From an uncultured Candidatus Saccharibacteria bacterium (GTDB taxonomy: Bacteria > Patescibacteriota > Saccharimonadia > Saccharimonadales > AWTP1-31): a stretch of DNA of 64,000 nt. The first letter of the stretch is position 1, and each line of letters opens with the position of its first letter. The stretch lies in contig CAZVTA010000002.1 in the NCBI GenBank assembly GCA_964629815.1, positions 194,096 to 258,095 on the forward strand. Reading direction: 5' to 3'. The notes below the pieces were generated by a model. That model worked only from the letters and a program-made list of their open reading frames with translations. It was not told the DNA's origin and did not search any database. A program made the translations under genes and the position numbers. Below are positions 1 through 64,000 of the stretch, in pieces.

Positions 1-108
1 GGCGGCTTTGGTATGGGGCTTGAGCGGCTTGTAGAAAAACTTTTTAACCTGAATAACATTAAAGAAGCGACCTTATTCCCACGCGACATTAACCGTTTAG
101 CTCCGTAG
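1..108 (+). CDS. C-terminal end of a class IIb aminoacyl-tRNA synthetase (Asp/Asn-tRNA ligase-like); 5' part lies outside the window
   Basis: Frame 1 reads [35 protein letters not shown], then TAG at 106-108. GGxGxGxERL...FPRD..RL.P matches class II motif 3 and the C-terminus of Asp/AsnRS. Confidence 0.6.
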
Positions 109-214
109 TGCGTCATAAAATAGCCCAGTAATTGTAAAGTTATATTTATTGTAGTTTGTAGTGCGCGCTTGCTCTATAATGCTTATGTATAAACCGCCTA
201 TATAAGGAGTTGGT

Positions 215-1969
215 ATGAGTGATTTGCAAGACAAAGATGATGATAAACTGATTCGGCCCGAAGAACACGAGACTGAATCTACCGAAGCGGCTGTTGATGA
301 TATCGTACAGCACGAAAGTGATGCGCTCTTAGAGGCTGAAGATAAAGAAGTTGCAAAGGCTTTTGAAGCGAACGACAAAAAGACATCACTGAAAGAAAAA
401 ATAGTAGGTGCAGTAAAAAACTGGTGGAACAACAAGAAAGCCCGCTATATAACACTGAGTGGCGTGGGACTTTTTGTTGTATTGCTTTTCGTTATTCCGC
501 CAACGCGCTATTTTATACTGAATAACGTTGGTGTACGCTGTTCGGTAACAATAACGGTACTTGATGAAGGTACAAAACAACCACTTAAGAACGTGCAGGT
601 TCGTGTTCGTCAGCAGTCTGCGACAACAGACATAAATGGTAAGGCAAAAGTTGAGCACACAAAGCTAGGCCGAACCGAGATTGTCATAGAAAAGAGAGCG
701 TTTGCCGAACTAAAAAAGAACGTAACGCTTGGTTGGGGCAGTAACCCACAAGACGCCGTTGAATTAAAGCCCGTTGGTGCTCGGTACATCTTTACTGTTA
801 AAGACTGGCAGTCTGACAAGCCGGTCAAAGGAGCAGAAGCCGCATCGGGTGAATATAGCGCAGTCTCAGATGAAAAGGGCGAAATCGTACTTACGGTAGA
901 TGCAAGTGATGACTCAGACTTGCCCGTCAATATAACTGCAAAAGAATATCGAACAGAGTCTGTCGTGCTCGGTGCTACCGAAAACAGTGAACAAAAAATT
1001 AAACTCGTGCCAGCGCGCAAGGATGTGTTTGTTAGTAAGCGTTCTGGAAAATATGACTTATACAAAGTTGATGTTGATGGGAAGAATGAAGAAATTGTCC
1101 TCAAAGCATCGGGAACTGAGCAACCTGATATCGGTTTGTCGGTGCATCCAACCAAAGATCTCGTAGCACTTGTGTCTACTCGCGAAAATGCTCGGAATAG
1201 CGACGGCTTTCTGCTCAGCACACTGAGCCTGGTAGATATAGACACAAAAGAGACAAAGTCGATAACCAAATCTGAGCGGCTGCAGCTGCTAGGCTGGACG
1301 TCGAGCAAGTTAGTTTATGCACAGGTTGTAGCAGGCGCAAGTGCGGGAAACCCTCAACGTCAGAAAATCATTAGTTATGACCTCGAGACAGGCTCCAAAA
1401 AGGATCTAGCTGCGAGCAACTCATTTAACGACATGGTCATGGTAAAAGACGAAGTATTCTACGCAGCAACAAACTACTATAATCCGGATACTCCAAAGGG
1501 GTTATTCAAAGTGAATGCAGACGGCAGCAACAAAAAATCACTTATTGATAAAAATGTTTGGACGCTGTTCCGTTCTGAGTATACTAAGTTTGATATTTCT
1601 CAGGATGAGAATTGGTATACGTATACATTGGGCGAATCGAAAGCCAACAAGCAAGCAAATGCACCTGCCAACCAGCGTAGTCGAAGCTATGTTGACTCTC
1701 CAGACGGTACGAAAAGTCTTTGGGTCGATGAACGCGACGGCAAAGGAGTACTGTTGGTTTATAACGTTAAGGATAAAACCGACAAAATACTCAAAACACA
1801 AAGCGGTATTGCTGGCCCCGTCCGGTGGCTCAGTTCAAACAGTGTGTTATACAGAGTTCAATCTCAGGGAGAAACCGCCGATTACGTCTTGAATGTAGAG
1901 GGGGGCGGTGCGCAAAAAGTGCGCGATGTGACCACTACCTCTGGCATCGAGCGGTGGTATTATTACTAA
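215..1969 (+). CDS. membrane-anchored protein with TolB-like (PD40-type) beta-propeller region
   Basis: 584-aa ORF with TATAAT at 175-180 and SD AAGGAG at 204-209. Acidic N-terminus, one TM helix (ITLSGVGLFVVLLFVI), then PD40-like repeats (KYDLYKVDVDGKNEEIV, GLFKVNADGSNKKSL, SPDGTKSLWV). Confidence 0.6.
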   Translation: MSDLQDKDDDKLIRPEEHETESTEAAVDDIVQHESDALLEAEDKEVAKAFEANDKKTSLKEKIVGAVKNWWNNKKARYITLSGVGLFVVLLFVIPPTRYFILNNVGVRCSVTITVLDEGTKQPLKNVQVRVRQQSATTDINGKAKVEHTKLGRTEIVIEKRAFAELKKNVTLGWGSNPQDAVELKPVGARYIFTVKDWQSDKPVKGAEAASGEYSAVSDEKGEIVLTVDASDDSDLPVNITAKEYRTESVVLGATENSEQKIKLVPARKDVFVSKRSGKYDLYKVDVDGKNEEIVLKASGTEQPDIGLSVHPTKDLVALVSTRENARNSDGFLLSTLSLVDIDTKETKSITKSERLQLLGWTSSKLVYAQVVAGASAGNPQRQKIISYDLETGSKKDLAASNSFNDMVMVKDEVFYAATNYYNPDTPKGLFKVNADGSNKKSLIDKNVWTLFRSEYTKFDISQDENWYTYTLGESKANKQANAPANQRSRSYVDSPDGTKSLWVDERDGKGVLLVYNVKDKTDKILKTQSGIAGPVRWLSSNSVLYRVQSQGETADYVLNVEGGGAQKVRDVTTTSGIERWYYY

Positions 1970-2015
1970 TAAGCAAAAGGTGGTGGCATGAAGCTGCTTA
2001 TGGTACCGTTAGACT

Positions 2016-2255
2016 ATGGCCGATTATGACCCCTTTGACTTAAGTTTGGCGGCTAAAAAACTTCGCGAAGAACAAGAAGCAGCCAAGCAAAAAGCAAAAC
2101 CGGTGCCAAAACCAAAGGCAACGGTACGGCGTGTTGGTATTGGACCATTGCTGCACTCGCGTTTTACGAAAGTAATAACACTGGTTCTTGCGGTGGTTTT
2201 AATGGCCCTAATTGGTTTTATTGGCACAAAATATTACCTCGAGGTGTATAAATGA
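2016..2255 (+). CDS. small single-pass membrane protein, unknown function
   Basis: 79-aa ORF with a Lys/Ala-rich N-terminus and a C-terminal TM helix (VITLVLAVVLMALIGFIG). Its stop overlaps the next start (ATGA at 2252). Confidence 0.5.
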   Translation: MADYDPFDLSLAAKKLREEQEAAKQKAKPVPKPKATVRRVGIGPLLHSRFTKVITLVLAVVLMALIGFIGTKYYLEVYK

Positions 2256-2476
2256 CGGATTTATCTGCACCAAAAGTTTATGGGCCACAGTTTACTGATA
2301 AATCAAAAGCCAGTACAGCACCGAACAGACGATACTATTCGAGCCAAAGCGTAAAAAAGAAATCCGTGGTATTACCTATGCTCGGCAGTATTATAGTTGT
2401 TGCAATCACTGCAGTCTGTATTTTTGTGGTGTACATGGCATTTTCAATATTGATGACAGAACGGGGGTATCTATGA
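2252..2476 (+). CDS. small single-pass membrane protein, unknown function
   Basis: 74-aa ORF with TM helix VLPMLGSIIVVAITAVCIFVVYMAF. ATGA overlaps with both neighbours suggest a coupled three-gene set. Confidence 0.5.
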   Translation: MTDLSAPKVYGPQFTDKSKASTAPNRRYYSSQSVKKKSVVLPMLGSIIVVAITAVCIFVVYMAFSILMTERGYL

Positions 2477-2706
2477 CAAAAAGAAAGCAACAAGCATGGT
2501 TTGTCCGTGTCAGAGGAAGTTACCTTCCAAAAACATGGCAAGGGTGGGTTACCTACATTCCGTACATTTGCTACTTAGTTTTTGCGATGTTTGTATTAGC
2601 GCGTACATTTGGTCCGGAAGAGTGGCTGCTTGCTATTGTATTGTATGTACCGGTTGCCGTTGGCGCTGCGGTAGTTATGCATTGGGTTGCTAGAAATAAG
2701 TCATAG
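2473..2706 (+). CDS. small two-pass membrane protein, unknown function
   Basis: 77-aa ORF with two hydrophobic helices (VTYIPYICYLVFAMFVLA, LLAIVLYVPVAVGAAVVM). Confidence 0.5.
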   Translation: MTKRKQQAWFVRVRGSYLPKTWQGWVTYIPYICYLVFAMFVLARTFGPEEWLLAIVLYVPVAVGAAVVMHWVARNKS

Positions 2707-2726
2707 CATTTTTGTACAATAGGGTT

Positions 2727-3554
2727 ATGGATCGATCTGTATTTTTGCAGGAACTGGCAGTATTTGCGCACGATAATTTTAGAGAAATGCCGTGGCGCGA
2801 AGCGAATGACAAAGGATTATTTGATGTCTACGCAATCTTGGTTAGTGAGGTGATGCTGCAACAAACACAGGTGTCTCGTGTGCTGCCGAAATATAAGGAA
2901 TTTTTAACACGGTTTCCTACTGTTCGGGCTTTAGCCGAAGCTAAGCTGGCCGATGTGCTGGTAGCATGGCAAGGGCTTGGGTATAATCGCCGTGCTAAAT
3001 ATTTATGGCAAGCCGCACAACAGATAGTTTTTCATGGTGAGGGCGTTTTTCCTCGGCAACAGAAAGAACTTGCCATGCTACCAGGTATTGGTGCCAATAC
3101 CGCCGGTGCAATATGCGCCTATGCGTTTAATCAACCGGTAGTATTTATCGAAACAAATATACGCACGGTGTTTATACACGAGTTTTTTCGGCATAGCGAG
3201 CATGTTCACGATAAAGAAATTGTAACAATGCTCTCAGATATTTTGGTGCACGTTCCTGCGTTCTTTGACAGCTACCGTGAATTTTACTGGGCATTAATGG
3301 ATTATGGTGTTTATCTAAAGTCAACGATAGGCAACGCTTCTCGTAGTAGTCGACATTATGCAAAACAGTCTATGTTTGAAGGCTCACGGCGCCAAGTAAG
3401 GGGTGTCGTATTGCGACTATTGGCGAATAGTGGTGAACTAAGTTTTGCTGCAATCCGAAAAAAATGCACAGATAATCGGTTAAAGAGTGTAGTGGAGGAT
3501 CTGGAAAAAGAAGGACTTATTGTTCAGAAAAATGGTCTGTTCTGCTTGCCGTAA
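2727..3554 (+). CDS. HhH-GPD adenine DNA glycosylase (MutY-like) lacking the Fe-S cysteine cluster, with a winged-helix-like C-terminus
   Basis: Motifs VMLQQTQVSRVLPKYKEFLTRFPT, WQGLGYNRRAKYL, HhH LPGIGANTAGAI and catalytic-Asp context FYWALMDYG. No C-x6-C-x2-C-x5-C follows. Start placed at ATG 2727, 6 nt after TACAAT (2715-2720); the ORF track starts at TTG 2712. Confidence 0.75.
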   Translation: MDRSVFLQELAVFAHDNFREMPWREANDKGLFDVYAILVSEVMLQQTQVSRVLPKYKEFLTRFPTVRALAEAKLADVLVAWQGLGYNRRAKYLWQAAQQIVFHGEGVFPRQQKELAMLPGIGANTAGAICAYAFNQPVVFIETNIRTVFIHEFFRHSEHVHDKEIVTMLSDILVHVPAFFDSYREFYWALMDYGVYLKSTIGNASRSSRHYAKQSMFEGSRRQVRGVVLRLLANSGELSFAAIRKKCTDNRLKSVVEDLEKEGLIVQKNGLFCLP

Positions 3555-3600
3555 CGAATCATGCTTATGGTATAATGGCAACAGATAAAAAAGGGTACCT

Positions 3601-4314
3601 ATGAAACGAATTATAACGAGCGCCGTATTAGCTGTGTTACTACTGCCTACACTATTGGTATTGCCTGTAGTACACGCCGACGATAGCGCAAGTACAACAA
3701 CGACAACTACAAGCACAACCAAAACAGAGGGCGAAAAGAAGGTCGAGGCGGATGCGGCAAAGAAAACAGCTGCCGAACGCATAAAAGAGCGTCAGACGGC
3801 ATTAAAGCTTGCTGCGCTTACCACCGCAGAACAAGCAAAGATTAAGTCAAAGTGCAAAGATGCGCAGGTTAAGCTAAAGGACAGTGCGACAAAACTTAAC
3901 ACAAAAGCGCTGACGCGAAGCACGACGTATGATCAGATTATTAAAAATCTTGAAAAGCTTTCTGCTAAGCTCAAAGCAAACGACGTAGATGTAGCTACGC
4001 TCAATGCACAGATAACCGAACTTAAAGCAAAAATTGATACGTATAAAACAGACCTAGCAGAATATAAAATCAGCCTTGGTGATGTTAAGGATGTAGACTG
4101 CGCAACTGACCCAACGGCATTTAAGGCGGCTCTAGAAGCAGCACGAGCTGACCGTAAAGTCGTCGAAGCCGATGCAAAGGCAGTAACACTGTATATTACA
4201 AGCACCATTAAAGTTACTCTCAAAGAAATTAAGACGAGCCTTCAGACAAAAGAAGGGGCATCGTCTAGCGATAGCACCACTACTACAACAGATACTACGG
4301 GAGGAACGCAGTAA
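3601..4314 (+). CDS. secreted coiled-coil protein with Thr-rich termini, unknown function
   Basis: Signal peptide MKRIITSAVLAVLLLPTLLVLPVVHA, heptad-like K/A/L-rich core, poly-Thr runs. Extended -10 TGgTATAAT at 3568-3576. Confidence 0.6.
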   Translation: MKRIITSAVLAVLLLPTLLVLPVVHADDSASTTTTTTSTTKTEGEKKVEADAAKKTAAERIKERQTALKLAALTTAEQAKIKSKCKDAQVKLKDSATKLNTKALTRSTTYDQIIKNLEKLSAKLKANDVDVATLNAQITELKAKIDTYKTDLAEYKISLGDVKDVDCATDPTAFKAALEAARADRKVVEADAKAVTLYITSTIKVTLKEIKTSLQTKEGASSSDSTTTTTDTTGGTQ

Positions 4315-4940
4315 TGGACGACATTAAGAAGCCAACGAGCATGGGTGTTGATAATGATGGTATTAACGCGGGCGGCGGCGGAGTGCCCATTCCGGTAAAC
4401 TTTGGGGCTGAAACGCCATCATCAACCACACCTGAACCGCCAAAACCAGTAGACTTGAATGAGCTTGACGTTCCTGCTCAGCCACAACAAGCAGGTGCTG
4501 GTTTAGACGTAGATGAGCCAAGTATGTCGAGTGCTCAGCCAGCAGGCTTTGGTACTCCAGAGCAGATGTCTTCAGTACCGGGTAAAGATATAATGCAATT
4601 GGCAGCAGAAGAAGATCGTCGCGAAAAAGAGATGATGGCCTCTATGGCTATGCAAAAGCCACCAAAGCGTACGGGTGGTAAAAAAGGTGTGGTTATTGTT
4701 ATTCTCTTGCTGGTTATAGCACTTGCTGGTGGGGCTGCGTACGCACTACTTACAACAAAAAAGGATACGCCTGCGCCGCAAACCACGACAAACACAACCA
4801 AAACTACTACAGATACCTCAGTGAAGTCGAGCGATATTGATACATCTACAAAGGATATTGACGCTTCGCTCAAGAAGGTTGATGATACAAAAGACTTTGC
4901 CGAAAGCGATTTATCAGATTCAACGCTCGGCTTGCAATAA
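4314..4940 (+). CDS. single-pass membrane protein, Pro/Gly-rich N-terminus and Thr-rich C-terminus
   Basis: 208-aa ORF. Its start overlaps the upstream stop (TAATG at 4312-4316). TM helix VVIVILLLVIALAGGAAYALL. Confidence 0.55.
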   Translation: MDDIKKPTSMGVDNDGINAGGGGVPIPVNFGAETPSSTTPEPPKPVDLNELDVPAQPQQAGAGLDVDEPSMSSAQPAGFGTPEQMSSVPGKDIMQLAAEEDRREKEMMASMAMQKPPKRTGGKKGVVIVILLLVIALAGGAAYALLTTKKDTPAPQTTTNTTKTTTDTSVKSSDIDTSTKDIDASLKKVDDTKDFAESDLSDSTLGLQ

Positions 4941-4956
4941 AATACTGACCCGAGAC

Positions 4957-5856
4957 TTAACGTGAAGATTTCTTACTGTTCGTTTGGGCGAATGGTGTGA
5001 ACGAAATATCTATTTTGTTGGCAACAAGTTCTTTACGAAGGCGTTTGTATAGTTCGCTGCGTACTGACCATTGTTTTCCGGCGACCGTTTCGCCAATAAT
5101 GCGGACCGCAAGTCCTCGTTCGTTAAACCCAATGATTTGATCGAAATGTGGTGCCTTGCGAATATTTTTTGCAATAGCTTCATCGGTCATGAGTGAATCG
5201 CCTACTTTATTTACAATCTTTTCAAGCTTCTCGGTGTCGGTTTCGGAATCAACGACGAGTACCTCATTGATTTTACCCACATCAAACGTCTTGTTGGTCG
5301 CAATAGTAATACTGCCATTTGGTATATGGTGCACATTACCGTCAAGGTCTTTGAGGATCGTTGTGCGAACAGTAATCGCTTGGACGGTTCCACTCACTGG
5401 GGCACTTGCCTCGAGTGTAACAACATCTCCTACGCGATACTGGTTTTCGATAATTATGAACATACCGTTCACAAAATCCTTTATGAGTGACTGAGCGCCG
5501 ATGCCAAGCGCAACACCAACTACACCAGCGCTGGCCAGTAAAGGAGCTGTATTAAAGCCGATTTCGCTAATAATGGCAGATAGTGCGGTTATCCAAGCAA
5601 TGATTTTTACGACCGTAGCGATAAGACGGTCGAGTGTGGCTAGGCGTTTTTTTCTGTCGGACTCGGTAGCAAACGAGCGCCGGCTATACGTGGTATGCAG
5701 AAATCTGCTAATAAGCATTACACCGAGCGTGCTTGCGAGCCATGCAGCAGCAATGATTATTAAGATGTTAACGCCGTGGTTGTTAAACCACTCACTTGGC
5801 TTAACAAATGGATCGGTTAGCTTAGACTTCTCGATAAGCGTCGAAAGTAATTCCAT
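4957..5856 (-). CDS. small-conductance mechanosensitive channel (MscS family)
   Basis: Three N-terminal TM helices, then the MscS beta-domain signature FIIIENQYRVGDVVTL...GTVQAITVRTTILKDLDGNVHHIPNG. Start placed at ATG 5856 (MELLST), 6 nt after TGcTATACT. Confidence 0.85.
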   Translation of the reverse strand: MELLSTLIEKSKLTDPFVKPSEWFNNHGVNILIIIAAAWLASTLGVMLISRFLHTTYSRRSFATESDRKKRLATLDRLIATVVKIIAWITALSAIISEIGFNTAPLLASAGVVGVALGIGAQSLIKDFVNGMFIIIENQYRVGDVVTLEASAPVSGTVQAITVRTTILKDLDGNVHHIPNGSITIATNKTFDVGKINEVLVVDSETDTEKLEKIVNKVGDSLMTDEAIAKNIRKAPHFDQIIGFNERGLAVRIIGETVAGKQWSVRSELYKRLRKELVANKIDISFTPFAQTNSKKSSR

Positions 5857-5873
5857 AATGGTAGTATAGCAAT

Positions 5874-6464
5874 ATGGCAAACGTGATTAAACAAGACAAT
5901 GCTGCAAAGATTGTGGCTCATCTACGGCAGGGTGGGTTAGCAGTACTGAGGACGGATACAGTCTATGGAGTCGTGTGTAGTGCACAAAATAAAGAAGCCG
6001 TTCAAGCGCTGTATCGGTTAAAACACCGAGAAAAGAAGCCGGGTACAATTATTGCTGCAAGCCTTGATCAATTGGTCGAGCTTGGGCTCAAGCGACGATA
6101 TCTTATTGCAGTAGAAGAGTATTGGCCTGGTGCGGTCAGTGTCGTAATCCCTACGTCCGACCCGAGGCTGTTGTATGTACATGATGGATTGGGAAGTGTA
6201 GCGATGCGGGTGGTAGCGGGTCCAGAATGGTTGGTTCGGATATTAAAAAAGACAGGTCCTTTGCTTACGACAAGTGCCAATACCCCGGGAAATCCACCGG
6301 CAAAGAATATCGAACAAGCTGCTGCGTATTTTGGTGATGCGGTGGGGCTGTATGTAGATGGAGGTTTCTGTGATAGTACCCTAGGCTCAACAATTGTACG
6401 TGTGGTTGATGATACAATTGAAGTCCTAAGACAAGGAGGGGTAGAAATAAATGAACCTGAATGA
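5874..6464 (+). CDS. tsaC: L-threonylcarbamoyladenylate synthase (TsaC/YrdC family)
   Basis: 196 aa with RTDTVYGVVC, KHREKKPGTIIA, SVVIPT and TTSANTPGNPP, which are YrdC/Sua5-domain motifs. Confidence 0.85.
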   Translation: MANVIKQDNAAKIVAHLRQGGLAVLRTDTVYGVVCSAQNKEAVQALYRLKHREKKPGTIIAASLDQLVELGLKRRYLIAVEEYWPGAVSVVIPTSDPRLLYVHDGLGSVAMRVVAGPEWLVRILKKTGPLLTTSANTPGNPPAKNIEQAAAYFGDAVGLYVDGGFCDSTLGSTIVRVVDDTIEVLRQGGVEINEPE

Positions 6465-6795
6465 TTATCAAAAACAAGCGATTAGTACTGACGCATTCGA
6501 AATTACCTACGGTGAAGTATTTACAATGGCGTTTATGGCAAAGTTACTAGGACTTGTGGGTGAGGCTGGTGAGGTTGCCGAAAAGTTTAAAAAGATACTT
6601 CGCGACAAAGAAGGAAAGCTGAGCGAAGAAGACAAACAAGAGATTATTAAAGAGCTTGGAGATGTTTTATGGTACGTAAGTGCTTTGTCGCATTATCTCA
6701 ATGTTCCGCTAGAAGATGTGGCTTCGAAGAATCTTGATAAAGTATTGGGGCGTAAAGCTCGAGGTGTTACAAAAGGCCAAGGCGACAACCGATGA
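6451..6795 (+). CDS. MazG-like nucleotide pyrophosphohydrolase
   Basis: 114 aa with LNDYQ..A..T, LLGLVGEAGEVAEKFKK and ELGDVLWYV, the EExxE/D four-helix MazG pattern. Overlaps tsaC by 14 nt. Confidence 0.8.
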   Translation: MNLNDYQKQAISTDAFEITYGEVFTMAFMAKLLGLVGEAGEVAEKFKKILRDKEGKLSEEDKQEIIKELGDVLWYVSALSHYLNVPLEDVASKNLDKVLGRKARGVTKGQGDNR

Positions 6796-7472
6796 AGTTA
6801 GCCGAAAGGATTGAGGTAGTTACTGAAAGGTATGACCATGTCTTATGGTGGCAAACAGATGAAGCTGCGCTGGTTTTTGCTGGTCAAGAGGTCACAGAGC
6901 CCATAGTGGTGACCGATTTTTCAGCGACAACAGCAAATAATCTTGGTAGGCTTACCTTGCGGAGCTATTATTCAATGCTTGCAAGTATGTACGATACAGA
7001 CGCTGATTCATTGATGAGTGATAGTCCTGCGCTAGTACCAATTAGTGTGGATAATGGTCTTGTGAAGGCTGCGATTCCCAAAACTACCATTGAATGGTTG
7101 GGCACAAACAGAAATCACGCCAAGCAATGGATGCTTGACGCGGTCGATGCCATTAAGTATGTTCGCACAAGAATTGTGAACGCCATTACCGATACAACAT
7201 TTGATGATGCAGACATCGGTACAAGTGTCAATTTTCATGTAGTCGAGGGTGCGCCGGATGACGTACAGTTGCTTATTCCGCATCTTGTTCTTAACCCGCT
7301 AGGCTGTAGCTGTATTGGTTCAGACCCAAGTGATAGACGGTGGCAAGAAATCAGAGAGATCGGATATGTAGAGCTAAGACAGCACAATGTCGATAGTTAT
7401 GTAGACAGCTTACCGATCGCAGCAGGTCTCGCAGCGCTTAATACCGTACGCATACAAGAAAACGACGCGTAG
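6792..7472 (+). CDS. hypothetical cytoplasmic protein
   Basis: 226-aa ORF with an ATGA overlap to the MazG-like gene. No motif recognised. Confidence 0.6.
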   Translation: MKLAERIEVVTERYDHVLWWQTDEAALVFAGQEVTEPIVVTDFSATTANNLGRLTLRSYYSMLASMYDTDADSLMSDSPALVPISVDNGLVKAAIPKTTIEWLGTNRNHAKQWMLDAVDAIKYVRTRIVNAITDTTFDDADIGTSVNFHVVEGAPDDVQLLIPHLVLNPLGCSCIGSDPSDRRWQEIREIGYVELRQHNVDSYVDSLPIAAGLAALNTVRIQENDA

Positions 7473-7527
7473 AAATTAGACAAAACATAACAACTATGCT
7501 ATAATAGTAGTTGTTAATTATTATGTT

Positions 7528-8253
7528 ATGCAAGAAACAGTAGCACAACACTCACCTGAAATACGGCGTATATATAGCTTAACTCGTGAAGAGTTCTTGC
7601 AGAGATTTATAGAGCCCTGGGATCAAGAGGATCTGCAAAGACGGCAAGATCTTGATATGTTTATGGTAGACCCTGAAACGGGGTATGATGCTTTGCTGCA
7701 TATTTTTTGCGGAGAGACTACTATAATCAACGATTATAGAACGGTGTCGGGTTTTCACTTGGCTTCAACTGCTCCAGATGCTTCAACGAGAACCATTTTT
7801 TTAGATCGCAATAAACTGACACCTACGTCGGCTTCGCGTCTTGAACGACATGACTTTGAACCTTATAAAGCTCCAGTGGAGATCCAAGGTGTTGCAAAAC
7901 GCAATGCCAATGGTCTTAAAATTCGTAACAACGTTCGTATTGCTACGAATCCGATGTTTGGACGTGCCTACGATGCATACTCGATAATTAGAACGCTCAC
8001 CGATGCCGTACGAAACAGAGACCGCTCAGAAGATGTTGAGTCTGAGAAGGCAAGTGTTCGAAAAGGCAATGAGGCTATATATTTTGTGTACGACATGCCC
8101 ATTCTTGGATCGGAAGAGACTGCGCCCGTAAAAATAGTACTCGACAAGCGGACGGAGCAAATTATCACTGCGGCACCGCGGTTACGCTCGAACGCAACTG
8201 CAGAAATCGGACATGTGAGCTTAGTCGATATTCACGATAAACTTATTAATTAG
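7528..8253 (+). CDS. hypothetical protein with a bacterial EndoU-like RNase pattern
   Basis: HIFCGE...(13)...SGFH, then YKAPVEI, NPMFGRAYD and a C-terminal IITAAP. This resembles the bacterial EndoU toxin-domain layout (HI..GE...GxH ... TaYP) as I recall it. Extended -10 TGcTATAAT at 7497-7505. Confidence 0.45.
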   Translation: MQETVAQHSPEIRRIYSLTREEFLQRFIEPWDQEDLQRRQDLDMFMVDPETGYDALLHIFCGETTIINDYRTVSGFHLASTAPDASTRTIFLDRNKLTPTSASRLERHDFEPYKAPVEIQGVAKRNANGLKIRNNVRIATNPMFGRAYDAYSIIRTLTDAVRNRDRSEDVESEKASVRKGNEAIYFVYDMPILGSEETAPVKIVLDKRTEQIITAAPRLRSNATAEIGHVSLVDIHDKLIN

Positions 8254-9538
8254 CGAATTCGGTACGGAGCCATTCATCGAGGCTGTTGCCGCCACCACCG
8301 GCCATACACACAACCATATCGCCGGCATCCAGGTGTTTTTGAATGGAAGTCTTTAATGCATCATCGCGTTCCATTGCAGTGGCAATTGCCGGATTAGTGA
8401 GGTGTTTGATCATTTCTACAGGTGGAATAATTCGTTGTTTTGGATCTTCGCGGGCAAGGTAGCTGGGAATCCAATACACGGCGCTTGCTCCGTCAAAACA
8501 GTCTTTGTAGTCGTCTATCATGTAGTGTTGCCGGCGGTTTGTGAGTGGTTCGTAGACTATCACGAGCTTTTGGTTTTTTTCGTTTGCCATTTCGAGCGCA
8601 ACACTCATGGCACCACGAATTTTTTCGGGGGTGTGCGCGTAGTCGCTATATAAGTTGGGGGCTATCTGCTCCATGCGACGTTGTAGTCCAGGGAACGAGT
8701 TAGTGACTTCAATGAGCTCGGGCAATGGCTTATTGGTTACGCGATGCACGCCTTGAATAGCCAGCCATGCATCGAGCCGATTATAAAAACCCTTTAGCGT
8801 GATAGTGCTAATATCTTTGCTATATGCATCGAGAATATGTGCGTTTTTTGGACTATGACCTAAATATTCGGCATCTTCGAAGTATAGTTCACAGGTTTCG
8901 CTTTGCTCTATGAATTCAAGAAATGCCTGTTTGTAATCTTCGCGAGTAGGGAATATTTCGTGGTGATCCCAGCTAACGCCCGTGATGAGCGAAAGGTGTG
9001 GTTCAAATGCTAGAAAATTGCGATCGAATTCGTCGCATTCGTAAATAAAGTAGTTGCTGTCGGGCTCGTATTGCCCCATATCGCCAAAGCTTATTTTGGC
9101 TCCGACAGAATAGCTGACCGGTATGCCTAGCTGCTTAAACAGCCAAATCGCCATAGCTGTAGTGGTAGTTTTGCCATGGGTACCGGCAACGGCAATGAGC
9201 TTTAGTTTTTTATCGCTCAAGATTTGATTGAGCAGTTCGTCGCGCTTGCTGGTTTTTATCTTGTTGTCTTCACAGAACGTAAGCTCGGGGTGGTTGGGGT
9301 TTTCGAGCGTAAGGGCAGAAGAGTATACGAACCAATCAATCGGATCTTGTTCGTGGACCTTTTGAATCGATGCAACATCTTGCCCAATATGAATGTTGGT
9401 AATGCCTTTCTTTTTGAGGTACTCGATATACTGCGAATTTTGTTTATCTGAACCCGACACAGTATAGCCTGCTTGCTTTGCAATAAGTGCAAGCGGACCA
9501 ATGCCGGTACCACCAATAGCAGAAAAGTATATGTGCAT
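8246..9538 (-). CDS. murC: UDP-N-acetylmuramate--L-alanine ligase (Mur ligase family; MurC, possibly Mpl-like)
   Basis: FSAIGGTGIGPLALIAKQAGYTVSGSD, AVAGTHGKTTTTAM and ECDEFDRNFL...ITGVSWDHHEIF are MurC N-terminal, P-loop and central-domain motifs. Confidence 0.85.
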   Translation of the reverse strand: MHIYFSAIGGTGIGPLALIAKQAGYTVSGSDKQNSQYIEYLKKKGITNIHIGQDVASIQKVHEQDPIDWFVYSSALTLENPNHPELTFCEDNKIKTSKRDELLNQILSDKKLKLIAVAGTHGKTTTTAMAIWLFKQLGIPVSYSVGAKISFGDMGQYEPDSNYFIYECDEFDRNFLAFEPHLSLITGVSWDHHEIFPTREDYKQAFLEFIEQSETCELYFEDAEYLGHSPKNAHILDAYSKDISTITLKGFYNRLDAWLAIQGVHRVTNKPLPELIEVTNSFPGLQRRMEQIAPNLYSDYAHTPEKIRGAMSVALEMANEKNQKLVIVYEPLTNRRQHYMIDDYKDCFDGASAVYWIPSYLAREDPKQRIIPPVEMIKHLTNPAIATAMERDDALKTSIQKHLDAGDMVVCMAGGGGNSLDEWLRTEFAN

Positions 9539-9598
9539 ATATGTAGTCTAGCATGGCCACTGTTGTGCTACACTGCTATAGAGATAAGCAAAACCAGT

Positions 9599-10810
9599 AT
9601 GGTAAAAAAAATACTACACAGGCTACTAAAACATCGTCATCCTTGGCGTGAGATTGGCTTTGACGAACTGAGCGAAATATATATAAATTCGCTCTTTCGG
9701 AGTCTTTCTATCGCGCTGGTAGGTATATTTGTTCCGCTGTATTTGCTGCGTCTCGACTATCAGCCGTACCAGATAATGGTTGTATATGCTTGTTATTTTT
9801 CGGCAAGAATAATCTTTGACTACGTTACTGCACATACTGTTGCCGCAATTGGACCTAAGCACACCTTGGTTATAAGTCAAATTATGCAAATTGGCGTCTC
9901 TATGCTTTATATGACGCTACCATCTGCGCACTGGCCACTTGCATTCATAGGTTTTTGTTGGGGTGCAGCATCGAGTATGTTTTATATTGCTTTTGATATC
10001 GATTTTTCGAAGATTAAACACCGCAAGCATGCAGGAAAAGAGATTGGCTTTCAGCAAGTAATGGAACGCATCGGTGGGGTTTTGGGTCCTTTGATTGGTG
10101 GAATTATTGGGGTACTGTTTGGGGCACAGTATATCTTTCTTATTTCAATAGTTAGTATGGGGATAGGCATGTGGTTTTTGTTACGCACCAAAGAGCCCAC
10201 AAGGTTACATCAAGTGCTCAACTACAAGCTTTTTTCGTTCAAAGGTATAATACGAAGTCACGTTATTCCTGTTATTGGGCTCGGTGTAGAAAACACACTG
10301 AGTATTTGTTTGTGGCCGCTCTTTCTGGCACTATTCGTGCTTCCGGTTGGCAACAAGGCTTTTTCTGATATGGGGATATTGGCATCTCTGTCTGTGGTAG
10401 TTTCCATAGCGAGTGCACTTGTAACGGGAAACTTAAGCGACAAGCGACATGGTCGAAAACTTCTTCGCTCTAGTGCAGTAATAAACGCGCTCCTTCACTT
10501 GGTACGACCGTTTGTTGGGAATATTGGTTATGCAGTTGCAGTCAATGTAACAAATGAAGTAGTAACCGTAGGATATCGACTTCCGTTTATAAAGGGATTT
10601 TACGATAGTGCCGATGACTACCCAGGTTATCGTATCGTGTATATTAGTGCGGTTGAATCAGTCTCTAGTATTGCAAAAGCAGTAGTTTGGTGGTTTATGG
10701 TCATTATGGCTTATCTGTTGTCGATAAGAACGGCGCTTGTCGCAGGATTTATTATAGCTGCCATGGCATCGTTGGTATTGGCAACAGAGCGGTTTAAGGC
10801 ATTAGACTAG
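9599..10810 (+). CDS. MFS-type transporter
   Basis: About 12 predicted TM helices and an MFS motif-A-like GNLSDKRHGRKLL. Start moved to ATG 9599 because the 9473 start overlaps murC. Confidence 0.65.
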   Translation: MVKKILHRLLKHRHPWREIGFDELSEIYINSLFRSLSIALVGIFVPLYLLRLDYQPYQIMVVYACYFSARIIFDYVTAHTVAAIGPKHTLVISQIMQIGVSMLYMTLPSAHWPLAFIGFCWGAASSMFYIAFDIDFSKIKHRKHAGKEIGFQQVMERIGGVLGPLIGGIIGVLFGAQYIFLISIVSMGIGMWFLLRTKEPTRLHQVLNYKLFSFKGIIRSHVIPVIGLGVENTLSICLWPLFLALFVLPVGNKAFSDMGILASLSVVVSIASALVTGNLSDKRHGRKLLRSSAVINALLHLVRPFVGNIGYAVAVNVTNEVVTVGYRLPFIKGFYDSADDYPGYRIVYISAVESVSSIAKAVVWWFMVIMAYLLSIRTALVAGFIIAAMASLVLATERFKALD

Positions 10811-10814
10811 TACT

Positions 10815-11420
10815 ATGAATCGACGTACTTTACGAGAAGCAGTAACCGATATAAAAGTGCTGAACAACTGGCTCTTTTTGTTGGCTATCCTTGTTGGTAC
10901 GCTCGTTTGCATTTTTGCATTACGCACCAATAATGTTACGGCGCTTCGCTTACGTGACGATGTGCTCCGTGCAGATAAAGAAAATGGTGATGTCGAGGCT
11001 GCTTTGCGTACGCTACGCGAATATACCTACGCACACATGAACACCGATTTATCGAGCGGATCTATCGCGCAGCCAATTCAGCTTAAATATCGCTACGAAC
11101 GGCTCGTGCAAGCCGAAAAAGACCGTGTTAGCAAACAAAATGAAAAAATATATACAACCGCGCAAGCAGAGTGTGAAAAACTATTTCCCAAGGGGTTGTC
11201 TGGCAGCGGGCGCATCCCGTGTATTACCGACTATGTGGCAAAAAACGGAGAAAAAGAAAGATCCATACCGGACAGTTTGTATAAATTTAGTTTTGTTTCG
11301 CCGCGCTGGTCGCCCGATCTGGCTGGCTGGAGCCTAGTTGTGACAAGTGTTTTGGTTGCGCTGTTTGTTGTTAAGCTGCTCGTTGAACGATGGTTGCGTG
11401 CAGAGCTTCATGACCTCTAG
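10815..11420 (+). CDS. hypothetical membrane protein (TM helices at N- and C-terminus)
   Basis: 201-aa ORF. TAGACT at 10803-10808 lies 6 nt before the ATG. Confidence 0.6.
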   Translation: MNRRTLREAVTDIKVLNNWLFLLAILVGTLVCIFALRTNNVTALRLRDDVLRADKENGDVEAALRTLREYTYAHMNTDLSSGSIAQPIQLKYRYERLVQAEKDRVSKQNEKIYTTAQAECEKLFPKGLSGSGRIPCITDYVAKNGEKERSIPDSLYKFSFVSPRWSPDLAGWSLVVTSVLVALFVVKLLVERWLRAELHDL

Positions 11421-11533
11421 TTAAACAGGGGTGAAAAACGTAAATTTTGCAAATAACAGTTGACAACCAAAATGCAACAGGGGTATGTTAGGGGAGCAAT
11501 ATAAATTCAAGAGAGGGAGTCAGTAAAAGCACT

Positions 11534-11731
11534 ATGGCTTACAAGCACACAAACTCAAAAGGGGTAACATACTACCTTAACTCAAAGAAGGTTACACTTC
11601 GTGGTGGTAAAGAACAGACAATCTATTACTTCAGTAAAGACGAGCGACCGGAAGCTTGCGATCTTCCATCTGGTATGGAAGTAAACGAAAACCCACGCAA
11701 CGGTTTTCTTACCGTAAAGCGCAACAAATAG
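11534..11731 (+). CDS. small conserved-looking hypothetical protein
   Basis: 65-aa ORF with SD GAGAGGGAG upstream, followed by a terminator. No motif recognised. Confidence 0.55.
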   Translation: MAYKHTNSKGVTYYLNSKKVTLRGGKEQTIYYFSKDERPEACDLPSGMEVNENPRNGFLTVKRNK

Positions 11732-11750
11732 TTTAGACAAAAATGTAAAA

Positions 11751-11778
11751 AGAACCCTTCTTCGAAGGGGTTCTTTTT
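11751..11778 (+). terminator. Rho-independent terminator
   Basis: agaaccc-ttcttcgaa-ggggttct stem-loop followed by TTTTT. Confidence 0.75.
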
Positions 11779-11793
11779 GCTACAGTAGAAGAT

Positions 11794-12552
11794 ATGTCCA
11801 ACACTCTTATTAAAGTTACGAAGTTAAAGAAAAAATATGGCGACAAGACGGTCGTTAAAGATATAAGTTTTGAAGTAAAAGAAGGCGAGATATTTGGTAT
11901 TTTAGGGCCCAATGGTGCGGGAAAAACCACTACGCTAGAAATGATCGAGACTATGCGTCCGATAGATGGTGGTAGTGTTAGTGTGGACGGCATAGATGTC
12001 CAGGCGCACCCGGCAAAAATCAAAGCGATTATTGGTGTGCAGCCACAGACGCCTTCATTCGAAGAAAAAACAAAGCTCACCGAATTGATTGAGTTTTTTG
12101 CTGCAACGTACGGAGAAAAAGTTCACCCACGTCACTTTTTAAAGAGTGTTCAGCTCGAAGAGAAGGCAAATAGCTATGTAGAAAACCTGTCCGGCGGTCA
12201 AAGGCAGCGTTTCAGTATTGCTGCAGCCCTTGTGCACAACCCAAGGGTATTCTTTCTGGACGAGCCAACGACAGGCCTTGACCCCCAGGCACGACGTAAT
12301 TTGTGGGATATGATACGCGAAATTCGTGACCGGGGCGTAACGGTTGTACTAACGACGCACTATCTTGAAGAGGCAGAATTACTGTGTGACCGAGTGGCAA
12401 TTATGGATGACGGAAAGATAATTGCACTTGATACGCCAAAACAGCTCGTCAAAGACTTGCTAGGGCGTGGCTTTAAAAAGCGTCAGCATGTAGAACAGGC
12501 AAATTTAGAAGATGTATTTATCGACTTAACAGGTAAGGACCTACGAGACTAA
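11794..12552 (+). CDS. ABC transporter ATP-binding protein (ABC-2/DrrA-like)
   Basis: Walker A GPNGAGKTT, signature LSGGQRQR, Walker B VFFLDEPTTGLD, H-loop TTHYLEEA. Confidence 0.9.
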   Translation: MSNTLIKVTKLKKKYGDKTVVKDISFEVKEGEIFGILGPNGAGKTTTLEMIETMRPIDGGSVSVDGIDVQAHPAKIKAIIGVQPQTPSFEEKTKLTELIEFFAATYGEKVHPRHFLKSVQLEEKANSYVENLSGGQRQRFSIAAALVHNPRVFFLDEPTTGLDPQARRNLWDMIREIRDRGVTVVLTTHYLEEAELLCDRVAIMDDGKIIALDTPKQLVKDLLGRGFKKRQHVEQANLEDVFIDLTGKDLRD

Positions 12553-13667
12553 TGCGAGATTTTAAAAAACTACTCCTCCCTATAACGACATTTGTGCGCA
12601 TAGATGTTAAACGATTATTCCGCGATAAAGTGGCGATATTTTTTGTATTTGTTTTTCCGCTAATATTCCTCATGGTCTTTGGTGGAATTTTTGGTCGTGA
12701 TAATAGTGTTTCGTTTAAGGTGGCGCTCATTAATCAGTCCCAAACCGAATTTTCTAAAAAGTTTGTACAAGACATAGAAAAGAACGAGCTCTTCAAAGTA
12801 GATAAAGAGATTACTACCATAGATGCCGCCAAAGAAAAGATGAATCGCAGTGAACTCGATGCGTCAATTACGTTACCAGCGGAATTTGGTTCTATAGGTA
12901 CAGACGGCGTACCGAATGGACAGGCTAAAGTTCTGTATGATCAAAACAACGAGCAAGCTGGCCAATCGCTAACGGCGGTGCTCGATGGTATATTCCAGAA
13001 TATAAATTCAGGATTAGTAAAAACGACAAAGCCATTCTCTGTAACAAGTGAGTCTACAGCAACCAAAGGGCTGACCCGATTCGACTATATTTTCTCGGGC
13101 TTGCTTGGGTTCTCGGTTCTATCTTTGGGTATATTTGGGCCTACTAGTGTGTTTCCTCGTATGAAGCAGCGCGGCGTATTGCGTCGCTACCATACGACCA
13201 CGCTTAAAGTCTGGCAATATTTTGTGGGCAACGTATTGTCAAACGCTTTCGTCGGTATATTATCAGTTACGACTATGTTTGTTGTGGCACTTCTGTTCTT
13301 TGACCTTAATATGCGAGGCGACTATCTGAGTCTGTTCGCATTGGTGGTTCTTGGTACGATTACGCTGTTTGGTGTTGGCTTGGCTGTTGGTGGTTGGGCA
13401 AAAAACGAAAACCAGGCGGCTCCTTTGGCAAATCTGATATCATTCCCAATGATGTTTTTGTCGGGTACGTTCTTTCCGCGGTTTCTCATGCCCGAATGGC
13501 TACAGGGTATATCTGGGTTATTGCCCCTTACGCCTGTTATCGATGGCGTCCGTTTAATAATTACCGAGGGTAAAACCATCTTTGATATTGGTTCACAGGT
13601 CGGCTTGCTTGCCGTATGGGCGGTTGTCATCTACGTTATTGCCTTCCGTGTGTTCCGCTGGGAATAA
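12552..13667 (+). CDS. ABC-2 type transporter permease
   Basis: 371 aa with an N-terminal TM helix, a large extracytoplasmic loop and five C-terminal TM helices. Start overlaps the ATPase stop. Confidence 0.8.
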   Translation: MRDFKKLLLPITTFVRIDVKRLFRDKVAIFFVFVFPLIFLMVFGGIFGRDNSVSFKVALINQSQTEFSKKFVQDIEKNELFKVDKEITTIDAAKEKMNRSELDASITLPAEFGSIGTDGVPNGQAKVLYDQNNEQAGQSLTAVLDGIFQNINSGLVKTTKPFSVTSESTATKGLTRFDYIFSGLLGFSVLSLGIFGPTSVFPRMKQRGVLRRYHTTTLKVWQYFVGNVLSNAFVGILSVTTMFVVALLFFDLNMRGDYLSLFALVVLGTITLFGVGLAVGGWAKNENQAAPLANLISFPMMFLSGTFFPRFLMPEWLQGISGLLPLTPVIDGVRLIITEGKTIFDIGSQVGLLAVWAVVIYVIAFRVFRWE

Positions 13668-13709
13668 ACTGCTTGTGTTTGGGTCGGCGTAGATGTATAA
13701 CCAAAGTGT

Positions 13710-14207
13710 ATGGTTAATGATGAGCAAAATTCACTACCAGGTATCGAGCCTCCACAACCACCAGAAGAAAATGTGGTAGATATTGCCGCGTATGCAGCGG
13801 CTGCAGCCAAAGGTGGTCGACGCGATCCGTATAATGAGAATCCTAGTGAGGCGGCGATTGACCAGGGCCGTCGTGTACCGCCAGCGGTTAGCGACATCGA
13901 AAACATCCCGGACCCGGCAGGAGAGCGTCGTCAGGCAGCCTCAGGGCACCCCTCTGCCGGAGGCGCTAACAAGGGGAGTGATGAACAAGCAAGAACAAAC
14001 CCATGGGCTGTGACGGCTGATGAGATCGCTGCTGCAAGTGTGGGTATCCCAGAAGCGCGAAATGCATTGCATGGCCCAAGCCAACTACAAGAAGATACAG
14101 AAGAACCGCCAACAATTCCAGAGGAACAAAAGAGGCTTGCACAGCAAGGTATCGAGGCGGCACGGCGAATTCTTGGTGGTACGCGCCGTAGAATAGATGA
14201 AAAGTAG
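13710..14207 (+). CDS. hypothetical low-complexity (Pro/Ala/Glu-rich) protein
   Basis: 165-aa ORF. TATAAC at 13696-13701 lies 8 nt before the ATG. Likely disordered. Confidence 0.5.
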   Translation: MVNDEQNSLPGIEPPQPPEENVVDIAAYAAAAAKGGRRDPYNENPSEAAIDQGRRVPPAVSDIENIPDPAGERRQAASGHPSAGGANKGSDEQARTNPWAVTADEIAAASVGIPEARNALHGPSQLQEDTEEPPTIPEEQKRLAQQGIEAARRILGGTRRRIDEK

Positions 14208-14252
14208 TCAGCTAGCCTAGAAATAAATCCCAAAATACCGTACAATGCGGCA

Positions 14253-15212
14253 ATGAATTTTCTCGATACACTACCCAAGCCTTTTTTTGTGCTTGCACCC
14301 ATGGATGATGTTACCGATGTGGTGTTTCGTCAGATTATTGCGTCGTGTGCACCTCCCGACGTATTTTTCACAGAATTTGTTAATGTTGATGGGCTTCAGA
14401 GTGCTGGGAGGGGGCGATTACTTCCAAAACTACAGCTTGAAACTACTACGGTTCCTGTCGTTGCTCAGATATGGGGTAAAAACCCAGAGAATTATTACAA
14501 ATCCGCTCAGGATATTGTTCGCATGGGTTTTTCGGGTATTGATATAAATATGGGCTGTCCAGATAAGGCAGTACTAAAAAATGGTTGTTGTGCGGCACTT
14601 ATTGATAACAGGGGACTGGCAGGGGAGATAATTGCTGCCGTAAGGGAAGGGGTGCAGAGCATAAATCCACACTTCCCTGTTAGCATAAAAACACGTGTAG
14701 GCTTAAAAACAACAGATATGACATGGATAGAGTGGCTTTTATCACAGAAACTTAACATGTTAACCGTACATGGCAGAACCGCTGCTCAAATGTCAAAAGT
14801 TCCGGCGAATTGGGAGCTTATTGGTGAGGCTTCAAAAATGCGCTCTTCCCTTGCCCCTTCAACTAAAATTGTTGGTAATGGCGACGTTTTGTCTCGTTCG
14901 CATGGTCTTGAGCTGGCACAAGCATATGGGCTCGATGGGGTTATGATTGGTAGGGGGATTTTCCATGATCCGTACGCGTTTAGCTTGCATAGCCCTTGGC
15001 AATCTATGACAAAACAACAAAGAATCGATTTATATACTTCACATGTTAAGCTTTTTGCGAAGACATGGAGCAAGGGAGAGCGTAAACTCCATACCTTAAA
15101 TAAGTTCTGTAAAGTTTATATAGAGGGCTTCCCTGGCGCTAAGGAGATTCGAGAAAAGCTCATGCACGCCGAGTCAACCCAGCGATTATTAGAGCTACTT
15201 GCAACCACATAA
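14253..15212 (+). CDS. dus: tRNA-dihydrouridine synthase
   Basis: LAPMDDVTDVVFRQI, GIDINMGCP and VHGRT are Dus TIM-barrel motifs. Confidence 0.9.
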   Translation: MNFLDTLPKPFFVLAPMDDVTDVVFRQIIASCAPPDVFFTEFVNVDGLQSAGRGRLLPKLQLETTTVPVVAQIWGKNPENYYKSAQDIVRMGFSGIDINMGCPDKAVLKNGCCAALIDNRGLAGEIIAAVREGVQSINPHFPVSIKTRVGLKTTDMTWIEWLLSQKLNMLTVHGRTAAQMSKVPANWELIGEASKMRSSLAPSTKIVGNGDVLSRSHGLELAQAYGLDGVMIGRGIFHDPYAFSLHSPWQSMTKQQRIDLYTSHVKLFAKTWSKGERKLHTLNKFCKVYIEGFPGAKEIREKLMHAESTQRLLELLATT

Positions 15213-15274
15213 AACTTGCAAAAAAACCATGGCAGGAACATACTTAAACATAAGCAATAAGTGAGGGAAACACT

Positions 15275-17764
15275 GTGTCGGTATTTTTACGTGAAAAAAC
15301 ACAAAAACTCTCGAGTCTGATTAAAAAAACAACTATATCAATTCTTGCAGGTATCCTTGGATTCGTACCGCTAGGCACCCTTGTGCCACAAATAGCACAC
15401 GCCGCTGCTGACACGTGTACTTGGGACGGCAGTAGCAGTGCCAACTGGAGTGACGGTGCAAACTGGACTGGTTGTGATAATAGTGGGGTGCCACAAGATG
15501 GTGATTCACTGCTTTTCCCCACGACAGCATCTAACAAAACAAATACTAACGATATTGTTGGTCTGGACCTCAATCGAATAGATATTCAAGGGGATAACTA
15601 TGTTTTAGGAGGAAACGACTTATCTTTCACTCCTTCGTTGGCCATGGCACTGTCGATCACTGGGGATTTTAACAACTTTGGTCTTAATAGCACCATCAAT
15701 GGAAGCTCCTCTAAAGCTATCGAGTCGAGTGGTGTTGATAACGAAATTTCTGGGAACATGGTGCTAAACCTCACCGGTGGTGGTGATATGAATTTTACCA
15801 CCGGCAGCGATACCAACGATCTAGAGATTAGCGGCGTAATCAGCGGTTCTACAGATATATTCGTAGTGTCTCCAGATTCACGACTATTTTTAACTGGTAC
15901 TAACACTTTCAATAAGTCAGGCATTACGATCAACGATACGTCGATATTAGATTGCGGTGTGGACAGTTGTTTGGGAACGTATTCGTCGGGAGATACGGTA
16001 ACAATTTGGGGCGGCGGTCGACTTTATCTCGACAACAATATTAGCTTGTCAGAAGATATAGATTTTCAAGCTAGCGATAATTCACCTGGACAGATTTGGG
16101 CTGCAGCAAGCTCGACTATCACTGGTAATATTCAAACTGTTACTTCTGCAAGTGCTGTGATAGGTGTACAGAACACAACAATTTTGACTATTGATGGTGA
16201 TATTGATACAGATACTGGGGGAAGTATTCAGTTTCAGGGAGTAGAAGGTTACGCCGATAACGAAATCGATGTGAACGGTGTTTTTACAGGTGCTGGCGAT
16301 GTGTACATAGTTGATTCATTGGCGATACTGGCTGGTGCGAGCACTGGTTACACCGGTACATATAATGTTCAAAGTGGCGGGTTATTGTATCCAACCGACT
16401 CCGATGCGCTTGGCGACGATACCGGCGAAACAATCATTGCTGATGGGGGGACACTTTACACCGATACCATGCTTGATATTCCGGAACCACTGATAATTAC
16501 GGGGGACGGGCTCCAATCCGATGGATATAATGGCGCCATTGTTGGCGATACTAGTACCCATGTATTTTCTGGCCCTGTTACGTTGGATGGTGACGCAACA
16601 ATCATGAACTGGGATAGCGGCATGACACTCTCCATGAGAGGCACCATTACAGGGACAGGCAACCTTACTCTGGCTGGCCTGAATGTTGATAACGCACCAA
16701 TAGAGCTTGGTGGTTCCGGCACGTCGGAAGATGACACTCCCAATTCTTTTGTTGGGCATACATATGTTAACGGTGCTCGCCTGTTCATGCATAAAAATGA
16801 TGGGGTAAGTTCTGTCCCAGGTGACATCACAGTTACATCTGGTACCTATGCTGCAAGTTTATGGACGCAAAGTGAGGAGCAAATTCCTAATGACGCCACA
16901 GTGACACTGAACGAAGGTCTGAGTACGGCCGTACTGGTTGTGACAGGTGGTAGAACCGAGACTGTCGGAACAGTTGAAGGTGACGGCGTGATTCAGCTGG
17001 GCAGCACGAGCGATGTACTAAATGTTGGTGGCGGCGACAAAAGCGGGATATTCACCGGACGAGTACTGGCGGGGACTGGAACAACTCTACATAAAATTGG
17101 TAATGGTACTTGGGACTTTCAAGGCTCCAACTGGGATCTTGGTGGGGGTGTGGCTACATATGACGTGATAGATGGTAAATTATTGGTAAATGCCGCCGAC
17201 ACAAGTCTGGGTGACTCTAGTATCACGCTTACCGGGGGTACTCTTGGTGGTGAAAATGTTGTTGGTCCTATCACCGCATATGCGGGTGGCATCGCTCCTG
17301 GTAATAGTCCTGGCTGTCTTAACCCCGAAGGCGATGTGGCCATGACGTCTTCGGTGGCGTTTAGTGCTGAGCTGGCAGGCACAACAGTCTGTACTGGTTA
17401 CGATAAGATGTTTGCAACTGGAAATGTGATTCTTAACGGTGCAACGCTTAATGCGACCCTGTCCTTTGCATCAACTACCGGCAACAGCTTCACAATCATC
17501 GAGGCTAGCTCAGTCAGCGGGACATTTGCTGGGCTTGATGATAACGAAACATTCGTGCTAGGTAGCCGAACATTTAAGATTGACTACACGCCAACCACGG
17601 TAGTATTGAGCGATGTTGGCGAAGCGCCAACGACCAGCAGTGGCTCTCTTGGGCAAACTGGCGTCGTAGCACTTACCGGAATTTCGACAGCAATCCTCTT
17701 GACTTCTGCTGCTGGGTTATATCTAGTAAATCGTAGAAAATACTTAGTTTACAGACAGCGATAA
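15275..17764 (+). CDS. large surface protein with autotransporter-type beta-helix repeats and a C-terminal sortase sorting signal
   Basis: GTG start with SD GAGGGA; signal peptide ...VPQIAHAAA. CTWDGSSSANWSDGANW plus repeated G-T/N-rich beta-strand repeats (GTGNLTLAG, GTGTTLHKIGNGTW). C-terminus is LGQTG (17648-17662), a hydrophobic helix and an NRRKYLVYRQR tail. Confidence 0.7.
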   Translation: MSVFLREKTQKLSSLIKKTTISILAGILGFVPLGTLVPQIAHAAADTCTWDGSSSANWSDGANWTGCDNSGVPQDGDSLLFPTTASNKTNTNDIVGLDLNRIDIQGDNYVLGGNDLSFTPSLAMALSITGDFNNFGLNSTINGSSSKAIESSGVDNEISGNMVLNLTGGGDMNFTTGSDTNDLEISGVISGSTDIFVVSPDSRLFLTGTNTFNKSGITINDTSILDCGVDSCLGTYSSGDTVTIWGGGRLYLDNNISLSEDIDFQASDNSPGQIWAAASSTITGNIQTVTSASAVIGVQNTTILTIDGDIDTDTGGSIQFQGVEGYADNEIDVNGVFTGAGDVYIVDSLAILAGASTGYTGTYNVQSGGLLYPTDSDALGDDTGETIIADGGTLYTDTMLDIPEPLIITGDGLQSDGYNGAIVGDTSTHVFSGPVTLDGDATIMNWDSGMTLSMRGTITGTGNLTLAGLNVDNAPIELGGSGTSEDDTPNSFVGHTYVNGARLFMHKNDGVSSVPGDITVTSGTYAASLWTQSEEQIPNDATVTLNEGLSTAVLVVTGGRTETVGTVEGDGVIQLGSTSDVLNVGGGDKSGIFTGRVLAGTGTTLHKIGNGTWDFQGSNWDLGGGVATYDVIDGKLLVNAADTSLGDSSITLTGGTLGGENVVGPITAYAGGIAPGNSPGCLNPEGDVAMTSSVAFSAELAGTTVCTGYDKMFATGNVILNGATLNATLSFASTTGNSFTIIEASSVSGTFAGLDDNETFVLGSRTFKIDYTPTTVVLSDVGEAPTTSSGSLGQTGVVALTGISTAILLTSAAGLYLVNRRKYLVYRQR

Positions 17765-17840
17765 TAGCAATCAAAGTAATTGCAAATCAAAACAGTAGCG
17801 CCTACAATGTAAGCAATAGCACTTTGATGGGGTAATCTAG

Positions 17841-18260
17841 GTGAATGTTGCGTTATTGACGGAGTTTGTTGCGCGAAAACAGTATGTTGTGAGAGATGTA
17901 CTGTGCCGTAGTGGGATATTGCTAGCGTGCTTGTTGCTGGTTTTAGCATCGGTACCGCTCGGACTGCTAAAATCTCCGGAAAAAGTTTTTGCTTATTCAG
18001 GCGCAGGAACTGGAACGGCTGGTGATCCATACATTGTAACGTCATGTGCTGAGCTACAGAGTATTGGGTCTGAACCTGACACGAATGGAATTTACTATGA
18101 ACTAACAGGAGATATTGACTGTTCGGTTACTTCAGGTTGGAATAGCGGATCTGGTTTTAGTCCTATTGAAAATTTTCAGGGAAATTTTAATGGAAATAAC
18201 CACACAATAGATAGTTTATTTATCAACCGCCCTACAGAAAACAGGATTGGAAAAAAATAA
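17841..18260 (+). CDS. truncated GLUG-family head-module protein (possible gene remnant)
   Basis: 139-aa ORF with signal/TM, then DPYIVTSCAELQSIG...YYELTGDIDCSVTSGWNSGSGFSPIENFQGNFNGNNHTIDSLFINR. It stops exactly where its paralogs begin their GLUG repeats. TAATG overlap with the next gene. Confidence 0.5.
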   Translation: MNVALLTEFVARKQYVVRDVLCRSGILLACLLLVLASVPLGLLKSPEKVFAYSGAGTGTAGDPYIVTSCAELQSIGSEPDTNGIYYELTGDIDCSVTSGWNSGSGFSPIENFQGNFNGNNHTIDSLFINRPTENRIGKK

Positions 18261-20911
18261 TGAATAGACAACAATTGGTTTTAGCAGTTTTTGGCGGAGT
18301 GCTTTTTATGGGAGTGGCTCTTCTTTGGGCGCCCAGCGCAAATGCGGCAGGCGAGCCAGTAACTGTAGTTACCGGAGGTCCCGGCGTAAGCTCGAATGAT
18401 CCAATGCCAGAATTTACGTTTGTTGCCGATGTTGAAGGATCTTCATTCCGATGTCAGATAGACAGCGATCCGGCTGTTTCTTGTACGTCCCCCTATGTTG
18501 TGCCGGAGCCTCTTATTGATGGTATACATATCTTTAGTGTGAGTGCCGCCGCACCTGGAACCGAAGATTTTAATCCTTCGGCTGCTGAATATCCTTGGAG
18601 CTATACTTATGATGCAGAAACAGCCACGAACATTCATTCGTGCGAAGAGCTACAACTCATCGGGCATCACGGCAGCTATTCGCCTGCAAGTGACTACAGG
18701 CTTGCGCATGACATTGATTGTTCTGATACTGTGAACTGGAATAGTGGCCAGGGCTTTGAACCCTTGGCAAGTTTTGCCGACAGATTCACGGGGGTATTCG
18801 ATGGCGATGGCTACGCCATAAATGATCTGGTAATAAATAGAGATCCAAGTCCCACGCTTGGATTGTTTACGTATGTTCAGGGTGCGAGCTTTATCGATCT
18901 GGAAATTAGTGGTTCTGTACATAACACATCTACTGAGCTCAGTACTTGTATGGGTGGGCTGGCTGGATTTGTGTTTGATACGGTTACAATTGACGGCTTA
19001 TCAAGTTCTGTAAGCATTACGAGTGCCACGAATGATAATACTGGCGGAGGACTTGTAGGCTGTATTTCTTCCGATACTGGTCACAGTTCGATATCTAATT
19101 CACAGGTAGATGCAATAGTTGGGACGGGTGCGGCTGGAGGTTTAATAGGTGATGCTAATTTGTCTGATTCAGCAAGTTTAACCGTGAGTAATACATCGAC
19201 TTCAGGATCTGCCGAAGGGAACAATCGCGCGGCCGGGTTGATTTCGTATGTAAACTATGTGTGGGACGAAACGGCAGTCAGTACCCCGCTAATTATTGAA
19301 GATAGCACATCTACCATGGCTGTTTCAGCAAATGGCAATGCCGGCGGTCTTATCGCTAACTTGGCGCTTGATGGGCAGCCAGATTCAATCACTAACTCAA
19401 GTTTCTCAGGCACTATAAATGCTACTAGCGGTGGCAATGCCGGCGGTCTTATCGCTTCGGTTGCAAATACAGCAAATCCAGCGACACTTACGATATCAGA
19501 AAGTTTCGCTTCAACAGGGATTGTAGCTGACTCTGGCAATGCCGGCGGTCTTATCGCTGAGACAAATGCAGACCTTGAGCTTATCATCGAGCGTTCATAT
19601 GGTGCTGGGATTATTGATACCGCAGCAAGTTATGTTGGAGGGCTTGTAGGTCATGCCCAAGGATCTATAAGCATAACAGACTCGTACACCGACATTGTGT
19701 TGGACGGTACGACACGCATTGGCGGACTCATTGGTAGTGCAGAAGATGCAGATATCACTAACTCATTTGCCTTTGGAGGCATCGAAAGTACAGCAAGTAT
19801 TTTGGGCGGACTGGTTGGTGAGCTCTCAAACAGTTCAATTACGGATTCGTTTGCGTCAATGACTATCGCATCGACATGGCCAACAACGGTGGGTGGATTA
19901 ATGGGTACAAACTACGACGTGACTGTATCAAATAGCTATGTTGACACATGGCTGGGGAACAAGAGTTGTGATTCTACGGCCGGCGTAGGCTCGTCTAGCT
20001 CAGTCGACTGTACTGAAATAAGTGAAGCAAATTATTTTTTCAATAATGAAGTAAATTCACCAATAGATAATTGGAATTACGATACGGTCTGGCAAACTAA
20101 TGACTTTTTCTTCCCGTGCCTACAATGGCAAGATTACTGCCAATCGTTCGAGCCACAGGTACAATGCGAACAGCCCGATGCAACAGCAACCACCATTACT
20201 GGTGTATGTAGTATGTTGGTACGCGAAGGCTATAATTATGGAGAGACAACATGGGAAGCGCGTTATAAAAAAGCAACTGACGATACGTACCAACCAGTAA
20301 CTTTGGCCGATATAACCGAAGCACGTGCGACTATTGTTGGGCTTCAACCGGAAACAAGTTACTATCTAGAATATCGATTCACGAACGATTGGGGTACTGG
20401 CGACTGGGAGCGACAAGAATTTCTTACGCCAGCACTAACAGATATTAATATCGACATGACTTCGGCAGAAGACGCATCGCTTGTAAACTTTGTGGCTAAT
20501 GGTTGCGAACAGTTGGGAGATTGGCAGATGCTTAAAGAGAGCAACCTGGCAACACAAGATGTAGCGTACAATTATTCTGCTGGGTTAGTAGCATTCAATT
20601 TACTGAGCTGCCCAATTGGAGGTCAAGCAACTATTAGACTAACCTTTACGACCAACAAGAATCCTGAAGAGGTGGTTCTGAGAAAATATAATCAGACGCT
20701 GAAAACATTTACGTCGTTAACCCCGTCTAATAGTGGCATTACACTGGCACGAACAACACTCGAAGGTAAATCAGCTATAACGGCCACATACACAATTATA
20801 GATGGCGGAGTACTAGATCAAGACGGCATAGCCAACGGTGAAATACTTGATCCTGTAGGCATGGCCTCTTTAGTAGTCAGTGTGCCAAATACTGGGCTAG
20901 AACGACAATAG
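18260..20911 (+). CDS. large secreted GLUG-repeat surface protein with an FN3-like domain
   Basis: Signal peptide ...LLWAPSANA. Head module CEELQLIG...YRLAHDIDCSDTVNWNSGQGFEPL...FDGDGYAINDLVINR. More than 12 GGL[IV]G/A repeats, one FN3-like segment, and a C-terminal IIDGGVLDQDGIANGEILDPVG followed by VPNTGLERQ. Confidence 0.8.
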   Translation: MNRQQLVLAVFGGVLFMGVALLWAPSANAAGEPVTVVTGGPGVSSNDPMPEFTFVADVEGSSFRCQIDSDPAVSCTSPYVVPEPLIDGIHIFSVSAAAPGTEDFNPSAAEYPWSYTYDAETATNIHSCEELQLIGHHGSYSPASDYRLAHDIDCSDTVNWNSGQGFEPLASFADRFTGVFDGDGYAINDLVINRDPSPTLGLFTYVQGASFIDLEISGSVHNTSTELSTCMGGLAGFVFDTVTIDGLSSSVSITSATNDNTGGGLVGCISSDTGHSSISNSQVDAIVGTGAAGGLIGDANLSDSASLTVSNTSTSGSAEGNNRAAGLISYVNYVWDETAVSTPLIIEDSTSTMAVSANGNAGGLIANLALDGQPDSITNSSFSGTINATSGGNAGGLIASVANTANPATLTISESFASTGIVADSGNAGGLIAETNADLELIIERSYGAGIIDTAASYVGGLVGHAQGSISITDSYTDIVLDGTTRIGGLIGSAEDADITNSFAFGGIESTASILGGLVGELSNSSITDSFASMTIASTWPTTVGGLMGTNYDVTVSNSYVDTWLGNKSCDSTAGVGSSSSVDCTEISEANYFFNNEVNSPIDNWNYDTVWQTNDFFFPCLQWQDYCQSFEPQVQCEQPDATATTITGVCSMLVREGYNYGETTWEARYKKATDDTYQPVTLADITEARATIVGLQPETSYYLEYRFTNDWGTGDWERQEFLTPALTDINIDMTSAEDASLVNFVANGCEQLGDWQMLKESNLATQDVAYNYSAGLVAFNLLSCPIGGQATIRLTFTTNKNPEEVVLRKYNQTLKTFTSLTPSNSGITLARTTLEGKSAITATYTIIDGGVLDQDGIANGEILDPVGMASLVVSVPNTGLERQ
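19334..19558 (+). repeat. three perfect 24-nt direct repeats inside the GLUG gene
   Basis: ggcaatgccggcggtcttatcgct occurs at 19334-19357, 19433-19456 and 19535-19558. All copies are in frame and encode GNAGGLIA. Confidence 0.9.
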
Positions 20912-20928
20912 ACCGTTATACTAAGTAC

Positions 20929-21582
20929 ATGAGATTGCCAGTAAGTCTGAAACGATTCACGAAGAAACAAAAGCTTATTGTAGTATGTAGCGTGGCTGTA
21001 ATCGTCTTGTCTGTTGCGGGATATATATCTTTATTTAGAACCCAAATATCCAGCACCACTAAAGCAGATGTGATCACGTATTCTACCGACACGCCAGACG
21101 AAAATCCGCCAGGTAACGACTTCAAATGGCAAGGAGACAAACTAGACCCTAAGTATATTTCTCTTCCATCTATCAATGCGGGTGGTTATCTTCAGAATGT
21201 TGGCGTAGATCAGAATAAAGCAGTGGCGGTACCTAATAATATTCATATGGCAGGCTGGTTTGTAGATAGTGTGCGACCTGGTGCAATGGGAAATAGTATC
21301 ATTGACGGTCATGTAAATGGTCGCAAGAATGACGGAATTTTCAAGAATCTTGAAAAACTAAAAAAGGGCGATCAATTTTTAGTTGAGTTTGGTGATGGCA
21401 GCAAGAAAACCTTTGAAGTGGACGAGATTGTGACACTAAAGACCGAGGAGTCTGCTAGTGTTCTATTCTCGCAAAAGCCGAGCATTAAAAACCAGCTCAA
21501 TCTTATTACTTGTGGTGGTGCTTTTGATAAGCAATTACAACAGTATAGTGAACGTGTGATTGCAGTAACTAAAGCTTTGTAG
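20929..21582 (+). CDS. sortase-family transpeptidase (class E/F-like)
   Basis: N-terminal signal anchor. Catalytic triad context IIDGHVNG (His), NLITCGG (Cys), SERVIAV (Arg). TATACT at 20917-20922 lies 6 nt before the ATG. Confidence 0.85.
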   Translation: MRLPVSLKRFTKKQKLIVVCSVAVIVLSVAGYISLFRTQISSTTKADVITYSTDTPDENPPGNDFKWQGDKLDPKYISLPSINAGGYLQNVGVDQNKAVAVPNNIHMAGWFVDSVRPGAMGNSIIDGHVNGRKNDGIFKNLEKLKKGDQFLVEFGDGSKKTFEVDEIVTLKTEESASVLFSQKPSIKNQLNLITCGGAFDKQLQQYSERVIAVTKAL

Positions 21583-21662
21583 GAAAGATTGACAACATTT
21601 TTGTAAGCTTAACTCTGGTATACTCATACAAAGATAGTTGACAGAACATAGGGGGAATAAGA

Positions 21663-22157
21663 GTGGACGATATAATCAGACCAGAGAAGAAAGCAGAGCA
21701 GCCAGAGGAATCGCCGAAAGCAGAAAAGGCGCACCGTCGACGGCGTATTGTGTTGCCAAAAGTTAGCAAGAAGGCGGGCAAAAGACTGCTCATAGTTGCA
21801 ATTATCGGGCTTGTATTGGGTGGTGTGTACTATGCAGGAATAAAGAAGGGCGAAAGTCGATCAAAGGCAGCAAACAGTAAATTATCTTCAAGCACGACGA
21901 AAAAAGCAAATGACACGGCTTCAAACCGTTGGACTAGTGTTGGTACTGTCCTAGAGGTTTCAGCCGATTCAATTAAGGTCAAGGATTCTCGTGGCGAAAC
22001 AAAACAGGCCAAGATTACCAAGGATACCGTCGTTGTCGACAAGAAAGGTACAAAACTTTCGGCTAAGGATATTAAGAAGGATCAGCGCGTAATTGTGTCG
22101 GGTACTAAAGATGCCAAGAATAATTTAACTACATCAAGAATTCGCATACAGCAGTAG
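21663..22157 (+). CDS. membrane-anchored hypothetical protein (paralog of 48545-49024)
   Basis: GTG start, basic N-terminus, TM helix LLIVAIIGLVLGGVYYAGI. The C-terminal beta-rich domain aligns by eye with the 159-aa ORF at 48545-49024. Confidence 0.6.
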   Translation: MDDIIRPEKKAEQPEESPKAEKAHRRRRIVLPKVSKKAGKRLLIVAIIGLVLGGVYYAGIKKGESRSKAANSKLSSSTTKKANDTASNRWTSVGTVLEVSADSIKVKDSRGETKQAKITKDTVVVDKKGTKLSAKDIKKDQRVIVSGTKDAKNNLTTSRIRIQQ

Positions 22158-22160
22158 TGC

Positions 22161-23096
22161 ATGAGAAAGCCAAGGTATAGGGTTGCGATATTTGTAGTTG
22201 GTATATTACTTCTCGCAGTCATGTTTTTGCTCGGCAGAAATAGTAGGACGCGGAGCACTTTGTCCAAAGACACAGACATACTATCTGCTGTCAGCACGGA
22301 AAATGTACATCCGATCCAGTTTGATGCTATTCAGGATAAAACAGAAATTAATGGCTTAGTGGCTCATGCTTTTGGCATGGTGGATGGCGAGTCATATACA
22401 AATTCCATCGAAGCATTCAATGTTAGCTACAAGCAAGGATTTCGTCTGTTCGAGGTAGACTTTATGCCGCTGAAAGACGGCAATATAATTACGGCTCATG
22501 ACCTACACGAACAGAATTTTGGGCTGACCGGTGCTTTTACCGACTATTCAAAAGCGGATTTAATTGGCAAAAAATATAATGGCAAATACACCCCATTATT
22601 TGCCGAAGAATTTATCGAACTACTCAGAAAATACCCCGATATTCACGTCATTTTAGATACTAAAGCAGGCCACACGGATATTATTCGAACACTTGTGCGT
22701 ACAGCTAAAGGCGATCCAAGCGTACTCGATCGGCTTATACCGCATGTATCAAATCAAGAAAATTATGACGCTGTTATGGCGGAGTACAAGTTTCCACAAA
22801 CGATGCTTGCACTGTATCGTCTGCTGTCGCTACAGAAAATGTCCCAAGAAGAAATTGTTGGCTATATTCATAAAAACAACATAGCCGCGGTAATGATTAA
22901 CATAAAAGAAGATGATGCAACGCTTGCGAATATTGGAAATGATGGCCCTGGCAAGTTCTCATTCAGAAAGTTCCATGAGCTGCTAAACAAAGAGCGCATT
23001 CCGCATTATGTTCATAGTGCAAAGACTGTAGAAGATGTAGCGCGTTTTAGAGACATGGGTGTCGGCGTGTACTCTGATGGAGCATGGCTAAAATAA
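22161..23096 (+). CDS. glycerophosphodiester phosphodiesterase-like (GDPD/PI-PLC-X-like) membrane-anchored protein
   Basis: N-terminal TM helix. VAHAFGMVDGESYTNSIEAFNVSYKQGFRLFEVDFMPLKDGNIITAHD follows the GDPD pattern (H..G...N...A......G....E.D......G.....HD). Confidence 0.5.
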   Translation: MRKPRYRVAIFVVGILLLAVMFLLGRNSRTRSTLSKDTDILSAVSTENVHPIQFDAIQDKTEINGLVAHAFGMVDGESYTNSIEAFNVSYKQGFRLFEVDFMPLKDGNIITAHDLHEQNFGLTGAFTDYSKADLIGKKYNGKYTPLFAEEFIELLRKYPDIHVILDTKAGHTDIIRTLVRTAKGDPSVLDRLIPHVSNQENYDAVMAEYKFPQTMLALYRLLSLQKMSQEEIVGYIHKNNIAAVMINIKEDDATLANIGNDGPGKFSFRKFHELLNKERIPHYVHSAKTVEDVARFRDMGVGVYSDGAWLK

Positions 23097-23115
23097 AAAC
23101 TACCTCCTTAGGTAG
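23095..23115 (-). terminator. terminator downstream of tRNA(CAT)
   Basis: The minus strand reads ctacct-aagg-aggtag followed by TTTTT. Confidence 0.6.
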
Positions 23116-23121
23116 TCTTGG

Positions 23122-23197
23122 TGGTGGGGGTGGTTGGAATCGAACCAACTACCAAGCGGTTATGAGCCGCCTGCTCTAACCGATGAGCTACACCCCC
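23122..23197 (-). tRNA. tRNA with CAT anticodon, Ile2 (lysidine-type)-like; elongator Met not excluded
   Basis: Manual cloverleaf: GGGGGTG-TA-GCTC-ATCGGTTA-GAGC-A-GGCGG-CTCATAA-CCGCT-TGGTA-GTTGG-TTCGATT-CCAAC-CACCCCC-A-CCA. The anticodon arm and variable region resemble E. coli ileX as I recall it. CCA is encoded. Confidence 0.85.
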
Positions 23198-23277
23198 AGG
23201 TGCCGGAAGATAATATTTCGGTTAACAGAGGTGATTATAGCAAGTTTAGGCGATAACAGCAAAATTCGTACTATAAT

Positions 23278-23727
23278 ATGGTTATGTTTGGAAAAATAAA
23301 AAGCAGCATAAAGCCGTACCTACCGTTGCTCACTGATAGCCGTACGCTGGGATTAATAGCATTTGGATTCGTTGCCATTCTTGTTAGCTGGAGTGGTGTA
23401 AAAGCAATTCAGACAAACTACGAGCTGCAAAAGCAGATTGCTCGTATGCAGCAAGAGAATGATGTTAAGAAACTCGAGAATGATAACCAGCGTCTCAAAA
23501 ACGAATACTATAAAACCGATCAGTTCCTGGAGCTTGCTGCACGGCGACAGTTTGGTAAGGCAGCAGAAGGCGAGCGGATATATATAGTGCCCAAAGAGGT
23601 TGCACTTGCCAATATCGTGGCTTCAAAGAAAGCAGAATCTAAAGCAACTGAAATTAAAACTTCTAAGTCTAAAGCGGCTCGTAATATCGAAGCATGGATT
23701 AACTTCTATTTGAACCGCGGCGACTAG
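23278..23727 (+). CDS. septum formation initiator (FtsB/DivIC-like)
   Basis: TM helix LGLIAFGFVAILVSWSGV, a coiled coil, then FLELAARRQFGKAAEGERIYIVP. The start may be ATG 23284, 6 nt after TATAAT (23272-23277). Confidence 0.7.
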   Translation: MVMFGKIKSSIKPYLPLLTDSRTLGLIAFGFVAILVSWSGVKAIQTNYELQKQIARMQQENDVKKLENDNQRLKNEYYKTDQFLELAARRQFGKAAEGERIYIVPKEVALANIVASKKAESKATEIKTSKSKAARNIEAWINFYLNRGD

Positions 23728-23730
23728 TAC

Positions 23731-24252
23731 TTATATGAGAGCTTGAGCAATAAGCAAGAATATCAAGATACTAATAAAGTCTTGAACAACAGTGGCGATT
23801 GGACCGCTTGCTTCTGCTGGGTCACTGTGCATTCTCCAGAAAAAATATGGCAAAACAGATCCTGTTACGAGCGACCCCATCGTGCCTCCGATCAGTGATA
23901 GACCCACCACAATGCCAAGACGCGGGTTACTATTGACTATCCATATTGCAGCACAGGCAATAGAGCCAATTATTACTGCAACGGCGCTAACGATAACTAC
24001 CTGTCTTTTCAAAAATCCACCAAAATCAAAACGTCCTTTTTTGTGTAATTCACGAATAATCATGCTTTCCATCTGGGTTCCGACCGAATCACTCATGTTC
24101 AGGATTAAGGGAATAAAACTTGCCAGTACAAGATTTGTAGATAGTGTTTCCTCGAATCCGGTAATGATTTTAGCAATAATCAGACTTAGACCGAGTCCGA
24201 TCAGTAGCCATAAAACACGAGTCTTAATTTCGTGATAATAGTTCATTAACAC
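23731..24252 (-). CDS. MgtE-like divalent-cation transporter, membrane domain only
   Basis: 173 aa with five TM helices. SDSVGTQMESMIIRELH and GPIATVVQDFISILIFL resemble the MgtE TM domain. No N-terminal CBS region. Confidence 0.55.
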   Translation of the reverse strand: MLMNYYHEIKTRVLWLLIGLGLSLIIAKIITGFEETLSTNLVLASFIPLILNMSDSVGTQMESMIIRELHKKGRFDFGGFLKRQVVIVSAVAVIIGSIACAAIWIVNSNPRLGIVVGLSLIGGTMGSLVTGSVLPYFFWRMHSDPAEASGPIATVVQDFISILIFLLIAQALI

Positions 24253-24337
24253 TATTTAAGCATAACTATAATAAAAGCTCGAATCTATAAGAGTAGTAGT
24301 GCAAACTGTGTCAAAATATATTATCATAAGCGTAAAT

Positions 24338-26050
24338 ATGAGGCGTAAAGTAATATCATCGTTAAGGCCATCTCGTGTTTTAAGTAGTTTTCGATCTTCA
24401 AACGAGAAACGCGCCCAACTTTCTTTGTGGGCGGTATTTTTTATTATGGTTGGCATTACCACCTTGCTCGCAACTAAAGCCGCAACGCCGACGGCATCGA
24501 TTGAGCCAGAAAACTCATCCCGAAGCGGTTCTTTGTCTGTACAGACAGGCGGACAATCGAGCGGAACGGGATATGTACGCTTTGGGTCGGTCGCAAACCA
24601 AGATGCAAATCTTGCCAAATTACTTGCTGCAACTTCCCGGAACAAATCTGCTGATAATCCAGCCAATGTTAATAAGCCGTCTGCAGGATTAGAGAATGAC
24701 TCGTCATTATTTAGTAGTTCATATGTAGGCACATACACTGGGAGTACCGACCCGAGTGTTACTCCGGGCGAAGGTTTTGGTGAGTTTAGGGCTGAATGCG
24801 ATTTTTCGCATTATGCCTATGATGATCCGATCGTGTATCCAAACCAGCCGGGCAAGGCCCATTTACATATGATTTTCGGTAATACGCATACTAATGCATA
24901 CTCAAATTACAATAGCCTATTGAACTCGGGAAATAGCACATGTAACGGCCATGAGCTAAACAGGACTGCATACTGGGTTCCCGCAGTTATTGATCAAGAC
25001 GGAAACCCTAGGCGTCCCATAAAAGTGCTTATTTATTATAAGTCGTATAGTATTACGAACACCCAAACAGATTCCTGGGCCCCAGGCAATAATGGTCTTG
25101 AGTATGTAAAGCCTTTTGTTTTTCCGGAAGGGTTAATGATGGTGAATAATTTTACACGCTGTACAGCAAGCCTTAGTTGGACGACGGTAAACCTTGGTTC
25201 GGGATGCCCGACAGCAAATCAACAGGTAACGTTAGGTGCGAATAATCAAGAAATTCGTATGACGGCGGCTTGGACGTGTGGGATAGTCTGGGACAACGGT
25301 TCTCATAACGGCGGAGATTATGAAACGTATGTCGATGGAACGCAAATACCCACGTGCCCTGCAACAGGAAGTGTAACAGATAATCCGGTACGTACTTTAC
25401 AGCAGCACGTAGTATTTCCTTACTGCTCCAACAATAGTAGCGATATGAAAAATCGTGACTATACTACGATAAAGAATGATATGCACTGGAATATCTCTTG
25501 GTCTTGGTTCTTTGCCGTATGCCCGAGTGACTATAAATACAAAGTACCACAGATACAGTACAAGATCAGCTATCCTATATATCCGGGAGAAGACACTTCC
25601 AAGTGGTATCTTTCATCTGATATTGACCCAGCAAACGGGCAGATTAAAACTACTAATTACCAATACTACTCAGATGATCAGACTACAATAAACTATAAGA
25701 CTGCAAAGAATGGCGCAACATCACATGGTGACTGGTTTGGTGGCTGGAACCGAACTGTGCTTGATCAATGGCTGCACGCTTGCAATTTCGTTGATGGAGC
25801 AGACTGCGCCGAAGGTGTTTTTCCTGTGCCGATTAGTGCAGCAACAAAAGCATTAGTTAAGCCAACACGAGTACCGCTCATTCCTAATACAAGCAAACCA
25901 TATAACGGCTGGTATACACTTACGAATAATGATGTATTTAAGGTAAATGGTCAGCAATTGCACCAAGAAGTTTGTGGCGCTCCAAAGCGCTTCACGGTTA
26001 ACGGAACCACTATACCCAAGGGTGCTGATATAGCGTACTGTACGCCTTAG
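24338..26050 (+). CDS. secreted DUF1996-domain protein
   Basis: Signal anchor, then FRAECDFSHYAYDDPIVYPNQPGKAHLHMIFGNT (DUF1996 signature as I recall it). Start placed at ATG 24338 (MRRKV). Confidence 0.65.
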   Translation: MRRKVISSLRPSRVLSSFRSSNEKRAQLSLWAVFFIMVGITTLLATKAATPTASIEPENSSRSGSLSVQTGGQSSGTGYVRFGSVANQDANLAKLLAATSRNKSADNPANVNKPSAGLENDSSLFSSSYVGTYTGSTDPSVTPGEGFGEFRAECDFSHYAYDDPIVYPNQPGKAHLHMIFGNTHTNAYSNYNSLLNSGNSTCNGHELNRTAYWVPAVIDQDGNPRRPIKVLIYYKSYSITNTQTDSWAPGNNGLEYVKPFVFPEGLMMVNNFTRCTASLSWTTVNLGSGCPTANQQVTLGANNQEIRMTAAWTCGIVWDNGSHNGGDYETYVDGTQIPTCPATGSVTDNPVRTLQQHVVFPYCSNNSSDMKNRDYTTIKNDMHWNISWSWFFAVCPSDYKYKVPQIQYKISYPIYPGEDTSKWYLSSDIDPANGQIKTTNYQYYSDDQTTINYKTAKNGATSHGDWFGGWNRTVLDQWLHACNFVDGADCAEGVFPVPISAATKALVKPTRVPLIPNTSKPYNGWYTLTNNDVFKVNGQQLHQEVCGAPKRFTVNGTTIPKGADIAYCTP

Positions 26051-27504
26051 TCTCTATAGAATGCAGGAATCTGCGGGTTGAACGGGTCTATATGCGTATA
26101 GCTAGTGCGTTTTTTGCCTGTTTCGTCCGTGCTTTGCCGAGGAAAATAGTTGCTCCAATCGCCTACTTCATCATCTTTTTCGTTACGTATGAGTGCTCCC
26201 CGCGCATTGGCACGCGTATCGGTTGGCGGGGTTAGTATCTGATTTTGTGTTCTGTGAATTGCAGGATTAGCAAAACCACGCCAAAGCTGTGGCTTACGAC
26301 GAAGTTGTTCTGCTATGCCGCCACCAAGTTTATCCCAGTAATAATCGAAACGACAGAGTCTTTCTGAGCCGATCGGCTCACCGGATTGTTCTATTTTTCT
26401 ATCTATGGCCTCTTTGCGCGCAATTGACTCGACATATGGAACGGCGCGCTGAGGGTCGGTACTGATAAGATCGGTTACCTCAATAATTTCTTCTAGAACT
26501 TGAAACATTTCTGCACTGAAGTAGTCTTGATTATCCTCGAGTCGCAGGGCTCGATCGCACAGCTCGCGAATGATGCGTGCAGGTTTTTCGCCGTGGCGTA
26601 CTTTTGTTGATGGGTCTTCAATCGAAACGTCGTTGGTATTGCCGAAGCGGCCAATAATACGTGCTGCCCGCAATGGATCCCGTAGTCTTGGTACGACGTC
26701 TATGCGACCAGCTTCGATTAGCCGAAAGACCGCGTTACTAAATACAAGGCTTGCACGGAGTGCCCATGGAAAACTGAGTGTGTCGTTGGTTACGGTCTCT
26801 ATGCGTTTAAACGATCCGTCTTGTTTGAAGTTTGTGCGAACGAGTGGTCTCGCATTAGACTCGCCGTATAATGCGTGCAGTCTCTCGCTTGAAACAGACA
26901 AGCGGGGTGCATGGTGGTAGTGTGTCCTTCCGTGCTCGTCTAGCAAGAGGCCACCCGAGCCAAACATTGCGCCCTTTACTGCATTTATACCTGCAATTGT
27001 ATGTATAAGACCGGGATATTCTTCGGTAAGTAAGCTAAGGTGATTTAGGTGGGTTGCACGTGATGTTCTGTTGTGGTCGACAGCTTTTCGGTTGATCTGA
27101 AATGATTCGATGATGCCTTCTGCGCGCAGTGCGGCAAAGGCACGTAGTATAATCGTATCACCATCAAAACAGCGCACTACTGCTTCTTCGGCTGTTCTAG
27201 CTTCGGGTGTTGAATATTCTGGTCCACTAGGGTCGAAGTAAAATCGGCCGCCGTTTGAAACAAAACCGCCATCTGCCCAGACAAGACCATATTGCATTAA
27301 AGCAAACTGAAGCGCTCCTCTGAGGCCTAAAACGCCACCATCACTAAATGCGTTTTCGACCGGGGCTTCATATAAGCTAAGCTGAGTGTCTTTAGAATGG
27401 CAAGATCCTACAATTTCGTATGCCGGTGTATCTGGCATAGTAAGGGTGTAGCTATACTCGGTCTCTACACCGTAAATATTGTCATCAGGACCTCGAGTAA
27501 TCAT
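26047..27504 (-). CDS. Pup-ligase/deamidase family protein (PafA/Dop-like carboxylate-amine ligase)
   Basis: GVETEY, NGGRFYFDPSGPEYSTPE, THLNHL, RIETVTNDT, RFDYYWDKL and TPPTDTRANARG are collinear with PafA/Dop motifs (GIETEF, NGARLYLD.GSHPEYAT.E, CHENYL, RLHVIVGDSN, EIDWVIKRKL, PPQTTRARLRG). Confidence 0.75.
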   Translation of the reverse strand: MITRGPDDNIYGVETEYSYTLTMPDTPAYEIVGSCHSKDTQLSLYEAPVENAFSDGGVLGLRGALQFALMQYGLVWADGGFVSNGGRFYFDPSGPEYSTPEARTAEEAVVRCFDGDTIILRAFAALRAEGIIESFQINRKAVDHNRTSRATHLNHLSLLTEEYPGLIHTIAGINAVKGAMFGSGGLLLDEHGRTHYHHAPRLSVSSERLHALYGESNARPLVRTNFKQDGSFKRIETVTNDTLSFPWALRASLVFSNAVFRLIEAGRIDVVPRLRDPLRAARIIGRFGNTNDVSIEDPSTKVRHGEKPARIIRELCDRALRLEDNQDYFSAEMFQVLEEIIEVTDLISTDPQRAVPYVESIARKEAIDRKIEQSGEPIGSERLCRFDYYWDKLGGGIAEQLRRKPQLWRGFANPAIHRTQNQILTPPTDTRANARGALIRNEKDDEVGDWSNYFPRQSTDETGKKRTSYTHIDPFNPQIPAFYRD

Positions 27505-27554
27505 TCAAACATAATAAATTTATTGTACTGTCAATGCAAGCACGAGCAGGATGT

Positions 27555-28661
27555 TTACTCGAGTGTTCGTGTCCAGTTGCGGCTACTTCTATCATAGACA
27601 AACCCAAGGCGCTTTGCTTGCTTGTCGTAGGCTGATAAGGCTTGATCGAGTGTCATATGGGCTTCTTTTTCGCGACCTTGCGGTTTTATCCACTTATTCT
27701 TTCTGCCCGATTGAATTGTAAGCTGGTCTATTTCGCCTTGCTGTGCGAAGTCTTCGGTAATGGCAATCATGAGTCTTTGCCAATCAAACGGGTAAAGACC
27801 GCGCGAGTGCACTCGGGCAACCTTTTCAAGCTCGTAACCTTTATTATGAATACGCCATGGGCGTATGCCCTGTAATTGTTGTATAACGAGCTCTCTTCCG
27901 TGAGTTGCAAGGCCAACAACAGCCTGGGGAACATCGCGGTAGATAAGCACGATTCCGGTTGGTGAATCGAGCCATAGGCTATAATACAGATTTTTTTCGT
28001 GGTCATAACTCCATTTGTCGACCGATCCATCAATGCACGTCATCCCTTCGGATGTGCCAACAGGTGATATAAACCGGCTTGCTTGAACGGGCTCAAGTCG
28101 GTAGTTGTTAATCCGAGCATCGCTAATTGGTGATTCTGTTCGAGATGATTCAGTAAGATGTCGCGGCAAATCTACTGAGTCGAGCCCGCCAGTAAAGAGC
28201 CGTTCCATAGAAAAATAGTGGGGCATTATGTCTTTGTGGAGAGAACTATGACTACGCTTTACCCAAGCATATTTTTTGGCTTTGCGAAATAGCTCTAAAT
28301 CGTAGCCAAGTGCTGCAACTGTATTAGCTGGCTCATCTTCATTTCCTGGAGTTCTGCATCCAAACCATTCAAGTACTTTACGTCCTAATCTTTCTTCAAT
28401 AAGTTCTTTAGAGAGGGGCTGCAGTAGGTGTGCGATTTCGTATGACCTATCTTCTCCTTCGGGCGTGTTATCAAGAAAGTCCACAGGGTCTTCTTTGCTA
28501 AAGACTTTTTCGGCAAACTCAAACATTTCTTCTGTATACGCACAGATCATGTCTGAGTACGCGCCGGAATATCTGCGTTCGTAATATTGTTGCACGCCTC
28601 GATATATTTCGGGGGTACGAAGAAAATCAATAGCGGAGGAAGAGGTTTCGGTAATCGTCAT
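27555..28661 (-). CDS. hypothetical protein; the C-terminal half may have a GNAT-like fold
   Basis: 368-aa ORF. VVGLATHGRELVIQQLQGIR...WQRLMIAITEDFAQQGEIDQLTIQSG...ALSAYDKQAKRLGFVYD resembles the GNAT beta4-alpha3...alpha4-beta6 pattern. This is a weak call made by eye. Confidence 0.5.
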   Translation of the reverse strand: MTITETSSSAIDFLRTPEIYRGVQQYYERRYSGAYSDMICAYTEEMFEFAEKVFSKEDPVDFLDNTPEGEDRSYEIAHLLQPLSKELIEERLGRKVLEWFGCRTPGNEDEPANTVAALGYDLELFRKAKKYAWVKRSHSSLHKDIMPHYFSMERLFTGGLDSVDLPRHLTESSRTESPISDARINNYRLEPVQASRFISPVGTSEGMTCIDGSVDKWSYDHEKNLYYSLWLDSPTGIVLIYRDVPQAVVGLATHGRELVIQQLQGIRPWRIHNKGYELEKVARVHSRGLYPFDWQRLMIAITEDFAQQGEIDQLTIQSGRKNKWIKPQGREKEAHMTLDQALSAYDKQAKRLGFVYDRSSRNWTRTLE

Positions 28662-28676
28662 GCGGTCAATGTGTTA

Positions 28677-29240
28677 TCAGCGCCAGCCTAATTTTGCACC
28701 TTCTAATATGCGCCACGTGTTAAATCTGTCTTTGGGTATGATACGAACTGGCCACCAACTTGCCCAGCCATCTATCGAGGCACGCACAATGTCTCGTTCG
28801 AACGAAAGCACATCAATGACTGCCTTCGGGTCTTTACCAATTTCTCGTACATCGGTGCAATGTTTTGTAGCAGGTCGCACGCTTTGACCGTCAATATTAA
28901 AAGGGTGTCTTTCGTATTGTGCAGCACCCACCTCGGGAATATCGAGTCGTATAAACCAATCTACTAACGATCCGTGGGTTTTTTTACGCAAAGAAAATCC
29001 ATCAGCGGCAACACACAGGTGCATCTGTTCGAACGGCATAGGTCGGTGAGGCTGAGTAGTACGAGGTAATTCGCTCAGTGTTCGTGGCTCGTCGGGTAGT
29101 ATCTCGCTTCGAAGGCCTCGAAACATGTTAAGCGCAACACGGATGGTAATGAGTGCGGATTCGGCTAAGCTTTGCTGGCCATTAAGCGGTTCGGGGTTTA
29201 CTTCTGCAGGGATTGCTGGTGGATATTGTGATTCTCGCAT
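28677..29240 (-). CDS. hypothetical protein
   Basis: 187-aa ORF with a good promoter: TTGCAA (29270-29275), 16 nt, TATAAC (29248-29253), 7 nt, ATG. Confidence 0.6.
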   Translation of the reverse strand: MRESQYPPAIPAEVNPEPLNGQQSLAESALITIRVALNMFRGLRSEILPDEPRTLSELPRTTQPHRPMPFEQMHLCVAADGFSLRKKTHGSLVDWFIRLDIPEVGAAQYERHPFNIDGQSVRPATKHCTDVREIGKDPKAVIDVLSFERDIVRASIDGWASWWPVRIIPKDRFNTWRILEGAKLGWR

Positions 29241-29294
29241 GCAACTAGTTATAAAGCAAATGGGCTAATTTGCAAGCATAAGCAAAGTGTTATT

Positions 29295-29546
29295 CTAGGT
29301 TCGTACTTTTGTAATAAGCCGAAGATTCGCAAGATAATGCTGCGGGTTCGTTGCTGGATGGTTACGGATATACTTAACATGTTTATCTACAAAAGGCATT
29401 AAATTGTCTGGATATTTTTCTGCGTCAGAACTAAACGTTGGTTCAGTGTTGAAACGCAGGTCTTGGTCCATTGCCTTTAGTACTTTGAGTAATTCATGCC
29501 CGGCATCAGTCTCAAAAAAATCAATTTTTTTTGTGTAGCTAGACAT
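29295..29546 (-). CDS. hypothetical small protein
   Basis: 83-aa ORF with SD AAAGGAAG upstream. No motif recognised. Confidence 0.6.
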   Translation of the reverse strand: MSSYTKKIDFFETDAGHELLKVLKAMDQDLRFNTEPTFSSDAEKYPDNLMPFVDKHVKYIRNHPATNPQHYLANLRLITKVRT

Positions 29547-29608
29547 TATTTACTTCCTTTGGGCTGTTTTGGTTTTTTGATTTCTTTTCGCCCTTTGTCC
29601 TTTGACAT
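29546..29608 (-). CDS. candidate 20-aa Lys-rich micro-ORF (MSKDKGRKEIKKPKQPKGSK)
   Basis: Hand-translated. Its TAA shares a base with the ATG of the 83-aa gene (TAATG). Too short for the ORF track, and it has only a weak SD. Confidence 0.3.
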   Translation of the reverse strand: MSKDKGRKEIKKPKQPKGSK

Positions 29609-29678
29609 AATGCCAACTTTCTATAGTTACAACGAGTTATCTATGTTTCTTTAGTATACGCTTAAACAGCGTCGTTCC

Positions 29679-30863
29679 CTAATGGGATACAAAGGTTAGT
29701 GCGTGACCTACTTTACCAGCACGACCAGCACGGCCAATGCGGTGAATGTAGTCGTCGTATGTTTGAGGCACAGAGTAGTTAATTACGTGGCTAATATCGG
29801 CTATGTCGATACCACGCGCCGCTACGTCGGTTGCAACCAGAACTGTTACTTCGTTTTTCTTGAATCGGTTTAGTGCGCGTTGTCGTTGTCCTTGTGTTTT
29901 GCCGCCATGGATTGAGTCTACCTTAAAGCCGCGTTCTACGAGCTCTTTGCAGAGTCGGTCGACATTGCGTTGGGTTTCGTCAAAAACGATCGCCTTAACG
30001 GTATTTTCTGTAATGAGTGTGTCGTGCAACTTACTGATCTTTTCGTGTGTGCCGTTGTAGCGTACAACGTTTTGGTGCACGTTTTCACTGGCAGAGCTTG
30101 CTTTGAGTGATACGGTAATAGGGTTATCGCAGAATTGGTCGATGAGGCTACGAACCTTGTTGTCTATGGTTGCAGAAAAGAACAATGACTGCCGTCGAGG
30201 GCTGGCCTGGCTCAGAATGTAGGTTACGTCGTTTACGAAGCCCATGTCGAGCATTCTATCGACTTCATCAAGTACAACCATGTTGAAATTACTAAGCTGC
30301 AAAGAGCCACGTTCGATATGATCTTTGATACGTCCTGGCGTTCCAATAATGACGCGAGGCGAGCTTTTTAGGTCGCGCAGCTGGCCACCCATATTTGTAC
30401 CGCCAATAAGTACAGCGCCAAATAGCCCGCTACCTTTTGCAATATGCTTACATTCGACTTCAATTTGCTGAGCTAGTTCTCTAGTTGGGGCGATGATGAT
30501 CGCCGCACTCGACTTGTCTTCAATCAGTCTATTCAAAACAGGTATAGCAAATGCTGCAGTTTTTCCTGTACCAGTGCTTGCAATACCAATAATGTCTTCG
30601 CCGGAAAGAGCGGGTAAGATAGTTTGATCTTGAATTGGTGAAGGTGTTTTATAGCCACGGTTTGCAAGATTAGTTTTTATAAGAGGAGTAACCGCAAAAT
30701 CATCAAACGTGTGTTTTGCTTCGTAACTTTCTTGTTTGGTGGGGTTTGCAGGTTTTACGAACTTCGCAGGGTCAATATATTGGCCGCGGCCACGGTTGCC
30801 TGTTTTTCTTTGGTTGCGTTGTTTGTTTGTTCGATTAGACGAACGGTAAGCATAATAAGACAT
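29679..30863 (-). CDS. DEAD-box ATP-dependent RNA helicase
   Basis: Q-motif FDDF...PSPIQ, motif I ASTGTGKT, PTRELA, DEVD (DEAD variant), SAT, and HRIGRAGRAG. Confidence 0.9.
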   Translation of the reverse strand: MSYYAYRSSNRTNKQRNQRKTGNRGRGQYIDPAKFVKPANPTKQESYEAKHTFDDFAVTPLIKTNLANRGYKTPSPIQDQTILPALSGEDIIGIASTGTGKTAAFAIPVLNRLIEDKSSAAIIIAPTRELAQQIEVECKHIAKGSGLFGAVLIGGTNMGGQLRDLKSSPRVIIGTPGRIKDHIERGSLQLSNFNMVVLDEVDRMLDMGFVNDVTYILSQASPRRQSLFFSATIDNKVRSLIDQFCDNPITVSLKASSASENVHQNVVRYNGTHEKISKLHDTLITENTVKAIVFDETQRNVDRLCKELVERGFKVDSIHGGKTQGQRQRALNRFKKNEVTVLVATDVAARGIDIADISHVINYSVPQTYDDYIHRIGRAGRAGKVGHALTFVSH

Positions 30864-31033
30864 AAAAATAGATCCTTTGTTTGGTGATGTTAGTACTCGA
30901 TTGCTTCGATGAAACCTGAGTAATAACGCTCACAAACTCGGATCCACTTGTACAATACCGTAAAGTATAGCAGAATGTTATAAAATAGTCAACAAACCGC
31001 TATACCGGGATTGTTCTATCTGACCAATACTAT

Positions 31034-31678
31034 CTATAGATCTTCGTCTGACTTACACTGAGATGTCACGCGTACCGTAACGTTACGTGCATTACTTATC
31101 TGGTTGCTGTCTGCAGAACTTATGTCTGGTTCTGATATGGTTATTTTGTCTGCAGCAACGCCACGAGAAGTTAGGTCGTTCTTAAAACGGTTAGCACGGT
31201 CGTTGGCAAGCTTTACGTTACCCGCAGAGTTACCTGTTTTGTCTATGTCTTTTATTTCCCCTTGCAATTCGATTGACCAGTACCTATCTTTAAATGTTTT
31301 GTAGAACGACGCATATTTGTCTGCAGAAGCTTTGGCCGCTGCGGCATCGGCATACTCGGTACTGTCAGGCTTATAGAGAACTTCCTCAAAGACCATTGTT
31401 GATTCGGTGCTTCCCATATAATAGTCAAGCGGTTCGCCGCCATTTATTGATTTATAGTCGTCGAGTCGAAGGCATTTGTCGTACTCTGACGTTTTAGCGA
31501 CCGTTTTAGTGCTGTCTGTTTCTTGGGTCGAAGTCTGCGACTTTTCTGATGTTTTGGTATCTTTCTTATTGGCTTTGAATACCATTACGCCAACACTGCC
31601 AATCGCAACAATGACCGCAAATACAATAACGGCTACTACTATGTGTGCTATACCTTTTTGATTGTTCTTTAACGGCAT
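31034..31678 (-). CDS. membrane-anchored OmpA-C-like domain protein
   Basis: N-terminal TM helix. The C-terminus IELQGEIKDIDKTGNSAGNVKLANDRANRFKNDLTSRGVAADKITI...NARNVTVRVT follows the OmpA/MotB C-terminal pattern (G..D..G....N..LS..RA..V...L...GV). Confidence 0.5.
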   Translation of the reverse strand: MPLKNNQKGIAHIVVAVIVFAVIVAIGSVGVMVFKANKKDTKTSEKSQTSTQETDSTKTVAKTSEYDKCLRLDDYKSINGGEPLDYYMGSTESTMVFEEVLYKPDSTEYADAAAAKASADKYASFYKTFKDRYWSIELQGEIKDIDKTGNSAGNVKLANDRANRFKNDLTSRGVAADKITISEPDISSADSNQISNARNVTVRVTSQCKSDEDL

Positions 31679-31693
31679 AAGACGTCTCCTTCT

Positions 31694-32368
31694 TTACTTA
31701 CAATAATCGCTTGTTTTGCCCATTTTTCCATCGACGGCAGGGTAGGTGCGGTAGTCTACTGACTCAAACATATCAAGCCAGCATAGCGCATAGCCCGACT
31801 GACTAAGGTCGGGTAAATTATTCTTGGTTATTGCATTGTTCTTGGCTGCGCTGTTTAGATCCCTGTAATCATACACGCCAAGGTCAAAGCTATAGTTTGC
31901 CGTATTTTTAAAACCAACTGCAGTGGCGACCACATCACCAGCTTTTACGTAGTTGTCTTTTGTGATTGGTGTTGTCTTAGACTCATCACATGCACTATTA
32001 CCGACTAGAATTTGACCATCCGAAATTGGCTGTAGTATCTCAATTATCTTTCCGAGATTCTTCTCAAATTCCTGGGCTGTTGTGTATTGTTGGCCATTCT
32101 CGAAGAGATCATCATTTGTTCCTATGCATACCACCACAATAAGCGGATCGTTAGGCCATTTTCTTACCTTAGTTTCTAGCTCAATACGTTCAAGCAGATT
32201 GCGAGTAGTATCTCCTGATATGCCGAGGTTAAAAATCTCAGGCTGTTTATTATGTTTTAGATCTTGGAGGGCTAGTCCATCGTAATGCTTACGTATTAAC
32301 TCAACCCACCCGCCTTCACTCGACCAAAAGCCTTGAGTAATACTGTCACCAAAGAACAAAATTCGCAT
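31694..32368 (-). CDS. SGNH/GDSL-family hydrolase
   Basis: Block I ILFFGDSITQGFW, block III GISGDTT, and GTNDDL. Start placed at ATG 32368, 6 nt after TATGAT (32375-32380). Confidence 0.8.
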   Translation of the reverse strand: MRILFFGDSITQGFWSSEGGWVELIRKHYDGLALQDLKHNKQPEIFNLGISGDTTRNLLERIELETKVRKWPNDPLIVVVCIGTNDDLFENGQQYTTAQEFEKNLGKIIEILQPISDGQILVGNSACDESKTTPITKDNYVKAGDVVATAVGFKNTANYSFDLGVYDYRDLNSAAKNNAITKNNLPDLSQSGYALCWLDMFESVDYRTYPAVDGKMGKTSDYCK

Positions 32369-32382
32369 ATACACATCATAAC

Positions 32383-32404
32383 AAAAATAACCTCGTAAGA
32401 GGTT
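32383..32404 (-). terminator. stem-loop plus T-run following unit A
   Basis: The minus strand reads aacctc-ttac-gaggtt, then ATTTTTGT. Confidence 0.6.
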
Positions 32405-32420
32405 CTAATCTGACAAAACT

Positions 32421-32618
32421 TGGTAGCGGGGGCAGGACATCGTACATTTGCCTTTGGCAAACACTCTTTCGCTCTGGTGTGCTCGGTAAGTATACCTGCG
32501 CGCACCCTCGCTACACCGAACCTGTGGTACGTTCGCTATTTAGCGAACTCACGCATCAGGCTCTCGTCTAGTCTCCGACAATGAAAAAAGCTCCACCAGA
32601 AAGGTGAAGCTATTTTCA
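32421..32618 (-). repeat. unit A: ~198-nt element ending in the tRNA-fMet 3' sequence CCTGCCCCCGCTACCA
   Basis: 18 nt (32421-32438) are identical to the tRNA 3' end at 32797-32814. An internal hairpin at 32479-32505 covaries with unit B. No plausible ORF. Confidence 0.6.
32584..32610 (-). terminator. stem-loop plus T-run following unit B
   Basis: The minus strand reads agcttcacc-tttc-tggtggagc, then TTTTTT. Confidence 0.65.
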
Positions 32619-32796
32619 TGGTAGCGGGGGCAGGGGCGTCCTTCGGATCATTTCCTCGTGTGCTCGAAGCAAGCTTCTGCGCACATTCGTCATGAACGAA
32701 CCTACGACCACGCCTGGCTTTGCCATGCTGGTCGCAGAACCAAGACCAGCTCCATGACCAAGAAAAAAGCCCCATCTTTCGATGAGACTTTTATCT
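32619..32796 (-). repeat. unit B: ~178-nt element ending in the tRNA-fMet 3' sequence CCTGCCCCCGCTACCA
   Basis: 16 nt (32619-32634) are identical to the tRNA 3' end. Hairpin at 32660-32684. Confidence 0.6.
32763..32788 (-). terminator. stem-loop plus T-run following tRNA-fMet
   Basis: The minus strand reads gtctcatc-gaaa-gatggggc, then TTTTTT. Confidence 0.65.
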
Positions 32797-32871
32797 TGGT
32801 AGCGGGGGCAGGACTCGAACCTGCGACCTTGTGGTTATGAGCCACACGAGCTGCCACTGCTCTACCCCGCG
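32797..32871 (-). tRNA. initiator-type tRNA-Met (CAT)
   Basis: Manual cloverleaf: CGCGGGG-TA-GAGC-AGTGGCA-GCTC-G-TGTGG-CTCATAA-CCACA-AGGTC-GCAGG-TTCGAGT-CCTGC-CCCCGCT-A-CCA. The unpaired C1xU72 is the bacterial initiator hallmark. Confidence 0.85.
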
Positions 32872-33108
32872 ACGTCGATGTGTAATGCTGCGGTAGTCAA
32901 TTCGCCGACAAAACAAGTTTGCTCGGCAAATTCTACTACCCCAGTAAGCCATCTCCTTTTCCCCAAAAAGAATCCTCTCTTTTCGGGGACCCCAAGTATG
33001 AATTTACTTAGGCTGCTCTTTTCTCTGAAGATTCAAGCTCAATAATCATACCAAACAGGGGTAATTATGTCAATGGTGGTATACTGTAGGCTATAAAGCA
33101 TAAACACT

Positions 33109-33414
33109 ATGGACGATCAAAAGCAAAAAACTAAACCAGTTAGGTCTAAAAAAGAACAGCGTGGCATAAAGGTGTTGGTTGGTGGAATCGTGGTAACGGT
33201 GGTTGCGTTTGTGGTACAGCGTTTAGCACTGTATGTGTTAATTGTTTCCATGCCGGCGGCTTTTGCGAGTGCACTGTATCTTTTATTTGAAGCGTACAAG
33301 CGAAATGCCGAAAAACAAGAAGCCGCCCCCGACTGGAACGCGGTAGACTTACCTAAACCTGCCGAGGAAGTTCCTATAAAAGAGCGAAGCGTAATAATGC
33401 CCGACGAAAAATAA
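33109..33414 (+). CDS. small membrane protein, unknown function
   Basis: 101-aa ORF with two TM helices. Extended -10 TGgTATACT at 33077-33085. Confidence 0.55.
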   Translation: MDDQKQKTKPVRSKKEQRGIKVLVGGIVVTVVAFVVQRLALYVLIVSMPAAFASALYLLFEAYKRNAEKQEAAPDWNAVDLPKPAEEVPIKERSVIMPDEK

Positions 33415-33415
33415 A

Positions 33416-33441
33416 ACAACCCCAATAACTGGGGCTGTTTT
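33416..33441. terminator. bidirectional Rho-independent terminator between convergent genes
   Basis: acaacccc-aataact-ggggctgt stem-loop with an A-run upstream and a T-run downstream. Confidence 0.7.
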
Positions 33442-33460
33442 ATGCAAAGTGGTAAATAAA

Positions 33461-33772
33461 TTACCAGCTGCGCTGACGGAATGAACCGCCGCCGTTGTTG
33501 CCGCCAAAGTCACGTCGTGGACGATCTTCTTTTGGTCGAGCTTCGTTGACAGTGATGGAACGACCACCAAGGTCAGAGTTGTTTAGAGCTTTTTCAGCTG
33601 CTTTACCTTCGTCGTCGTTTTCGAACTCTACGAAACCAAAGCCTTTGCTTCGGCCGGTTTCGCGGTCTTTAACAACTACTGCAGAAGCAACAGTGCCATG
33701 GGCACTAAAAATTTCTGAGAGCTCTTCATCGGTAGTTGCGAAAGGCAAGCCACCTACAAATAGTTTGTACAT
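33461..33772 (-). CDS. RRM-type RNA-binding protein with Gly/Arg-rich tail
   Basis: RNP-2 KLFVGGLPF, RNP-1 KGFGFVEF, and a C-terminal RRDFGGNNGGGSFRQR. Confidence 0.9.
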   Translation of the reverse strand: MYKLFVGGLPFATTDEELSEIFSAHGTVASAVVVKDRETGRSKGFGFVEFENDDEGKAAEKALNNSDLGGRSITVNEARPKEDRPRRDFGGNNGGGSFRQRSW

Positions 33773-33948
33773 TTAGGAAAATCCTTTTGTTTAGTTATCA
33801 GGTACGACCTTGCTTATAACCTTGTCGAACGGGGTGATTGTACCTGTAACCAGAACTTTCAACCAAACTTGCGAACTAAGAACTATAAGAACCTGTGCGC
33901 TTATTAAAGCACGAAACAGAGGCAAAACAAAATTAATTAGAAATTATA

Positions 33949-33976
33949 TTGACAAATACGCAAACTTGTGTATAAT
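33949..33976 (+). promoter_or_regulatory. sigma70-type promoter: TTGACA, 16 nt, TATAAT
   Basis: TTGACA at 33949-33954 and TATAAT at 33971-33976, in a 420-nt gene-free region upstream of a 26-codon ORF. Confidence 0.6.
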
Positions 33977-34048
33977 AATAATTAGTTTTGAATTACGTAA
34001 AACAAAACAAACACAGCATCAAAACAACAAAAGAGGGTACACAAAAAA

Positions 34049-34129
34049 ATGACTAACTTAAAAATCTCATACGAATTACTGCCGACTAACAATAGTCAAA
34101 TAAGTGAATTCGATGATATCCTAGCCTAA
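34049..34129 (+). CDS. candidate 26-aa peptide gene (MTNLKISYELLPTNNSQISEFDDILA)
   Basis: SD AGAGGG lies 10 nt upstream. A consensus promoter sits about 70 nt upstream and a strong terminator 20 nt downstream. Hand-translated. Confidence 0.4.
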   Translation: MTNLKISYELLPTNNSQISEFDDILA

Positions 34130-34150
34130 TACATAGGATTTTTACCAAAA

Positions 34151-34182
34151 AGAACTCTCCTGGGAAACCGGAGAGTTCTTTT
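34151..34182. terminator. strong bidirectional terminator
   Basis: Perfect 10-bp stem agaactctcc/ggagagttct with an inner GC pair and a GAAA loop. T-run follows on the plus strand and an A-run precedes it, so it serves the minus-strand gene ending at 34193. Confidence 0.8.
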
Positions 34183-34192
34183 ATGTATCAGA

Positions 34193-34867
34193 TTAAAACA
34201 GTACGCGGGCAGCAAATACGATAGAATGACGCGAAGTGTCGGTGCGCGGGTTCCAAAAACGATGATACATGGCTTGTGACGAAACGCGGTGTGCGCCCGG
34301 CCCACGCATACCAACGATAGCAGCAGGAAAGTGGGCCACAGATGACTGCCGCGTGTTGCGAGCCCATGGCCAAAAGCGACGGCTTGGCGCTATTTCGGCA
34401 GCAAATTCGTTGGGCATAATGCCCACGACAACATCAATGCCGCCATCGGTATGCCACGGCGACCCGCTACACTGAGGGTAAGTTTTATTAAAAGCTACCG
34501 ATGTTGCGAGGCATTTTTCTCCCAAGTTTCGTAGCTGCGGATAGATTCGCTCGAGCGCGTACATGCCGGTAGCAAGTAGGGCTGCTTGTTCTTCGCTAAC
34601 TACTGCCATCGCCTTTTTGTAGCTCGAATCTTTGTCGCTCATAAAAAAATGTGCATGGGGGTGGTTGTTTGAGCTTTCGATACGAATTGCCTCGGCTGCA
34701 TCTACGGCTTCAGTGGTTGCTGCAGTGATAGTATCCGAAAAAGTTGCAGGAACAATAACCACACCATTGCGATGGGCGCGCAAAGCTACTGTGCTCATAA
34801 TTTCGCCGAGTACTTCGTACGAGTTTATGTGTTGTTCGGGGGTGGTTTCGATGAGGTTGGGTTTCAT
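34193..34867 (-). CDS. hypothetical protein, possibly an Fe(II)/2-oxoglutarate dioxygenase-like fold
   Basis: 224-aa ORF. WHTDGG (HxD), a later GAHRVS His and RHSIVF Arg are reminiscent of the TauD/PhyH facial triad. Weak call. Confidence 0.45.
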   Translation of the reverse strand: MKPNLIETTPEQHINSYEVLGEIMSTVALRAHRNGVVIVPATFSDTITAATTEAVDAAEAIRIESSNNHPHAHFFMSDKDSSYKKAMAVVSEEQAALLATGMYALERIYPQLRNLGEKCLATSVAFNKTYPQCSGSPWHTDGGIDVVVGIMPNEFAAEIAPSRRFWPWARNTRQSSVAHFPAAIVGMRGPGAHRVSSQAMYHRFWNPRTDTSRHSIVFAARVLF

Positions 34868-34901
34868 AATAATAAACCCCAGCCCTAGCTGAGGTATAAG
34901 T

Positions 34902-34978
34902 TGGTGCCGGTGAGTGGACTTGAACCACTGACCCCAGGCTTATGAGTCCTGTGCTCTAACCAGCTGAGCTACACCGGC
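34902..34978 (-). tRNA. elongator tRNA-Met (CAT)
   Basis: Manual cloverleaf: GCCGGTG-TA-GCTC-AGCTGGTTA-GAGC-A-CAGGA-CTCATAA-GCCTG-GGGTC-AGTGG-TTCAAGT-CCACT-CACCGGC-A-CCA. It resembles E. coli metT as I recall it. Confidence 0.85.
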
Positions 34979-35094
34979 ACGTCATTGTGTATGGGACCGA
35001 GGTTGAGCAGAGTGAAATATAGCACATTTAATCTGTTTTGACTAGGTTATAACAGATTATTGTCAAAAATAGCGTAGAGGGGTAAGGTAGCTAT

Positions 35095-35841
35095 GTGCGA
35101 GTAGAGAACAAATACGAATTTTTTGGCGCGCCATTGCCTACCTTACAAGATTTGCGAATGCTTGATTTGTGGATTCCAAATATGTCACCAGACCATATGC
35201 TCACTTCTGTTGGGCGCTGGGCTGTACGGATAGCACGTCAGGATACATATATTGTGGACGCAATTCAGCATGACAAGCGAGTTGCAGTGTTAACTAACGA
35301 TTGTGGGATATATTTAGGAGAACAAAGAGAATTTTTCGAGCATGGTATTGATATCGGGTATGATTTACTTATAGACATATTCTCTAAAGTTCGATACGAA
35401 CGCCAAGGTTTTCAGAGCTTGGATAACTTTGTTGCGAGCCCGGATGCACAGGTTGTTGGGTCGGCATATGCCTTGCGTGCTATAACGCGTGCGCGGCGAG
35501 GCCACATAGCACCGTACTTTCCCCGAAACAGTGACGGCCAAGAAGCATACGAAGTTTTGTATGCAAAGGCAGGCGATGTAGCCGTTGCTTATAACGAGCG
35601 TGGGGGTAATGTATTTAATTGTTATAGAGACATTGTTGTTGATGCTATTCAAAAGAGTGACACTTATAGCGCGCGTAATCGGGGCAGTGTTGTGAACGGT
35701 CTGATGTGTGGGTTTGACCATGCAAAATCTATGTATTTAGAGGGGTATATTGCAAGAAGTACAGAACAGCTTGATCAAGAGCTGATTGGATACGTTCGTA
35801 CAGGTTTTGACGATGATGATCCGATACGCGGTTTTTTGTAG
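35095..35841 (+). CDS. hypothetical cytoplasmic protein
   Basis: 248-aa ORF with a GTG start after SD-like GAGGGGTAAGGTAG. No motif recognised. Confidence 0.55.
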   Translation: MRVENKYEFFGAPLPTLQDLRMLDLWIPNMSPDHMLTSVGRWAVRIARQDTYIVDAIQHDKRVAVLTNDCGIYLGEQREFFEHGIDIGYDLLIDIFSKVRYERQGFQSLDNFVASPDAQVVGSAYALRAITRARRGHIAPYFPRNSDGQEAYEVLYAKAGDVAVAYNERGGNVFNCYRDIVVDAIQKSDTYSARNRGSVVNGLMCGFDHAKSMYLEGYIARSTEQLDQELIGYVRTGFDDDDPIRGFL

Positions 35842-35904
35842 TTAGGTTAAATCGATGAAAATATATTCACTAGATTTATTCTAAAAAAGGCGTATGCTCC
35901 AGAT

Positions 35905-36324
35905 ATGGAGCAATCCAGAGATATGATTCAGGGTGGGTTATATGTAGTGCAGAGTCGTGGTGGTGCACCGGTGGCTCTGTGTGCTAATGCTTGCAGCGGC
36001 GAATTTTATACGCTTGTCTCCGATGATGTACCTGCTTTTCGGCGAGAGGAATTTCATAACGGCCTGAAACTTGAGTCAGATTATGTAGCGACCGATAATA
36101 CCGGAACCATTACAATCCTTGGCCATATTGGTACTTTGCTGGCAGGTATCACCATAGAAAAGCGTTCAGAGAGTGTGATCGCCGAATTGCTTCGTGCGAA
36201 TGCGTGCCATGCAGCATCGGACGTAGAGCGGGCGTTTTACAGTGGCGTACTTAAAGGGGTGCAAGAAGGTACCGTTGCTATTGAACCGGGTTACGTGCGA
36301 TTACCTCAGTTAAGCAAGGTATGA
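35905..36324 (+). CDS. hypothetical cytoplasmic protein
   Basis: 139-aa ORF. TATGCT at 35893-35898 lies 6 nt before the ATG. Confidence 0.55.
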   Translation: MEQSRDMIQGGLYVVQSRGGAPVALCANACSGEFYTLVSDDVPAFRREEFHNGLKLESDYVATDNTGTITILGHIGTLLAGITIEKRSESVIAELLRANACHAASDVERAFYSGVLKGVQEGTVAIEPGYVRLPQLSKV

Positions 36325-36339
36325 AAATAGTACCGGGTA

Positions 36340-37377
36340 GTGTATGCTATCCGAGTGAAATTATCTGACTACACCTATGAACTACCTGAAGATCGCATAG
36401 CAGTGCGGCCGCCAAAAGTGCGTGGCTCGACAAAACTACTCGTGCTAAATCGCACCACTGGCCAGATTGTCGACAGTGCCTATGCTCGGCTTGATGAATT
36501 TTTAAAATCAGGCGACCTTCTTGTTATAAACAATACCTTTGTGTTGCCGGCACGTTTACTGGCAAAAACAGCCGAGGGTAACGACCGCGAGCTTTTGTTG
36601 CTCGAACAGCACGGTAACCGTTCGCACCATAAAACGGCAAAAGTTATGTATCGGGGCAAAATTCGCGCCAATCAAACCTTGTATGTAGAAGATGTGCCCG
36701 TACGTGTTATGGAAGTATTTGATGACGGCACGGCGCTCGTAGAGGCTGATGTGGATATGTGGCAGCTTGCAGAACAGTACGGCGAGGTTCCGTTGCCACC
36801 GTACATGCGCCGCGCGGCGGATGCTGCCGATAAAGAACGCTACCAAACCGTATTTGCATCTCAAAAGGGTTCGGTAGCTGCACCAACAGCCAGTCTTAAC
36901 CTCACGCCCGAACTGCTGGATCGTATACGGTCGAAGGGCGTGTCGACTGCAGAGGTTACGTTACATGTGGGGCTCGGTACGTTTATGCCCATACGAACAG
37001 ACGACATTACGCAACACAAAATGCACGAAGAGTACTTTGAAATTCCAAATGCCACCATACAGGCTATACGCCAAACCAAACAACGTGGTGGGCGCGTAAT
37101 TGCGGTCGGCACCACCGTAACACGAACGCTAGAGTTTGCTGCCGATAGGCTCGATACGAACAAAACGGTAACGGGCGAGGCTAATATTTTTATCTATCCG
37201 GGGTATTCATTTAAGGTCGTAGATGCCATGCTTACGAACTTTCATGCGCCAGAATCTACGGTGTTGATGATGGCGGCCGCATTTGCGGGCTGGGATAATC
37301 TCAAAGCTGCCTACAAGCATGCGCTAGAGTCTGACTACCAGTTCTTGAGCTATGGCGACAGTATGTTTATACAATAG
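36340..37377 (+). CDS. queA: S-adenosylmethionine:tRNA ribosyltransferase-isomerase
   Basis: LSDYTYELPEDRIAVRP, GEVPLPPYM, YQTVFA, GSVAAPTASLN and TNFHAPESTVLMM are QueA motifs. Confidence 0.9.
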   Translation: MYAIRVKLSDYTYELPEDRIAVRPPKVRGSTKLLVLNRTTGQIVDSAYARLDEFLKSGDLLVINNTFVLPARLLAKTAEGNDRELLLLEQHGNRSHHKTAKVMYRGKIRANQTLYVEDVPVRVMEVFDDGTALVEADVDMWQLAEQYGEVPLPPYMRRAADAADKERYQTVFASQKGSVAAPTASLNLTPELLDRIRSKGVSTAEVTLHVGLGTFMPIRTDDITQHKMHEEYFEIPNATIQAIRQTKQRGGRVIAVGTTVTRTLEFAADRLDTNKTVTGEANIFIYPGYSFKVVDAMLTNFHAPESTVLMMAAAFAGWDNLKAAYKHALESDYQFLSYGDSMFIQ

Positions 37378-37429
37378 AGGTATGGTATACTTGCGCTATA
37401 ACATAATTATTTGCTAGTAACTATTTTGC

Positions 37430-39125
<1,696 letters not shown>

Positions 39126-39146
39126 TTTGCGCGCACTATACCGCAT

Positions 39147-39839
39147 ATGCTATACTTAAATTCTAGTATGCCTAGTACTAGCAACCAAGATCCATTTAAC
39201 CACCCACGAGGTGGTCTTTTTTTAGAAAAAGAACATCCACTGACTGAGCTTGATGGCATGATCCAAAACATGTCATGGAAGTTTTTCGATGCGTACCATG
39301 ACCTGCTGCCGGAGCATCATGGGTTAATATGGCAGGGTCAACATAGTTGGCTGGGCGGTGTGGGCCAGTGTACCTTGTATTTTACCGCACAAGATCATGT
39401 AGCAAACTGGGATGCGCGTACCGATGGCAATGGGAGTCCTCGAGCTTTTCATGGTACTAGTATTTTTGGCTGGCAGATGATCCAGGCTAGCGAAGTTGGG
39501 CGTCGCGTGCTGTCTGTTACCACACGCGATCCTTGGTATATTTCTGCGCGCCGAACGCAGTATGACGCTGCGGGGAGCATAAGAGTATCGGAACTCCCCG
39601 GCGAAGACGAAGTGCACGATATGTATAAAAATATACAAGGAATTCTTAATGACCCTAATTTTGCATTCACCGTAAAACAGTTGAGGCAAAGGCGGTCGCA
39701 AGCGATAACGCAGTTATGCGATCTTTTACTGCATCAGCACGAGCACAGCGCGCGTGAATTTATGCTGAATCGCAAGAAACAAGAAGAGTTAATTGCAAAA
39801 GCGGCATTTTGCGCTTTAGCGCCCAGTGTTCTTTCCTGA
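39147..39839 (+). CDS. hypothetical cytoplasmic protein
   Basis: 230-aa ORF with no motif recognised. Its 3' end overlaps the convergent HAD gene by 24 nt. Confidence 0.5.
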   Translation: MLYLNSSMPSTSNQDPFNHPRGGLFLEKEHPLTELDGMIQNMSWKFFDAYHDLLPEHHGLIWQGQHSWLGGVGQCTLYFTAQDHVANWDARTDGNGSPRAFHGTSIFGWQMIQASEVGRRVLSVTTRDPWYISARRTQYDAAGSIRVSELPGEDEVHDMYKNIQGILNDPNFAFTVKQLRQRRSQAITQLCDLLLHQHEHSAREFMLNRKKQEELIAKAAFCALAPSVLS

Positions 39840-40397
39840 GAGAAACGAACGCGCTTTTTGTAGCGTGCGACGTTCGCGTCTGCGCGTCAGCAAAATACGA
39901 TCATACCAATAATCTTTACCCTTAGGACGGAGCAAGATCGTGTATATGCCGCTTACGTTGCCACCATATACGTCCGAATGAAGTTTATCGCCAATCATGA
40001 CGCACTCGGTTGGTTTGGCGTGGAGTGTTTTTAATACACGCGCATAGAAACGAGCGCTTGGTTTCCGAACGAGCCAATAGTTGTGCCAAAACGGCTGGAA
40101 TGCTTGCGCGCCAAGTGGCTCGGTGTATCGGCGAAGGTTAGTCATGTTATTGGTTACGAGTGATATCGATGCAAAGCCGTAGCTTTTTTTGGCGTGTATT
40201 AGATGTGCTGCAAATGCGGTATCGAGTGTAAAACTAAACTTTTTTCGTAAAGTAAGATCAACATCAAGCAAGATGTGTTTTATGCCAAGCTTCTTGAGCT
40301 CTGCAAAATCGACATCGAGTAAATTGGTTGCACGAAAGTCGGGTATATTGAGTGTTAATTTCTTGGGTTTGGCGAGTTGGATGGCGTCGGCAATCAT
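39816..40397 (-). CDS. HAD-superfamily phosphatase (YqeG-like, subfamily IIIA)
   Basis: Motif I ILLDVDLTL, VTNN, and MIGDKLHSDVYGGNVSGIYTILLRP. Confidence 0.7.
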   Translation of the reverse strand: MIADAIQLAKPKKLTLNIPDFRATNLLDVDFAELKKLGIKHILLDVDLTLRKKFSFTLDTAFAAHLIHAKKSYGFASISLVTNNMTNLRRYTEPLGAQAFQPFWHNYWLVRKPSARFYARVLKTLHAKPTECVMIGDKLHSDVYGGNVSGIYTILLRPKGKDYWYDRILLTRRRERRTLQKARSFLSGKNTGR

Positions 40398-40418
40398 GCT
40401 GTGTATGTAGTGTAGCGT

Positions 40419-41105
40419 TTAGGCATGCTCGACGGCAATGCTCGATTGCACAACCAGGTCTTGTACAAAAGTTAGGCAGTTGGTAAAAGTTTCTGTTTTT
40501 GAGCCGGATGCGTTAATTGTAGTGCCGTTTGCACGGGCGTACTCAAGGCACATACTTATATTTGATCGATAAAGATCGTCTGAGTTTCCCCACATTTCGT
40601 ACTCTGCTTCCCTAAAAGCTTTTCTGCGTGCGTCTGTTCCGCGCGTAGTCGCTTGGTGCTTCTCGTCGTCATCGTCAAGCATAAATCGCTGTTCACGGGT
40701 TACTGTATCGCATTCAAGACCCAAGACAATACCACCTAGCTCTTGAACAATGAAAAGAGCGTCACTTTGATGCCGTACGCTGTCTATGACATGGATGCCT
40801 TCAGCAGATTGTAGTTGATGTAATTGCTCCATGATCTTTCTATCTTGTCCGCGTAGTCGCGCAAGGTAGTGAAACTCGCGCATGGTTCGCTGGATATCTT
40901 CTCCTGGGCTAAGTTCGAGCCCGGCAAAGCGAAGAATGCTGCGCATGGGGTGGGTCTGTATTTTGCGATATTTTTCTTGTAGTCTCGGATATTCTTCGAG
41001 CGGGGGTGCGTGCAGCATGCGGCCAAGGGCTGTTTTGCCGCTTCCGGGACCACCGGTTAGGGCTACGAACAGTGTGTCGGGTAGGGTTCGCTCTGGTGTT
41101 GACAT
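40419..41105 (-). CDS. P-loop NTPase/kinase-like protein
   Basis: Walker A LTGGPGSGKTALGRML near the N-terminus. Start placed at ATG 41105 (MSTPER), downstream of TGcTATAGT. Confidence 0.55.
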   Translation of the reverse strand: MSTPERTLPDTLFVALTGGPGSGKTALGRMLHAPPLEEYPRLQEKYRKIQTHPMRSILRFAGLELSPGEDIQRTMREFHYLARLRGQDRKIMEQLHQLQSAEGIHVIDSVRHQSDALFIVQELGGIVLGLECDTVTREQRFMLDDDDEKHQATTRGTDARRKAFREAEYEMWGNSDDLYRSNISMCLEYARANGTTINASGSKTETFTNCLTFVQDLVVQSSIAVEHA

Positions 41106-41190
41106 AGTGATTGTACTATAGCACTCGAGGGAAAGGACGTGTAGGGTTTTCCTTGAAAAAACAACACAACAGTTTATAATATCGCCCATT

Positions 41191-41934
41191 ATGGACGAGC
41201 GCGACGAAATAGAGTCAGAACGCTATAGGCAACGTCAGTTCGACGCTGAGTTTTGGCGCGTTGTAGATGCTGAACCTTCGCCAGAAGATGAAGCAGCTGT
41301 GCCCTTGTCCACTGAGATGCGTAATTTCACGACTAAAGTACGTCGTGAGACCATGCTTCAACGCATGCGGAATATAAGATATGCAGTCAGACATCCATAT
41401 GGCGGGGTTCTTGCAGATATGTTACGTGAAAGCCGGTCGGCGCGAATTATGTGCGTATGTTTAGCACTAGGTGCTACAGGAACAGTATTCATGGTAATGA
41501 ATGCTGTATCGACTAATGAACTACAAAGTGGCTCAGATGGGGTTGAGCAGGATACAGCCAGCACTCCATATGTTCCCATGCTTACCGATGAGATGGTGCT
41601 GGAGCGCGAAGCAGCGTTTAGCGGAGATTCACCAAAGCACCTTTATGAACGAACCTATACGCGAACGTTTACCGATGAAAGTGGCCCGTCGTTTCGCTAT
41701 GGGCAAACATGCTTGAGTGAGACGCCGTACGACACCTCTAAACAGATGGCCGGTGATGCAGCGGGTGTTGTGTACGACTTTGAAAACAATCGGGTTCGTA
41801 TTGTGCCTAAGAACGGGCGTCTTCCTGAGCTTCAGTTTATTCATGCAGATGACACCTCTCGTTTAGTTGAGCCATATGACAGCACTACACGTGCTCAGCT
41901 CGAAGCCTATGGCTGTGACGACCCACAAAGGTAG
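41191..41934 (+). CDS. hypothetical single-pass membrane protein
   Basis: 247-aa ORF. TATAAT at 41175-41180 lies 10 nt before the ATG. TM helix IMCVCLALGATGTVFMVM. Confidence 0.55.
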   Translation: MDERDEIESERYRQRQFDAEFWRVVDAEPSPEDEAAVPLSTEMRNFTTKVRRETMLQRMRNIRYAVRHPYGGVLADMLRESRSARIMCVCLALGATGTVFMVMNAVSTNELQSGSDGVEQDTASTPYVPMLTDEMVLEREAAFSGDSPKHLYERTYTRTFTDESGPSFRYGQTCLSETPYDTSKQMAGDAAGVVYDFENNRVRIVPKNGRLPELQFIHADDTSRLVEPYDSTTRAQLEAYGCDDPQR

Positions 41935-41967
41935 AGGCTCCTGCGATAACTGCGATACAATTATTGC

Positions 41968-42867
41968 ATGGACATAATGCTTGAGCCTGGCGTATACATA
42001 GTCGCGGTATCTGGTGGTGTTGATTCAATGAGTTTGCTTCACATGCTCGCTACCGTGTATGCAGATAAAAAAGATGTTTCGTTTGTTGTTGCACACTATG
42101 ACCACGGTATTCGAGCCGATTCTGACACCGACCGAAAACACGTTGCACAAGTGGCAAAAACGTATGGACTACCTTTTGTTTATGAAGCTGGTTCACTCGG
42201 CGAAGCGGCAAGCGAACAAGTTGCGCGTCATGCCCGTTATGACTTTTTGCGGCGCGTGCAGGCGGCTGCTCAGGCGAGGGCAATAATCACCGCTCATCAT
42301 CAAGACGATCTGCTCGAAACCGCTGTCTTGAACGTGTTGCGTGGCACTGCACGAAAAGGAATTAGTTCTCTGCAAGACCGTCCGGAATTACGGCGTCCGT
42401 TACTTGGAGTTAGTAAAGCTGACATATATAACTACGCCAAAGAACAGGGTTTAGCTTGGCGCGAAGATGCTACTAATGCCGACACTAAAATTGCACGCAA
42501 TTATCTACGTCACCGTGTGCTCGCCCGGCTGAATGCCGATCAGAAAAAACAACTCTTGAGCCATGTAACACATATTACGATGCTAAACAGGCTTATCGAC
42601 GAAGAACTCATGCGGTATCTGCACGTGCAGCCGTCTCGGCAGACGCTTGATAGACATCAATTTATTATGTTGCCGCACATAGTCGCACGTGAGGTTATGG
42701 CTGCATGGCTTCGAAGTCATGGTATCCGTGAATTCGATAAACGTATGCTTGAAAAGCTGGTGATTGCAGCAAAAACATTGCAGCCAGGTAAAGTAACCGA
42801 CGTGAATCGTCTGGCGTACATGCATGTCGGCAATGAGGTTCTGGCACTCATTATCAGAGACCGCTAG
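41968..42867 (+). CDS. tilS: tRNA(Ile)-lysidine synthetase (short form)
   Basis: PP-loop VAVSGGVDSMSLLH, then HYDHGIR and TAHHQDDLLET. Confidence 0.85.
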   Translation: MDIMLEPGVYIVAVSGGVDSMSLLHMLATVYADKKDVSFVVAHYDHGIRADSDTDRKHVAQVAKTYGLPFVYEAGSLGEAASEQVARHARYDFLRRVQAAAQARAIITAHHQDDLLETAVLNVLRGTARKGISSLQDRPELRRPLLGVSKADIYNYAKEQGLAWREDATNADTKIARNYLRHRVLARLNADQKKQLLSHVTHITMLNRLIDEELMRYLHVQPSRQTLDRHQFIMLPHIVAREVMAAWLRSHGIREFDKRMLEKLVIAAKTLQPGKVTDVNRLAYMHVGNEVLALIIRDR

Positions 42868-42902
42868 TATTTCGTCTTTTTCCCCTGTATAATGTGCCGT
42901 AC

Positions 42903-44774
42903 ATGGACAAGAAACCTTTTAGAAGAAAACAGCAATCAGTGGGTAATACTAATAAGAAAACATTTAAGAATGCAGGCTTTTTTGCGCTCCTCGTGCTTAT
43001 CGGTCTTGTAGTTGTAGCGGCAATGGGCACGCCATCTACCTTAAAAGATGTGGCATATTCAGACGTTATTAGACGCGCAAACGCGGGCGAGATTCGCAAA
43101 ATTGTCATCAAGGGCGATAGTCTTGAAATTACTAAAAAAGGCGAAGATAAGCCAACCGAGAAGTCGCGCAAGGAAACCGGCTCGAGCATTTACGAGCAAG
43201 GGCTATCCAACAGAGATGTTGAGGTATCGGTAGACAAGCCGTCAGATAGTGGTGACTTCTGGCTGAGTATTGCGGGCACGGTCATTCCACTCGTATTATT
43301 TAGCGCCATATTCATTATTATGATTCGCAATGCGCAGGGTCAGGGCAACCAAGCGATGAGCTTTGGTAAGAGTCGCGCGCGATTGTATGGTAACGAAAAA
43401 GACAAGGTTACGTTCAAAGATATTGCTGGAAGCGAAGAGGCAAAGATAGACTTGCAAGAAATCGTTGAATTTCTAAAGTTTCCGAAGAAATTTGAGTCAG
43501 TCGGTGCCAAAATCCCTAAAGGCGTGTTGCTTGTAGGTCCTCCAGGAACGGGTAAGACCATGCTTGCACGAGCAGTTGCAGGCGAAGCGAACGCACCATT
43601 CTTTAGCATTTCTGGTTCTGAATTTGTTGAAATGTTTGTTGGTGTTGGTGCTTCACGTGTGCGAGATCTGTTTGCAAAAGCCAAGAAAAATTCGCCATGC
43701 ATTATCTTTATCGACGAAATCGATGCAGTAGGCCGCAAACGTGGTAGCGGTATGGGTGGCGGCCACGATGAGCGTGAGCAAACACTGAACCAGATTCTTG
43801 TCGAGATGGATGGTTTTGAACAGGGTACAAATGTAATTGTACTGGCGGCAACCAACCGTGCCGATGTTCTCGATAGTGCTTTGCAGCGTCCTGGTCGTTT
43901 TGACCGACGCGTCAACATCGACCTGCCAGATCGCAAAGATCGCGAAGCTATTCTTAAGATTCATTTCGATAAAAAGCCACTCGGTAAAGATGTTAACCTA
44001 GATGCTCTGGCTGCCAAAACGGCTGGTTCGTCTGGAGCGGATCTTGCGAACATTGCAAACGAAGCAGCCATAATTGCGGCACGTCATAATCGAAAAGAAA
44101 TCACCAACCACGATGTGACGTCGGCCTTTGAAAAAGTTGCCATTGGTCCAGAGCGCAAGAGTCGCATTATGAGCGACAGAGAAAAAGAAATTACTGCTTA
44201 CCACGAAGCTGGCCATGCTGTTGTCGGTCATACGCTGCCCGAGAGTGACATGGTTCATAAAGTTACAATTATCCCGCGTGGTGGCACGGGGGGTGTTACA
44301 TGGTTCTTACCGCCAGAGGATAAGAGTTACCATAGTATTGTAGAATTTAAGGGTATTCTTGCTCGTGCATTAGGTGGCCGTATTGCTGAAGAAGTTGTGT
44401 ATGGTCGTGACCAAGTAACAACAGGTGCTGGTAATGATCTGCAAAAAGCTGCCGAAATTGCCCGAGACATGATTGTGCATCAGGGTATGGGTACAAAATT
44501 GCGCGACCAAGTATTTCAGGTCGACGAGGGTATGATGCTTGATCGGCTTGTGCATGAGCGAACGTATTCTGACGATACGGCAAAGCTTATTGACGAAGAA
44601 GTTGAAGCGCTGATTACCGAAGCGGCAACACGTGCCCGCGAAGTAATCAAGGCAAACAAACCTGCACTTGATGCGTTGAAGGATGCCCTGCTTGCCAAAG
44701 AGACACTCGAGGCGGAAGAGGTTCTTGAAATCTTGAAAGATTGCAAGATGCCAAAAGCGGCTGCAATAATCTAA
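42903..44774 (+). CDS. ftsH: ATP-dependent zinc metalloprotease FtsH
   Basis: Two TM helices, Walker A GPPGTGKT, Walker [32 protein letters not shown], and zinc site HEAGHAV. Start placed at ATG 42903, after TATAAT (42888-42893). Confidence 0.95.
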
Positions 44775-44832
44775 AACTTTTCAAAAAACAACGTTGTAGT
44801 TGTATGCAGTAACTCACTATAATAGGGTGAGA

Positions 44833-46431
44833 ATGAAGCAAATACTCCGGCGGGCGAACAGACGAATATCCCTCAGTAGTGCCGCAACCTTGTTGGTTGT
44901 GTCCTCGCTGCTTGGCCAAGTACTAGGTTTCCTAAGGGTTAAGTTAGTCAACGGAAACTTCTCGGCGTTTGGTCCAGAAAGTACAGACGTATTTTTCGCT
45001 GCCTTTAAAATACCAGACCTATTCTTCTTTACTATTGCTGCGGGTGCACTGGGTGTGGCATTTATGCCGGTGCTTGCAGATCACCTGCATAACGATGACA
45101 AAAAAGGTGTCTGGCGGCTTTCATCGAGCCTACTAAACCTACTTGCCGTTATTATGTTGGTTGTTGGCATCATTATCTTCGTATTTGCCGAGCCGCTGTT
45201 GCACTATATTGTTGCCCCAAAGCTTGACCCCGAACAGCTACGAAATGGTGTAACGATAATGCGCTTCATTGCCTTCAACCCCTTACTGTTTACGATTACG
45301 GGTATTCTAACTAGTGTTCAACAAACGTATGGGCGTTTTTTCTTTTATGCGCTTGCACCTATCGTCTATAACATTACGATTATCGTAAGTATATTTGTGT
45401 TTCGCGACTCTGTAGGCATTGTGGGGCTCGGTATCGGGGCGTTAGTTGGCGCATTACTACAAGTACTGATTGCAACAGCAGGGCTGGCAGGTATTGGGTT
45501 TACCTATCTGCACGGAGTAGACTTTTCAATGCCTGATTTCAAAAAGATCTTACGCCAGTTACCGCCTCGTTCTATAGATCAGGGGATTATGTCCATCAAT
45601 AGTATCGTGCACACGAACTATGCAAGGCGGCTTGGTACGGGCTATGTGACATTTTACGAAAACGCCTACACTTTGCACACGGCACCAACTTTACTTATTG
45701 GAACGGCAATATCATCAGCGGTGTTTCCGCGGTTAAACGAGAGTGTTGCAAAGGGGCAAGATAATAAGTTTCATAAAGAGTTTCTACAAGTACTTCGGGT
45801 AATGATTTGGATTGTTATGCCGACCGTTGTACTGAGCTATTTTTGCCGAGGCTATCTTGCCCGGCTTATCTTTAGCCGAAATGCACCCGAAATTGCTACC
45901 ATATTTGGTTTTTTGTGTGGCGCTATATTTTTCCGCACTATTTATACGATTGTGTCGCGGTATTTTTATGCGCAGAAAGATACATGGACACCGCTCATTG
46001 ATTCTTTGTTTGCGATTGTGCTGAATATAGTGCTTGTAATGCATTTATCTAAGCCTTCTTCGTACGGTGCTTCTGGTATTGCGCTTTCGGAGTCGATTGT
46101 GGCTGGCTGCCAGCTATTCATCCTAACGTTTATTATGTTGCTGCGTGATCCAAAGCTACTCAATAAAGAGTTTTGGAGTGGCGTACTGCGCATTATTTCT
46201 GTAACAGGGTTTAGCGTGGTGACGGCCTTTATTATGATTAGTATCTTCCCGCTCAATATTAACGATACAGGTTTTATTACGCTTGGGTTTAAACTGGGTA
46301 TGATAGCAGGCACAACGCTGCTGGTGCACGTCGTTGTGTCGTATATGTTTGGGCTTGAAGAATCGGTGCCTATTGTGTGGAAAATGAAGCAGCTTACACG
46401 GCTTGTGTTCCGGCCCGTGCGGGTTGATTAG
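44833..46431 (+). CDS. murJ: lipid II flippase MurJ (MviN family)
   Basis: About 14 TM helices, with the N-terminus SSLLGQVLGFLRVKLV...FFAAFKIPDLF typical of MurJ. Start placed at ATG 44833, after TATAAT (44818-44823). Confidence 0.8.
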   Translation: MKQILRRANRRISLSSAATLLVVSSLLGQVLGFLRVKLVNGNFSAFGPESTDVFFAAFKIPDLFFFTIAAGALGVAFMPVLADHLHNDDKKGVWRLSSSLLNLLAVIMLVVGIIIFVFAEPLLHYIVAPKLDPEQLRNGVTIMRFIAFNPLLFTITGILTSVQQTYGRFFFYALAPIVYNITIIVSIFVFRDSVGIVGLGIGALVGALLQVLIATAGLAGIGFTYLHGVDFSMPDFKKILRQLPPRSIDQGIMSINSIVHTNYARRLGTGYVTFYENAYTLHTAPTLLIGTAISSAVFPRLNESVAKGQDNKFHKEFLQVLRVMIWIVMPTVVLSYFCRGYLARLIFSRNAPEIATIFGFLCGAIFFRTIYTIVSRYFYAQKDTWTPLIDSLFAIVLNIVLVMHLSKPSSYGASGIALSESIVAGCQLFILTFIMLLRDPKLLNKEFWSGVLRIISVTGFSVVTAFIMISIFPLNINDTGFITLGFKLGMIAGTTLLVHVVVSYMFGLEESVPIVWKMKQLTRLVFRPVRVD

Positions 46432-46452
46432 CGCAACAGGGGTTACCTCTGT

Positions 46453-46458
46453 TATAAT
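46453..46458 (+). promoter_or_regulatory. -10 box (TATAAT) serving the relic lepA start and the present lepA
   Basis: TATAAT lies 9 nt upstream of the relic ATG at 46468. No other promoter-like box occurs before lepA. Confidence 0.5.
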
Positions 46459-46467
46459 ACGTTGGAT

Positions 46468-46514
46468 ATGGACCAATCAAACATCCGAAATTTCTGTATC
46501 ATTGCGCATATTGA
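46468..46514 (+). pseudogene. relic 5' terminus of a second lepA allele
   Basis: 41/47 nt are identical to lepA 46613-46659. It encodes MDQSNIRNFCIIAHI versus MNQSNIRNFCIIAHI. Confidence 0.75.
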
Positions 46515-46525
46515 ACGCTTTGCTC

Positions 46526-46598
46526 ATGAGACAACCACTTCGTGGTTTTCTCATCGCGCCGGGCAAAAAATGCGGTTTTTGCGCGGGCTGCTCTTTCC
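46526..46598 (+). repeat. IR-L: left copy of a 73-75-nt inverted repeat flanking lepA
   Basis: Its reverse complement matches 48412-48486 at about 93%. It contains two hairpins (gagacaaccac-ttcg-gtggttttctc and ccgggcaaaaa-N6-tttttgcgcgg). Confidence 0.85.
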
Positions 46599-46612
46599 GG
46601 CTAGGGGTGTAT

Positions 46613-48394
46613 ATGAATCAATCTAACATACGTAACTTCTGTATCATTGCGCATATTGATCATGGGAAGAGTACATTAGCCGATCGGCTACTCGAACTTA
46701 CAGGTACTGTTCAAAAACGTGATATGAAAGCGCAGTTGCTCGATAAAATGGATCTTGAGCGTGAAAAAGGTATTACGATAAAACTTGCTCCGGTTCGTAT
46801 GCACTACAAGGGTTACGAGCTGAATCTGATCGATACACCTGGGCATGTAGATTTTAGTTACGAAGTAAGTCGTAGCCTGGAGGCGTGCGAAGGTGCGATT
46901 TTGGTCGTTGATGCTAGCCAGGGGATTCAGGCGCAGACCTTAGCAAACGTGTATTTAGCTATAGCTGCAGATCTGAAAATTATCCCTGTTCTCAATAAGA
47001 TTGACCTGCCAGCGGCAGATGTGGAAAAGGTGAGTGCAGAGGTGATTTCGCTGCTTGGTTGTACTAAAGACGAGATTTTGCATATTAGTGCTAAAACCGG
47101 GCAGGGCGTAGAGGCGGTGCTGGATAAAGTTGTTGAAGAAATCCCTGCACCGAATGGCAATACCAACACAGAAACACGAGCCCTTATTTTTGATAGTTAT
47201 TATGATGATTACCGAGGGGTGATTTTGTATGTGCGTGTGTTCGATGGATCTATCGATAAAGGTAACGATATAGCCATGCTCGCCACAGGCGCAGACGGTT
47301 TAGCGCTCGAAGTGGGCAGCCTTACACCAAACATGTCTCCTGCCAGATCACTGAGTGCAGGCGAGATTGGCTACATTGTTACAAACCTGCGCAGCACACG
47401 GGAGGCAAAAGTAGGTGACACGGTTACGCTCAAAAGTCGTCCGGCATTGCAGCCGCTGGCAGGCTATAAAGACGTAAAGCCATTTGTATATGCCGGTTTT
47501 TTCCCAGATAGTAACGAACATTACCAGCTACTAAAAGACGCAGTCGATAAGCTGAGTTTGAGTGATTCGGCGCTGCAATTTGTGCCAGAAAACTCGCCGG
47601 TACTTGGCTTTGGCGTTCGTATTGGTTTCTTGGGACTTTTACACATGGATATTGTAAAAGAGCGACTAGAGCGTGAATACGATCTTGAGCTTGTAGTCAC
47701 TAACCCGTCAACAGACTATCAGATAACACTTACTACCGGCGAAGAGCTTGATATTCGGTCTGCTTCGGAGCTGCCCGAAGTATCAAAGATTACCGAAATT
47801 CGTGAGCCATGGATAAAAGGTGAGGTCGTGGTGCCGAAGGATTATGTAGGGGCTGTCATACAGCTTATTTCAACCAAACGCGGTCTACAGAAAAACCTTA
47901 GCTATGTCGATGCGCAGCTAGCAGTTGTGGACTTTGAAGCGCCGCTCGCCAATCTTCTGACAGATTTCTATGATCAACTAAAAAGCGTTACCAGTGGATA
48001 CGGTAGCTTTAACTACGAACTTGCCGATTACCGTGCGGAAGATTTGGTGCGTGTAGACTTTTATGTGTCTGGTGAAATGGTCGAGGCGTTGAGCGTCATG
48101 GTGCATCGTAGTGAAGCCCAAAAGCTTGGCCGAGAAACGGTAGAAAAACTAAAAGAAGTGATCCCACGACAGAATTTTCAAGTGGCACTCCAGGCCGGCA
48201 TTGGTGGCAAATTTATCGCGCGCGAAGACATAAGTGCATATCGTAAAGACGTTACAGGCTATTTGTATGGCGGTGACGTATCGCGTAAAAAGAAACTGCT
48301 TGCCAAACAGGCAAAAGGTAAAAAGCGTATGAAGCGCTTTGGCAAAGTCGACATTCCCGCAGAAGCATTTACGGTGATGCTCAAGCGTGATTAG
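46613..48394 (+). CDS. lepA: elongation factor 4 (LepA)
   Basis: NIRNFCIIAHIDHGKSTLADRLLE, DTPGHVDF, NKIDL, and the C-terminal LepA-specific region ending ...AFTVMLKRD. SD AGGGG at 46603-46607. The ORF-track extension from 46403 is non-coding. Confidence 0.95.
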   Translation: MNQSNIRNFCIIAHIDHGKSTLADRLLELTGTVQKRDMKAQLLDKMDLEREKGITIKLAPVRMHYKGYELNLIDTPGHVDFSYEVSRSLEACEGAILVVDASQGIQAQTLANVYLAIAADLKIIPVLNKIDLPAADVEKVSAEVISLLGCTKDEILHISAKTGQGVEAVLDKVVEEIPAPNGNTNTETRALIFDSYYDDYRGVILYVRVFDGSIDKGNDIAMLATGADGLALEVGSLTPNMSPARSLSAGEIGYIVTNLRSTREAKVGDTVTLKSRPALQPLAGYKDVKPFVYAGFFPDSNEHYQLLKDAVDKLSLSDSALQFVPENSPVLGFGVRIGFLGLLHMDIVKERLEREYDLELVVTNPSTDYQITLTTGEELDIRSASELPEVSKITEIREPWIKGEVVVPKDYVGAVIQLISTKRGLQKNLSYVDAQLAVVDFEAPLANLLTDFYDQLKSVTSGYGSFNYELADYRAEDLVRVDFYVSGEMVEALSVMVHRSEAQKLGRETVEKLKEVIPRQNFQVALQAGIGGKFIAREDISAYRKDVTGYLYGGDVSRKKKLLAKQAKGKKRMKRFGKVDIPAEAFTVMLKRD

Positions 48395-48411
48395 CTTTTT
48401 GAATCATGAAT

Positions 48412-48486
48412 GGAAAGAGTAGCCCGCGCAAAAAAAATGCATTTTTTGCCCGGCGCGATGAGAAAACCGCGAAGTGGTTGTCTCAT
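48412..48486 (-). repeat. IR-R: right copy of the inverted repeat flanking lepA
   Basis: Reverse complement of IR-L, with 3 small differences. Confidence 0.85.
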
Positions 48487-48494
48487 TTTTGGCC

Positions 48495-48535
48495 TTCCCG
48501 CAGAAGCATTTACGGTAATGCTCAAACGCGATTAG
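48495..48535 (+). pseudogene. relic 3' terminus of a second lepA allele
   Basis: 38/41 nt are identical to lepA 48354-48394, including the TAG. All 3 differences are synonymous in the lepA frame. Confidence 0.75.
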
Positions 48536-48544
48536 CCTAGCTGT

Positions 48545-49024
48545 CTAGCGAACAATAATTCTCGATGCAATAGGACTATCTTTGTCCGAAGAGTTTTTGT
48601 CTTGTTTTTGGGTAAAAACGGTAAGGTTACTGTCTTTTTTTACGTCGGCGAGTTTGATGGTTTTGCTGTTCTGCGTAACCTTCGTGTCTTTGTTGATAAT
48701 TACGCTTGATGTAGTTCCATTGGCAAGCTTTACGGATAGTTTGCTGCCCGATAGGCTGTCAAATTTTCCGATGACGGTCGTAGGGAACAAAGGGTTTTTC
48801 GACAGGATGTTCATAGGGTTAACGAGATCGTTGATGCTTTTCTTTAAAGCGTCCGCACTTGCTTTCTGTCCTGCTTCGTGCCCGCGAGAGTAGCCAAGTA
48901 GAAAACTGCCGCCAATTGCAACAAGGACGAGCACGATTAAGATCGGAGTTTTTACTGCTTTTGACTGAATTTTTTGCCAAAGACTCTTTTTTTCATTGCC
49001 TGTTGATGATGGCATAACTTTCAC
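48545..49024 (-). CDS. membrane-anchored hypothetical protein (paralog of 21663-22157)
   Basis: GTG start 5 nt after AAGGAG. TM helix ILIVLVLVAIGGSFLLGY. The C-terminal domain aligns by eye with the 164-aa ORF next to the sortase. Confidence 0.6.
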   Translation of the reverse strand: MKVMPSSTGNEKKSLWQKIQSKAVKTPILIVLVLVAIGGSFLLGYSRGHEAGQKASADALKKSINDLVNPMNILSKNPLFPTTVIGKFDSLSGSKLSVKLANGTTSSVIINKDTKVTQNSKTIKLADVKKDSNLTVFTQKQDKNSSDKDSPIASRIIVR

Positions 49025-49117
49025 GATTTCTCCTTGATAACTATGTGCTAGTGATTCTAAATTAATTTTAACATAAGCACAATATTTGATACAGTAAGAT
49101 GTGAAAACAAGGTAGAC

Positions 49118-52100
49118 ATGAAAGCGTCTGTGCTAAAACAACATTTTCAGAAATCAAAACAACGTATGTGGCTGTTGGCAGGCTCATTTGGCTTGCTTTT
49201 TGTTGTGATCGTGTCCGTTTTTTATATATCGATTATTATGCCCATGTTCGCAAAAGCGTATTCGGGTGTTGGCTTGGGTACCGACCAAGACCCGTACCAG
49301 ATTACTACTTGCGATCAGCTGCAAGAGATATCCGAGGATCTCGACGCGCACTATGTTCTGGTTCAAGACATAGATTGTTCTGCAACAATGGAGTTAAATA
49401 ACTTTGAGCCGATCGCTGCGTTCTCAGGAACGCTTGATGGACGAAACTATGCAATTAAAGATATAAGCATTGTTCGACCTTCTCAGTATTATGCCGGTAT
49501 TTTTGAGTGGACCGCCGGTGCTACGATAAAAAACCTATCTCTTATAAAGGATCAGACGCCAGAAGGCTATGAATCGATAGTGGGTGGAGGCGTGGTCGGT
49601 ACACTTGTTGCAGAGGTGCGCGGCGGGACGATCATTCAAAATGTGCATAATGAAATGAATGTCAAAGTTCTGGGATATGATATTAATACGTCTGACGAAA
49701 CACCCGGTATTGCTTATGCGGGGGGGTTGGTAGGGCTAAACAGAGGAACGGTTTACACTAGCTCATCAGTTGGCAGCGTTACTGCTCAGGTTGGCGTTGT
49801 TCAGGCTCTCCGTATCGGAGGTTTAATTGGCAACATGGCCGACGCTGATGGCGGTCGCATTGAGGATAGCTATGCAGATGCATCGGTTACAGCTTCATCA
49901 AACGAGTCTGAGGTTATCGGAAGTTGCGGTGGCTTGGTTGGTCAGATAGGTGCACTAGGATTTATTACCCGTAGTTATAGTGCAGGAACCGTAAATTGTA
50001 CACAACAATCGCTAAGAGCTGGTGGTTTTGTTGGTGTTCAAGCTGGCGCTGGTGATGTAGATGTCATTGAAAGTTCATTTTCGACAACAAGTGTAAGTGG
50101 GTATGAGAGTGGCGGCTTCGTTGGGGACTCCGGAAGTGATAGTTTAACAAACGTTTATTTCGATGTTACAAGCTCGGGCCAAACTTTGTGCGGTCTGCCG
50201 GACCAGCAACTTAATGACTGCTATCCAGTCAATGCCGATGGGCTTTCTCCAGATTACTTTTTAGGAACTTCAAGTGGTCAACCACTTCAAAACTTTGACT
50301 TTATAGACACATGGACGATTGTTCCTGGGCAATTGCCGCAAATAAAGCCGTCTTTGGTGACGGCAGACCCCCCGGTTAATATTGGTGCAATTAGAGCAGA
50401 GGGCTCCATTAATCTTAGCTGGGAGGCGCCTGCCGTAAATGGTGTGCGAAACTCCGATATCGACGGCTACGTTATAGAGTACAAAAAAAATAACGATACA
50501 TCTTGGTCAGCTGTTGAACTTGGTGTTCCTATCGACCAAATCTCTTATGCATTTACGGACAATAAGATAGATAGTTCAACGTATCATTTTCGTATACGTA
50601 GTCATAGTACAGTTGGAACAAGTAATGTACCGAGCTCAGAAGCGGATTCTATTGTAGATGCTCCTTCGACGGCACCTGAATTAACAGTCTTGAGTCAAAC
50701 TGCACGCCAGGTTGTTCTTGGTTTCTCTGAAGCGCCGCGATCATCGGACTATGTGTTTCAGTACAAAAAAGTTGCGGACAGTGATTGGTCAACGGCGCTC
50801 GAAGGTGTAGAGTATACAGCCGGAGAAAATGTAACAATTGTTGCACTTGATCCCTCGACTCCTTATGAATTTAGGGCACTCGGTCGCAACTCGAGTGGTC
50901 AGGGACCTTGGTCTACCAGTGCAACCGCAACCACCGGCGCCGCGCAGCAGATTAGTATATCTGATTGTGCTGGCCTACAAGCTATGAACAATAATCTGGA
51001 AGCAAAATATACACTTACTGCTGATATAGATTGCACAGCCACTACAGAATGGAATGATGGTCAGGGCTTTCAGCCGATAGGCCCCAATCAAGATAGCGGT
51101 AAAGACATATTTAGTGGAGAGTTTGATGGTGCAGGGCATGCAATACGTAATTTATATATAAATCGGTCATTTGAAATTGATAACGCTGCACGTACGGAGG
51201 GTGTTGGGTTATTCGGTACGGTTGCATACGGTACTATAAAAAATGTGCGACTTAGTGGGTTTGTAGTTGCCGCAACGTATGAACTGGATCCGTCTATCGA
51301 CGCTGATCGTAATGGGCTGCCAGATTCACCAGATCTTGTTGATTATGACGGGGCAAATCTTCCGCTTGATGTACTAGGGATTTACACTACTTTTCCGCGG
51401 GTCTACGCAGGCTCCTTGGTCGGCATTTCTATAGGTAAAAATAAGTTTTCAGACATTCAGGCAGAAAACGTTGTTGTTAGCGGCTCGGTGGCTGGTGGTC
51501 TGATTGGTACACACGCAGGTATATTTGGTAGAGATTCACAGTTTACTGCATTAGGACAGGACATATCAAAGAGCACATTGTTTGTCGATAATTTGCAGTC
51601 GACCGGCGCTGTATGGGGAACAATTAGTGGAGGTATTATTGGCGTAGCTTCTGCAATGATGGGTGACCTAGAAGGTAACGAGCCTACGCTCACAATCACA
51701 AATTCAGCATCGTCTGCTGAGGTCTCTGGTAATCTGAGTGGCGGGCTTGTCGGTATTGGCTTATCGACTTCAGCTTTACTGCCGCTTGGGATCATTGATC
51801 AGTCAGAAGCGCCTACAATGTCGTTTCAAGATGTTACGGAAAAAGCACTGTCGTCACAGATGTTAATTATTACAAATTCTCATGCAACTGGCAATGTTTC
51901 GGTTTGTAATTCGCCAAGTGGTGTCCAGGTTGGTTCGCTCGGTGGTCTTATTGGTGTGGGCGTGGGGGTTAATCTAGAGAATACTTACGCAACAGGGGGT
52001 ACGGGTGCATGTACCGACACGACCGACGACTTAGATTTGTATGGCGGAGCGTACGGGGGTCTTGCTGGTACGCTGGTTATATCTACCGTTCAAAAGAGTC

Positions 52101-55100
52101 ATGCAACTGGCAATATAACACTAGTCAATGATCGCACAGATGGCCATTCGCAAGGAGGTGTTCTGGCCGTTACGGGTGGCCTTGTTGGAGTAATTATTAA
52201 CTCTGGCAATCAGAACGGTTCGATTGCGATTGATAGTGTTTATGCAACGGGTAGTACTACGGTTGAGGGAGTTAACGGTTTGCTGCATATTGGTGGCGGA
52301 CTCATGGGGGTGTATCTTGGCGGCGGTAGTATCACAAAGAGTTATGCAACCGGGAATATACTAAACAAAACAGCTCAACAAAATATTGGAGGCATCTCTA
52401 TCGTGGGAGGTTTTATGGGCGTTGCAGTCGGGGCCGATGTGCAGTATATGCTAAGCGCAGCGTTTACGATATTTAGTCAGAGCGCACTAAGCGCAGTACC
52501 GACCCAAGGTCTTGTGGTATCAGATAGCTATGCAACAGGTTCGGTGTTGTCTAATAAAGGCGATAGCGGTGGCGTTTTGTTGAGTGTGCATGGCGGGTTT
52601 GGTGGGTTGAGTATTGGTAATATTACCTATAACACTATCCATGCCAGTGGTGACGTCGGTCTGCAACATAATGGTGAATTTTATGTCGATACAGGTAGTG
52701 GCGGCATCGGCCAGGATTTTTTCGAGGTTGTGGGAGAAAATAACTCAGCAGTTGCTGTTGGTGGTGGTTTATTCGGTATGACTGCTGGTGCGGACGTAAC
52801 ACATATAGTTAATGGATTCCTTAATATAGACGATAAGCTGGGCGACGGGCTGGCAATATATAACTCGTACGCGAGCGGAAGAGTAGATGCACTTATTTCG
52901 GGTGGGTTGGTAGGTGCAGCAGAGCTGCGAACGAAGATTAGTAAAACGTATGCAACAGGCGACGTAAGTGGGCTCTTTGTTGGCGGACTCGTTGGTGAGT
53001 CGGGTACGCTTTCGTCAGTTGGTATATCGGTACTTGCAAATCTTGTATTGGGTGATTATACCCATGAAATACCCGATCAAATATTAGAGGGTATACGGCA
53101 TAGTTTTGAGGGTCTTGTACCGGTTGAGCTTGTCAACACCTATGCCACAGGCGACGTTCGCGGAAAAGAAGCTAGGATTAGTCTAGGTGGTTTTAACTTT
53201 ACAGACCCAGCCGCAACACCAATTCGCATGTCTTCAATCGCTGGGGGTCTCGTAGGTCTGGTTGGTGGCGCGGGCTCAGTTATTAAAGATTCTTACGGTT
53301 CGGGTGATGTAAGTGTCGAGACACTTACAGAGCAGCCAGTAGACAAAACGAAAATACGCTTTCCGGAGTCACCGAGCTTTATTGGTGGTATTGCGGGTGT
53401 CGTGCTTGCTGTTCCACAGGCAGATGCTGAAGCTATGCGTGACTACTTTGCACCGGATGCAGATCAGTCAGACCCTGCAGCACTTTTCCCTGAGCCGATG
53501 CGTATAGAGCGTGTATTTTCGGTTTCGAAAGTAAGCATAGCTGACGGCGTGGTCAGTGGAGGCGCTTTCGGACTCTTCTTATCGCCAATTAGTGTAGCTT
53601 TTCAGGATTCTATTTCTGTTCCTGACGGGGTTTTCTATAGCGTAAGTGACAATTATTATGACAAATCAAAAATTGACACTTCTGCATGCGATGGATTTAC
53701 GAATCCAAGCGATCGATTTAGGCAGTTGTGGCAACAGTTTATTGATAGAAATGATAGAGAAAAACTCGAAGCATTTTACACTACGAGCGATTTTGGAGAG
53801 GCTACTATTGTACCTTCTTTAGATACACTGTATGATCTTTCTTCGGATTCGTGGCAGCCCGCCTTTAAGCCGATTAGCTGTACGGCGGTTAATGAGGGTA
53901 ATGCTCAGCCAAATTACTTTATAAACAATAAAACCAATGCACCGCTCAATAACTGGGATTTTACGAATGTATGGCGCACGCGGCCAAATCAATATCCAAC
54001 ATTCGTTGCGGGCGTATCTACCAACGATCCAGAAGGCCCAGAAGATCCTGGCAGTCCTGTTACTCCGTCAACGCCAACGTCATCTACAAATACGGTTAAC
54101 CCACAAACTAGGACCACAGTTCGGGATATACTACAAAACCTGATATCTCCTAACGGAAGACTCAATACCAATGATTCTCGTGTAAAGGGTATATGGACAA
54201 TTTTTGCGAATGTTCCACCGGTTATAGCAAAAAGTATCCCGTACTTACTGATTCTAATGCTGCTTTTCTTGGCTGCAATGTATGCTCGACAAGCACTGCG
54301 CGAGTACAGGCAACTGAGCGAATATCATAATAGTGCAGTTCGTGTTGCTTCAGCAAAGGATGCTGTTAACAGCTATCTGGCAATTACTACACACTATCTC
54401 AATACGCCTGTAGCAATTATGAATGGCGCGCTCGAGTTATTGACTTCATTGAACAAGATTTCTGCAGCACGTGCAGATACCTTAAGAATTAAGCTAAAGA
54501 AATTTAGTGAAGACGTTTCTCGTTTGTTAGCTGCCAATCAGGTTTCGAGTGCGGGTTCCGTTAATCGCAGTAAAGAGGTGGAGCACCCATTGCCAAGTCC
54601 TGTAACGGCAAAAGCGGTCTGGGTTCCGGCTAGTGTTGCCTTTGCTCTGCTGGTTATTGCGAATGTTATCTTTATCTTCGCCAATGTCTTCGATAGGTCT
54701 CCGCTACGGATAACCATAGAATTTGGCCTATTCCTTCTTGGGATACTGCTCGTAGCCTTGTCGTATCGATATCGAAATTATCTCGAACAGGCAAAGATAT
54801 TAACGCTCGAACAACTTACTATTGAATCGTCGTTATACAAAAAACGAGAAGCGTTTATACCCGAAGCCACCAAGATAATTGGCGACAATTTTGAATCATT
54901 ATCTATCGCAAGCCAGGATATAAAGAAAATCCCAGAAGCCAAAGCATTCTTCAATGGCTTGGCGATGCTGGGGGGCGTAAACACAGGATTACAAAATCTA
55001 GAGAAGTTTGCACATTTCAAGACAGATCCGCCGCTCTTTGATATAACCGCTGCTGCCAATAAAGCAGTGCAGGAGGTTGCAGACAGGGCAAAGGCAAAAG

Positions 55101-55531
55101 GTGTGCTCGTGACTGCAAGCATTGCCTCGGGCGTAATAACGCATATTGAACCTGCAGAAATAAAGCATGTGTTTGACTCTTTGCTTGATAACGCAATCAA
55201 GTTCAATAATCAAGGCGGCAAGGTTGTTATGAACGTTGCTAAAAAGTACGACAAGCTGGTGGTGTCAGTGAGTGATACCGGTGTTGGTATATCCGAACAA
55301 AAATTGCCAAGCTTGCTACAGCCTTTTAGTCGCGGCACTGACTCGATGCAGTACAACTACGAAGGTGTTGGCCTGAGTTTGTACGCAACCAAGTTGATTG
55401 TCGATAAATTAGGTGGCTCAATCATAATCGATAGCACCCTTGGCAAGGGCACTACTGTAACAATAAATCTACCCCTGCAGTATGAAGCGAATGTGTTAGC
55501 GCCTATGGTTGTTACGCCACAAGCTGCCTAA
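49118..55531 (+). CDS. giant (2137-aa) GLUG-repeat/FN3 ectodomain protein fused to a C-terminal histidine kinase
   Basis: N-terminal TM helix. Two head modules (CDQLQEIS...DIDCSAT; CAGLQAMN...DIDCTATTEWNDGQGFQPI...FDGAGHAIRNLYINR). Dozens of GG[LF][VI]G repeats and two FN3-like domains. Three TM helices. H-box ITTHYLNTPVAIM (His codon 54392-54394). N-box DNAIKF, G1 DTGVGI, G2 GVGLSL. Confidence 0.85.
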   Translation: MKASVLKQHFQKSKQRMWLLAGSFGLLFVVIVSVFYISIIMPMFAKAYSGVGLGTDQDPYQITTCDQLQEISEDLDAHYVLVQDIDCSATMELNNFEPIAAFSGTLDGRNYAIKDISIVRPSQYYAGIFEWTAGATIKNLSLIKDQTPEGYESIVGGGVVGTLVAEVRGGTIIQNVHNEMNVKVLGYDINTSDETPGIAYAGGLVGLNRGTVYTSSSVGSVTAQVGVVQALRIGGLIGNMADADGGRIEDSYADASVTASSNESEVIGSCGGLVGQIGALGFITRSYSAGTVNCTQQSLRAGGFVGVQAGAGDVDVIESSFSTTSVSGYESGGFVGDSGSDSLTNVYFDVTSSGQTLCGLPDQQLNDCYPVNADGLSPDYFLGTSSGQPLQNFDFIDTWTIVPGQLPQIKPSLVTADPPVNIGAIRAEGSINLSWEAPAVNGVRNSDIDGYVIEYKKNNDTSWSAVELGVPIDQISYAFTDNKIDSSTYHFRIRSHSTVGTSNVPSSEADSIVDAPSTAPELTVLSQTARQVVLGFSEAPRSSDYVFQYKKVADSDWSTALEGVEYTAGENVTIVALDPSTPYEFRALGRNSSGQGPWSTSATATTGAAQQISISDCAGLQAMNNNLEAKYTLTADIDCTATTEWNDGQGFQPIGPNQDSGKDIFSGEFDGAGHAIRNLYINRSFEIDNAARTEGVGLFGTVAYGTIKNVRLSGFVVAATYELDPSIDADRNGLPDSPDLVDYDGANLPLDVLGIYTTFPRVYAGSLVGISIGKNKFSDIQAENVVVSGSVAGGLIGTHAGIFGRDSQFTALGQDISKSTLFVDNLQSTGAVWGTISGGIIGVASAMMGDLEGNEPTLTITNSASSAEVSGNLSGGLVGIGLSTSALLPLGIIDQSEAPTMSFQDVTEKALSSQMLIITNSHATGNVSVCNSPSGVQVGSLGGLIGVGVGVNLENTYATGGTGACTDTTDDLDLYGGAYGGLAGTLVISTVQKSHATGNITLVNDRTDGHSQGGVLAVTGGLVGVIINSGNQNGSIAIDSVYATGSTTVEGVNGLLHIGGGLMGVYLGGGSITKSYATGNILNKTAQQNIGGISIVGGFMGVAVGADVQYMLSAAFTIFSQSALSAVPTQGLVVSDSYATGSVLSNKGDSGGVLLSVHGGFGGLSIGNITYNTIHASGDVGLQHNGEFYVDTGSGGIGQDFFEVVGENNSAVAVGGGLFGMTAGADVTHIVNGFLNIDDKLGDGLAIYNSYASGRVDALISGGLVGAAELRTKISKTYATGDVSGLFVGGLVGESGTLSSVGISVLANLVLGDYTHEIPDQILEGIRHSFEGLVPVELVNTYATGDVRGKEARISLGGFNFTDPAATPIRMSSIAGGLVGLVGGAGSVIKDSYGSGDVSVETLTEQPVDKTKIRFPESPSFIGGIAGVVLAVPQADAEAMRDYFAPDADQSDPAALFPEPMRIERVFSVSKVSIADGVVSGGAFGLFLSPISVAFQDSISVPDGVFYSVSDNYYDKSKIDTSACDGFTNPSDRFRQLWQQFIDRNDREKLEAFYTTSDFGEATIVPSLDTLYDLSSDSWQPAFKPISCTAVNEGNAQPNYFINNKTNAPLNNWDFTNVWRTRPNQYPTFVAGVSTNDPEGPEDPGSPVTPSTPTSSTNTVNPQTRTTVRDILQNLISPNGRLNTNDSRVKGIWTIFANVPPVIAKSIPYLLILMLLFLAAMYARQALREYRQLSEYHNSAVRVASAKDAVNSYLAITTHYLNTPVAIMNGALELLTSLNKISAARADTLRIKLKKFSEDVSRLLAANQVSSAGSVNRSKEVEHPLPSPVTAKAVWVPASVAFALLVIANVIFIFANVFDRSPLRITIEFGLFLLGILLVALSYRYRNYLEQAKILTLEQLTIESSLYKKREAFIPEATKIIGDNFESLSIASQDIKKIPEAKAFFNGLAMLGGVNTGLQNLEKFAHFKTDPPLFDITAAANKAVQEVADRAKAKGVLVTASIASGVITHIEPAEIKHVFDSLLDNAIKFNNQGGKVVMNVAKKYDKLVVSVSDTGVGISEQKLPSLLQPFSRGTDSMQYNYEGVGLSLYATKLIVDKLGGSIIIDSTLGKGTTVTINLPLQYEANVLAPMVVTPQAA

Positions 55532-55551
55532 ATTTGAAAAAGGCGTACGAG

Positions 55552-56010
55552 CTAATTTTGTAAAGATTTTAGGTCGCGAATTATTTCGGCAGCGTGAGTA
55601 AGTGGGTTGACGCCCTCGTATGTTTTGACGAAGTGACCCTCCGGGCTGATGATGTAAGTATTTCGCCTTATACCTTCGTAATCTCGGCCCATGAATTTCT
55701 TCATGCCCCATGCTCCATATGCTTCGATAGTCGTATGATCTGGATCGCTCAGTAGCGTAAAGTTCAGTGAATGTTTGTCGGCAAATTTTTTGTGCGATGC
55801 AACAGAATCTTTGCTTATGCCAATTACAACTGCATTGCCAAGCTCGGCAATTACATCTCTAGCATCGCGAAATGCACATGCTTCTTTGGTGCAGCCAGGC
55901 GTGTCATCTTTAGGGTAGAAGTATAAAACAATCCACTTTCCGGCATAGTCTTTCAAGCTCCGCATAGTGCCATCTTGGTCTGGTAACGAGAAATCGGGGG
56001 CTTTTTTCAT
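55552..56010 (-). CDS. bcp: thiol peroxidase Bcp (peroxiredoxin)
   Basis: FSLPDQDG..., YFYPKDDTPGCTKEAC, GISKDS. Confidence 0.9.
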   Translation of the reverse strand: MKKAPDFSLPDQDGTMRSLKDYAGKWIVLYFYPKDDTPGCTKEACAFRDARDVIAELGNAVVIGISKDSVASHKKFADKHSLNFTLLSDPDHTTIEAYGAWGMKKFMGRDYEGIRRNTYIISPEGHFVKTYEGVNPLTHAAEIIRDLKSLQN

Positions 56011-56046
56011 ATGAACTCCTTATTACTACTACGTATAGTAACAGAA

Positions 56047-56673
56047 CTATTGTTTAGAGAACGTAAAGAGCTGTGAAATAATTTCTTGCGTTACGGCAGT
56101 GGGCGACGAGGTGCCATCGATGTGAATAAGGAGGCCGTGTTGGTCGTAATAATTGATTACCGGCAGCGTTTTGTCCCGAAATTCGTCGAGGCGTTTAGTG
56201 ATGGATGTTGCATTATCGTCATTGCGGTCGCCGCGGTCGCCGAGTGTTTTAGCTGCTTGCCAGCGCTCCATGACAATATCATCATCTATATCTAGGTAGA
56301 TGACAGCTTTGATTTCGTGCCCTGATTCTTTTGCTGCCTGCATAATTGGCTCTTCTTCGCCATGCCAGCGACCGAGTGAGCTGAGTATGAGTGGTTTATC
56401 AGTGTATTCTGGGTGTGATAAGTATGGCAAGACCATTCTAAGGTAATCTTTTTGAGGGGCTAGACTCCCGGAATCTATGGTCTGCTTCACTGACGTGGCC
56501 GTCGAGCTGCGAATTATGTCACCGCCGCCAATAATGCTTGCATCGAAATAGTCTGCCAGGGTACGCGCTTGGGTGTCTTTGCCCGAAAATGGCCGACCAA
56601 ATATATTGATTGATCCGGTACCGAGCCACGACTTTATTGTTTGTATTGCCTCGTTGTCGAGGTTTTGAATCAT
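56047..56673 (-). CDS. adenylate/nucleoside-monophosphate kinase-like protein with a divergent P-loop
   Basis: INIFGRPFSGKDTQARTLADYF...GGGDIIR parallels the Adk pattern GPPGAGKGTQA...STGDLLR. Confidence 0.5.
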   Translation of the reverse strand: MIQNLDNEAIQTIKSWLGTGSINIFGRPFSGKDTQARTLADYFDASIIGGGDIIRSSTATSVKQTIDSGSLAPQKDYLRMVLPYLSHPEYTDKPLILSSLGRWHGEEEPIMQAAKESGHEIKAVIYLDIDDDIVMERWQAAKTLGDRGDRNDDNATSITKRLDEFRDKTLPVINYYDQHGLLIHIDGTSSPTAVTQEIISQLFTFSKQ

Positions 56674-56713
56674 GCAGTCAGTATATAACAGAGAGTAATA
56701 GAGTCAAGCGCTT

Positions 56714-56740
56714 TTAGCACTCTTGACTCTACAGTGCTAG
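56714..56740 (+). promoter_or_regulatory. CIRCE operator upstream of hrcA-grpE
   Basis: TTAGCACTC-N9-CAGTGCTAG versus the consensus TTAGCACTC-N9-GAGTGCTAA. Overlaps a TTGACT -35-like box. Confidence 0.85.
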
Positions 56741-56775
56741 CGTTATATACTTCTACCGAAGTAAAGGTAGTAGTT

Positions 56776-57486
56776 ATGACCGACCGACAACATAGAATCT
56801 TGGCAGCCATTGTAGAGCAGTATGCAGAGGTGGCAAGTCCTGTTGGCTCGAGTTTACTCGCAAAAGTGTTTGGTGTTTCGAGCGCTACTATTCGTGCTGA
56901 AATGGCTGAGTTAGAGCGGCTTGGCTACATTGACCAGCCACATACCAGCGCAGGACGGATACCGACCGACAAAGGTTATCGGTTCTATGTAAATAACCTT
57001 AGTGGCGAGGTCAGCCCAGAATCTTCGGTTGAACGAAGAGCCGAAAAAGCTTTGGCATCTCGTGCAGTACAAGGCGGTGTGCCCGATAGGATTATTAGAA
57101 ACACTGTAGATACTTTGGTGGAGCTAACACATAACCTCGGCATTGCTACCATTGGTGATCAGCTGTACATGAGTGGTCTCAGTAACCTGTTCGGCCAGCC
57201 AGAATTTATGAATGCAGGACAAGTGCGCGAAGTGGCGAGCCTGCTCGATAACCTAGAGCCCTGGTTGTACGAAGCGGCGCCAAATGAACCGCTCAGTGTG
57301 TATATTGGCCACGAAAACCCAATCGGGCGTAGTGCGGGCTGTACGCTTATTGTAAGCCGATTCCGTAGTCCCTTTAGCGACACGAGCTATATTGGGGTGC
57401 TTGGCCCTACAAGACAGAGCTATCGAGATGTTATGACGCTTGTGCGTCGTGCCGGCGAAACGCTCGAGGAGGCGCTTCATGTCTAA
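56776..57486 (+). CDS. hrcA: heat-inducible transcription repressor HrcA (short, 236 aa)
   Basis: N-terminal wHTH RQHRILAAIVEQYAEVASPVGSSLLAK...SSATIRAEMAELERLGYIDQPHTSAGRIPTDKGYRFYV. Start placed at ATG 56776, after SD AAGGTAG. Confidence 0.85.
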   Translation: MTDRQHRILAAIVEQYAEVASPVGSSLLAKVFGVSSATIRAEMAELERLGYIDQPHTSAGRIPTDKGYRFYVNNLSGEVSPESSVERRAEKALASRAVQGGVPDRIIRNTVDTLVELTHNLGIATIGDQLYMSGLSNLFGQPEFMNAGQVREVASLLDNLEPWLYEAAPNEPLSVYIGHENPIGRSAGCTLIVSRFRSPFSDTSYIGVLGPTRQSYRDVMTLVRRAGETLEEALHV

Positions 57487-57940
57487 GAAAAAAGCCGATC
57501 TACAGCTACTACAACAGCAAATAGCGGAACTAACTGAGGCGCTACAGCGAGAGCGTGCCGATGCGATGAATGTTCGTCGCCGTTACGATGAGCAAATTGC
57601 GGGGCTTCGTTCTACACTGAAAGTTAGCGTTGTAGAAGAGCTGTTGCCGGTAATTGATAATTTCGAGCGAGCGCTTAAGCATGTTCCATCAGAACTAGAA
57701 GATAATGATTACATAAAGGGCGTGCAAGGTGTGGTAAAGCAGTTCGAATCGACACTTTTAGGTATGGGTGTACAGAAGATAAAGACGGTCGGCGAGGTGT
57801 TTAATCCGCACCTTCATGAAGCGGTTAGTATGGAAGAAGGTGAGGGCGACCAAGAGCTTATTACTGAAGAACTGCAGTCTGGATACGTGTTGGGTGACCA
57901 AGTTATTCGGCACGCTATGGTACGTGTAAAGCGAGGCTAA
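57479..57940 (+). CDS. grpE: nucleotide exchange factor GrpE
   Basis: Coiled-coil N-terminus, LLPVIDNFERAL, FNPHLHEAV, GYVLGDQVIRHAMVRV. The ATG overlaps the hrcA stop. Confidence 0.9.
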   Translation: MSKKKADLQLLQQQIAELTEALQRERADAMNVRRRYDEQIAGLRSTLKVSVVEELLPVIDNFERALKHVPSELEDNDYIKGVQGVVKQFESTLLGMGVQKIKTVGEVFNPHLHEAVSMEEGEGDQELITEELQSGYVLGDQVIRHAMVRVKRG

Positions 57941-57943
57941 AAA

Positions 57944-58255
57944 ATGCCAGAGCGCGCTCATCTTCGACTTGTTGAACCAACACCCGAGGAAGAAATTGTG
58001 CCACGGAGCTCTCGGCCAGAGATGTTGTGTGATTCGAGCCTGTGTACGGTCGCGAAGCGAGTTATCGAGGCGGCTTACAGAATCGAAACGGGAATGCTCA
58101 CGGTTGGCGAATTTAATCGGCTTGGCTACACCAACAACGACCAGCTTGATGCGCTCGCAAACAGGGCAAGATCTTGTGCTGCAGCAATCGCAACTGGTAG
58201 ATGTACGGTCTACCGGGCAGTCGATCAGCATACAATCGAACTAATCCGACGATAG
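57944..58255 (+). CDS. hypothetical protein inside the heat-shock cluster
   Basis: 103-aa ORF starting 3 nt after the grpE stop. No motif recognised. Confidence 0.5.
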   Translation: MPERAHLRLVEPTPEEEIVPRSSRPEMLCDSSLCTVAKRVIEAAYRIETGMLTVGEFNRLGYTNNDQLDALANRARSCAAAIATGRCTVYRAVDQHTIELIRR

Positions 58256-58258
58256 CGT

Positions 58259-58675
58259 ATGAACATCGAACATATACCCTGGCAAGAAGCGGTCGGTTTG
58301 CTCGATAGCGTTACACAAGTGCATCCAGTGCAAGACTATTGGTCGTGGGTTGATAGATTTGGGAGATTTAAATATGGTGCGGTATGGCATTTCTCTCTTA
58401 ATACGCCTACCGATATGTACGATTCGTTGGCTATTAAACAATCAGAGATTGGTGTGCAAACGAATGGCTTTGATGCATTAACAGGTGCAATGAATCCCGT
58501 AGAGTATATTCCTGCGTATAGCTTTTGCCGCAAATTGGGTAGAACTGTAACTACAGGTGTTGTTATAGCGCGGACAGGTCATGTTGCAGTTCCCCTAATG
58601 AGCACCATGCGTTCTCGTGTAACGCCAAGTATGGTTGTCGAAGATCTAAGAAGAGTTATGCTAGAAGACAATTAG
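58259..58675 (+). CDS. hypothetical protein inside the heat-shock cluster
   Basis: 138-aa ORF starting 3 nt after the previous stop. No motif recognised. Confidence 0.5.
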   Translation: MNIEHIPWQEAVGLLDSVTQVHPVQDYWSWVDRFGRFKYGAVWHFSLNTPTDMYDSLAIKQSEIGVQTNGFDALTGAMNPVEYIPAYSFCRKLGRTVTTGVVIARTGHVAVPLMSTMRSRVTPSMVVEDLRRVMLEDN

Positions 58676-58698
58676 CACTCTTGACATAGGAGTGCTAG
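58672..58698 (+). promoter_or_regulatory. CIRCE operator upstream of dnaK
   Basis: TTAGCACTC-N9-GAGTGCTAG. The spacer contains TTGACA (58681-58686). Confidence 0.85.
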
Positions 58699-58719
58699 TT
58701 TTATTATGATAGAATTACT

Positions 58720-58746
58720 TTAGCACTCAATAAGAGTAACTGCTAA
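58720..58746 (+). promoter_or_regulatory. second, degenerate CIRCE-like operator upstream of dnaK
   Basis: TTAGCACTC-N9-AACTGCTAA; the right arm matches the consensus at 7/9. Confidence 0.6.
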
Positions 58747-58757
58747 AAAGGAAAATC

Positions 58758-59039
58758 ATGACAGGTTTTGACGAAGCTTGGGAACGAGACCCCATAACAG
58801 TGCAAGAACAGGTTCGTATGGAGCTTCAGTTCGCATGGTTATGTTTGCCTGAAGCGCTTCAAGACATAGTGCATATCGCTCCCGGCAACGATGGCTATGT
58901 GTACGGTGGTGCTACGTTTAGCTTTGACGATGAAGTCAATGCGGCACGAGCGCAAAGAGCGCTTGAAACTAACGACGATGATTTTTGGCTTGGCAAGTAT
59001 GCTCGACTAATGGAAATAAGAGGAGGATTAGATGGGTAA
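58758..59039 (+). CDS. hypothetical acidic protein translationally coupled to dnaK
   Basis: 93-aa ORF with SD AAAGGAAAA. Its last codons contain the dnaK SD (AGGAGG), and it overlaps the dnaK start by 8 nt. Confidence 0.55.
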
Positions 59040-60942
59040 AATTATTGGAATCGACTTAGGAACAACAAATAGCGCAATGGCTGTGATGCAGTCTGGTAAG
59101 CCAGACATTATTACAAACAGCGAAGGTAACCGAACGACCCCAAGCGTGGTTGCCATTAACAAAAATGGCGAACGCTTGGTTGGACAGGTTGCTCGCAGGC
59201 AGCAGGTTACCAATAGCAAGAACACCGTATACGAAGTAAAGCGACTAATTGGTCGTCGCTGGGAAGACAAAGAAGTGCAGCGTGACATTAAGCTCATGGG
59301 CTATGAAATGGTCAAGAGCGGCAATGGTGTAAAGGTAAAAATGGGCGACAAAGAATACAGCCCAGAAGAGATTAGCGCAATGGTGCTGTCGAAGCTTAAG
59401 GCAGACGCCGAAGCATTTACCGGAGAAAAAATTACTGAAGCGGTGATTACCGTACCAGCATATTTCGACGATAGCCAACGCCAAGCAACCAAAGATGCTG
59501 GCAAGATCGCTGGCCTAGAAGTTAAGCGCATTATTAACGAACCAACTGCTGCAGCGCTTGCGTACGGCCTCGATAAAGGTAGTAAGAGCGACGAAAAAAT
59601 TGCTGTGTTCGACCTCGGTGGCGGTACCTTTGACGTATCTATCCTAGAACTGGGTGATGGCGTATTCGAGGTTAAAAGTACTAATGGTGATACGCACCTT
59701 GGTGGTGCCGACTTTGACCGTGCAATCGTTAACTACTTTGTAGACGAATTTAAAAAAGAGCATGGCATTGACCTGACTGACGATAAGGCTGCAATGCAGC
59801 GACTTCGTGACGAGGCTGAAAAGGCGAAGATTGAACTATCGACGACGAATGAAGTGGACATTAACCTGCCATTCTTAACTGCAGATGCAGACGGTCCAAA
59901 ACACTTCGAGCACAAATTAACACGTGCCAAGCTCGAAAGTCTTGTTGCCGATTTGGTAGATAAAACTGCTATTCCATGCGAAAAAGCGCTCAAAGACGCA
60001 AAGCTTAAAGCAAGCGATATTGATGCGGTTGTGTTGGTTGGCGGTATGACTCGCATGCCAGCAGTCGTCGAAAAAGTTAAGAAAATATTTGGTAAAGATC
60101 CTATGCAAGGGGTTAACCCCGATGAAGTTGTTGCAGTTGGTGCAGCAATTCAGGGTGGTGTATTGCAGGGTGATGTTAAGGATGTGTTACTGCTTGATGT
60201 AACGCCGCTGAGTCTTGGTATTGAAACGCTTGGTGGTGTGGCCACAAAACTTATTGAGCGAAACACGACAATCCCAACCAGTAAGAGCGAAGTATTTAGT
60301 ACCGCTGCCGACAATCAGAATCAGGTTGAAATCCACGTTGTGCAAGGTGAGCGTGAATTTGTTGCCGATAACAAGAGTCTTGGTCGCTTTGTGCTCGACG
60401 GTATTCCGGCCGCTCCAAGAGGTGTCCCTCAAATCGAAGTTACCTTTAATATCGATGCTAACGGTATTTTGAATGTAACCGCCAAAGACAAGGGAAGTGG
60501 CAAAGAGCAGAGTATTACCATTCAAAATAGCGGTAATCTGGACAAGACAGAAGTCGAGAAAATGGCGAAAGAAGCCGAAACACATGCCGAAGAAGACAAG
60601 AAAAAACGTGAAGCAATCGATGCGCGAAACCAGCTCGATAGCGCAATCTATCAGGCAGAAAAGATGAAGTCGGACAACAAAGATAAAATTGACGAAGACG
60701 ACGCGAAAAAACTCGACGAGGCAGTAGAGGTTGCTAAAAAAGTAGCAGCAGACGAAAAAGCCGACAAAGACGCATATGAAAAAGCAGCTAAGGAGCTAAC
60801 CGACGCAATTATGCCGATTGGCGCAAAAATGTACGAAGCGGCTACAAAAGAAGACGAAAAAGCCGACAAAGACGAAGATGTCAAAAAGACCGACAAAGAC
60901 GAACCGGTAGAAGGCGAAGTCGTCGAAGACGGTGAAAAATAA
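59032..60942 (+). CDS. dnaK: molecular chaperone DnaK (Hsp70)
   Basis: [29 protein letters not shown], and a Lys/Asp/Glu-rich C-terminal tail. Confidence 0.97.
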
Positions 60943-61241
60943 TGAATGGCGAAAGCTTTCGTGACAGCATAATTCCTCCGACAGGCTACGTTGGCTCACC
61001 CGAAGCCAGTGTACCTGTCGAGCCAGGAGTCGATCAACAAGAATACATCCAGTTTCTAGAAGACGCCCGTAGTCATGCTCGCCAGAAAACAGAAGATTTA
61101 GGATCATCACCAATTGCTTTTAAACAACTGGGCGAAGACTTAACCCACGCGGCAGCCACACGCGAGTCACACTCTAGCAGAACGCAACGCGCAATAGATA
61201 GTATGGGCGCAGTCCTGCGGATTATGCTCGGCCGAAAGTAG
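60942..61241 (+). CDS. hypothetical protein in the position usually held by dnaJ
   Basis: 99-aa ORF whose ATG shares a base with the dnaK TAA. No J-domain HPD motif. Confidence 0.5.
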   Translation: MNGESFRDSIIPPTGYVGSPEASVPVEPGVDQQEYIQFLEDARSHARQKTEDLGSSPIAFKQLGEDLTHAAATRESHSSRTQRAIDSMGAVLRIMLGRK

Positions 61242-61242
61242 C

Positions 61243-62808
61243 TTACTGAGGATTAACGAGGCGAATTCGTTCTTTTGTGATGAGCCCTGTCCATAGAAAA
61301 TCTTGCGAAGGGTAGTCGGTTTTGCCGTCTGCATCTCCGTCGTAGCCGCTCGTATCGGTTACACCAAGGTTTTCCCACTTTCTTTTTGTATCAGCGTTAA
61401 CGAATCCGTCGGTTTCGATATGGGGTCTATTGGCACAGCCCGTCTCGGCGACAATAAAGCCATAATCTCTCATGGCTACGGCAAAAATACGGGCGGTGTT
61501 GCGTTTTGTGCCAGTGTATCCTCGGGCGTCGAGCCAGTTTGTTATTTCTTGGTCGGTAACGTTAAGGGCAAAACGCTGGCCGGATGCAACGGTTCGTGCG
61601 CGGGTAGTATTGGTGCTAACGGGTTGATCGTTCCCACACGCATTGTTTGCAAAAACAGATAAATGTTCAACTTTTGAGCCAGGAGCTTGGTATACAGCGC
61701 AGCTGTCGCCTGCCCCACTGGCAGCTAGAGTATTGTTGGGCGAACAGGCCGGTCCAAACATTTGATTAAATAGAGTTAGTGCAAGCGCATGCTTTATTTC
61801 ACCCGACTCTACCTCTGCCGCGCGAGTAATAGTCGCGAGCTTTGCGAACCCTGCACCACGATCACTGACTGTGCCAGGGTCGGTAAATATGTTTGTGTAG
61901 TGAGCGATCGATTGCGCGCATTTGTGCGATGCGTTGTTGGCGTCGAAAACAGGGTTGTAGCTTGGAACGGCTCCTCCAAGAAAACCTGGCTGATTGTTGC
62001 CATTATCGTTGTTCCAGTTATGAAATGCATTACAGCCAATCTTGTCGATGTCGTAGTTATAAATGTCCCATGCCTCACCGGTCTGGTAATTCACGACCGC
62101 TACAATACCGTCGACACCAGGGGGGCGAGTCCATGCTGGATTCCACGGTATACTATCACCGAGCCGGACGCCATTTGCACCCACAGCCAAAGATCCGTAT
62201 GTGTCGGAGCGTTCCCAGGGGTAGCCAACAGTGTTACGTGCTTCGTTTTGTTGATATATGCGTATGGTGGTTGTTGCGTCTGCTGCGTCATAAATTGGTA
62301 TGGAATAGTTGCGGAGCGCGAGGTTCCAGTTGCCACGCTCTTGCGGTAGGTATGCCTGCCTGCTGGCACTTGGTATGAGTCCGTCGTTCGGCCAACCGTA
62401 TACGCCAGAATAATCAAACACATTGCCAGAATACTTTGTATCGTATGCGCCGCCCGTGAAGCCAAGTTCACTGGCTTTTTTATTAAAGGAGGCAGTATCT
62501 GCAAAAAAACGCTTAGCAGTGTTGCTGAGCGGAGCGTTAAATTTAACGAAGGCGCCATTTGAGGCGTTGGTGTCGCTTTCTGTACTCGCATTGCCCGATA
62601 GTGTGGCATCTTCAGCTTCGAAATGGTTTGTAGGTGTTGCAGCCATAGCGTTGTACAAAAGGTATGAACCAACAATCGCTATTACTAGAACGGGGACAGA
62701 CCGTGGTATGCTGCGCAATTTAGAACGCAAACGATGTTTTTTATGAGTCTGCTTATCTTCTGGTGATTCGAATATAGGTTTTTGATTAGAGCGCAAATGC
62801 ATAGCCAT
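61243..62808 (-). CDS. secreted hypothetical protein with an N-terminal FEAED..G..FVKF module
   Basis: Signal anchor VPVLVIAIVGSYLLYNAMAATPT, then HFEAEDATLSGNAS...NGAFVKFN. The start is uncertain (ATG 62808 or 62802; the ORF track gives 62847). Confidence 0.6.
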   Translation of the reverse strand: MAMHLRSNQKPIFESPEDKQTHKKHRLRSKLRSIPRSVPVLVIAIVGSYLLYNAMAATPTNHFEAEDATLSGNASTESDTNASNGAFVKFNAPLSNTAKRFFADTASFNKKASELGFTGGAYDTKYSGNVFDYSGVYGWPNDGLIPSASRQAYLPQERGNWNLALRNYSIPIYDAADATTTIRIYQQNEARNTVGYPWERSDTYGSLAVGANGVRLGDSIPWNPAWTRPPGVDGIVAVVNYQTGEAWDIYNYDIDKIGCNAFHNWNNDNGNNQPGFLGGAVPSYNPVFDANNASHKCAQSIAHYTNIFTDPGTVSDRGAGFAKLATITRAAEVESGEIKHALALTLFNQMFGPACSPNNTLAASGAGDSCAVYQAPGSKVEHLSVFANNACGNDQPVSTNTTRARTVASGQRFALNVTDQEITNWLDARGYTGTKRNTARIFAVAMRDYGFIVAETGCANRPHIETDGFVNADTKRKWENLGVTDTSGYDGDADGKTDYPSQDFLWTGLITKERIRLVNPQ

Positions 62809-62867
62809 AATTATCTTTGTATACATTGTAGCGCAACTCCGTGTCATTTTATAGGAGCGTAAGCATG

Positions 62868-62897
62868 TTGACGCTTGCTTTAAACTAGGGATATACT
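62868..62897 (+). promoter_or_regulatory. sigma70-type promoter: TTGACG, 18 nt, TATACT
   Basis: TTGACG at 62868-62873 and TATACT at 62892-62897, followed by SD AAGGG and ATG 62911. Confidence 0.55.
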
Positions 62898-62910
62898 AAT
62901 CGTAAGGGTT

Positions 62911-63831
62911 ATGAAAATTTTTGCCAAAAGTCGTGCAGTTGTTCTGGGCTATCTGCTGTTTGTATTTGGTGCGCTTGTACTCATAACAGGCGATAAAGCT
63001 GCTGCGGCTAACTGTAGTTATACCGGTACGGACTATGGGGTGGTAACGCAGACAAACTTTACGGTTCCTTCAACAGGAACTTACAGGATATGGAGTCGAA
63101 TTATGCCATCCGATACAGCAAAGACTTCATACTTGCTCGAAATAAATAGTAATTGTTACGAAGTAGGAAAGAGCGCATCTATACCAGCGAACCAGTGGAC
63201 GTGGGTAGACTATTATGGCGGCAATACTGCCAATAAAGTACAGTTATCGTTAACCGCGGGCACAAATTACACCGTCAAGATGATTGGTAATGTTGATGGA
63301 TTGGGCTTGGATAGAATCATAGCTTCAACAGATTTAACGGGCACACCTACAGGCACAGGGGATGATTTTGCTAATCCACCGAATCAGCTGCCGACGATTG
63401 GCCTATCTGCTTCTCCAACGAGTGGAACGGCTCCACTCAATGCAACCCTGACCGCAACGCCAGCCGATACGGACGGTACGGTGGCTCGTGTCGATTTCTT
63501 CAGGTCGGGTACCAATATTGGAAGCAAAACAAGTGCGCCATGGACGCTGCCTTTAACAGGCCTTGCGCAAGGTACGTATAGTTATACTGCGCGCGTAACC
63601 GATAACGATGGGGGAACCAAAGATTCATCGGCGGTAACTATTACGGTTTCAGCAGCGGCACCGAGACTTGGCGATACCGACAACTCGGGCACTGTTACCA
63701 TGACAGACCTTCTTGCGGTGATCAACAACTGGAACCTTACGGGCAGAACTCGTGCACAGGGTGACCTAACGGGCGATGGATCAGTCACGATTAGTGATCT
63801 TTTGCAAGTAATTAATAACTGGACAGGGTAG
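62911..63831 (+). CDS. secreted protein: CBM-like domain, Ig/PKD-like domain and a C-terminal dockerin-type repeat pair
   Basis: Signal peptide ...GDKAAAA. GTAPLNATLTATPADTDG is PKD-like. GDTDNSGTVTMTDLLAVINNW...GDLTGDGSVTISDLLQVINNW are two dockerin EF-hand-like repeats. Confidence 0.7.
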   Translation: MKIFAKSRAVVLGYLLFVFGALVLITGDKAAAANCSYTGTDYGVVTQTNFTVPSTGTYRIWSRIMPSDTAKTSYLLEINSNCYEVGKSASIPANQWTWVDYYGGNTANKVQLSLTAGTNYTVKMIGNVDGLGLDRIIASTDLTGTPTGTGDDFANPPNQLPTIGLSASPTSGTAPLNATLTATPADTDGTVARVDFFRSGTNIGSKTSAPWTLPLTGLAQGTYSYTARVTDNDGGTKDSSAVTITVSAAAPRLGDTDNSGTVTMTDLLAVINNWNLTGRTRAQGDLTGDGSVTISDLLQVINNWTG

Positions 63832-63834
63832 GAT

Positions 63835-64000
63835 ATGAGAAAGTTACGAGAAAAAAACATCAATAAAAAAGTGGTTGCTGTGCTATTACTTGCATTTGTA
63901 GCAATCGGCGTGGCTTTGCTTGTTTTGTCAAAAGCCGCAACGCTAACTGCAACACTGACCTTATCGCCAAGTACAAACTCTACTCCTATACCTATAAACA
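63835..64000 (+). CDS. 5' part of a secreted/membrane-anchored protein, continuing beyond the window
   Basis: Hand-translated as MRKLREKNINKKVVAVLLLAFVAIGVALLVLSKAATLTATLTLSPS... It shares the KAAT signal-anchor style of the other secreted proteins here. Confidence 0.5.
   Translation, partial: MRKLREKNINKKVVAVLLLAFVAIGVALLVLSKAATLTATLTLSPSTNSTPIPIN

Follow-up and report, generated by a model that had tools for sequence, protein, structure and literature searches.

We analysed a stretch of 64,000 nt from an uncultured Candidatus Saccharibacteria bacterium (GCA_964629815.1 CAZVTA010000002.1:194096-258095; hereafter the window), in which a gene of the Pup-ligase family, referred to here as the ligase, is preceded on the same strand by four further open reading frames. 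An earlier note on this DNA had placed the ORFs of 485, 368, 187 and 83 aa correctly, and the 20-aa ORF that it had found by hand is real. The features are as follows:

26047-27504, minus strand: ligase, a 485-aa stand-alone Pup_ligase-family (Dop-like) enzyme of a Saccharibacteria-specific clade
27256-27453, minus strand: clade-specific insert of the ligase (aa 18-83), between GxExE and NGxRxY, at the Dop-loop position
27232-27234, minus strand: codon of ligase Asp91, the counterpart in the alignment of the catalytic Asp (Asp94 in Acidothermus Dop, Asp64 in C. glutamicum PafA)
27555-28661, minus strand: p368, a lineage-specific ORFan of 368 aa, 50 bp upstream of the ligase
28677-29240, minus strand: p187, a lineage-specific ORF of 187 aa, not a conserved partner
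29295-29546, minus strand: p83, 83 aa, from a small Saccharibacteria-only family (YPDNLMPFVDKH...HYLANLRL)
29546-29608, minus strand: micropeptide ORF, 20 aa, Lys-rich and conserved (MSKDKGRKEIKKPKQPKGSK in the window)

Of all these parts, only the 485-aa ligase belongs to the finding described below.

Against the Pfam profile PF03136 (Pup_ligase, gathering cut-off 25 bits) the ligase scored 104.8 bits (E=7e-30) over profile positions 2-433 of 441, well outside the range of chance, and it is a genuine, full-length member of the PafA/Dop family, as had been claimed. The six motifs quoted for that claim are all present in the translation and in the order given, namely GVETEY (residues 12-17), NGGRFYFDPSGPEYSTPE (84-101), THLNHL (151-156), RIETVTNDT (234-242), RFDYYWDKL (385-393) and TPPTDTRANARG (425-436). 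The AlphaFold (AF2) model (pLDDT 84.7, pTM 0.89, with low confidence at residues 33-58 within the insert) predicts a glutamine synthetase (GS)-like beta-sheet-cradle N-domain followed by a small C-terminal domain. When this model was used in Foldseek the best match was Dop 4b0r (TM 0.75/0.79), with PafA 4bjr at 0.72, and all of the top 11 matches were Dop or PafA chains (TM 0.66-0.82).

About 30 homologs share 43-49% identity with the ligase, and every named one comes from Saccharibacteria; the label given to clade members by the NCBI pipeline is 'proteasome accessory factor PafA2 family protein'. Identity to true Dop is about 18-24%. As a candidate Dop the ligase reached 61.0 bits against the TIGR03688 equivalog cut-off of 492.3, and as a candidate PafA 55.8 bits against the TIGR03686 cut-off of 551.3, some 8-10 times under in both cases, and a rough neighbour-joining tree with a midpoint root placed the clade as a monophyletic group outside the Dop+PafA branch. 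Its large shortfall on both cut-offs, its place off that branch and its remodelled active site set the ligase apart from any ordinary pafA or dop, a point on which the earlier note was right; the clade is neither Dop nor PafA, and represents a lineage specific to Saccharibacteria. There is a weak lean towards Dop, suggested by the profile score (68 bits to Dop versus 45 to PafA), the Asp-x4-Glu spacing and the long insert ahead of strand beta2.

Compared with the known enzymes, the ligase shares with Dop, the Pup deamidase/depupylase (TIGR03688; structures 4B0R, 5LRT, 7OXV-7OYH and 9CKU) and its best sequence and profile match, not only the fold but also Pro103 and a long insert at the Dop-loop position. 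With PafA, the Pup ligase (TIGR03686; structures 4B0T and 4BJR), it shares the fold (query-normalised TM 0.66-0.72) and the catalytic core, but it differs in lacking the extra residue that follows the catalytic Asp in PafA, as well as the DVGSHPEYATA motif, in its remodelled INTRDEPH, in an insert of 65-72 aa at the place of PafA's short hinge, and in reading S/A-T-P instead of A-T-A (Dop/PafA discriminating positions are those of Table 1 in PMC7947786). Outside Actinobacteria and Nitrospirae, Hecht et al. (2020, PMC7947786) described single-copy homologs, comprising a Planctomycetes outgroup and sporadic others, which cannot be assigned clearly to either Dop or PafA and which align in part with the Dop-loop. 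The ligase is the same kind of non-canonical member from another phylum, with an identity to Dop/PafA of about 22-24% as against 29-31% for the Planctomycetes proteins, a comparison made via published figures (PMC7947786). Other non-canonical PF03136 cluster representatives number about 1,000, and the five contexts sampled, from four other PF03136 lineages, were all stand-alone. Many similar orphans occur in other uncultivated lineages.

Residue conservation was counted over 30 clade sequences, using Acidothermus Dop numbering unless stated otherwise. In Dop the Mg ligands are E8, E10, Y92, E99, H155 and H241, and the catalytic Asp is D94 (PMC8599861). The counterpart of the latter, Asp91, is kept in 30/30 sequences and throughout the whole family; R90, Y92, D94, H155, N157, R205, R239, D246, T432, R433 and R437 are likewise kept in all 30, and E8, E10, E99, R221, A434 and W453 in at least 90%, all of them shared with Dop, including its GxExE and T-R-A..R signatures. 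In the ligase's own numbering the invariant residues include R87, Y89, D91 and H152, with E14, E16 and E96 varying only rarely, and conservation extends to W450 and the PPxDTRAxxRG motif. Unlike in Dop, however, the sixth Mg ligand, His241, is replaced by Glu in 30/30 (invariant Glu236 in the ligase), and the INTRDEPH motif is remodelled: R227-D-E is deleted and N225 has become Arg in every sequence, with the invariant Arg223 two residues before the lost R227 position. Further departures from Dop are Q204 to Pro in 30/30 (P200 in the ligase), H231 to Phe in 28 of the 30, DPSGPE in place of DHAHPE, with clade-wide loss of H95 and H97 beside the catalytic Asp, and an alpha-loop Thr217, the contact for the last residue of Pup, that is not conserved. 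The Mg/ATP/catalytic-Asp core is conserved, and the phosphate-binding strand and the Dop-loop are remodelled across the clade. A Glu-to-Leu change in the CHENY motif had been raised as a concern; the change is real, with His-Glu-Asn altered clade-wide (27 Leu and 3 Ile), but the concern is unsupported, since E156 is not among the Mg ligands (PMC8599861) and its position also varies over the wider PF03136 family.

The insert measures 65-72 aa in most clade members and up to 80, compared with ~80 in Dop and ~44 in PafA. It lacks the W47/ESPLxDARG motif of the Dop-loop (defined in PMC8599861), of which Trp47 occurs in all Dop orthologs, and carries instead a G-x-C-H motif (C35 and H36 in the ligase), which 41 of the 44 clade sequences share with the sister P0061 and which does not occur elsewhere. 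Despite its similar place and length, the insert is unrelated to the Dop-loop.

We estimate at roughly 60% the probability that the ligase is a genuine, probably active stand-alone enzyme of the Pup-ligase/Dop family, neither Dop nor PafA, with no conserved partner. Its most likely function would be to make or break an amide bond with the help of ATP, as a ligase or amidase whose substrate is something other than canonical Pup: the enzyme would hold Mg-ATP in the beta-sheet cradle, phosphorylate a gamma-glutamyl-type carboxylate, or use bound phosphate against the matching amide, and would next form or cleave the amide bond. There is a weak leaning towards a peptide or protein carboxylate over a free amino acid as substrate, and a slight, equally weak one towards Dop-like amidase chemistry.

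A broader and unlikely version would make the clade, and perhaps much of the ~1,000-cluster non-canonical PF03136 radiation, a Pup-independent class with a different substrate or chemistry brought about via Arg223, Glu236 and the Cys-His insert. Tagging or untagging with a non-Pup partner, and the processing of Pup conjugates of an actinobacterial host, are the options that such a class might cover.

We regard it as improbable that the ligase is a catalytically dead relic or pseudo-enzyme with a structural or regulatory role. Its activity could be altered or lost, because the phosphate-holding R227 (Dop Arg227 holds the catalytic phosphate; PMC8599861) is missing along with the adjoining D-E, and one Mg-ligand His is changed; the change at E156 and the loss of H95/H97 can be counted on the same side. 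However, the other residues for metal, ATP and catalysis hardly vary, if at all, among sequences only 43-49% identical, and the substituted positions R223, E236 and P200 are themselves invariant and therefore indicate compensation, not decay; substitutions so strongly kept across the clade point to selection on a changed site. Moreover, the Glu that replaces H241 is a kind of ligand on which glutamine synthetase itself relies.

Also improbable is an analogue of YbdK/GCS2 or glutamine synthetase, a gamma-glutamyl-type ligase for small molecules and not for proteins. The ligase does share with YbdK/GCS2, glutamate-cysteine ligase (GCL) and GS, all of the carboxylate-amine ligase superfamily, the beta-sheet-cradle fold class and Mg-ATP acyl-phosphate chemistry, with a Glu that resembles GS-type metal ligation, and its gene stands alone with no protein partner; in addition, a sister homolog (locus L018) adjoins an FGase-family amidohydrolase gene and another homolog (L020) comes after Mur-ligase and Ddl genes, but these contexts are single instances outside the clade itself. 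The model gave TM values of no more than 0.47 against YbdK, GS and GCL, with 8-13% identity, and the ligase retains a pupylation-type C-terminal domain, including PPxDTRAxxRG and W453, which these enzymes lack. According to PMC8599861, no enzymes other than those of pupylation possess that domain.

It is very unlikely that the ligase is simply a dop or pafA that evolves fast and serves a canonical Pup-proteasome system located elsewhere in the genome, even though the Pfam family is the same, the NCBI label names PafA2 and only 64 kb of the genome is in view. In a Pfam scan none of the 64 window ORFs had a domain of the proteasome, Pup or Mpa, their sole AAA protein being FtsH (42894-44774), and pup, mpa/arc and prcBA are missing near the ligase, both in the window and in the related loci. 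The called genes of the annotated related ligase loci contained no PF00227 or Mpa domains, and these contexts all differ from one another. Free-standing ORFs ending in G[QE] were likewise absent from the window and from ~274 kb of related ligase loci. With roughly 335 kb of DNA examined in total for Pup, Mpa and proteasome, the description of the ligase as an orphan was borne out in the window and in each related locus. The shortfall against the equivalog cut-offs and the clade-wide changes to the Dop-loop W47 motif, H95/H97, R227 and H241 also speak against an ordinary enzyme. Saccharibacteria are missing from the phyla listed with Dop/PafA homologs (PMC7947786), and we found no literature connecting them with pupylation.

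What gave the earlier note its appeal was the proposal that the ligase, the micropeptide, p83, p187 and p368 form a new Pup-independent tagging or amide-forming operon, which we now consider highly improbable. The five ORFs run in one direction, with 50 bp between ligase and p368, 15 bp between p368 and p187 and 54 bp between p187 and p83, and all show coding-like codon usage (for p187, a positive in-frame score); p368 is possibly co-transcribed with the ligase in the window. The micropeptide stop overlaps the p83 start codon as TAATG, a predicted translational coupling of the two, and its richness in lysine recalls the acceptor residue of pupylation. In loci L004 and L005, too, the ligase has a micropeptide-p83 cassette upstream, at a distance of 2.4 kb. 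In L004, however, different genes on the opposite strand separate p83 from the ligase, the remaining ligase loci show no such cassette in the flanks covered, up to 10 kb on each side of the ligase, and neither p83 nor the micropeptide ends in Gln or Glu. The p83 family (24 clusters) also occurs with no ligase in reach: in L022 p83 and the micropeptide have none within 10 kb either side, and in L023 p83 has none in the DNA sampled, which covers the flanks in part. Rather than the partner it had been taken for, p83 is an anchor of synteny with no tie to the ligase, and together with the micropeptide (MSKDRGRKETKKPKTQKPKV in L004, MSKDKGRKEVKKPKQAKGSV in L022, MPKDRGRKAVKKPKQVKTKA in L024) it forms an independent cassette that is also found in genomes with no ligase nearby.

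The other two ORFs fared no better as parts of a system. Among 5.8 billion proteins p368 matched only itself, and its single-sequence AF2 model was unusable (pLDDT 38); neither p368 nor p187 had a Pfam, NCBIfam, PADLOC or PHROG match, or a counterpart in any related ligase locus (tblastn, jackhmmer). They are lineage-specific cargo genes and not parts of a tagging system. Across 15 ligase loci, taken with 6 kb either side, the ligase alone is shared, an outcome that the earlier note itself had named as counting against its proposal, and this non-conservation of neighbours largely refutes the operon. Gene content from p83 to divIC differs between the window, L004 and L023, and it is in this variable part, bounded by the micropeptide-p83 cassette and divIC as conserved anchors, that the window ligase sits as a stand-alone accessory gene with no conserved partner. 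Because the genes are co-directional and their gaps short, a strain-specific functional link of the ligase with p368, p187 and p83 may nevertheless exist.

Least probable of all is that the ligase cleaves or deamidates Pup or Pup conjugates of an actinobacterial host, after uptake from that host or delivery to it, an idea that is conceivable because cultivated Saccharibacteria live as epibionts of Actinobacteria and that fits a clade confined to Saccharibacteria, a ligase nearer Dop than PafA and the lack of endogenous Pup in the window and ~274 kb of ligase loci, but against which stand the absence of a signal peptide (the catalytic GxExE motif begins at residue 12), a divergence (22-24% identity) too deep for recent acquisition from Actinobacteria, the unconserved Thr217, and similar orphans in other lineages where host association is mostly not established.

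The finding is a single enzyme and not a demonstrated new system: the orphan Pup-ligase-family enzyme of the earlier interpretation stands, and the system it was thought to share with the upstream ORFs does not. The enzymes of pupylation are usually viewed as belonging to the Pup-proteasome pathway of Actinobacteria and Nitrospirae. A conserved, apparently active and structurally remodelled relative in the ultra-small Saccharibacteria, accompanied in ~335 kb of examined DNA by neither Pup nor Mpa nor a proteasome, suggests together with the orphans elsewhere that the PF03136 family has an ancestral or alternative function other than pupylation. Its substrate would reveal either the origin of the Pup ligase or, in bacteria with reduced genomes, a new modification that makes or breaks amide bonds.

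The 485-aa ORF studied here (the ligase) and the three ORFs upstream of it, p368, p187 and p83 (named by their length in amino acids), all lie on the minus strand at exactly the positions given in the earlier note, and the 20-aa ORF that had been found by hand proved to be real as well:

26047-27504, minus strand, ligase, 485 aa
27555-28661, minus strand, p368, 368 aa
28677-29240, minus strand, p187, 187 aa
29295-29546, minus strand, p83, 83 aa
29546-29608, minus strand, Lys-rich micropeptide, 20 aa, MSKDKGRKEIKKPKQPKGSK

The gaps from the ligase through p368 and p187 to p83 are 50, 15 and 54 bp, and the micropeptide stop overlaps the p83 start codon (TAATG). On the other side a DUF1996 gene (583 aa; 24299-26050, plus strand) converges on the ligase, the two 3' ends overlapping by 4 nt. 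All six motifs from which a Pup-ligase-family enzyme had been proposed are found in the ligase translation, in the order quoted, and a search against Pfam bore the proposal out with a full-length match to PF03136 (Pup_ligase; E=7e-30, 104.8 bits, cut-off 25). The AlphaFold2 model, built from a 30-sequence alignment, is a confident one (pLDDT 84.7, pTM 0.89). When the PDB was searched with it in Foldseek, the top 11 matches were all Dop or PafA chains (TM 0.75/0.79 for Dop 4b0r, 0.72 for PafA 4bjr), while the next folds, YbdK, glutamine synthetase and glutamate-cysteine ligase, stayed at TM 0.47 or below. Taken together, the full-length match and the fold matches make the family assignment solid.

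When 5.8 billion proteins were searched, around 30 relatives of the ligase were obtained at 43-49% identity, and every one that is named comes from Candidatus Saccharibacteria or Saccharimonadales; we refer to this group as the clade. Among species-representative genomes there were 13 ligase loci, ten in Saccharibacteria-named MAGs and three in MAGs labelled only 'bacterium'. The next tier consists of genuine Dop and PafA2 proteins with ~22-24% identity to the ligase. Since the ligase scored 61.0 bits with the NCBI equivalog model for Dop (cut-off 492.3) and 55.8 bits with that for PafA (cut-off 551.3), it is neither of these enzymes; scored with the clade profile, Acidothermus Dop reached 68 bits and Corynebacterium PafA 45. 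A profile search run exhaustively over 1.84 billion cluster representatives returned 1,078 proteins at E<=1e-3 and only 45 at E<=1e-30. In a neighbour-joining tree of 151 full-length representatives, which is approximate, being distance-based and midpoint-rooted, the Saccharibacteria clade was monophyletic, its sisters being the protein P0061 and a group that includes a 'Saccharibacteria bacterium CPR2' protein, and it fell outside the branch shared by canonical Dop and PafA. A recent transfer of the gene from an actinobacterial host was rejected because of this position and the ~22-24% identity to true Dop.

The active site of Acidothermus Dop, whose numbering is used for Dop residues, has E8, E10, Y92, E99, H155 and H241 as Mg ligands, D94 as the catalytic residue and R227 holding the phosphate, and W47 of the Dop-loop stacks on H231 and W453 (PMC8599861). 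The positions that discriminate Dop from PafA were taken from PMC7947786, and we compared 30 clade members with 14 canonical Dops, 5 sister sequences and 101 further members of the family, position by position. The clade keeps the N-G-x-R-x-Y-x-D motif (R87, Y89 and D91 in the ligase), E96, H152, N154, R201, R219, R234, D241, the T430-R431-A432...R435 motif and W450 as they occur family-wide, and the GxExE glutamates E14 and E16 are nearly invariant. In contrast to Dop, the DHAHPE motif reads DPSGPE, so that His95 and His97 are gone; Gln204 is Pro, Asn225 is Arg, Arg227-Asp-Glu is deleted and the Mg ligand His241 is Glu in 30 of 30 clade sequences, and His231 is Phe in 28. Thr217, which makes a hydrogen bond to the last residue of Pup in Dop, lacks conservation in the clade. 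The Glu-to-Leu change in 'HEN' that the earlier note had singled out is real and clade-wide (27 Leu, 3 Ile), but it gives little cause for concern: this Glu is absent from the published metal ligands and the position varies across the family, with Glu in 61 of the 101 other members and Val, Ile or Ala also occurring. In the model the Leu lies on a beta-strand between His152 and Asn154, and therefore its side chain should face away from the active site. Because the altered residues are invariant among proteins of only 43-49% identity, the pattern argues for a site that is functional and re-engineered, not decayed.

The region in which Dop carries its loop was also altered. The stretch from GxExE to NGxRxY is 65-72 residues long in most of the clade and reaches 80 in a few members, compared with ~80 in Dop and ~44 in PafA; thus an insert is present at the Dop-loop position, but the Dop-loop signature W-D-F..ESPL.DARG was not found in the clade. 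Instead, 41 of 44 clade sequences and the sister P0061 share a G-x-C-H motif (C35 and H36) seen nowhere else in the set. Residues 33-58 of the ligase are of low confidence in the AlphaFold2 model, as expected for a mobile loop. H144, H198 and C384 are also invariant in the clade, and H197 nearly so.

We then looked for Pup and its partners. Pfam scans found no proteasome, Pup or Mpa-type domain in 64 ORFs of the window, in agreement with the earlier note, and the only AAA protein among them was FtsH (42894-44774). The earlier note's statement that no neighbouring ORF ends in GG[QE] also holds: neither the window nor ~274 kb of ligase loci has a free-standing ORF of up to 150 aa that ends in G[QE], and the few candidates, 2 from the window and 12 from the loci, are all shadow ORFs inside larger genes. 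Proteasome, Mpa and Pup families were likewise missing from the annotated contexts of three clade members, which all differ from one another. Hecht et al. 2020 reported Dop/PafA homologs from Actinobacteria and Nitrospirae, with sporadic occurrences in NC10, Armatimonadetes, Verrucomicrobia, Nitrospinae, Firmicutes, Proteobacteria and Planctomycetes, a list that does not include Saccharibacteria (PMC7947786). No relevant paper came up in literature searches that paired Saccharibacteria or Patescibacteria with pupylation, with PafA or with 'proteasome accessory factor', and those on UBact gave only incidental mentions. The protein, which the NCBI pipeline automatically labels 'PafA2 family protein', is already named in databases yet undescribed in the literature searched.

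Elsewhere in the window, a 12-kb stretch contains three tRNA genes whose anticodon is CAT (23122-23197, 32797-32871 and 34902-34978, all minus strand); since a TilS-like PP-loop gene is present at 41968-42867, one of them may be a tRNA-Ile2 read as Met by ARAGORN. A GLUG-motif protein (883 aa) is followed directly by a sortase gene (18260-21582, plus strand), which suggests a sortase-anchored surface protein pair. A giant ORF of 2,137 aa (49118-55531, plus strand) combines fibronectin-III domains with a C-terminal HATPase_c, an unusual architecture, and three adjacent ORFs at 34193-36324 (224, 248 and 139 aa) had no Pfam match.

The suggestion that the upstream ORFs travel with the ligase as a block did not survive comparison with its relatives. 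p368 had no homolog but itself among 5.8 billion proteins; tblastn of nine window proteins against 17 loci found neither p368 nor p187 in ligase loci, jackhmmer of p83, p187 and p368 against 21 loci found no counterpart of these two either, and all-against-all clustering of ORFs of at least 30 aa from 15 loci, taken up to 6 kb from the ligase, recovered only the ligase and overlapping shadow ORFs. Across the three approaches the ligase was the only gene that loci had in common, apart from p83 in a single relative (loci L004/L005). p368 and p187 had no significant match in Pfam, NCBIfam, PADLOC or PHROGs, and the single-sequence AlphaFold2 model of p368 reached a pLDDT of 38, too low to be of use. 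For both, only their own reading frame out of the six has coding-like codon usage; they are likely to be real genes, although specific to the lineage of the window. A scan of the ORF block for promoters and terminators found sites no more often than in shuffled sequence and is therefore silent on operon structure. PADLOC and PHROGs gave no match for the ligase or its neighbouring ORFs.

p83 and the micropeptide form a cassette of their own. The p83 family is found only in Saccharibacteria (24 clusters), has a conserved core (YPDNLMPFVDKH...HYLANLRL), does not end in Gln or Glu, and matched nothing significantly in NCBIfam or Pfam. Four genomes have the conserved micropeptide ORF right before p83: the window and the three listed here, in which only a few nucleotides separate the two:

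L004/L005, cassette at 5295-5610 of L004, micropeptide MSKDRGRKETKKPKTQKPKV, uncalled as a gene in L004
L022, cassette at ~9935-10252, micropeptide MSKDKGRKEVKKPKQAKGSV, uncalled as a gene
L024, cassette at ~9936-10249, micropeptide MPKDRGRKAVKKPKQVKTKA, with a 46-aa gene called over it

The micropeptide consensus is ~M-S-K-D-[KR]-G-R-K-E-x-K-K-P-K, and the cassette is Saccharibacteria-specific. It is also independent of the ligase: none lies within 10 kb on either side in L022, nor in the 6 kb of upstream and 10 kb of downstream sequence available for another p83 locus, L023; L024 stops just past p83, so that its downstream side gives no information. The window, L004, L023 and L024 share a local order of ABC transporter, Dus, DivIC and p83 genes, and what lies between p83 and divIC differs: p187, p368, the ligase, DUF1996 and MgtE in the window (23278-29608), two opposite-strand genes, the ligase and then copper/metal-related genes in L004 (5295-16769), and PDT, Crp and ADH in L023 (6249-10709). 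Therefore the ligase occupies a variable stretch flanked by conserved anchors, a position typical of an accessory gene; this stretch looks like a hot spot for such genes, and the proximity of p83 and ligase in two genomes reflects the shared synteny.

The 1,078 representatives from the profile search make up a large radiation of PF03136 proteins that fit the signature of neither Dop (DHAHPEYS) nor PafA (DVGSHPEYATA), and many of these non-canonical proteins have 'GTEMEW' N-termini, with H-E-N replaced by H-[IVL]-N. Five contexts sampled from four such lineages were again stand-alone, with no proteasome or Mpa gene in any of the five: the PF03136 gene adjoins FGase, sigma-70 and WhiB genes in L018, PGA_cap, LexA-like and WhiB genes in L019 and a resolvase gene in L021, lies downstream of Mur-ligase and Ddl genes and upstream of LeuRS in L020, and in L025 neighbours a ribosomal-protein operon, on a contig of 0.9 Mb. 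The 'Saccharibacteria' PafA2-family protein P0143 represents yet another lineage. Orphan members are therefore common in uncultivated bacteria, several with CPR-sized contigs, and the window ligase represents one well-conserved lineage among them.

Two of these contexts, each a single instance, place a sister-lineage homolog directly downstream of an FGase-family (N-formylglutamate amidohydrolase) gene (L018, 1318-3732) and of Mur-ligase and D-Ala-D-Ala-ligase genes (L020, 4269-8380), a hint of glutamate or peptidoglycan-peptide chemistry. WhiB-family genes, known mainly from Actinobacteria and actinobacterial phages, are repeatedly seen close to PF03136 genes on Saccharibacteria-type contigs (L004 16862-17407, L018 4803-5141 and L019 9774-10100).

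The observation in the earlier note is confirmed, and its interpretation holds in part: the ligase is an orphan, non-canonical family member, but the 'block of unknown genes' is not a conserved system. The analysis establishes the fold, the Mg/ATP/Asp core and the remodelling throughout the clade. The ligase would bind Mg-ATP in its cradle, with Arg223 and Glu236 taking over the roles of Arg227 and His241, and the mobile G-x-C-H insert may gate the site or contribute to it, much like the loop of Dop. It could either activate a gamma-glutamyl-type carboxylate as an acyl phosphate, like PafA, or act on the corresponding amide with a bound phosphate and a water activated by Asp91, like Dop; we slightly prefer the Dop-type chemistry because of the profile scores, the Asp-x4-Glu spacing and the length of the insert that precedes strand beta2. 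Canonical Pup is an unlikely substrate, since the Pup-contacting Thr217 and the Dop-loop are missing and no pup gene is in view. The ligase offers a concrete way into the roles of Pup-ligase-fold enzymes beyond pupylation.

Follow-up and report, generated by a model that had tools for sequence, protein, structure and literature searches.

The tRNA-fMet locus

Within the 64,000-nt stretch of Saccharibacteria DNA analyzed here (the window), we examined the surroundings of an initiator tRNA-Met(CAT) gene with an encoded CCA (32797..32871, minus strand), which was called by both ARAGORN and Rfam (63.8 bits) and which, on reading the sequence, has the initiator-type 5' end CGCGGGG and a C1.U72 mismatch. 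Upstream on the same strand is a sigma-70-type promoter of the tRNA-fMet transcription unit (33045..33073; TTGACA, 17 nt, TGnTATGAT; 11/12 matches), separated from the tRNA by a leader of ~170 nt that is conserved in one related locus (L137) and near-identical in another (L230). A scan of positions 32200-33200 returned this as the sole promoter-like site, with none upstream of either of the two units described below. Upstream of the tRNA lie a small ORF and the gene of an RRM protein, and neither an integron integrase nor an attI site adjoins the array.

The first-pass annotation had described two units, B and then A, following the tRNA on the minus strand and ending in its 3' sequence, and this arrangement was confirmed. 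The sequence CCTGCCCCCGCTACCA occurs in three exact minus-strand copies (32797-32812, 32619-32634, and 32421-32436), with 0.01 expected by chance and three copies in none of 100 shuffles. The first is the last 16 nt of tRNA-fMet, while the second forms the tail of unit B (32619..32634) and comprises the T-stem 3' strand, the acceptor 3' strand, A73, and CCA. The third belongs to the tail of unit A (32421..32438), where the 18-nt identity to the tRNA 3' end noted earlier extends 2 nt beyond the tRNA to give a 20-nt identity, GTCCTGCCCCCGCTACCAAG.

Each core copy is followed by a terminator-like hairpin (32792-32765, 32611-32589, and 32404-32389), again in agreement with the earlier description. 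T1 (32757..32800, minus strand), the first part of cassette B, has a 20-bp stem starting from the tRNA's ACCA and then a U-run, and is predicted to be an intrinsic-terminator-like element. T2 (32578..32622, minus strand), the first part of cassette A, likewise pairs with the ACCA of core copy 2 ahead of a U-run. These two hairpins are homologous to each other, and the T3 terminator (32383..32404, minus strand) is unrelated to both. Directly 3' of T3 lies a GDSL-hydrolase gene (31694-32365/32374, minus strand); a genome scan for the gene order around it gave nothing, and homologues of the hydrolase were found in differing neighborhoods.

Unit B continues after T1 with a leader (32738..32756, minus strand) that repeats the tRNA 3' half in inverted and degenerate form (24 nt with 71% complementarity to 32805-32828; z = 3.05 for the colinear alignment with the complement of the tRNA 3' half). 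The 5' domain that follows (32702..32737, minus strand) consists of helix P1 (CTGCGAC / GTCGTAG) around hairpin P2 (GC-A-TGGC AAA GCCA-G-GC), and the 3' strand of P1 directly repeats the tRNA sequence of the variable loop and the 5' side of the T-stem. At the junction AGGTTCG (32697..32703, minus strand), composed of the T-stem 5' end and TTCG, the tRNA-like sequence stops and an inner module starts. Here we identified hairpin S3-S4 (32660..32684, minus strand), with a conserved internal loop GCA / GA and a CUUG-type apical loop, and a small hairpin S5 (TCC GAA GGA; 32638..32648, minus strand) preceded by the purine-rich GGAAATGA.

Unit A repeats this plan on the same strand, with a leader (32564-32577), a 5' domain (32518-32563; P1 GAGCCTG / CAGGTTC, P2 GTTCGCT AAAT AGCGAAC), and an inner module of the beta type (32439..32517; 87 bits to covariance model R1). 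The module comprises a conserved segment, GGTGTAGCGAGG, an S3-S4 hairpin with a C.A mismatch and the GCA / GA loop (32476-32506), and an S6/S5 hairpin with an A-rich bulge (32439-32473). The inner stem of S3-S4 is GAAG/CTTC in unit B and GGTA/TACC in unit A, which bears out the three compensatory changes reported from the first reading. The bodies of the two units show distant kinship (local alignment z = 3.2 vs shuffles), and units A and B are two members, of different subtypes, of one modular cassette.

Architecture and covariation of the cassettes

The cassette is ~180 nt long, contains no ORF, and retains its length (168-205 nt) and architecture in more than 30 species. Read 5' to 3' on the tRNA strand, it begins with a long hairpin and U-run whose stem starts at the preceding ACCA, continues with a degenerate inverted copy of the tRNA 3' half, and then forms the covarying hairpin P2 closed by helix P1, whose 3' strand directly repeats the 5' strand of the T-stem and TTCG. 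A conserved, structured inner module of 70-90 nt occupies the place of T-loop residue 58, and the remaining tRNA 3' end through CCA completes the cassette. The conserved part is the inner module, and the tRNA-derived segments copy a tRNA, mostly the one in front. In nearly all units the T-loop position reads TTCG followed by G or T at the A58 site and then the inner module; a gamma type lacks TTCG.

According to a crude classifier, hairpins preceding units pair at least 3 nt of the ACCA in 13 of 17 clearly classified loci (mean -29 kcal/mol), and the two flank classes that are mostly without units do so in 4 of 15 (-17 to -23 kcal/mol). Leaders aligned colinearly with the complement of the tRNA 3' half give a mean z of 2.27 over 27 units, at ~60-70% complementarity. 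The energy of a leader-tail duplex is no better than in shuffles (mean z 0.03), and neither the duplex-energy nor the colinear-alignment test detected a well-formed, conserved acceptor-type helix, although weak pairing may exist. We also rejected pairing of the conserved segment GGTGGAGCGAGG with the tail, the segment being unchanged when the tail is that of tRNA-Phe or tRNA-Lys, as well as a hammerhead or kink-turn identity of the conserved loops, whose core residues misfit by eye.

RNAalifold applied to a MAFFT whole-unit alignment recovered S4 and part of S3 only, after which the helices were set by hand and with a covariance model. Among 32 units from other genomes aligned to model R1, 87.5% of cells are paired vs 63% in shuffles, with double changes at 18 of 20 pairs and a result as high in 0 of 500 shuffles; sliding the helix partners lowers pairing to 24-50%. 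The S3-S4 helix covaries across these units, and covariation is also seen on a structure-blind MAFFT alignment; the homologous units in relatives, which the first-pass annotation proposed to model, show both conservation and covariation. A second structural class, gamma, covaries likewise, and P2 keeps the same shape with different sequences in 18 units, including a conserved purine-purine mismatch (mean z -2.3 vs shuffles). Overall, at least five helices show compensatory changes, and at least 30 species share the loop motifs; the median identity of the bodies is 58%. The conserved unpaired motifs include the GCA/GA loop, the C.A mismatch, the A-rich bulge, and the purine-purine mismatch of P2. 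This joint occurrence of compensatory helices and conserved unpaired motifs is what is expected of a structured RNA gene.

These observations bear on the notion that the units are a functionless by-product of palindrome extension or fold-back duplication (template switching) at the tRNA terminator, followed by unequal crossing-over. The alternation of palindromes (tRNA 3' half, hairpin T, inverted copy, P2, direct copy) is what serial fold-back copying is expected to leave, and the outer arms are indeed degenerate. However, compensatory change in at least five helices, loop motifs conserved in at least 30 species, and the recurrence of one inner module behind four different tRNAs all speak against such an origin, which is already disfavored by the covariation and which we regard as very improbable.

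The structure also appears to be strand-specific, favoring the tRNA strand. In gamma stems, G.T cells outnumber A.C cells 16 to 3; in alpha/beta stems the asymmetry is weak (29 to 18), and the conserved C.A of the alpha/beta module would be G.U if read on the opposite strand. The unpaired motifs are purine-rich on the tRNA strand.

Distribution of the family

Units or their remnants, one to three per site, follow an identical tRNA-fMet in ~37 of ~61 informative Saccharimonadales species genomes. Of 70 species genomes, 21 have a second core at a distance of 149-346 nt downstream of the tRNA, and decayed units are present in 14-15 more. Model R1 gave 32 strong matches in 81 sources and, within the window, found units A and B alone. 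In ~680 kb of related DNA, all strong matches whose context was examined are located behind tRNA genes or tRNA-end copies, and neither these matches nor the window yielded dispersed copies at unrelated sites. Rfam 15 has nothing resembling the units, unit-specific 22- and 26-mers are absent from IMG/VR, and blastn against INPHARED and PLSDB returned no match; two body-motif matches in viral contigs were both judged to be chance, lying inside high-GC coding sequence. We found no description of the units in the literature. The cassettes appear to constitute a previously undescribed, protein-less, structured family behind tRNA genes in many Saccharibacteria. Their distribution among species is patchy, which disfavors an important cellular role.

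While repeats of tRNA 3' ends are usually taken as footprints of islands, those found here bound a tiny, ORF-less unit that keeps its helices and loop motifs over dozens of species and whose tRNA-derived parts mostly match the tRNA in front. The result would be a new family of noncoding elements in Saccharibacteria, whose genomes are very small and have little spare DNA.

Tails and the tRNAs they match

The beta inner module is also found behind tRNA-Lys (L230) and tRNA-Phe (L002), in each case with a matching tail and P1, and the Phe-tailed unit derives from the same MAG as an fMet-tailed one (L137). In L230, the promoter and leader known from the tRNA-fMet unit precede tRNA-Lys in place of tRNA-fMet, an arrangement that may be a real allele. 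Related modules occur behind a second CAU tRNA (L136, L222-L229); in one of these (L222) the tail corresponds to an allele of the tRNA other than that of the adjacent gene. When the tRNA in front differs, both the inverted and the direct tRNA-derived segments differ with it. In the neighborhoods of RRM-protein homologues, tRNA-fMet is mostly missing, but units behind another tRNA were found.

Among 21 units found independently of the core, the core is perfect in 10, and the others end in ACTA, ATCA, AATA, or AGCA or carry indels while their bodies are intact. CCA is lost in about a third of units with intact bodies. Units with one to four tail changes, even those that have lost CCA, retain intact stems and high model scores (e.g. 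100.7 bits for L169), and the unit body appears to be maintained independently of the tail. Conversely, about half of the units have a perfectly identical tail, as against ~58% identity in the bodies, and this would also fit a functional need for the tail.

One alternative raised in the first-pass annotation was a small family of structured RNAs with a borrowed tRNA 3' end as a handle for RNase P/Z, the CCA enzyme, or aminoacylation mimicry. The family proved to be real, recurrent, and structurally conserved; the proposed use of the handle found no support. In a broader form, the tail might serve as a handle for processing, CCA repair, or aminoacylation, or read-through might produce an "extended tRNA", whose own 3' half would be locked by hairpin T and the inverted leader. 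Its 5' acceptor strand would then pair with the distal tail, and the inner module would sit on the resulting tRNA body. The minimum free energy folds of tRNA, hairpin, and unit do pair the acceptor 5' strand with the distal tail in four of four loci (fMet twice, Phe, and Lys), with the D and anticodon arms predicted to be intact in L002 (Phe), L230 (Lys), and L150 (fMet). Three different tRNAs are matched by the tail and P1 of the units behind them, and the break point in the T-loop is next to positions 59-60, where insertions into T-loops are least disruptive. Nevertheless, G or T stands in place of A58 in nearly all units, and the T-stem that direct copy and tail could form often has just 3-4 bp by eye. 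About half of the units found without using the tail carry mutations in the CCA or the acceptor strand, and the L222 tail mismatches the tRNA in front. Leader and tail do not pair above shuffles, and ARAGORN and Rfam call no tRNA, tmRNA, or other family in the units, in line with the lack of a cloverleaf noted at first reading. Moreover, co-transcriptional folding and a strong terminator would favor the normal tRNA. We consider a tRNA-linked function of the tail, in either form, improbable.

A 3' end made of an acceptor 3' strand and CCA on a larger structured RNA recalls tmRNA and viral tRNA-like structures. Unlike these, the units have no detected conserved acceptor helix, T-loop, or tag reading frame, are negative with ARAGORN and Rfam, and have often lost CCA.

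Gain and loss at the tRNA end

The same downstream flank lies directly after the tRNA in some species and after one to three units in others. The 5' and 3' modules occur in varying combinations and arrays are of mixed type, and at one locus (L183) ORF-bearing segments are bounded by perfect cores. A direct repeat of the tRNA 3' end bounding the insert is thus accompanied by empty sites in relatives, the combination that marks Campbell-type insertion. Small inserts recur at one position inside tails. At another locus (L194) a 4.55-kb island with a large serine recombinase is present right after the tRNA, and in L171, L189, and L192 the tRNA is followed by the same 3'-terminal stretch of the recombinase gene. 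The tRNA-fMet 3' end is accordingly a recombination hot spot.

The other alternative of the first-pass annotation, serial site-specific integration and excision at the tRNA 3' end, stands as far as such a hot spot is concerned (shared empty and occupied flanks, serine-recombinase islands, core-bounded ORF segments), and fails where it makes the units decayed remnants. In its specific form, in which units A and B are scars of two large integrated islands stripped of nearly all their DNA, it gains from the use of the site by islands and from a classic uninterrupted duplicate of the tRNA-fMet 3' end on a proteobacterial-type contig (L083). Scars would not be expected to share a stereotyped length of 168-205 nt and one architecture in more than 30 species, to have covarying helices, or to recur as a module behind other tRNAs. 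The recombinase islands join at GCTACCA with an arm unrelated to the units, and in four loci (L194, L165, L201, and L202) lie upstream of a pre-existing unit. Furthermore, the conserved module interrupts the tRNA-like copy in the T-loop, unlike ordinary attR sites. No full-length integrase element ending in a unit's two halves was found among ~100 loci, and we find it hardly credible that the units are scars.

Tandem islands bounded by repeats of tRNA or tmRNA 3' ends have been described as the ssrA islands of Dehalococcoides (PMC3146451), with Prochlorococcus tycheposons as another example of tandem islands at tRNA ends (10.1101/2020.12.28.424599). We compared the units with such islands, including cis-mobilizable elements that keep only att sites. 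Shared features are direct repeats that span the terminal 16-24 nt of the RNA gene, a gene-proximal position of the newest element, variable arrays, integrase-less elements, and an insertion point in the T-loop; some relatives also have a large serine recombinase reading towards the tRNA end, as in ssrA islands (DsiB). The units differ in being ~180 nt long, ORF-less, and stereotyped, with covarying helices and a conserved inner module, in containing the tRNA 3' half both inverted and as a direct copy, and in combining one module with the handles of four tRNAs without an associated integrase.

Comparison with Pfam of ~30 of the 63 ORFs in the window, those of integrase-like size included, revealed no recombinase and no transposase-, TnpB-, IscB-, Cas12-, or other Cas-like gene. 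This matters for a further resemblance, namely to guide RNAs that consist of a scaffold and a 3'-terminal guide of 16-20 nt, such as the TnpB omega RNA and Cas12 crRNA; the homing crRNA of type V-K transposons targets a tRNA gene. The units similarly present a scaffold of ~130-150 nt and then 16-24 nt matching the tRNA gene where mobile DNA integrates. In contrast to guide RNA systems, no TnpB-, Cas12-, or transposase-like gene occurs among the ORFs compared, and the would-be guide matches an essential gene of the cell itself, with a match that often decays.

Candidate roles of the cassettes

We hypothesize, tentatively and with a little less than even confidence, that the units are gain- and loss-prone cassettes bearing a structured sense-strand RNA, with the tRNA-end repeat as recombination joint. 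The structured parts would act as single-stranded nucleic acid of the tRNA-sense strand. In the simplest form this would be RNA whose transcription starts at the strong tRNA promoter, continues through the preceding hairpin, and stops at the next terminator; with a strong terminator-like hairpin before each unit, such RNA would depend on read-through. Rather than being an aminoacyl or processing handle, the repeated tRNA end would provide the joint at which cassettes are gained, lost, duplicated, and exchanged, whether through Campbell-type recombination within the segment from T-loop to CCA or through homology-facilitated recombination following DNA uptake. A new cassette would bring its own tRNA end and hairpin and displace the older end downstream. 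As a guess, the inner module might be a protein-binding RNA, since its purine-rich loops are conserved.

Small RNAs derived from tRNA transcripts include the 3' external spacer of E. coli leuZ, the tRNA-miRNA units of murine gammaherpesvirus 68, and mascRNA. Similar to these, the units are structured noncoding elements located just 3' of a tRNA on the same strand, show no promoter-like site of their own, and probably rely on the promoter of the tRNA. Unlike the units, these small RNAs have no copy of the tRNA 3' end, no cassette repeats, and no strong terminator in between.

The question posed by the family is whether a tRNA promoter drives a small RNA carried by a recombining cassette, or whether a nucleic-acid fold guides its own insertion into tRNA genes. 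In both cases, knowledge of tRNA genes as platforms for integration and expression would be extended, and gene flow would become more accessible to study in bacteria that are difficult to culture.

The second possibility corresponds to a recombination site made of folded DNA. The cassette would be a non-autonomous integrative element that adopts a single-stranded DNA dumbbell and is served by a recombinase in trans. The inverted leader would pair with the tRNA-end copy via hairpin T, and P1 would close around P2, rebuilding a duplex copy of the 3' half of the target tRNA gene; the inner module would bulge out at the T-loop, the proposed site of strand exchange, and the target would be set by the handle sequences. 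The joint variation of inverted and direct segments with the tRNA in front is in keeping with this, as are the arrays, the empty and occupied sites, the ORF-bearing cassettes, the module shuffling, and the inserts recurring at a single position in tails. The hairpin stem moreover contains ACCA/TGGT, with TGGT past the U-run where a terminated RNA would end. Set against these points, neither a tyrosine nor an HUH recombinase turned up next to arrays or among the ~30 window ORFs compared with Pfam, the inverted tail copy is only ~60-70% complementary, and unit-specific sequence is absent from IMG/VR, INPHARED, and PLSDB. The inner module also has conserved unpaired motifs and survives decay of the tail, neither of which a plain bulge needs. 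We judge folded DNA to be an unlikely account. A still less likely extension is that the cassette is a protein-less mobile element with a reprogrammable target, a dumbbell mimicking the 3' half of one tRNA gene and capped by two hairpins, which a host or helper recombinase would insert at the T-loop. Such an element would supply a new tRNA end and terminator, and changed handles would retarget it (fMet, Lys, Phe, and the second CAU tRNA). It would amount to an attC- or CTX-like mechanism acting on tRNA genes of candidate-phyla-radiation bacteria. We rejected a related candidate, the inner module as a T-loop-targeting mini-element of the IS200/IS605 type: no dispersed copies were found, and P2, the inverted leader, and hairpin T would go unexplained.

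Recombination sites that fold as a single strand are known from the attC sites of integrons and attP of the CTX phage. In common with these, the units have one entry point with arrays, structure that is conserved over sequence, and some ORF-less cassettes, and their imperfect inverted repeats could rebuild a duplex site with a central bulge. In contrast to attC and CTX attP, the entry point is a tRNA gene with no integron integrase beside the array, the inverted repeat is degenerate, and the bulge of this hypothetical DNA fold would be a conserved, structured module of 70-90 nt. Triloops of the GNA and AAA kinds are frequent, GAA, GTA, and AAA being common in the units, and such loops are no less characteristic of stable DNA hairpins than of RNA.

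The initiator tRNA locus

The minus strand of 32383-32871 agreed with the first-pass annotation, which had described a tRNA followed by units B (32619-32796) and A (32421-32618), with copies of the tRNA 3' end and associated hairpins. The observation is real. ARAGORN and Rfam both call tRNA-Met(CAT) at 32797-32871 (minus), which from its CGCGGGG 5' end and the C.U mismatch between positions 1 and 72 we take to be the initiator among the window's three CAU tRNAs. All three genes encode CCA; the other two, at 23122-23197 and 34902-34978 (both minus), have no copy of their own 3' end downstream in the window. The core, CCTGCCCCCGCTACCA, formed by the last 16 nt of tRNA-fMet, occurs exactly three times as described, on the minus strand only (0.01 expected), and unit A and the tRNA end have 20 nt in common. 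Each core copy is indeed followed by a terminator-like hairpin, the first two being homologous, with stems that start at ACCA itself. Rfam returned no match to unit A or B with E values up to 10 allowed, and Pfam, applied to about 30 of the 63 ORFs (integrase-sized ones included), detected no recombinase or transposase in the window.

Within 32200-33200, the sole promoter-like site lies 170 nt upstream of tRNA-fMet. The 170-nt leader between them (32872-33044, minus) is partly conserved in other species (e.g. GCGAGCAAACTTGnTTTGTCG and CAYCACACGTCGACGA), resembles unit A in two short stretches, and may be a structured element in its own right. Upstream of the promoter is a gene for a 103-aa RRM-domain RNA-binding protein (33461-33772, minus), homologues of which (mostly 67-90% identical) neighbour tRNA-fMet in about 30 of 81 related loci, at distances from a few hundred nt up to a few kb, irrespective of unit presence. 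By its homologues, the downstream GDSL hydrolase assigns the window to Saccharibacteria/Saccharimonadales; gene order around these homologues is not conserved.

Recurrence among Saccharibacteria

Conservation in relatives had been named beforehand as a test of the units, and they do recur. Scanning one genome per species with the 47-nt 3' part of the window's tRNA-fMet yielded 70 loci, almost all of them in metagenome-assembled genomes of Saccharibacteria. A second core (≤2 mismatches) lies 149-346 nt downstream in 21 of these, at 168-205 nt in 16 of them, and two units, as in the window, are present in one of the 21. When the loci were read individually, units with decayed tails (the tail being a unit's copy of the tRNA 3' end) were found in 14-15 more, while about 21 had no unit and 8-9 offered too little sequence; about 37 of the roughly 61 informative species thus carry a unit or a remnant after tRNA-fMet. 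A 22-mer specific to one unit type added 11 metagenome loci. Unit-specific strings were absent from IMG/VR, and neither INPHARED nor PLSDB held a match to the region.

Architecture of the units and fate of the tail

The aligned units follow one common plan: a terminator-like hairpin (T), a leader, helix P1 around P2, the motif AGGTTCG, an inner module and the tail. The stem of hairpin T contains ACCA, and its two sides vary in concert (for example ACCATG/CATGGT, ACCACG/CGTGGT, ACCAAA/TTTGGT). P2 keeps a constant shape, with a conserved purine-purine mismatch, in 18 units of unrelated sequence, and AGGTTCG corresponds to the 5' end of the T-stem and the first residues of the T-loop. In the tail, the tRNA sequence resumes with GT and the T-stem 3' strand in the beta type (18 nt), at the T-stem in alpha (16 nt) and at CGAGT in gamma (21 nt). 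There are at least four types of inner module (alpha and beta, both with helices S3-S4, gamma, and a short type), and they are found with 5' modules of three kinds. In the window, unit B belongs to the alpha and unit A to the beta type, each nearer to units of other genomes than to the other.

Colinear alignment identifies the leader as an inverted, degenerate copy of the 3' half of the tRNA (mean z 2.27; above 2 in 17 of 27 units), although its predicted duplex with the tail is no better in energy than that of shuffled leaders, in what is an insensitive test. One leader (L223:3560-3977, minus) opens with a perfect inverted fMet core, TGGTAGCGGGGGCA; hairpin T is missing there, and just 19 nt lie between this leader and the decayed tail before it. 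In another contig, where ARAGORN calls no tRNA, the place of the tRNA gene in front of an fMet-tailed unit (L207, ~260-330, minus) is taken by a fragment, the 3' half of another tRNA-like sequence (...GGTCGCTGGTTCGAATCCAGTCCCCGGAGCCA).

Among 21 units found independently of the core, ten have it perfect, and the remainder show one to four tail changes, often in CCA, with stems intact; the unit in L169 has four such changes yet scores 100.7 bits. Median identity of the unit bodies is only 58%, so the frequency of perfect tails requires a homogenising process or selection. Intact bodies with altered tails indicate that the tail is probably dispensable for keeping the body. The first-pass annotation had seen no cloverleaf in the units, and ARAGORN and Rfam likewise call neither cloverleaf nor acceptor helix there; in nearly all units, G or T stands in the position of A58. 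To judge from these sequences, the tail would not serve as a working tRNA handle. An extended tRNA, in which the 5' acceptor strand of the tRNA would pair with the distal tail within read-through RNA, does appear in the minimum-free-energy fold in four of four cases, but neither T-loop nor T-stem is preserved and the tails decay, making this reading improbable.

Hairpin-forming inserts of 20-45 nt break the tails of L131, L170 and L145 (fMet) and of L224 (~1650-1700, minus), all at one acceptor-strand position (CCCC / insert / (G)CCGCTACCA). In L224 a related palindrome, CCTGCCTACCGGCAGGCAGG, also lies upstream of the tRNA promoter region.

Covariation and strand preference

A covariance model of homologous units, which the first-pass annotation had proposed, was built on the beta module, and its helices covary. 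The model has 32 strong matches in 81 sources and, within the 64-kb window, matches units A and B only. In the 32-unit alignment 87.5% of cells are paired, compared with 63% in shuffles and 24-50% for slid partners, and 18 of 20 pairs have changed on both sides; none of 500 shuffles reached the observed values. An alignment made by MAFFT, blind to structure, reproduced the result. Helix S4 is 98% paired, with covariation in all five pairs, and is separated by an invariant internal loop (GCA/GA) from S3, which has a conserved C.A in 22 of 30 units and U:A in five; S5 is a short hairpin behind an A-rich bulge, with a loop of mostly GAA or GUA. Two further helices covary in the gamma type. Wobble pairs show a strong bias to the tRNA-sense strand in gamma (16 vs 3) and a weak one in alpha/beta (29 vs 18), and the structure most likely acts as a single-stranded nucleic acid of the tRNA strand.

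This makes it hard to explain the units as decayed debris or as a duplex protein-binding site. Covariation and the stereotyped plan likewise contradict an origin as fold-back by-products, which we regard as very improbable, and as decayed island scars, which is extremely so. The two alternatives of the first-pass annotation each contained half of the truth: a structured family stands without the working tRNA handle, and a recombination site without the decayed scars.

Recombination at the tRNA-fMet end

The same downstream flanks (AGTGAAA... and TAAGCA...) come directly after the tRNA in some species and after one to three units in others, and the tRNA-fMet end behaves, on the evidence of such junctions, as a recombination hot spot. 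In L194 a 4.55-kb island starts directly after the tRNA and encodes a large serine recombinase (Resolvase, Recombinase, Zn_ribbon_recom; L194:2970-4541, minus strand of the locus) reading towards the tRNA. The island ends in ...GAATGAACAAGGGCTACCA and is followed by a complete hairpin and unit, so the unit predates the island; junctions of this type recur in L165, L201 and L202. Serine-recombinase islands also occur in L171, L189 and L192. Islands of this kind integrate exactly at the tRNA-fMet 3' end, and beyond their far junction, ...GTTCCAATTCGAATGnAC..GG|GCTACCA, come the hairpin and unit that were there before.

Segments bounded by perfect cores and lacking an integrase were found in L183, one with a membrane ORF and another, of 1.57 kb, with a HATPase_c_2 (353 aa) and DUF4325 STAS-like (97 aa) gene pair (L183:2692-4044, minus strand of the locus). 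The latter opens with a unit-like 5' module and closes with a unit-like 3' end, as if it were cargo inside a unit.

Structure is also present in the common downstream flank, where an outer stem (AAATAACAGAGG / CCYCTGTTATTT) encloses a terminator hairpin and an uninterrupted partial T-arm copy, AGGTTCGAGTCCTGC, comes next. This flank directly follows the tRNA in L146, L151, L158, L180, L195 and L198, and the last unit in L131, L157, L165, L174, L202, L203 and L207.

Units behind other tRNAs and their interpretation

In all loci retrieved, the sequence downstream of every tRNA was searched for a repeat of that tRNA's final 16 nt, which revealed units behind other tRNAs. Behind tRNA-Phe(GAA) in L002, a unit has a tail identical to the tRNA-Phe end over 18 nt and a P1 from the Phe T-arm, and the same genome assembly carries an fMet-tailed unit (L137). 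Behind tRNA-Lys(UUU) in L230 the tail matches tRNA-Lys with one mismatch (P1 GAACCCA/TGGGTTC), and behind a second CAU tRNA in L136 it spans 24 nt. Both L002 and L230 have inner modules of the beta type, with scores of 71.7 and 47.3 bits, respectively, against R1, the beta-module covariance model, which also matches units behind the second CAU tRNA in L222, L224, L226 and L229. The tail in L222 is the L136-type allele of that tRNA, not that of the tRNA in front; its sister contig L224 has the local tail, broken by a 21-nt hairpin. This comparison points to tRNA-derived segments copied from, or exchanged with, a tRNA gene, and to an inner module that appears to be conserved cargo, its boundary always in the T-loop.

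These observations are consistent with cassettes that undergo recombination at the tRNA end and would each carry a structured single-stranded module. We tentatively favour, at somewhat less than even confidence, a module acting as RNA made by read-through from the strong upstream promoter, past the strong hairpin before each unit, because of the sense-strand wobble pairs, the purine-rich conserved loops, the terminator after every unit and that promoter. Exchange might be of Campbell type or, since Saccharibacteria are naturally transformable, proceed by homology-facilitated recombination after DNA uptake. A folded-DNA site, in which the inverted and direct copies would recreate, within single-stranded DNA, a duplex resembling the targeted tRNA gene, the module forming a bulge at the T-loop, would account for all handle segments changing with the tRNA and for a hairpin stem extending beyond the U-run; it is nevertheless unlikely, having no enzyme and leaving the conserved loops and the intact bodies with dead tails unexplained. 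Function and mechanism are directly testable.

In L002:41-85, about 85 nt upstream of the unit-carrying tRNA-Phe, is a degenerate copy of the tRNA-Phe 5' half through the anticodon loop. L230:582-1738 and window 32873-33773 encode an identical RRM protein, with promoter and 170-nt leader about 95% identical, and in L230 tRNA-Lys(UUU) with its Lys-tailed unit stands exactly where the start of tRNA-fMet is expected, the junctions having only CGCGGG in common. This layout is either a real replacement or an assembly/scaffolding artefact.

Comparison with known systems

No description of ~180-nt units of this kind was found in Rfam 15 or the searchable literature, and within that scope the family is new. 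The nearest described systems are island arrays bounded by tRNA or tmRNA 3' repeats, such as the Dehalococcoides ssrA islands, with 20-bp repeats, a 540-residue serine recombinase beside attL and insertion in the T-loop (PMC3146451), and the Prochlorococcus tycheposons, which leave partial tRNAs and remnants (10.1101/2020.12.28.424599). The serine-recombinase islands found here are of the same kind, in a layout much like that of the Dehalococcoides islands. The 180-nt units, in contrast, contain no genes and have a fixed architecture, covarying helices, tRNA copies in both inverted and direct orientation, and a single module shared among four tRNAs. Read as folded DNA, they would resemble attC or the attP of CTX phage. 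A viral contig from outside Saccharibacteria (L083:13729-13879) offers a contrast: 135 nt past tRNA-fMet, the gene's 3' half and the 20 nt downstream of it recur as a classic duplicate with no interruption, unlike the copies that the units contain.

Follow-up and report, generated by a model that had tools for sequence, protein, structure and literature searches.

The lepA locus in the window

The window analyzed here, a stretch of 64,000 nucleotides of Saccharibacteria DNA, carries an intact lepA gene bracketed by the two arms of an inverted repeat (IR), and outside each arm lies a second, partial copy of the adjacent lepA terminus, hereafter called a relic. The nearest other Saccharibacteria LepA is 87% identical. 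Each arm is a copy of a short element, E (see below), with a head and a tail, and the parts of the locus are as follows:

46444–46459, + strand: native lepA promoter region, TACCTCTGTTATAATA, with an extended −10 element, TGTTATAAT, at 46450–46458; the identical 16-mer occurs in L060
46468–46514, + strand: 5′ relic, the initial 47 nt of lepA, still in the native place, MDQSNIRNFCIIAHI; 41/47 matches with 46613–46659
46468–46626, + strand: relic ORF of 52 amino acids, from the relic ATG through E-L to a TAA at +12 to +14 of the true lepA start
46515–46525, + strand: head extension of E-L, ACGCTTTGCTC; related extensions in L004, L012, L015, L039, and L058
46526–46598, + strand: element E-L, two-hairpin core and left IR arm; nhmmer 73.4 bits, hairpins supported by compensatory changes
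46599–46612, + strand: linker with a Shine-Dalgarno (SD)-like AGGGG, GGCTAGGGGTGTAT, before the live lepA start; analogous linkers elsewhere
46613–48394, + strand: intact lepA (EF4), 593 amino acids; Pfam GTP_EFTU, GTP_EFTU_D2, EFG_C, and LepA_C
48395–48411, + strand: linker from the lepA stop codon to the E-R tail
48412–48486, − strand: element E-R, an inverted E with its tail toward lepA, right IR arm; nhmmer 65.0 bits
48487–48494, + strand: filler from the E-R head to the 3′ relic, TTTTGGCC
48495–48535, + strand: 3′ relic, the terminal 41 nt of lepA, stop codon included, still in the native place; 38/41 matches with 48354–48394

A first-pass annotation had described the IR-bracketed gene and the outside copies of its termini, and its coordinates and counts hold, with the identity of the arms measured at 92% against the ∼93% claimed. 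The arms, ∼75 nt each with one 2-nt indel between them, align as 46526–46585 with 48427–48486 (60 nt, 92%) and 46576–46598 with 48412–48434 (23 nt, 96%). No shuffled sequence gave an IR-arm match, and within the 64-kb window the IR sequence was found only at the two arm sites. The 5′ direct repeat covers 52 nt (46463–46514 versus 46608–46659, 87%); from the ATG, the relic MDQSNIRNFCIIAHI matches the live lepA start MNQSNIRNFCIIAHI at 41 of 47 positions, and five of the six differences fall at third codon positions. The 3′ direct repeat (48354–48395 versus 48495–48536) is 93% identical, and all three differences between the 3′ relic and the live end are synonymous. Flanking-repeat scores reached 69 compared with a shuffle maximum of 25, and the longest exact runs common to relic and gene were 23 and 21 nt. 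The inserts in the window, 93–99 nt long, are noncoding, and no compositional break was seen between lepA and its surroundings. The Logan assemblies of SRR16481184 and of SRR16481183, two separate runs, each contain the region 46300–48700 at 100% identity.

The annotated TATAAT-type box, TGTTATAAT, ends 9 nt upstream of the relic ATG at 46468. L060, which is syntenic and free of E, has the same 16-nt promoter, TACCTCTGTTATAATA, 7 nt before its lepA ATG, which bears out the view that the relics are leftovers of the native lepA termini; judged from sequence, the 5′ relic appears to sit at the native leaderless lepA promoter. At the other end, the 3′ relic lies 9 nt from the stop codon of a convergent ORF (48545–49024). 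A 41-amino acid ORF crosses E-R in frame with the 3′ relic; we treated it as a chance occurrence because it is not reproduced in the L036 sequence.

Element E as a dispersed family

The first-pass annotation had proposed a search for the IR in relatives, and this search revealed that its core is dispersed. A 23-mer of the core was found at 14 loci in ∼10 Saccharibacteria MAGs, a 21-mer at 42 metagenome loci, and a profile search recovered ∼60 distinct copies in Saccharibacteria MAGs and metagenomes. Both arms are thus members of a dispersed, low-copy family of two-hairpin elements, E, and not the ends of a cassette. The annotation had also raised the prospect that the IR would turn out to be a scattered REP- or MITE-like repeat and the relic fragments absent from raw reads; the repeat is indeed scattered, but the relics are real.

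E is about 75–90 nt long, noncoding, and built of two internal hairpins plus a tail, with head extensions resembling GCGCTTCGCTT before the core in L004, L012, L015, L039, and L058. Across 34 sequences, both hairpins keep their pairing through compensatory changes: two stacked pairs change from A-U to C-G in 11–13 of the 34, and hairpin 2 shows double changes at four pairs (in three sequences at one pair and in one each elsewhere). E has no terminal inverted repeats, its head (ATGAGAC...) and tail (...GCTCTTTTCC) being unrelated. E-L and E-R share a unique AACCACTTCG(T/C)GGTT loop and GCGCGGGC. The closest relative of E-L is the lepA 5′ element of L058 (94.5%, versus 92% for E-R), and that of E-R is E-L (92%), not the lepA 3′ elements of L036 or L007.

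Only one to three exact-core copies were present per contig of 0.3–0.9 Mb among the contigs searched. The majority of copies occupy short spacers close to gene boundaries; both orientations are found, with no general orientation bias relative to genes. For about 50 copies no significant flanking repeat was detected, which indicates that insertion need not produce a duplication; the repeats at the remaining copies measure 8, 23, 24, 30, 37, 42, 43, 45, 47, and 52 nt, and no short target-site duplication of fixed length was found at every copy. Clustering of 391 neighboring ORFs revealed no recurrent mobility gene beside the ∼60 copies, and no recombinase gene was found adjoining any of them. 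We rejected a phage origin because viral contigs lack the core 23-mer, and a known RNA family because no Rfam covariance model matched either arm, even at an E value of ≤10. A role as terminator is not general, since a U-run after a hairpin is confined to the E-R copy. Searches of the literature for a known repeat element of Saccharibacteria or Patescibacteria found nothing relevant, nor did we find a description of the gene-end-rebuilding behavior considered below.

Recurrence of the relic-E-gene end layout

The layout of relic, E, and intact gene end recurs at lepA and at other genes. L012 and L058 also have the lepA 5′ module, again joined after lepA nt 47, and the LepA proteins of the three lineages that have this junction are not each other's closest relatives. 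The lepA 3′ module is also present in L036 (45-nt relic) and in L007, where it is nested twice (45 and 30 nt) with E copies of two subfamilies. Modules occur at tpiA in L006 and L061 and at a class-V aminotransferase gene in L023 (repeat 42/43 identical), and shorter flanking repeats are seen in L052 (24/24) and L014 (22/23). The comparison of lepA loci in relatives that had been suggested at the outset thus recovered the same modules in four genomes, together with empty sites in L060, L059, and L003. The layout, with diverged sequence, comes from unrelated projects and assemblers.

The 5′ and 3′ modules of lepA are independent of each other. L058 has a 5′ module and a clean lepA 3′ end, so that the two lepA ends must have been altered in separate events, and the greater similarity of E-L to the L058 element than to E-R likewise implies two steps. 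Similarly, the tpiA modules of L006 and L061 have no partner E at the other end of the gene.

The live gene is on the tail side of E in 10 of 11 cases, the head of E being the junction end, which suggests an asymmetric mechanism. In the five long 5′ cases the duplication begins with the start codon, or up to 5 nt upstream of it in the window, and in four 3′ cases it ends within 1 nt of the stop codon; these limits are tighter than a blind staggered cut predicts. Fillers at the head of E vary between loci, the targets (lepA 5′, lepA 3′, tpiA, and the aminotransferase gene) have no common core sequence, and no clear microhomology was seen at the junctions. Among the loci examined, there was no lepA locus in which E abuts the gene without a relic.

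Empty tpiA sites were found in L062, L063, L065, and L066. The filled L061 and the empty L062 are 99.5% identical over 1317 nt and differ only by the tpiA module, so that the module must have been gained or lost cleanly; this pair may record either gain or precise loss. In this case, as in the comparison of lepA in the window with L060, L059, and L003, a direct repeat of >30 bp around the insert is a single copy in the empty-site genome, and there is no mobility gene in or beside the insert.

Next we consider the differences between relics and live gene ends, 32 of 41 of which are at third codon positions; in real lepA orthologue pairs, 69–76% of differences are (the comparison with L060 being made by codon alignment). 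The synonymous bias of the first-pass annotation is therefore strong, but we rejected it as proof of a foreign allele, because the tpiA relics co-vary with their own lineage. The tpiA module is common to lineages only 82–87% identical in DNA, and its relics carry the lineage-specific synonymous variants of their own live copy, which argues that relics are kept current by recombination or gene conversion and that synonymous-biased differences need no foreign lepA. Consistent with this, the L061 relic and live 5′ end both equal the empty allele of L062 at lineage-specific sites, with no donor-allele tract visible in L061 versus L062; older cases cannot be polarized. The L036 relic has 5 differences from the live end of the window and 8 from its own. 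Because the differences (G/A, C/T, A/T, C/A, and T/C) run in both directions and are not confined to the adenines of one copy, a diversity-generating retroelement does not account for them.

Origin of the modules and comparison with known systems

We consider it probable that the lepA locus arose by two independent E insertions with long target duplication, followed by selection, homogenization, and coupling. Each E copy would have landed a few dozen nucleotides inside one lepA end, and the stretch from the insertion point to the end of the gene (the first 47 nt or the last 41 nt of the coding sequence) would have been duplicated around it, so that an intact lepA re-formed on the tail side and a relic was left on the head side. 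In compact genomes, presumably only those products survived that rebuilt the gene end and brought a correctly spaced SD. The short direct repeats would allow precise loss of a module, and gene conversion or recombination with E-less alleles may keep relic and live copies alike; in a naturally competent phylum, such homogenization would leave synonymous-biased differences. The lepA 5′ module, common to other lineages, would be the older one, and the 3′ arm a later arrival from the same E lineage. Less easily reconciled with this account are the lack of a recurrent mobility gene beside the ∼60 copies, the ∼50 copies free of flanking repeats, duplication limits closer to the start and stop codons than a blind staggered cut would give, and the live gene on the tail side of E in 10 of 11 cases. 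Natural competence has been reported for Saccharibacteria (PMC10633639; preprint PMC10187176), and long (>30 bp) target duplications without mobility genes are known mostly from naturally competent species (PMC2853133).

Other origins account for part of the evidence. In the least unlikely of these, to which we give a modest chance, the modules were imported with a one-sided illegitimate join: a donor E with its gene pairs with the recipient gene, and the E-head end is joined 30–50 nt inside the recipient's gene end, so that the live end represents the donor allele and the relic that of the recipient. The limits of relic/live similarity (at the start codon, or up to 5 nt before it in the window, and within 1 nt of the stop codon) would then be where orthologues from different contexts stop aligning, and the codon-position spectrum equal to that of functional orthologues, the L036 relic nearer to the live end of the window than to its own, the head of E as junction end in 10 of 11 cases, the variable head fillers, and the natural competence of the phylum all agree with import. 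However, no donor allele is visible in L061, whose relic and live 5′ end equal the L062 empty allele, the postulated donor state, E abutting lepA without a relic, was not found among the loci examined, and the co-variation of relic and live copies across lineages 82–87% identical requires later homogenization, which alone is enough to explain the codon spectrum. Quite improbable, in our judgment, is a miniature site-specific module, in which E plus a gene-end copy is attP-like, recombination is carried out in trans by a tyrosine or serine recombinase, or by an integron-like enzyme that acts on the folded hairpins, and the repeats are attL and attR. The junction is identical at lepA nt 47 in three genomes and lies ∼45 nt from the lepA stop codon in L036 and L007 (∼42 nt in the window), the repeats of 24–52 nt are within the range of att sites overlapping gene ends, presence/absence is clean, and E is a conserved hairpin structure; but there is no recombinase gene beside any E copy, the targets lack a common core sequence, most E copies have no flanking repeat, and the insert is too small to encode anything. 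To our knowledge, an excised circle of 130–150 nt would also be unprecedented.

A mobile E-lepA-E unit resembling a composite transposon, in which a foreign lepA replaced all but ∼15 codons per end in one event, is essentially what the first-pass annotation had proposed, and we now regard it as very improbable. The closely related inverted arms (92%) with their shared unique loop, the similar length of the relics at both ends, and the synonymous-biased differences are as such a unit would leave them. Against it stand the 5′-only modules at lepA in L058 and at tpiA in L006 and L061, the nested 3′ modules of L007 from different E subfamilies, an E-L nearer to the L058 element (94.5%) than to E-R (92%), the single 5′ junction in three lineages whose LepAs are not mutual closest relatives, a lepA without a compositional break from its surroundings, and the failure to find a transposase. 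Finally, two alleles of each gene end side by side and inverted arms 1.8 kb apart might point to two strains joined into a chimera by assembly or MDA, or to an invertible lepA switch operating by recombination between the arms, but both are hardly credible. The chimera, an alternative raised at the outset, was rejected because two runs independently yielded the same 2.4-kb sequence, which is also present in the source assembly of the window, and because the layout recurs elsewhere with diverged sequence; moreover, relic and gene share exact runs of only 21–23 nt. As for a switch, lepA has the same orientation in every assembly, inversion would separate it from its promoter, and 5′-only modules cannot invert.

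Beyond the two-insertion account, it is possible, although rather unlikely, that E is an active but non-autonomous mobile element that has a polar insertion mechanism of its own, in which the head joins at a few dozen nucleotides measured from the transcript or ORF terminus, and that the retained module of relic ORF, E, and SD makes leaderless genes translationally coupled and structure-gated. Such a mechanism would allow E to enter and rebuild the ends of lepA, tpiA, the aminotransferase gene, and even 23S rRNA.

REP/BIME, ERIC, Correia, and RPE repeats are short noncoding hairpin repeats that are dispersed and may affect neighbor expression. E resembles them in being short, hairpin-forming, mostly intergenic, and present in either orientation, and it shares with REP/REPIN sequences short, palindromic, dispersed, mainly extragenic units. 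It differs from REP/ERIC-type repeats in its lack of terminal inverted repeats and of a fixed short target duplication, in its low copy number, and in sitting inside coding ends with 24–52-nt regenerating duplications; RPEs insert in frame into proteins, whereas E duplicates gene ends instead. In RAYT-mobilized REP/REPIN systems, the gene for RAYT (a Y1 transposase) is flanked by repeats that number tens to hundreds per genome. Beside the ∼60 E copies no gene family recurs, and contigs of 0.3–0.9 Mb carried one to three exact-core copies. Mycobacterial MIRUs are likewise small intergenic repeats with short ORFs that overlap flanking stop and start codons, suggesting translational coupling; unlike E, they are tandem repeats inside operons, without gene-end duplication, and are not hairpin elements. 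Integrative elements also replace gene ends, as islands do in tRNA and tmRNA 3′ ends and SXT in the prfC 5′ end, and fungal mitochondrial genes have endonuclease-linked C-terminal duplications. As with E, insertion is inside a gene end, the gene is completed by a substitute end, and the original end remains as a relic; however, these elements are large, themselves encode a recombinase or endonuclease, and bring a fixed substitute end suited to a single target, whereas E is ∼75 nt, carries no gene, and has several unrelated targets. In a composite transposon or MITE-flanked cassette, too, inverted copies of one repeat enclose a gene, but the E arms occur singly at the same gene elsewhere, no transposase was found, and two different gene-end relics, rather than a short duplication around the whole unit, flank lepA.

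The closest parallel is insertion with long target duplication, reportedly first described in Helicobacter. In the cases compiled by the Kobayashi laboratory (Furuta et al. 2010, PMC2853133), the inserts are restriction-modification gene complexes. E insertions resemble them in the >30-bp direct repeat of a single-copy target, the empty site in a relative, and the absence of a mobility gene; their repeats of ∼46–47 bp can overlap a gene 3′ end, as the E duplications do, and they come mostly from naturally competent bacteria, as is the host phylum of E. The inserts of PMC2853133 are kilobase-scale one-offs, in contrast with the structured 75–95-nt E family, which recurs at the same gene ends with a duplication that runs to the start or stop codon and rebuilds the gene.

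For a phylum that has become genetically tractable, the modules offer a concrete, recurrent, and datable case of insertion with long target duplication. Saccharibacteria genomes are tiny and tightly packed, with almost no intergenic room. E illustrates that even there a tiny selfish or regulatory repeat can settle: inside the ends of housekeeping genes, where the end is duplicated, nothing is lost, and a scarless exit is possible. E copies may also serve as portable homology for recombination between lineages.

At the 5′ module, the relic ORF is open through E in all five long 5′ cases and stops at +2 to +14 of the true start (+2 to +8 in L012, L058, L006, and L023), with the relic stop and true start overlapping as ATGA or GTGA in three of the five. 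Linkers comparable with that of the window are present in L012 (GGCTGGGGGTGGTTT), L006 (GCGGAGGGGCAGC), and L023 (TGGAGCTTCTCA). From these features we infer where lepA transcription starts, read-through translation, and coupling: lepA would now be expressed from the old leaderless promoter, and ribosomes would begin at the relic ATG, translate across E, stop at the live lepA start, and re-initiate there, helped by the SD beside the tail of E.

The pseudo-duplicated gene ends that E creates resemble assembly errors or gene-swap cassettes, and the repeats also cause wrong start-codon calls. The 622-amino acid LepA of NCBI starts inside E-L, a start that is in frame in the window (87 nt) but not in L012 and L058 (88 nt), which identifies it as an annotation artifact. 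N-terminal over-extensions of LepA in relatives were rejected as a sign of E, as they are translated promoter box ('..LCYN..').

The duplicated ends of lepA

As shown in the following list, lepA in the window is bracketed by two arms of an inverted repeat, which are copies (E-L and E-R) of a small two-hairpin element, E, and on the other side of each arm lies a short leftover copy, or relic, of the live gene end. This arrangement had been described in the first-pass annotation and was confirmed here.

46468-46514, 5' relic outside the left arm; the first 47 nt of lepA again, 41/47 identical
46526-46598, left arm, E-L
46613-48394, lepA
48412-48486, right arm, E-R; 92% identical to E-L, with one 2-nt indel
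48495-48535, 3' relic outside the right arm; the last 41 nt of lepA including the stop codon, 38/41 identical

The matches are far above chance, because shuffled sequence gave not a single match to an arm and a maximum flanking-repeat score of 25, compared with 69 here. Within the 64-kb window, the arm sequence is confined to these two sites. Three Logan contigs encode an identical LepA, and the two of them that were read, from separate sequencing runs, both contain 46300-48700 at 100% identity. In the alignments, relic and gene match without interruption over at most 23 and 21 nt. The one-off assembly chimera initially considered is excluded. The best LepA matches are Saccharibacteria (TM7) proteins, the nearest non-identical one being 87% identical.

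L060, a related locus in which the genes are likewise ordered ftsH-murJ-lepA-small convergent ORF-giant protein, has the lepA ATG 7 nt after TACCTCTGTTATAATA. In the window, 9 nt separate this same 16-mer (46444-46459) from the relic ATG. Thus, the 5' relic occupies the exact native lepA start position, and the relics are genuine native lepA ends, as had been proposed. At the other end, 9 nt lie between the 3' relic and the stop codon of the convergent ORF (48545-49024), which has no Pfam match. The giant ORF downstream of lepA (49118-55531, 2137 aa), with faint fn3 hits and a HATPase_c hit, is conserved in synteny in L060.

The LepA proteins of several relatives are annotated with N-terminal extensions reading "..LCYN..", which is a translated extended -10 box, TTATGTTATAAT, located ~10 nt upstream of the real ATG; native lepA therefore looks leaderless. 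In NCBI protein P0002 (622 aa; window 46526-48394), the head ATG of E-L is taken as the start, a start-codon mis-call due to E. This ATG precedes lepA by 87 nt in the window, where it happens to be in frame, and by 88 nt in L012 and L058, where it is not.

Element E and its recurrence at gene ends

E is a small structured repeat family, previously undescribed as far as could be found, that lies inside gene ends with regenerating duplications. A 23-nt arm core has exact matches at 14 loci in ~10 Saccharibacteria MAGs, with at most 3 copies per genome, and a 21-nt core at 42 metagenome loci; neither matched any viral contig. A search with a profile made from the core-matched copies gave ~60 distinct copies, including diverged ones. 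The first-pass annotation had considered that the arms might be a scattered repeat and the relics spurious; the repeat is indeed scattered, but the relics are real nonetheless. On contigs of 0.3-0.9 Mb, the exact core was found just 1-3 times, which suggests a low copy number for E.

E comprises a head (ATGAGAC), with an extension like GCGCTTCGCTT on many copies; hairpin 1, in whose stem A-U has given way to C-G by compensatory change in 11-13 of 34 sequences; hairpin 2 (GCCGGGCAAAAAA...TTTTTGCTCGGGC), four pairs of which show double compensatory changes; and a tail, TGCTCTTTTCC. It has no family match in Rfam, and no recurrent gene family was found beside it. Overall, E occurs in either orientation and adjoins the starts or ends of genes as well as tRNA genes and rRNA. 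The module of relic, E, and gene end recurs as follows.

Modules at the compared loci
lepA 5' end (L012, L058): 47 nt duplicated; junction after lepA nt 47, head extension and frame shared
lepA 3' end (L036): relic of 45 nt
lepA 3' end (L007): nested lepA-E-relic (45 nt)-E-relic (30 nt), with two E subfamilies
tpiA 5' end (L006, L061): 37-41 nt duplicated
Class-V aminotransferase 5' end (L023): 43 nt duplicated, 42/43 identical
Other targets (L052, L014, L015): 24, 23, and 8 nt, respectively

The ends of lepA hold 7 of the ~59 analysed copies, far above its share of a genome, and ~50 copies lack a flanking repeat. Of the 11 cases with a duplication, 10 have the live gene on the tail side of E; L052 alone differs.

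History and origin of the modules

Nine pairs of relic and live end were compared, and of their 41 differences 32 fall at third codon positions (P=6e-9 versus a uniform distribution), among them a CGT/AGG pair, a two-step synonymous arginine change; in lepA orthologue pairs, the proportion is 69-76%. This bias as proof of different alleles for relic and live end was dropped after the tpiA series. L006 and L061 share only 82-87% DNA identity and carry the module at the same tpiA site, and each relic bears its own lineage's synonymous variants (AAA CTA CTG in L006; AAG CTA CTC in L061). The relics therefore appear to be kept current, which could occur by gene conversion from the live copy or by recombination with E-less alleles overwriting the promoter-relic stretch. 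Natural competence is reported in Saccharibacteria (PMC10633639). The synonymous bias thus does not require the foreign lepA previously invoked. L062, which matches L061 at 99.5% over 1317 nt and has an identical TpiA, nevertheless has an empty site, as do L063/L064, L065, and L066. The module is thus gained or lost without a scar, loss being the expected result of recombination between short direct repeats. TpiA itself is 99% identical between L061 and L006 (pgk-tpiA region), with DNA at just 82-87% across the locus, suggesting either unusually strong purifying selection or recent tpiA transfer.

The earlier reading of E-L and E-R as bounding a cassette that had swapped lepA is unsupported. 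L058 has a 5' module and a clean 3' end, and the tpiA modules have no second E. E-L is nearest to the L058 lepA-5' element (94.5%), ahead of E-R (92%), and E-R has E-L as its nearest match, ahead of the elements at the lepA 3' ends of L036 and L007. Further, the lepA genes with E are not mutual closest relatives: window lepA is 84% identical to L058 and 83% to L012, yet 86-87% to several without E at the 5' end, and L058 lepA is 88% identical to the E-less L003. These relationships suggest that the 5' module is old and patchily retained or spread across lineages, and that the 3' arm came later from the same E lineage, which points to two separate events and not one cassette.

Among documented phenomena, insertion with long target duplication comes nearest; in it, repeats of >30 bp sometimes overlap gene 3' ends, a mobility gene is absent, and the species are mostly competent (PMC2853133). 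Such insertion best describes how the E modules arose; in a compact genome, selection would retain just those products that restore the gene end. A blind staggered cut does not explain why the duplication's outer limit is exactly the start codon in 4 of 5 long 5' cases (at most 5 nt earlier in the window) and at most 1 nt from the stop codon at 3' ends, or why the E head is nearly always toward the relic. Import of a gene together with its adjoining E, homologous on one side and illegitimate on the other, would explain both limits and the polarity, but a donor tract is not visible when L061 is compared with L062. Progressively less likely than import are a miniature site-specific module, a one-step cassette, an invertible switch, and an artefact.

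Expression of lepA and other placements of E

An mRNA from the native promoter would start at the relic ATG or close to it. Each of the five long 5' cases has a relic ORF that is open through E and stops near the true start: in L012, L058, and L023 by an overlap of the form ATGA or GTGA, at +6 to +8 in L006, and at +12 to +14 in the window. An SD-like AGGGG or GGAGG adjoins the E tail 5-9 nt upstream of the live start. Because two of three reading frames are open in E in the 5'-module orientation, read-through alone is weak evidence, and the consistent stop position is the stronger argument. Judging from these features, lepA is probably expressed via the relic start and read-through of E. In L039, the E at 7748-7820 is oriented against tuf, 17 nt upstream of it, and the head extension of this E in reverse (TAAGGCGAAGC) is positioned like a ribosome-binding site, so either end of E may supply an SD.

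In L009, one E (1336-1405, minus strand) lies within the 23S rRNA gene (999-4187, plus strand), at about gene nt 340-410, and a second, diverged E (777-845, minus strand) lies in the spacer upstream. This gene is 3189 nt long, versus 2925 nt in the model. rRNA insertions are known in the phylum of Saccharibacteria, and E may contribute to them. The E head lies 6 nt upstream of the tRNA-Gly 5' end in L010 (4487-4557) and 3 nt upstream of that of tRNA-Val in L057 (3075-3145). In L013 (6749-6817), it is abutted by a 14-nt second copy of the tRNA-Phe 5' part (GAGCTAAAGAGCCA), ~100 nt away from the real tRNA.

The window also contains two copies of TTAGCACTC-N9-(C/G)AGTGCTAG (56714-56746 and 58672-58704), which resemble CIRCE, the operator to which HrcA binds; palindromes of this kind are found next to E close to hrcA in L003 and in L005. 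The GACGAAAAAGCCGACAAAGACG-rich family of 37-nt direct repeats at 59973-60912 is probably a repetitive Lys/Asp/Glu-rich coding region.
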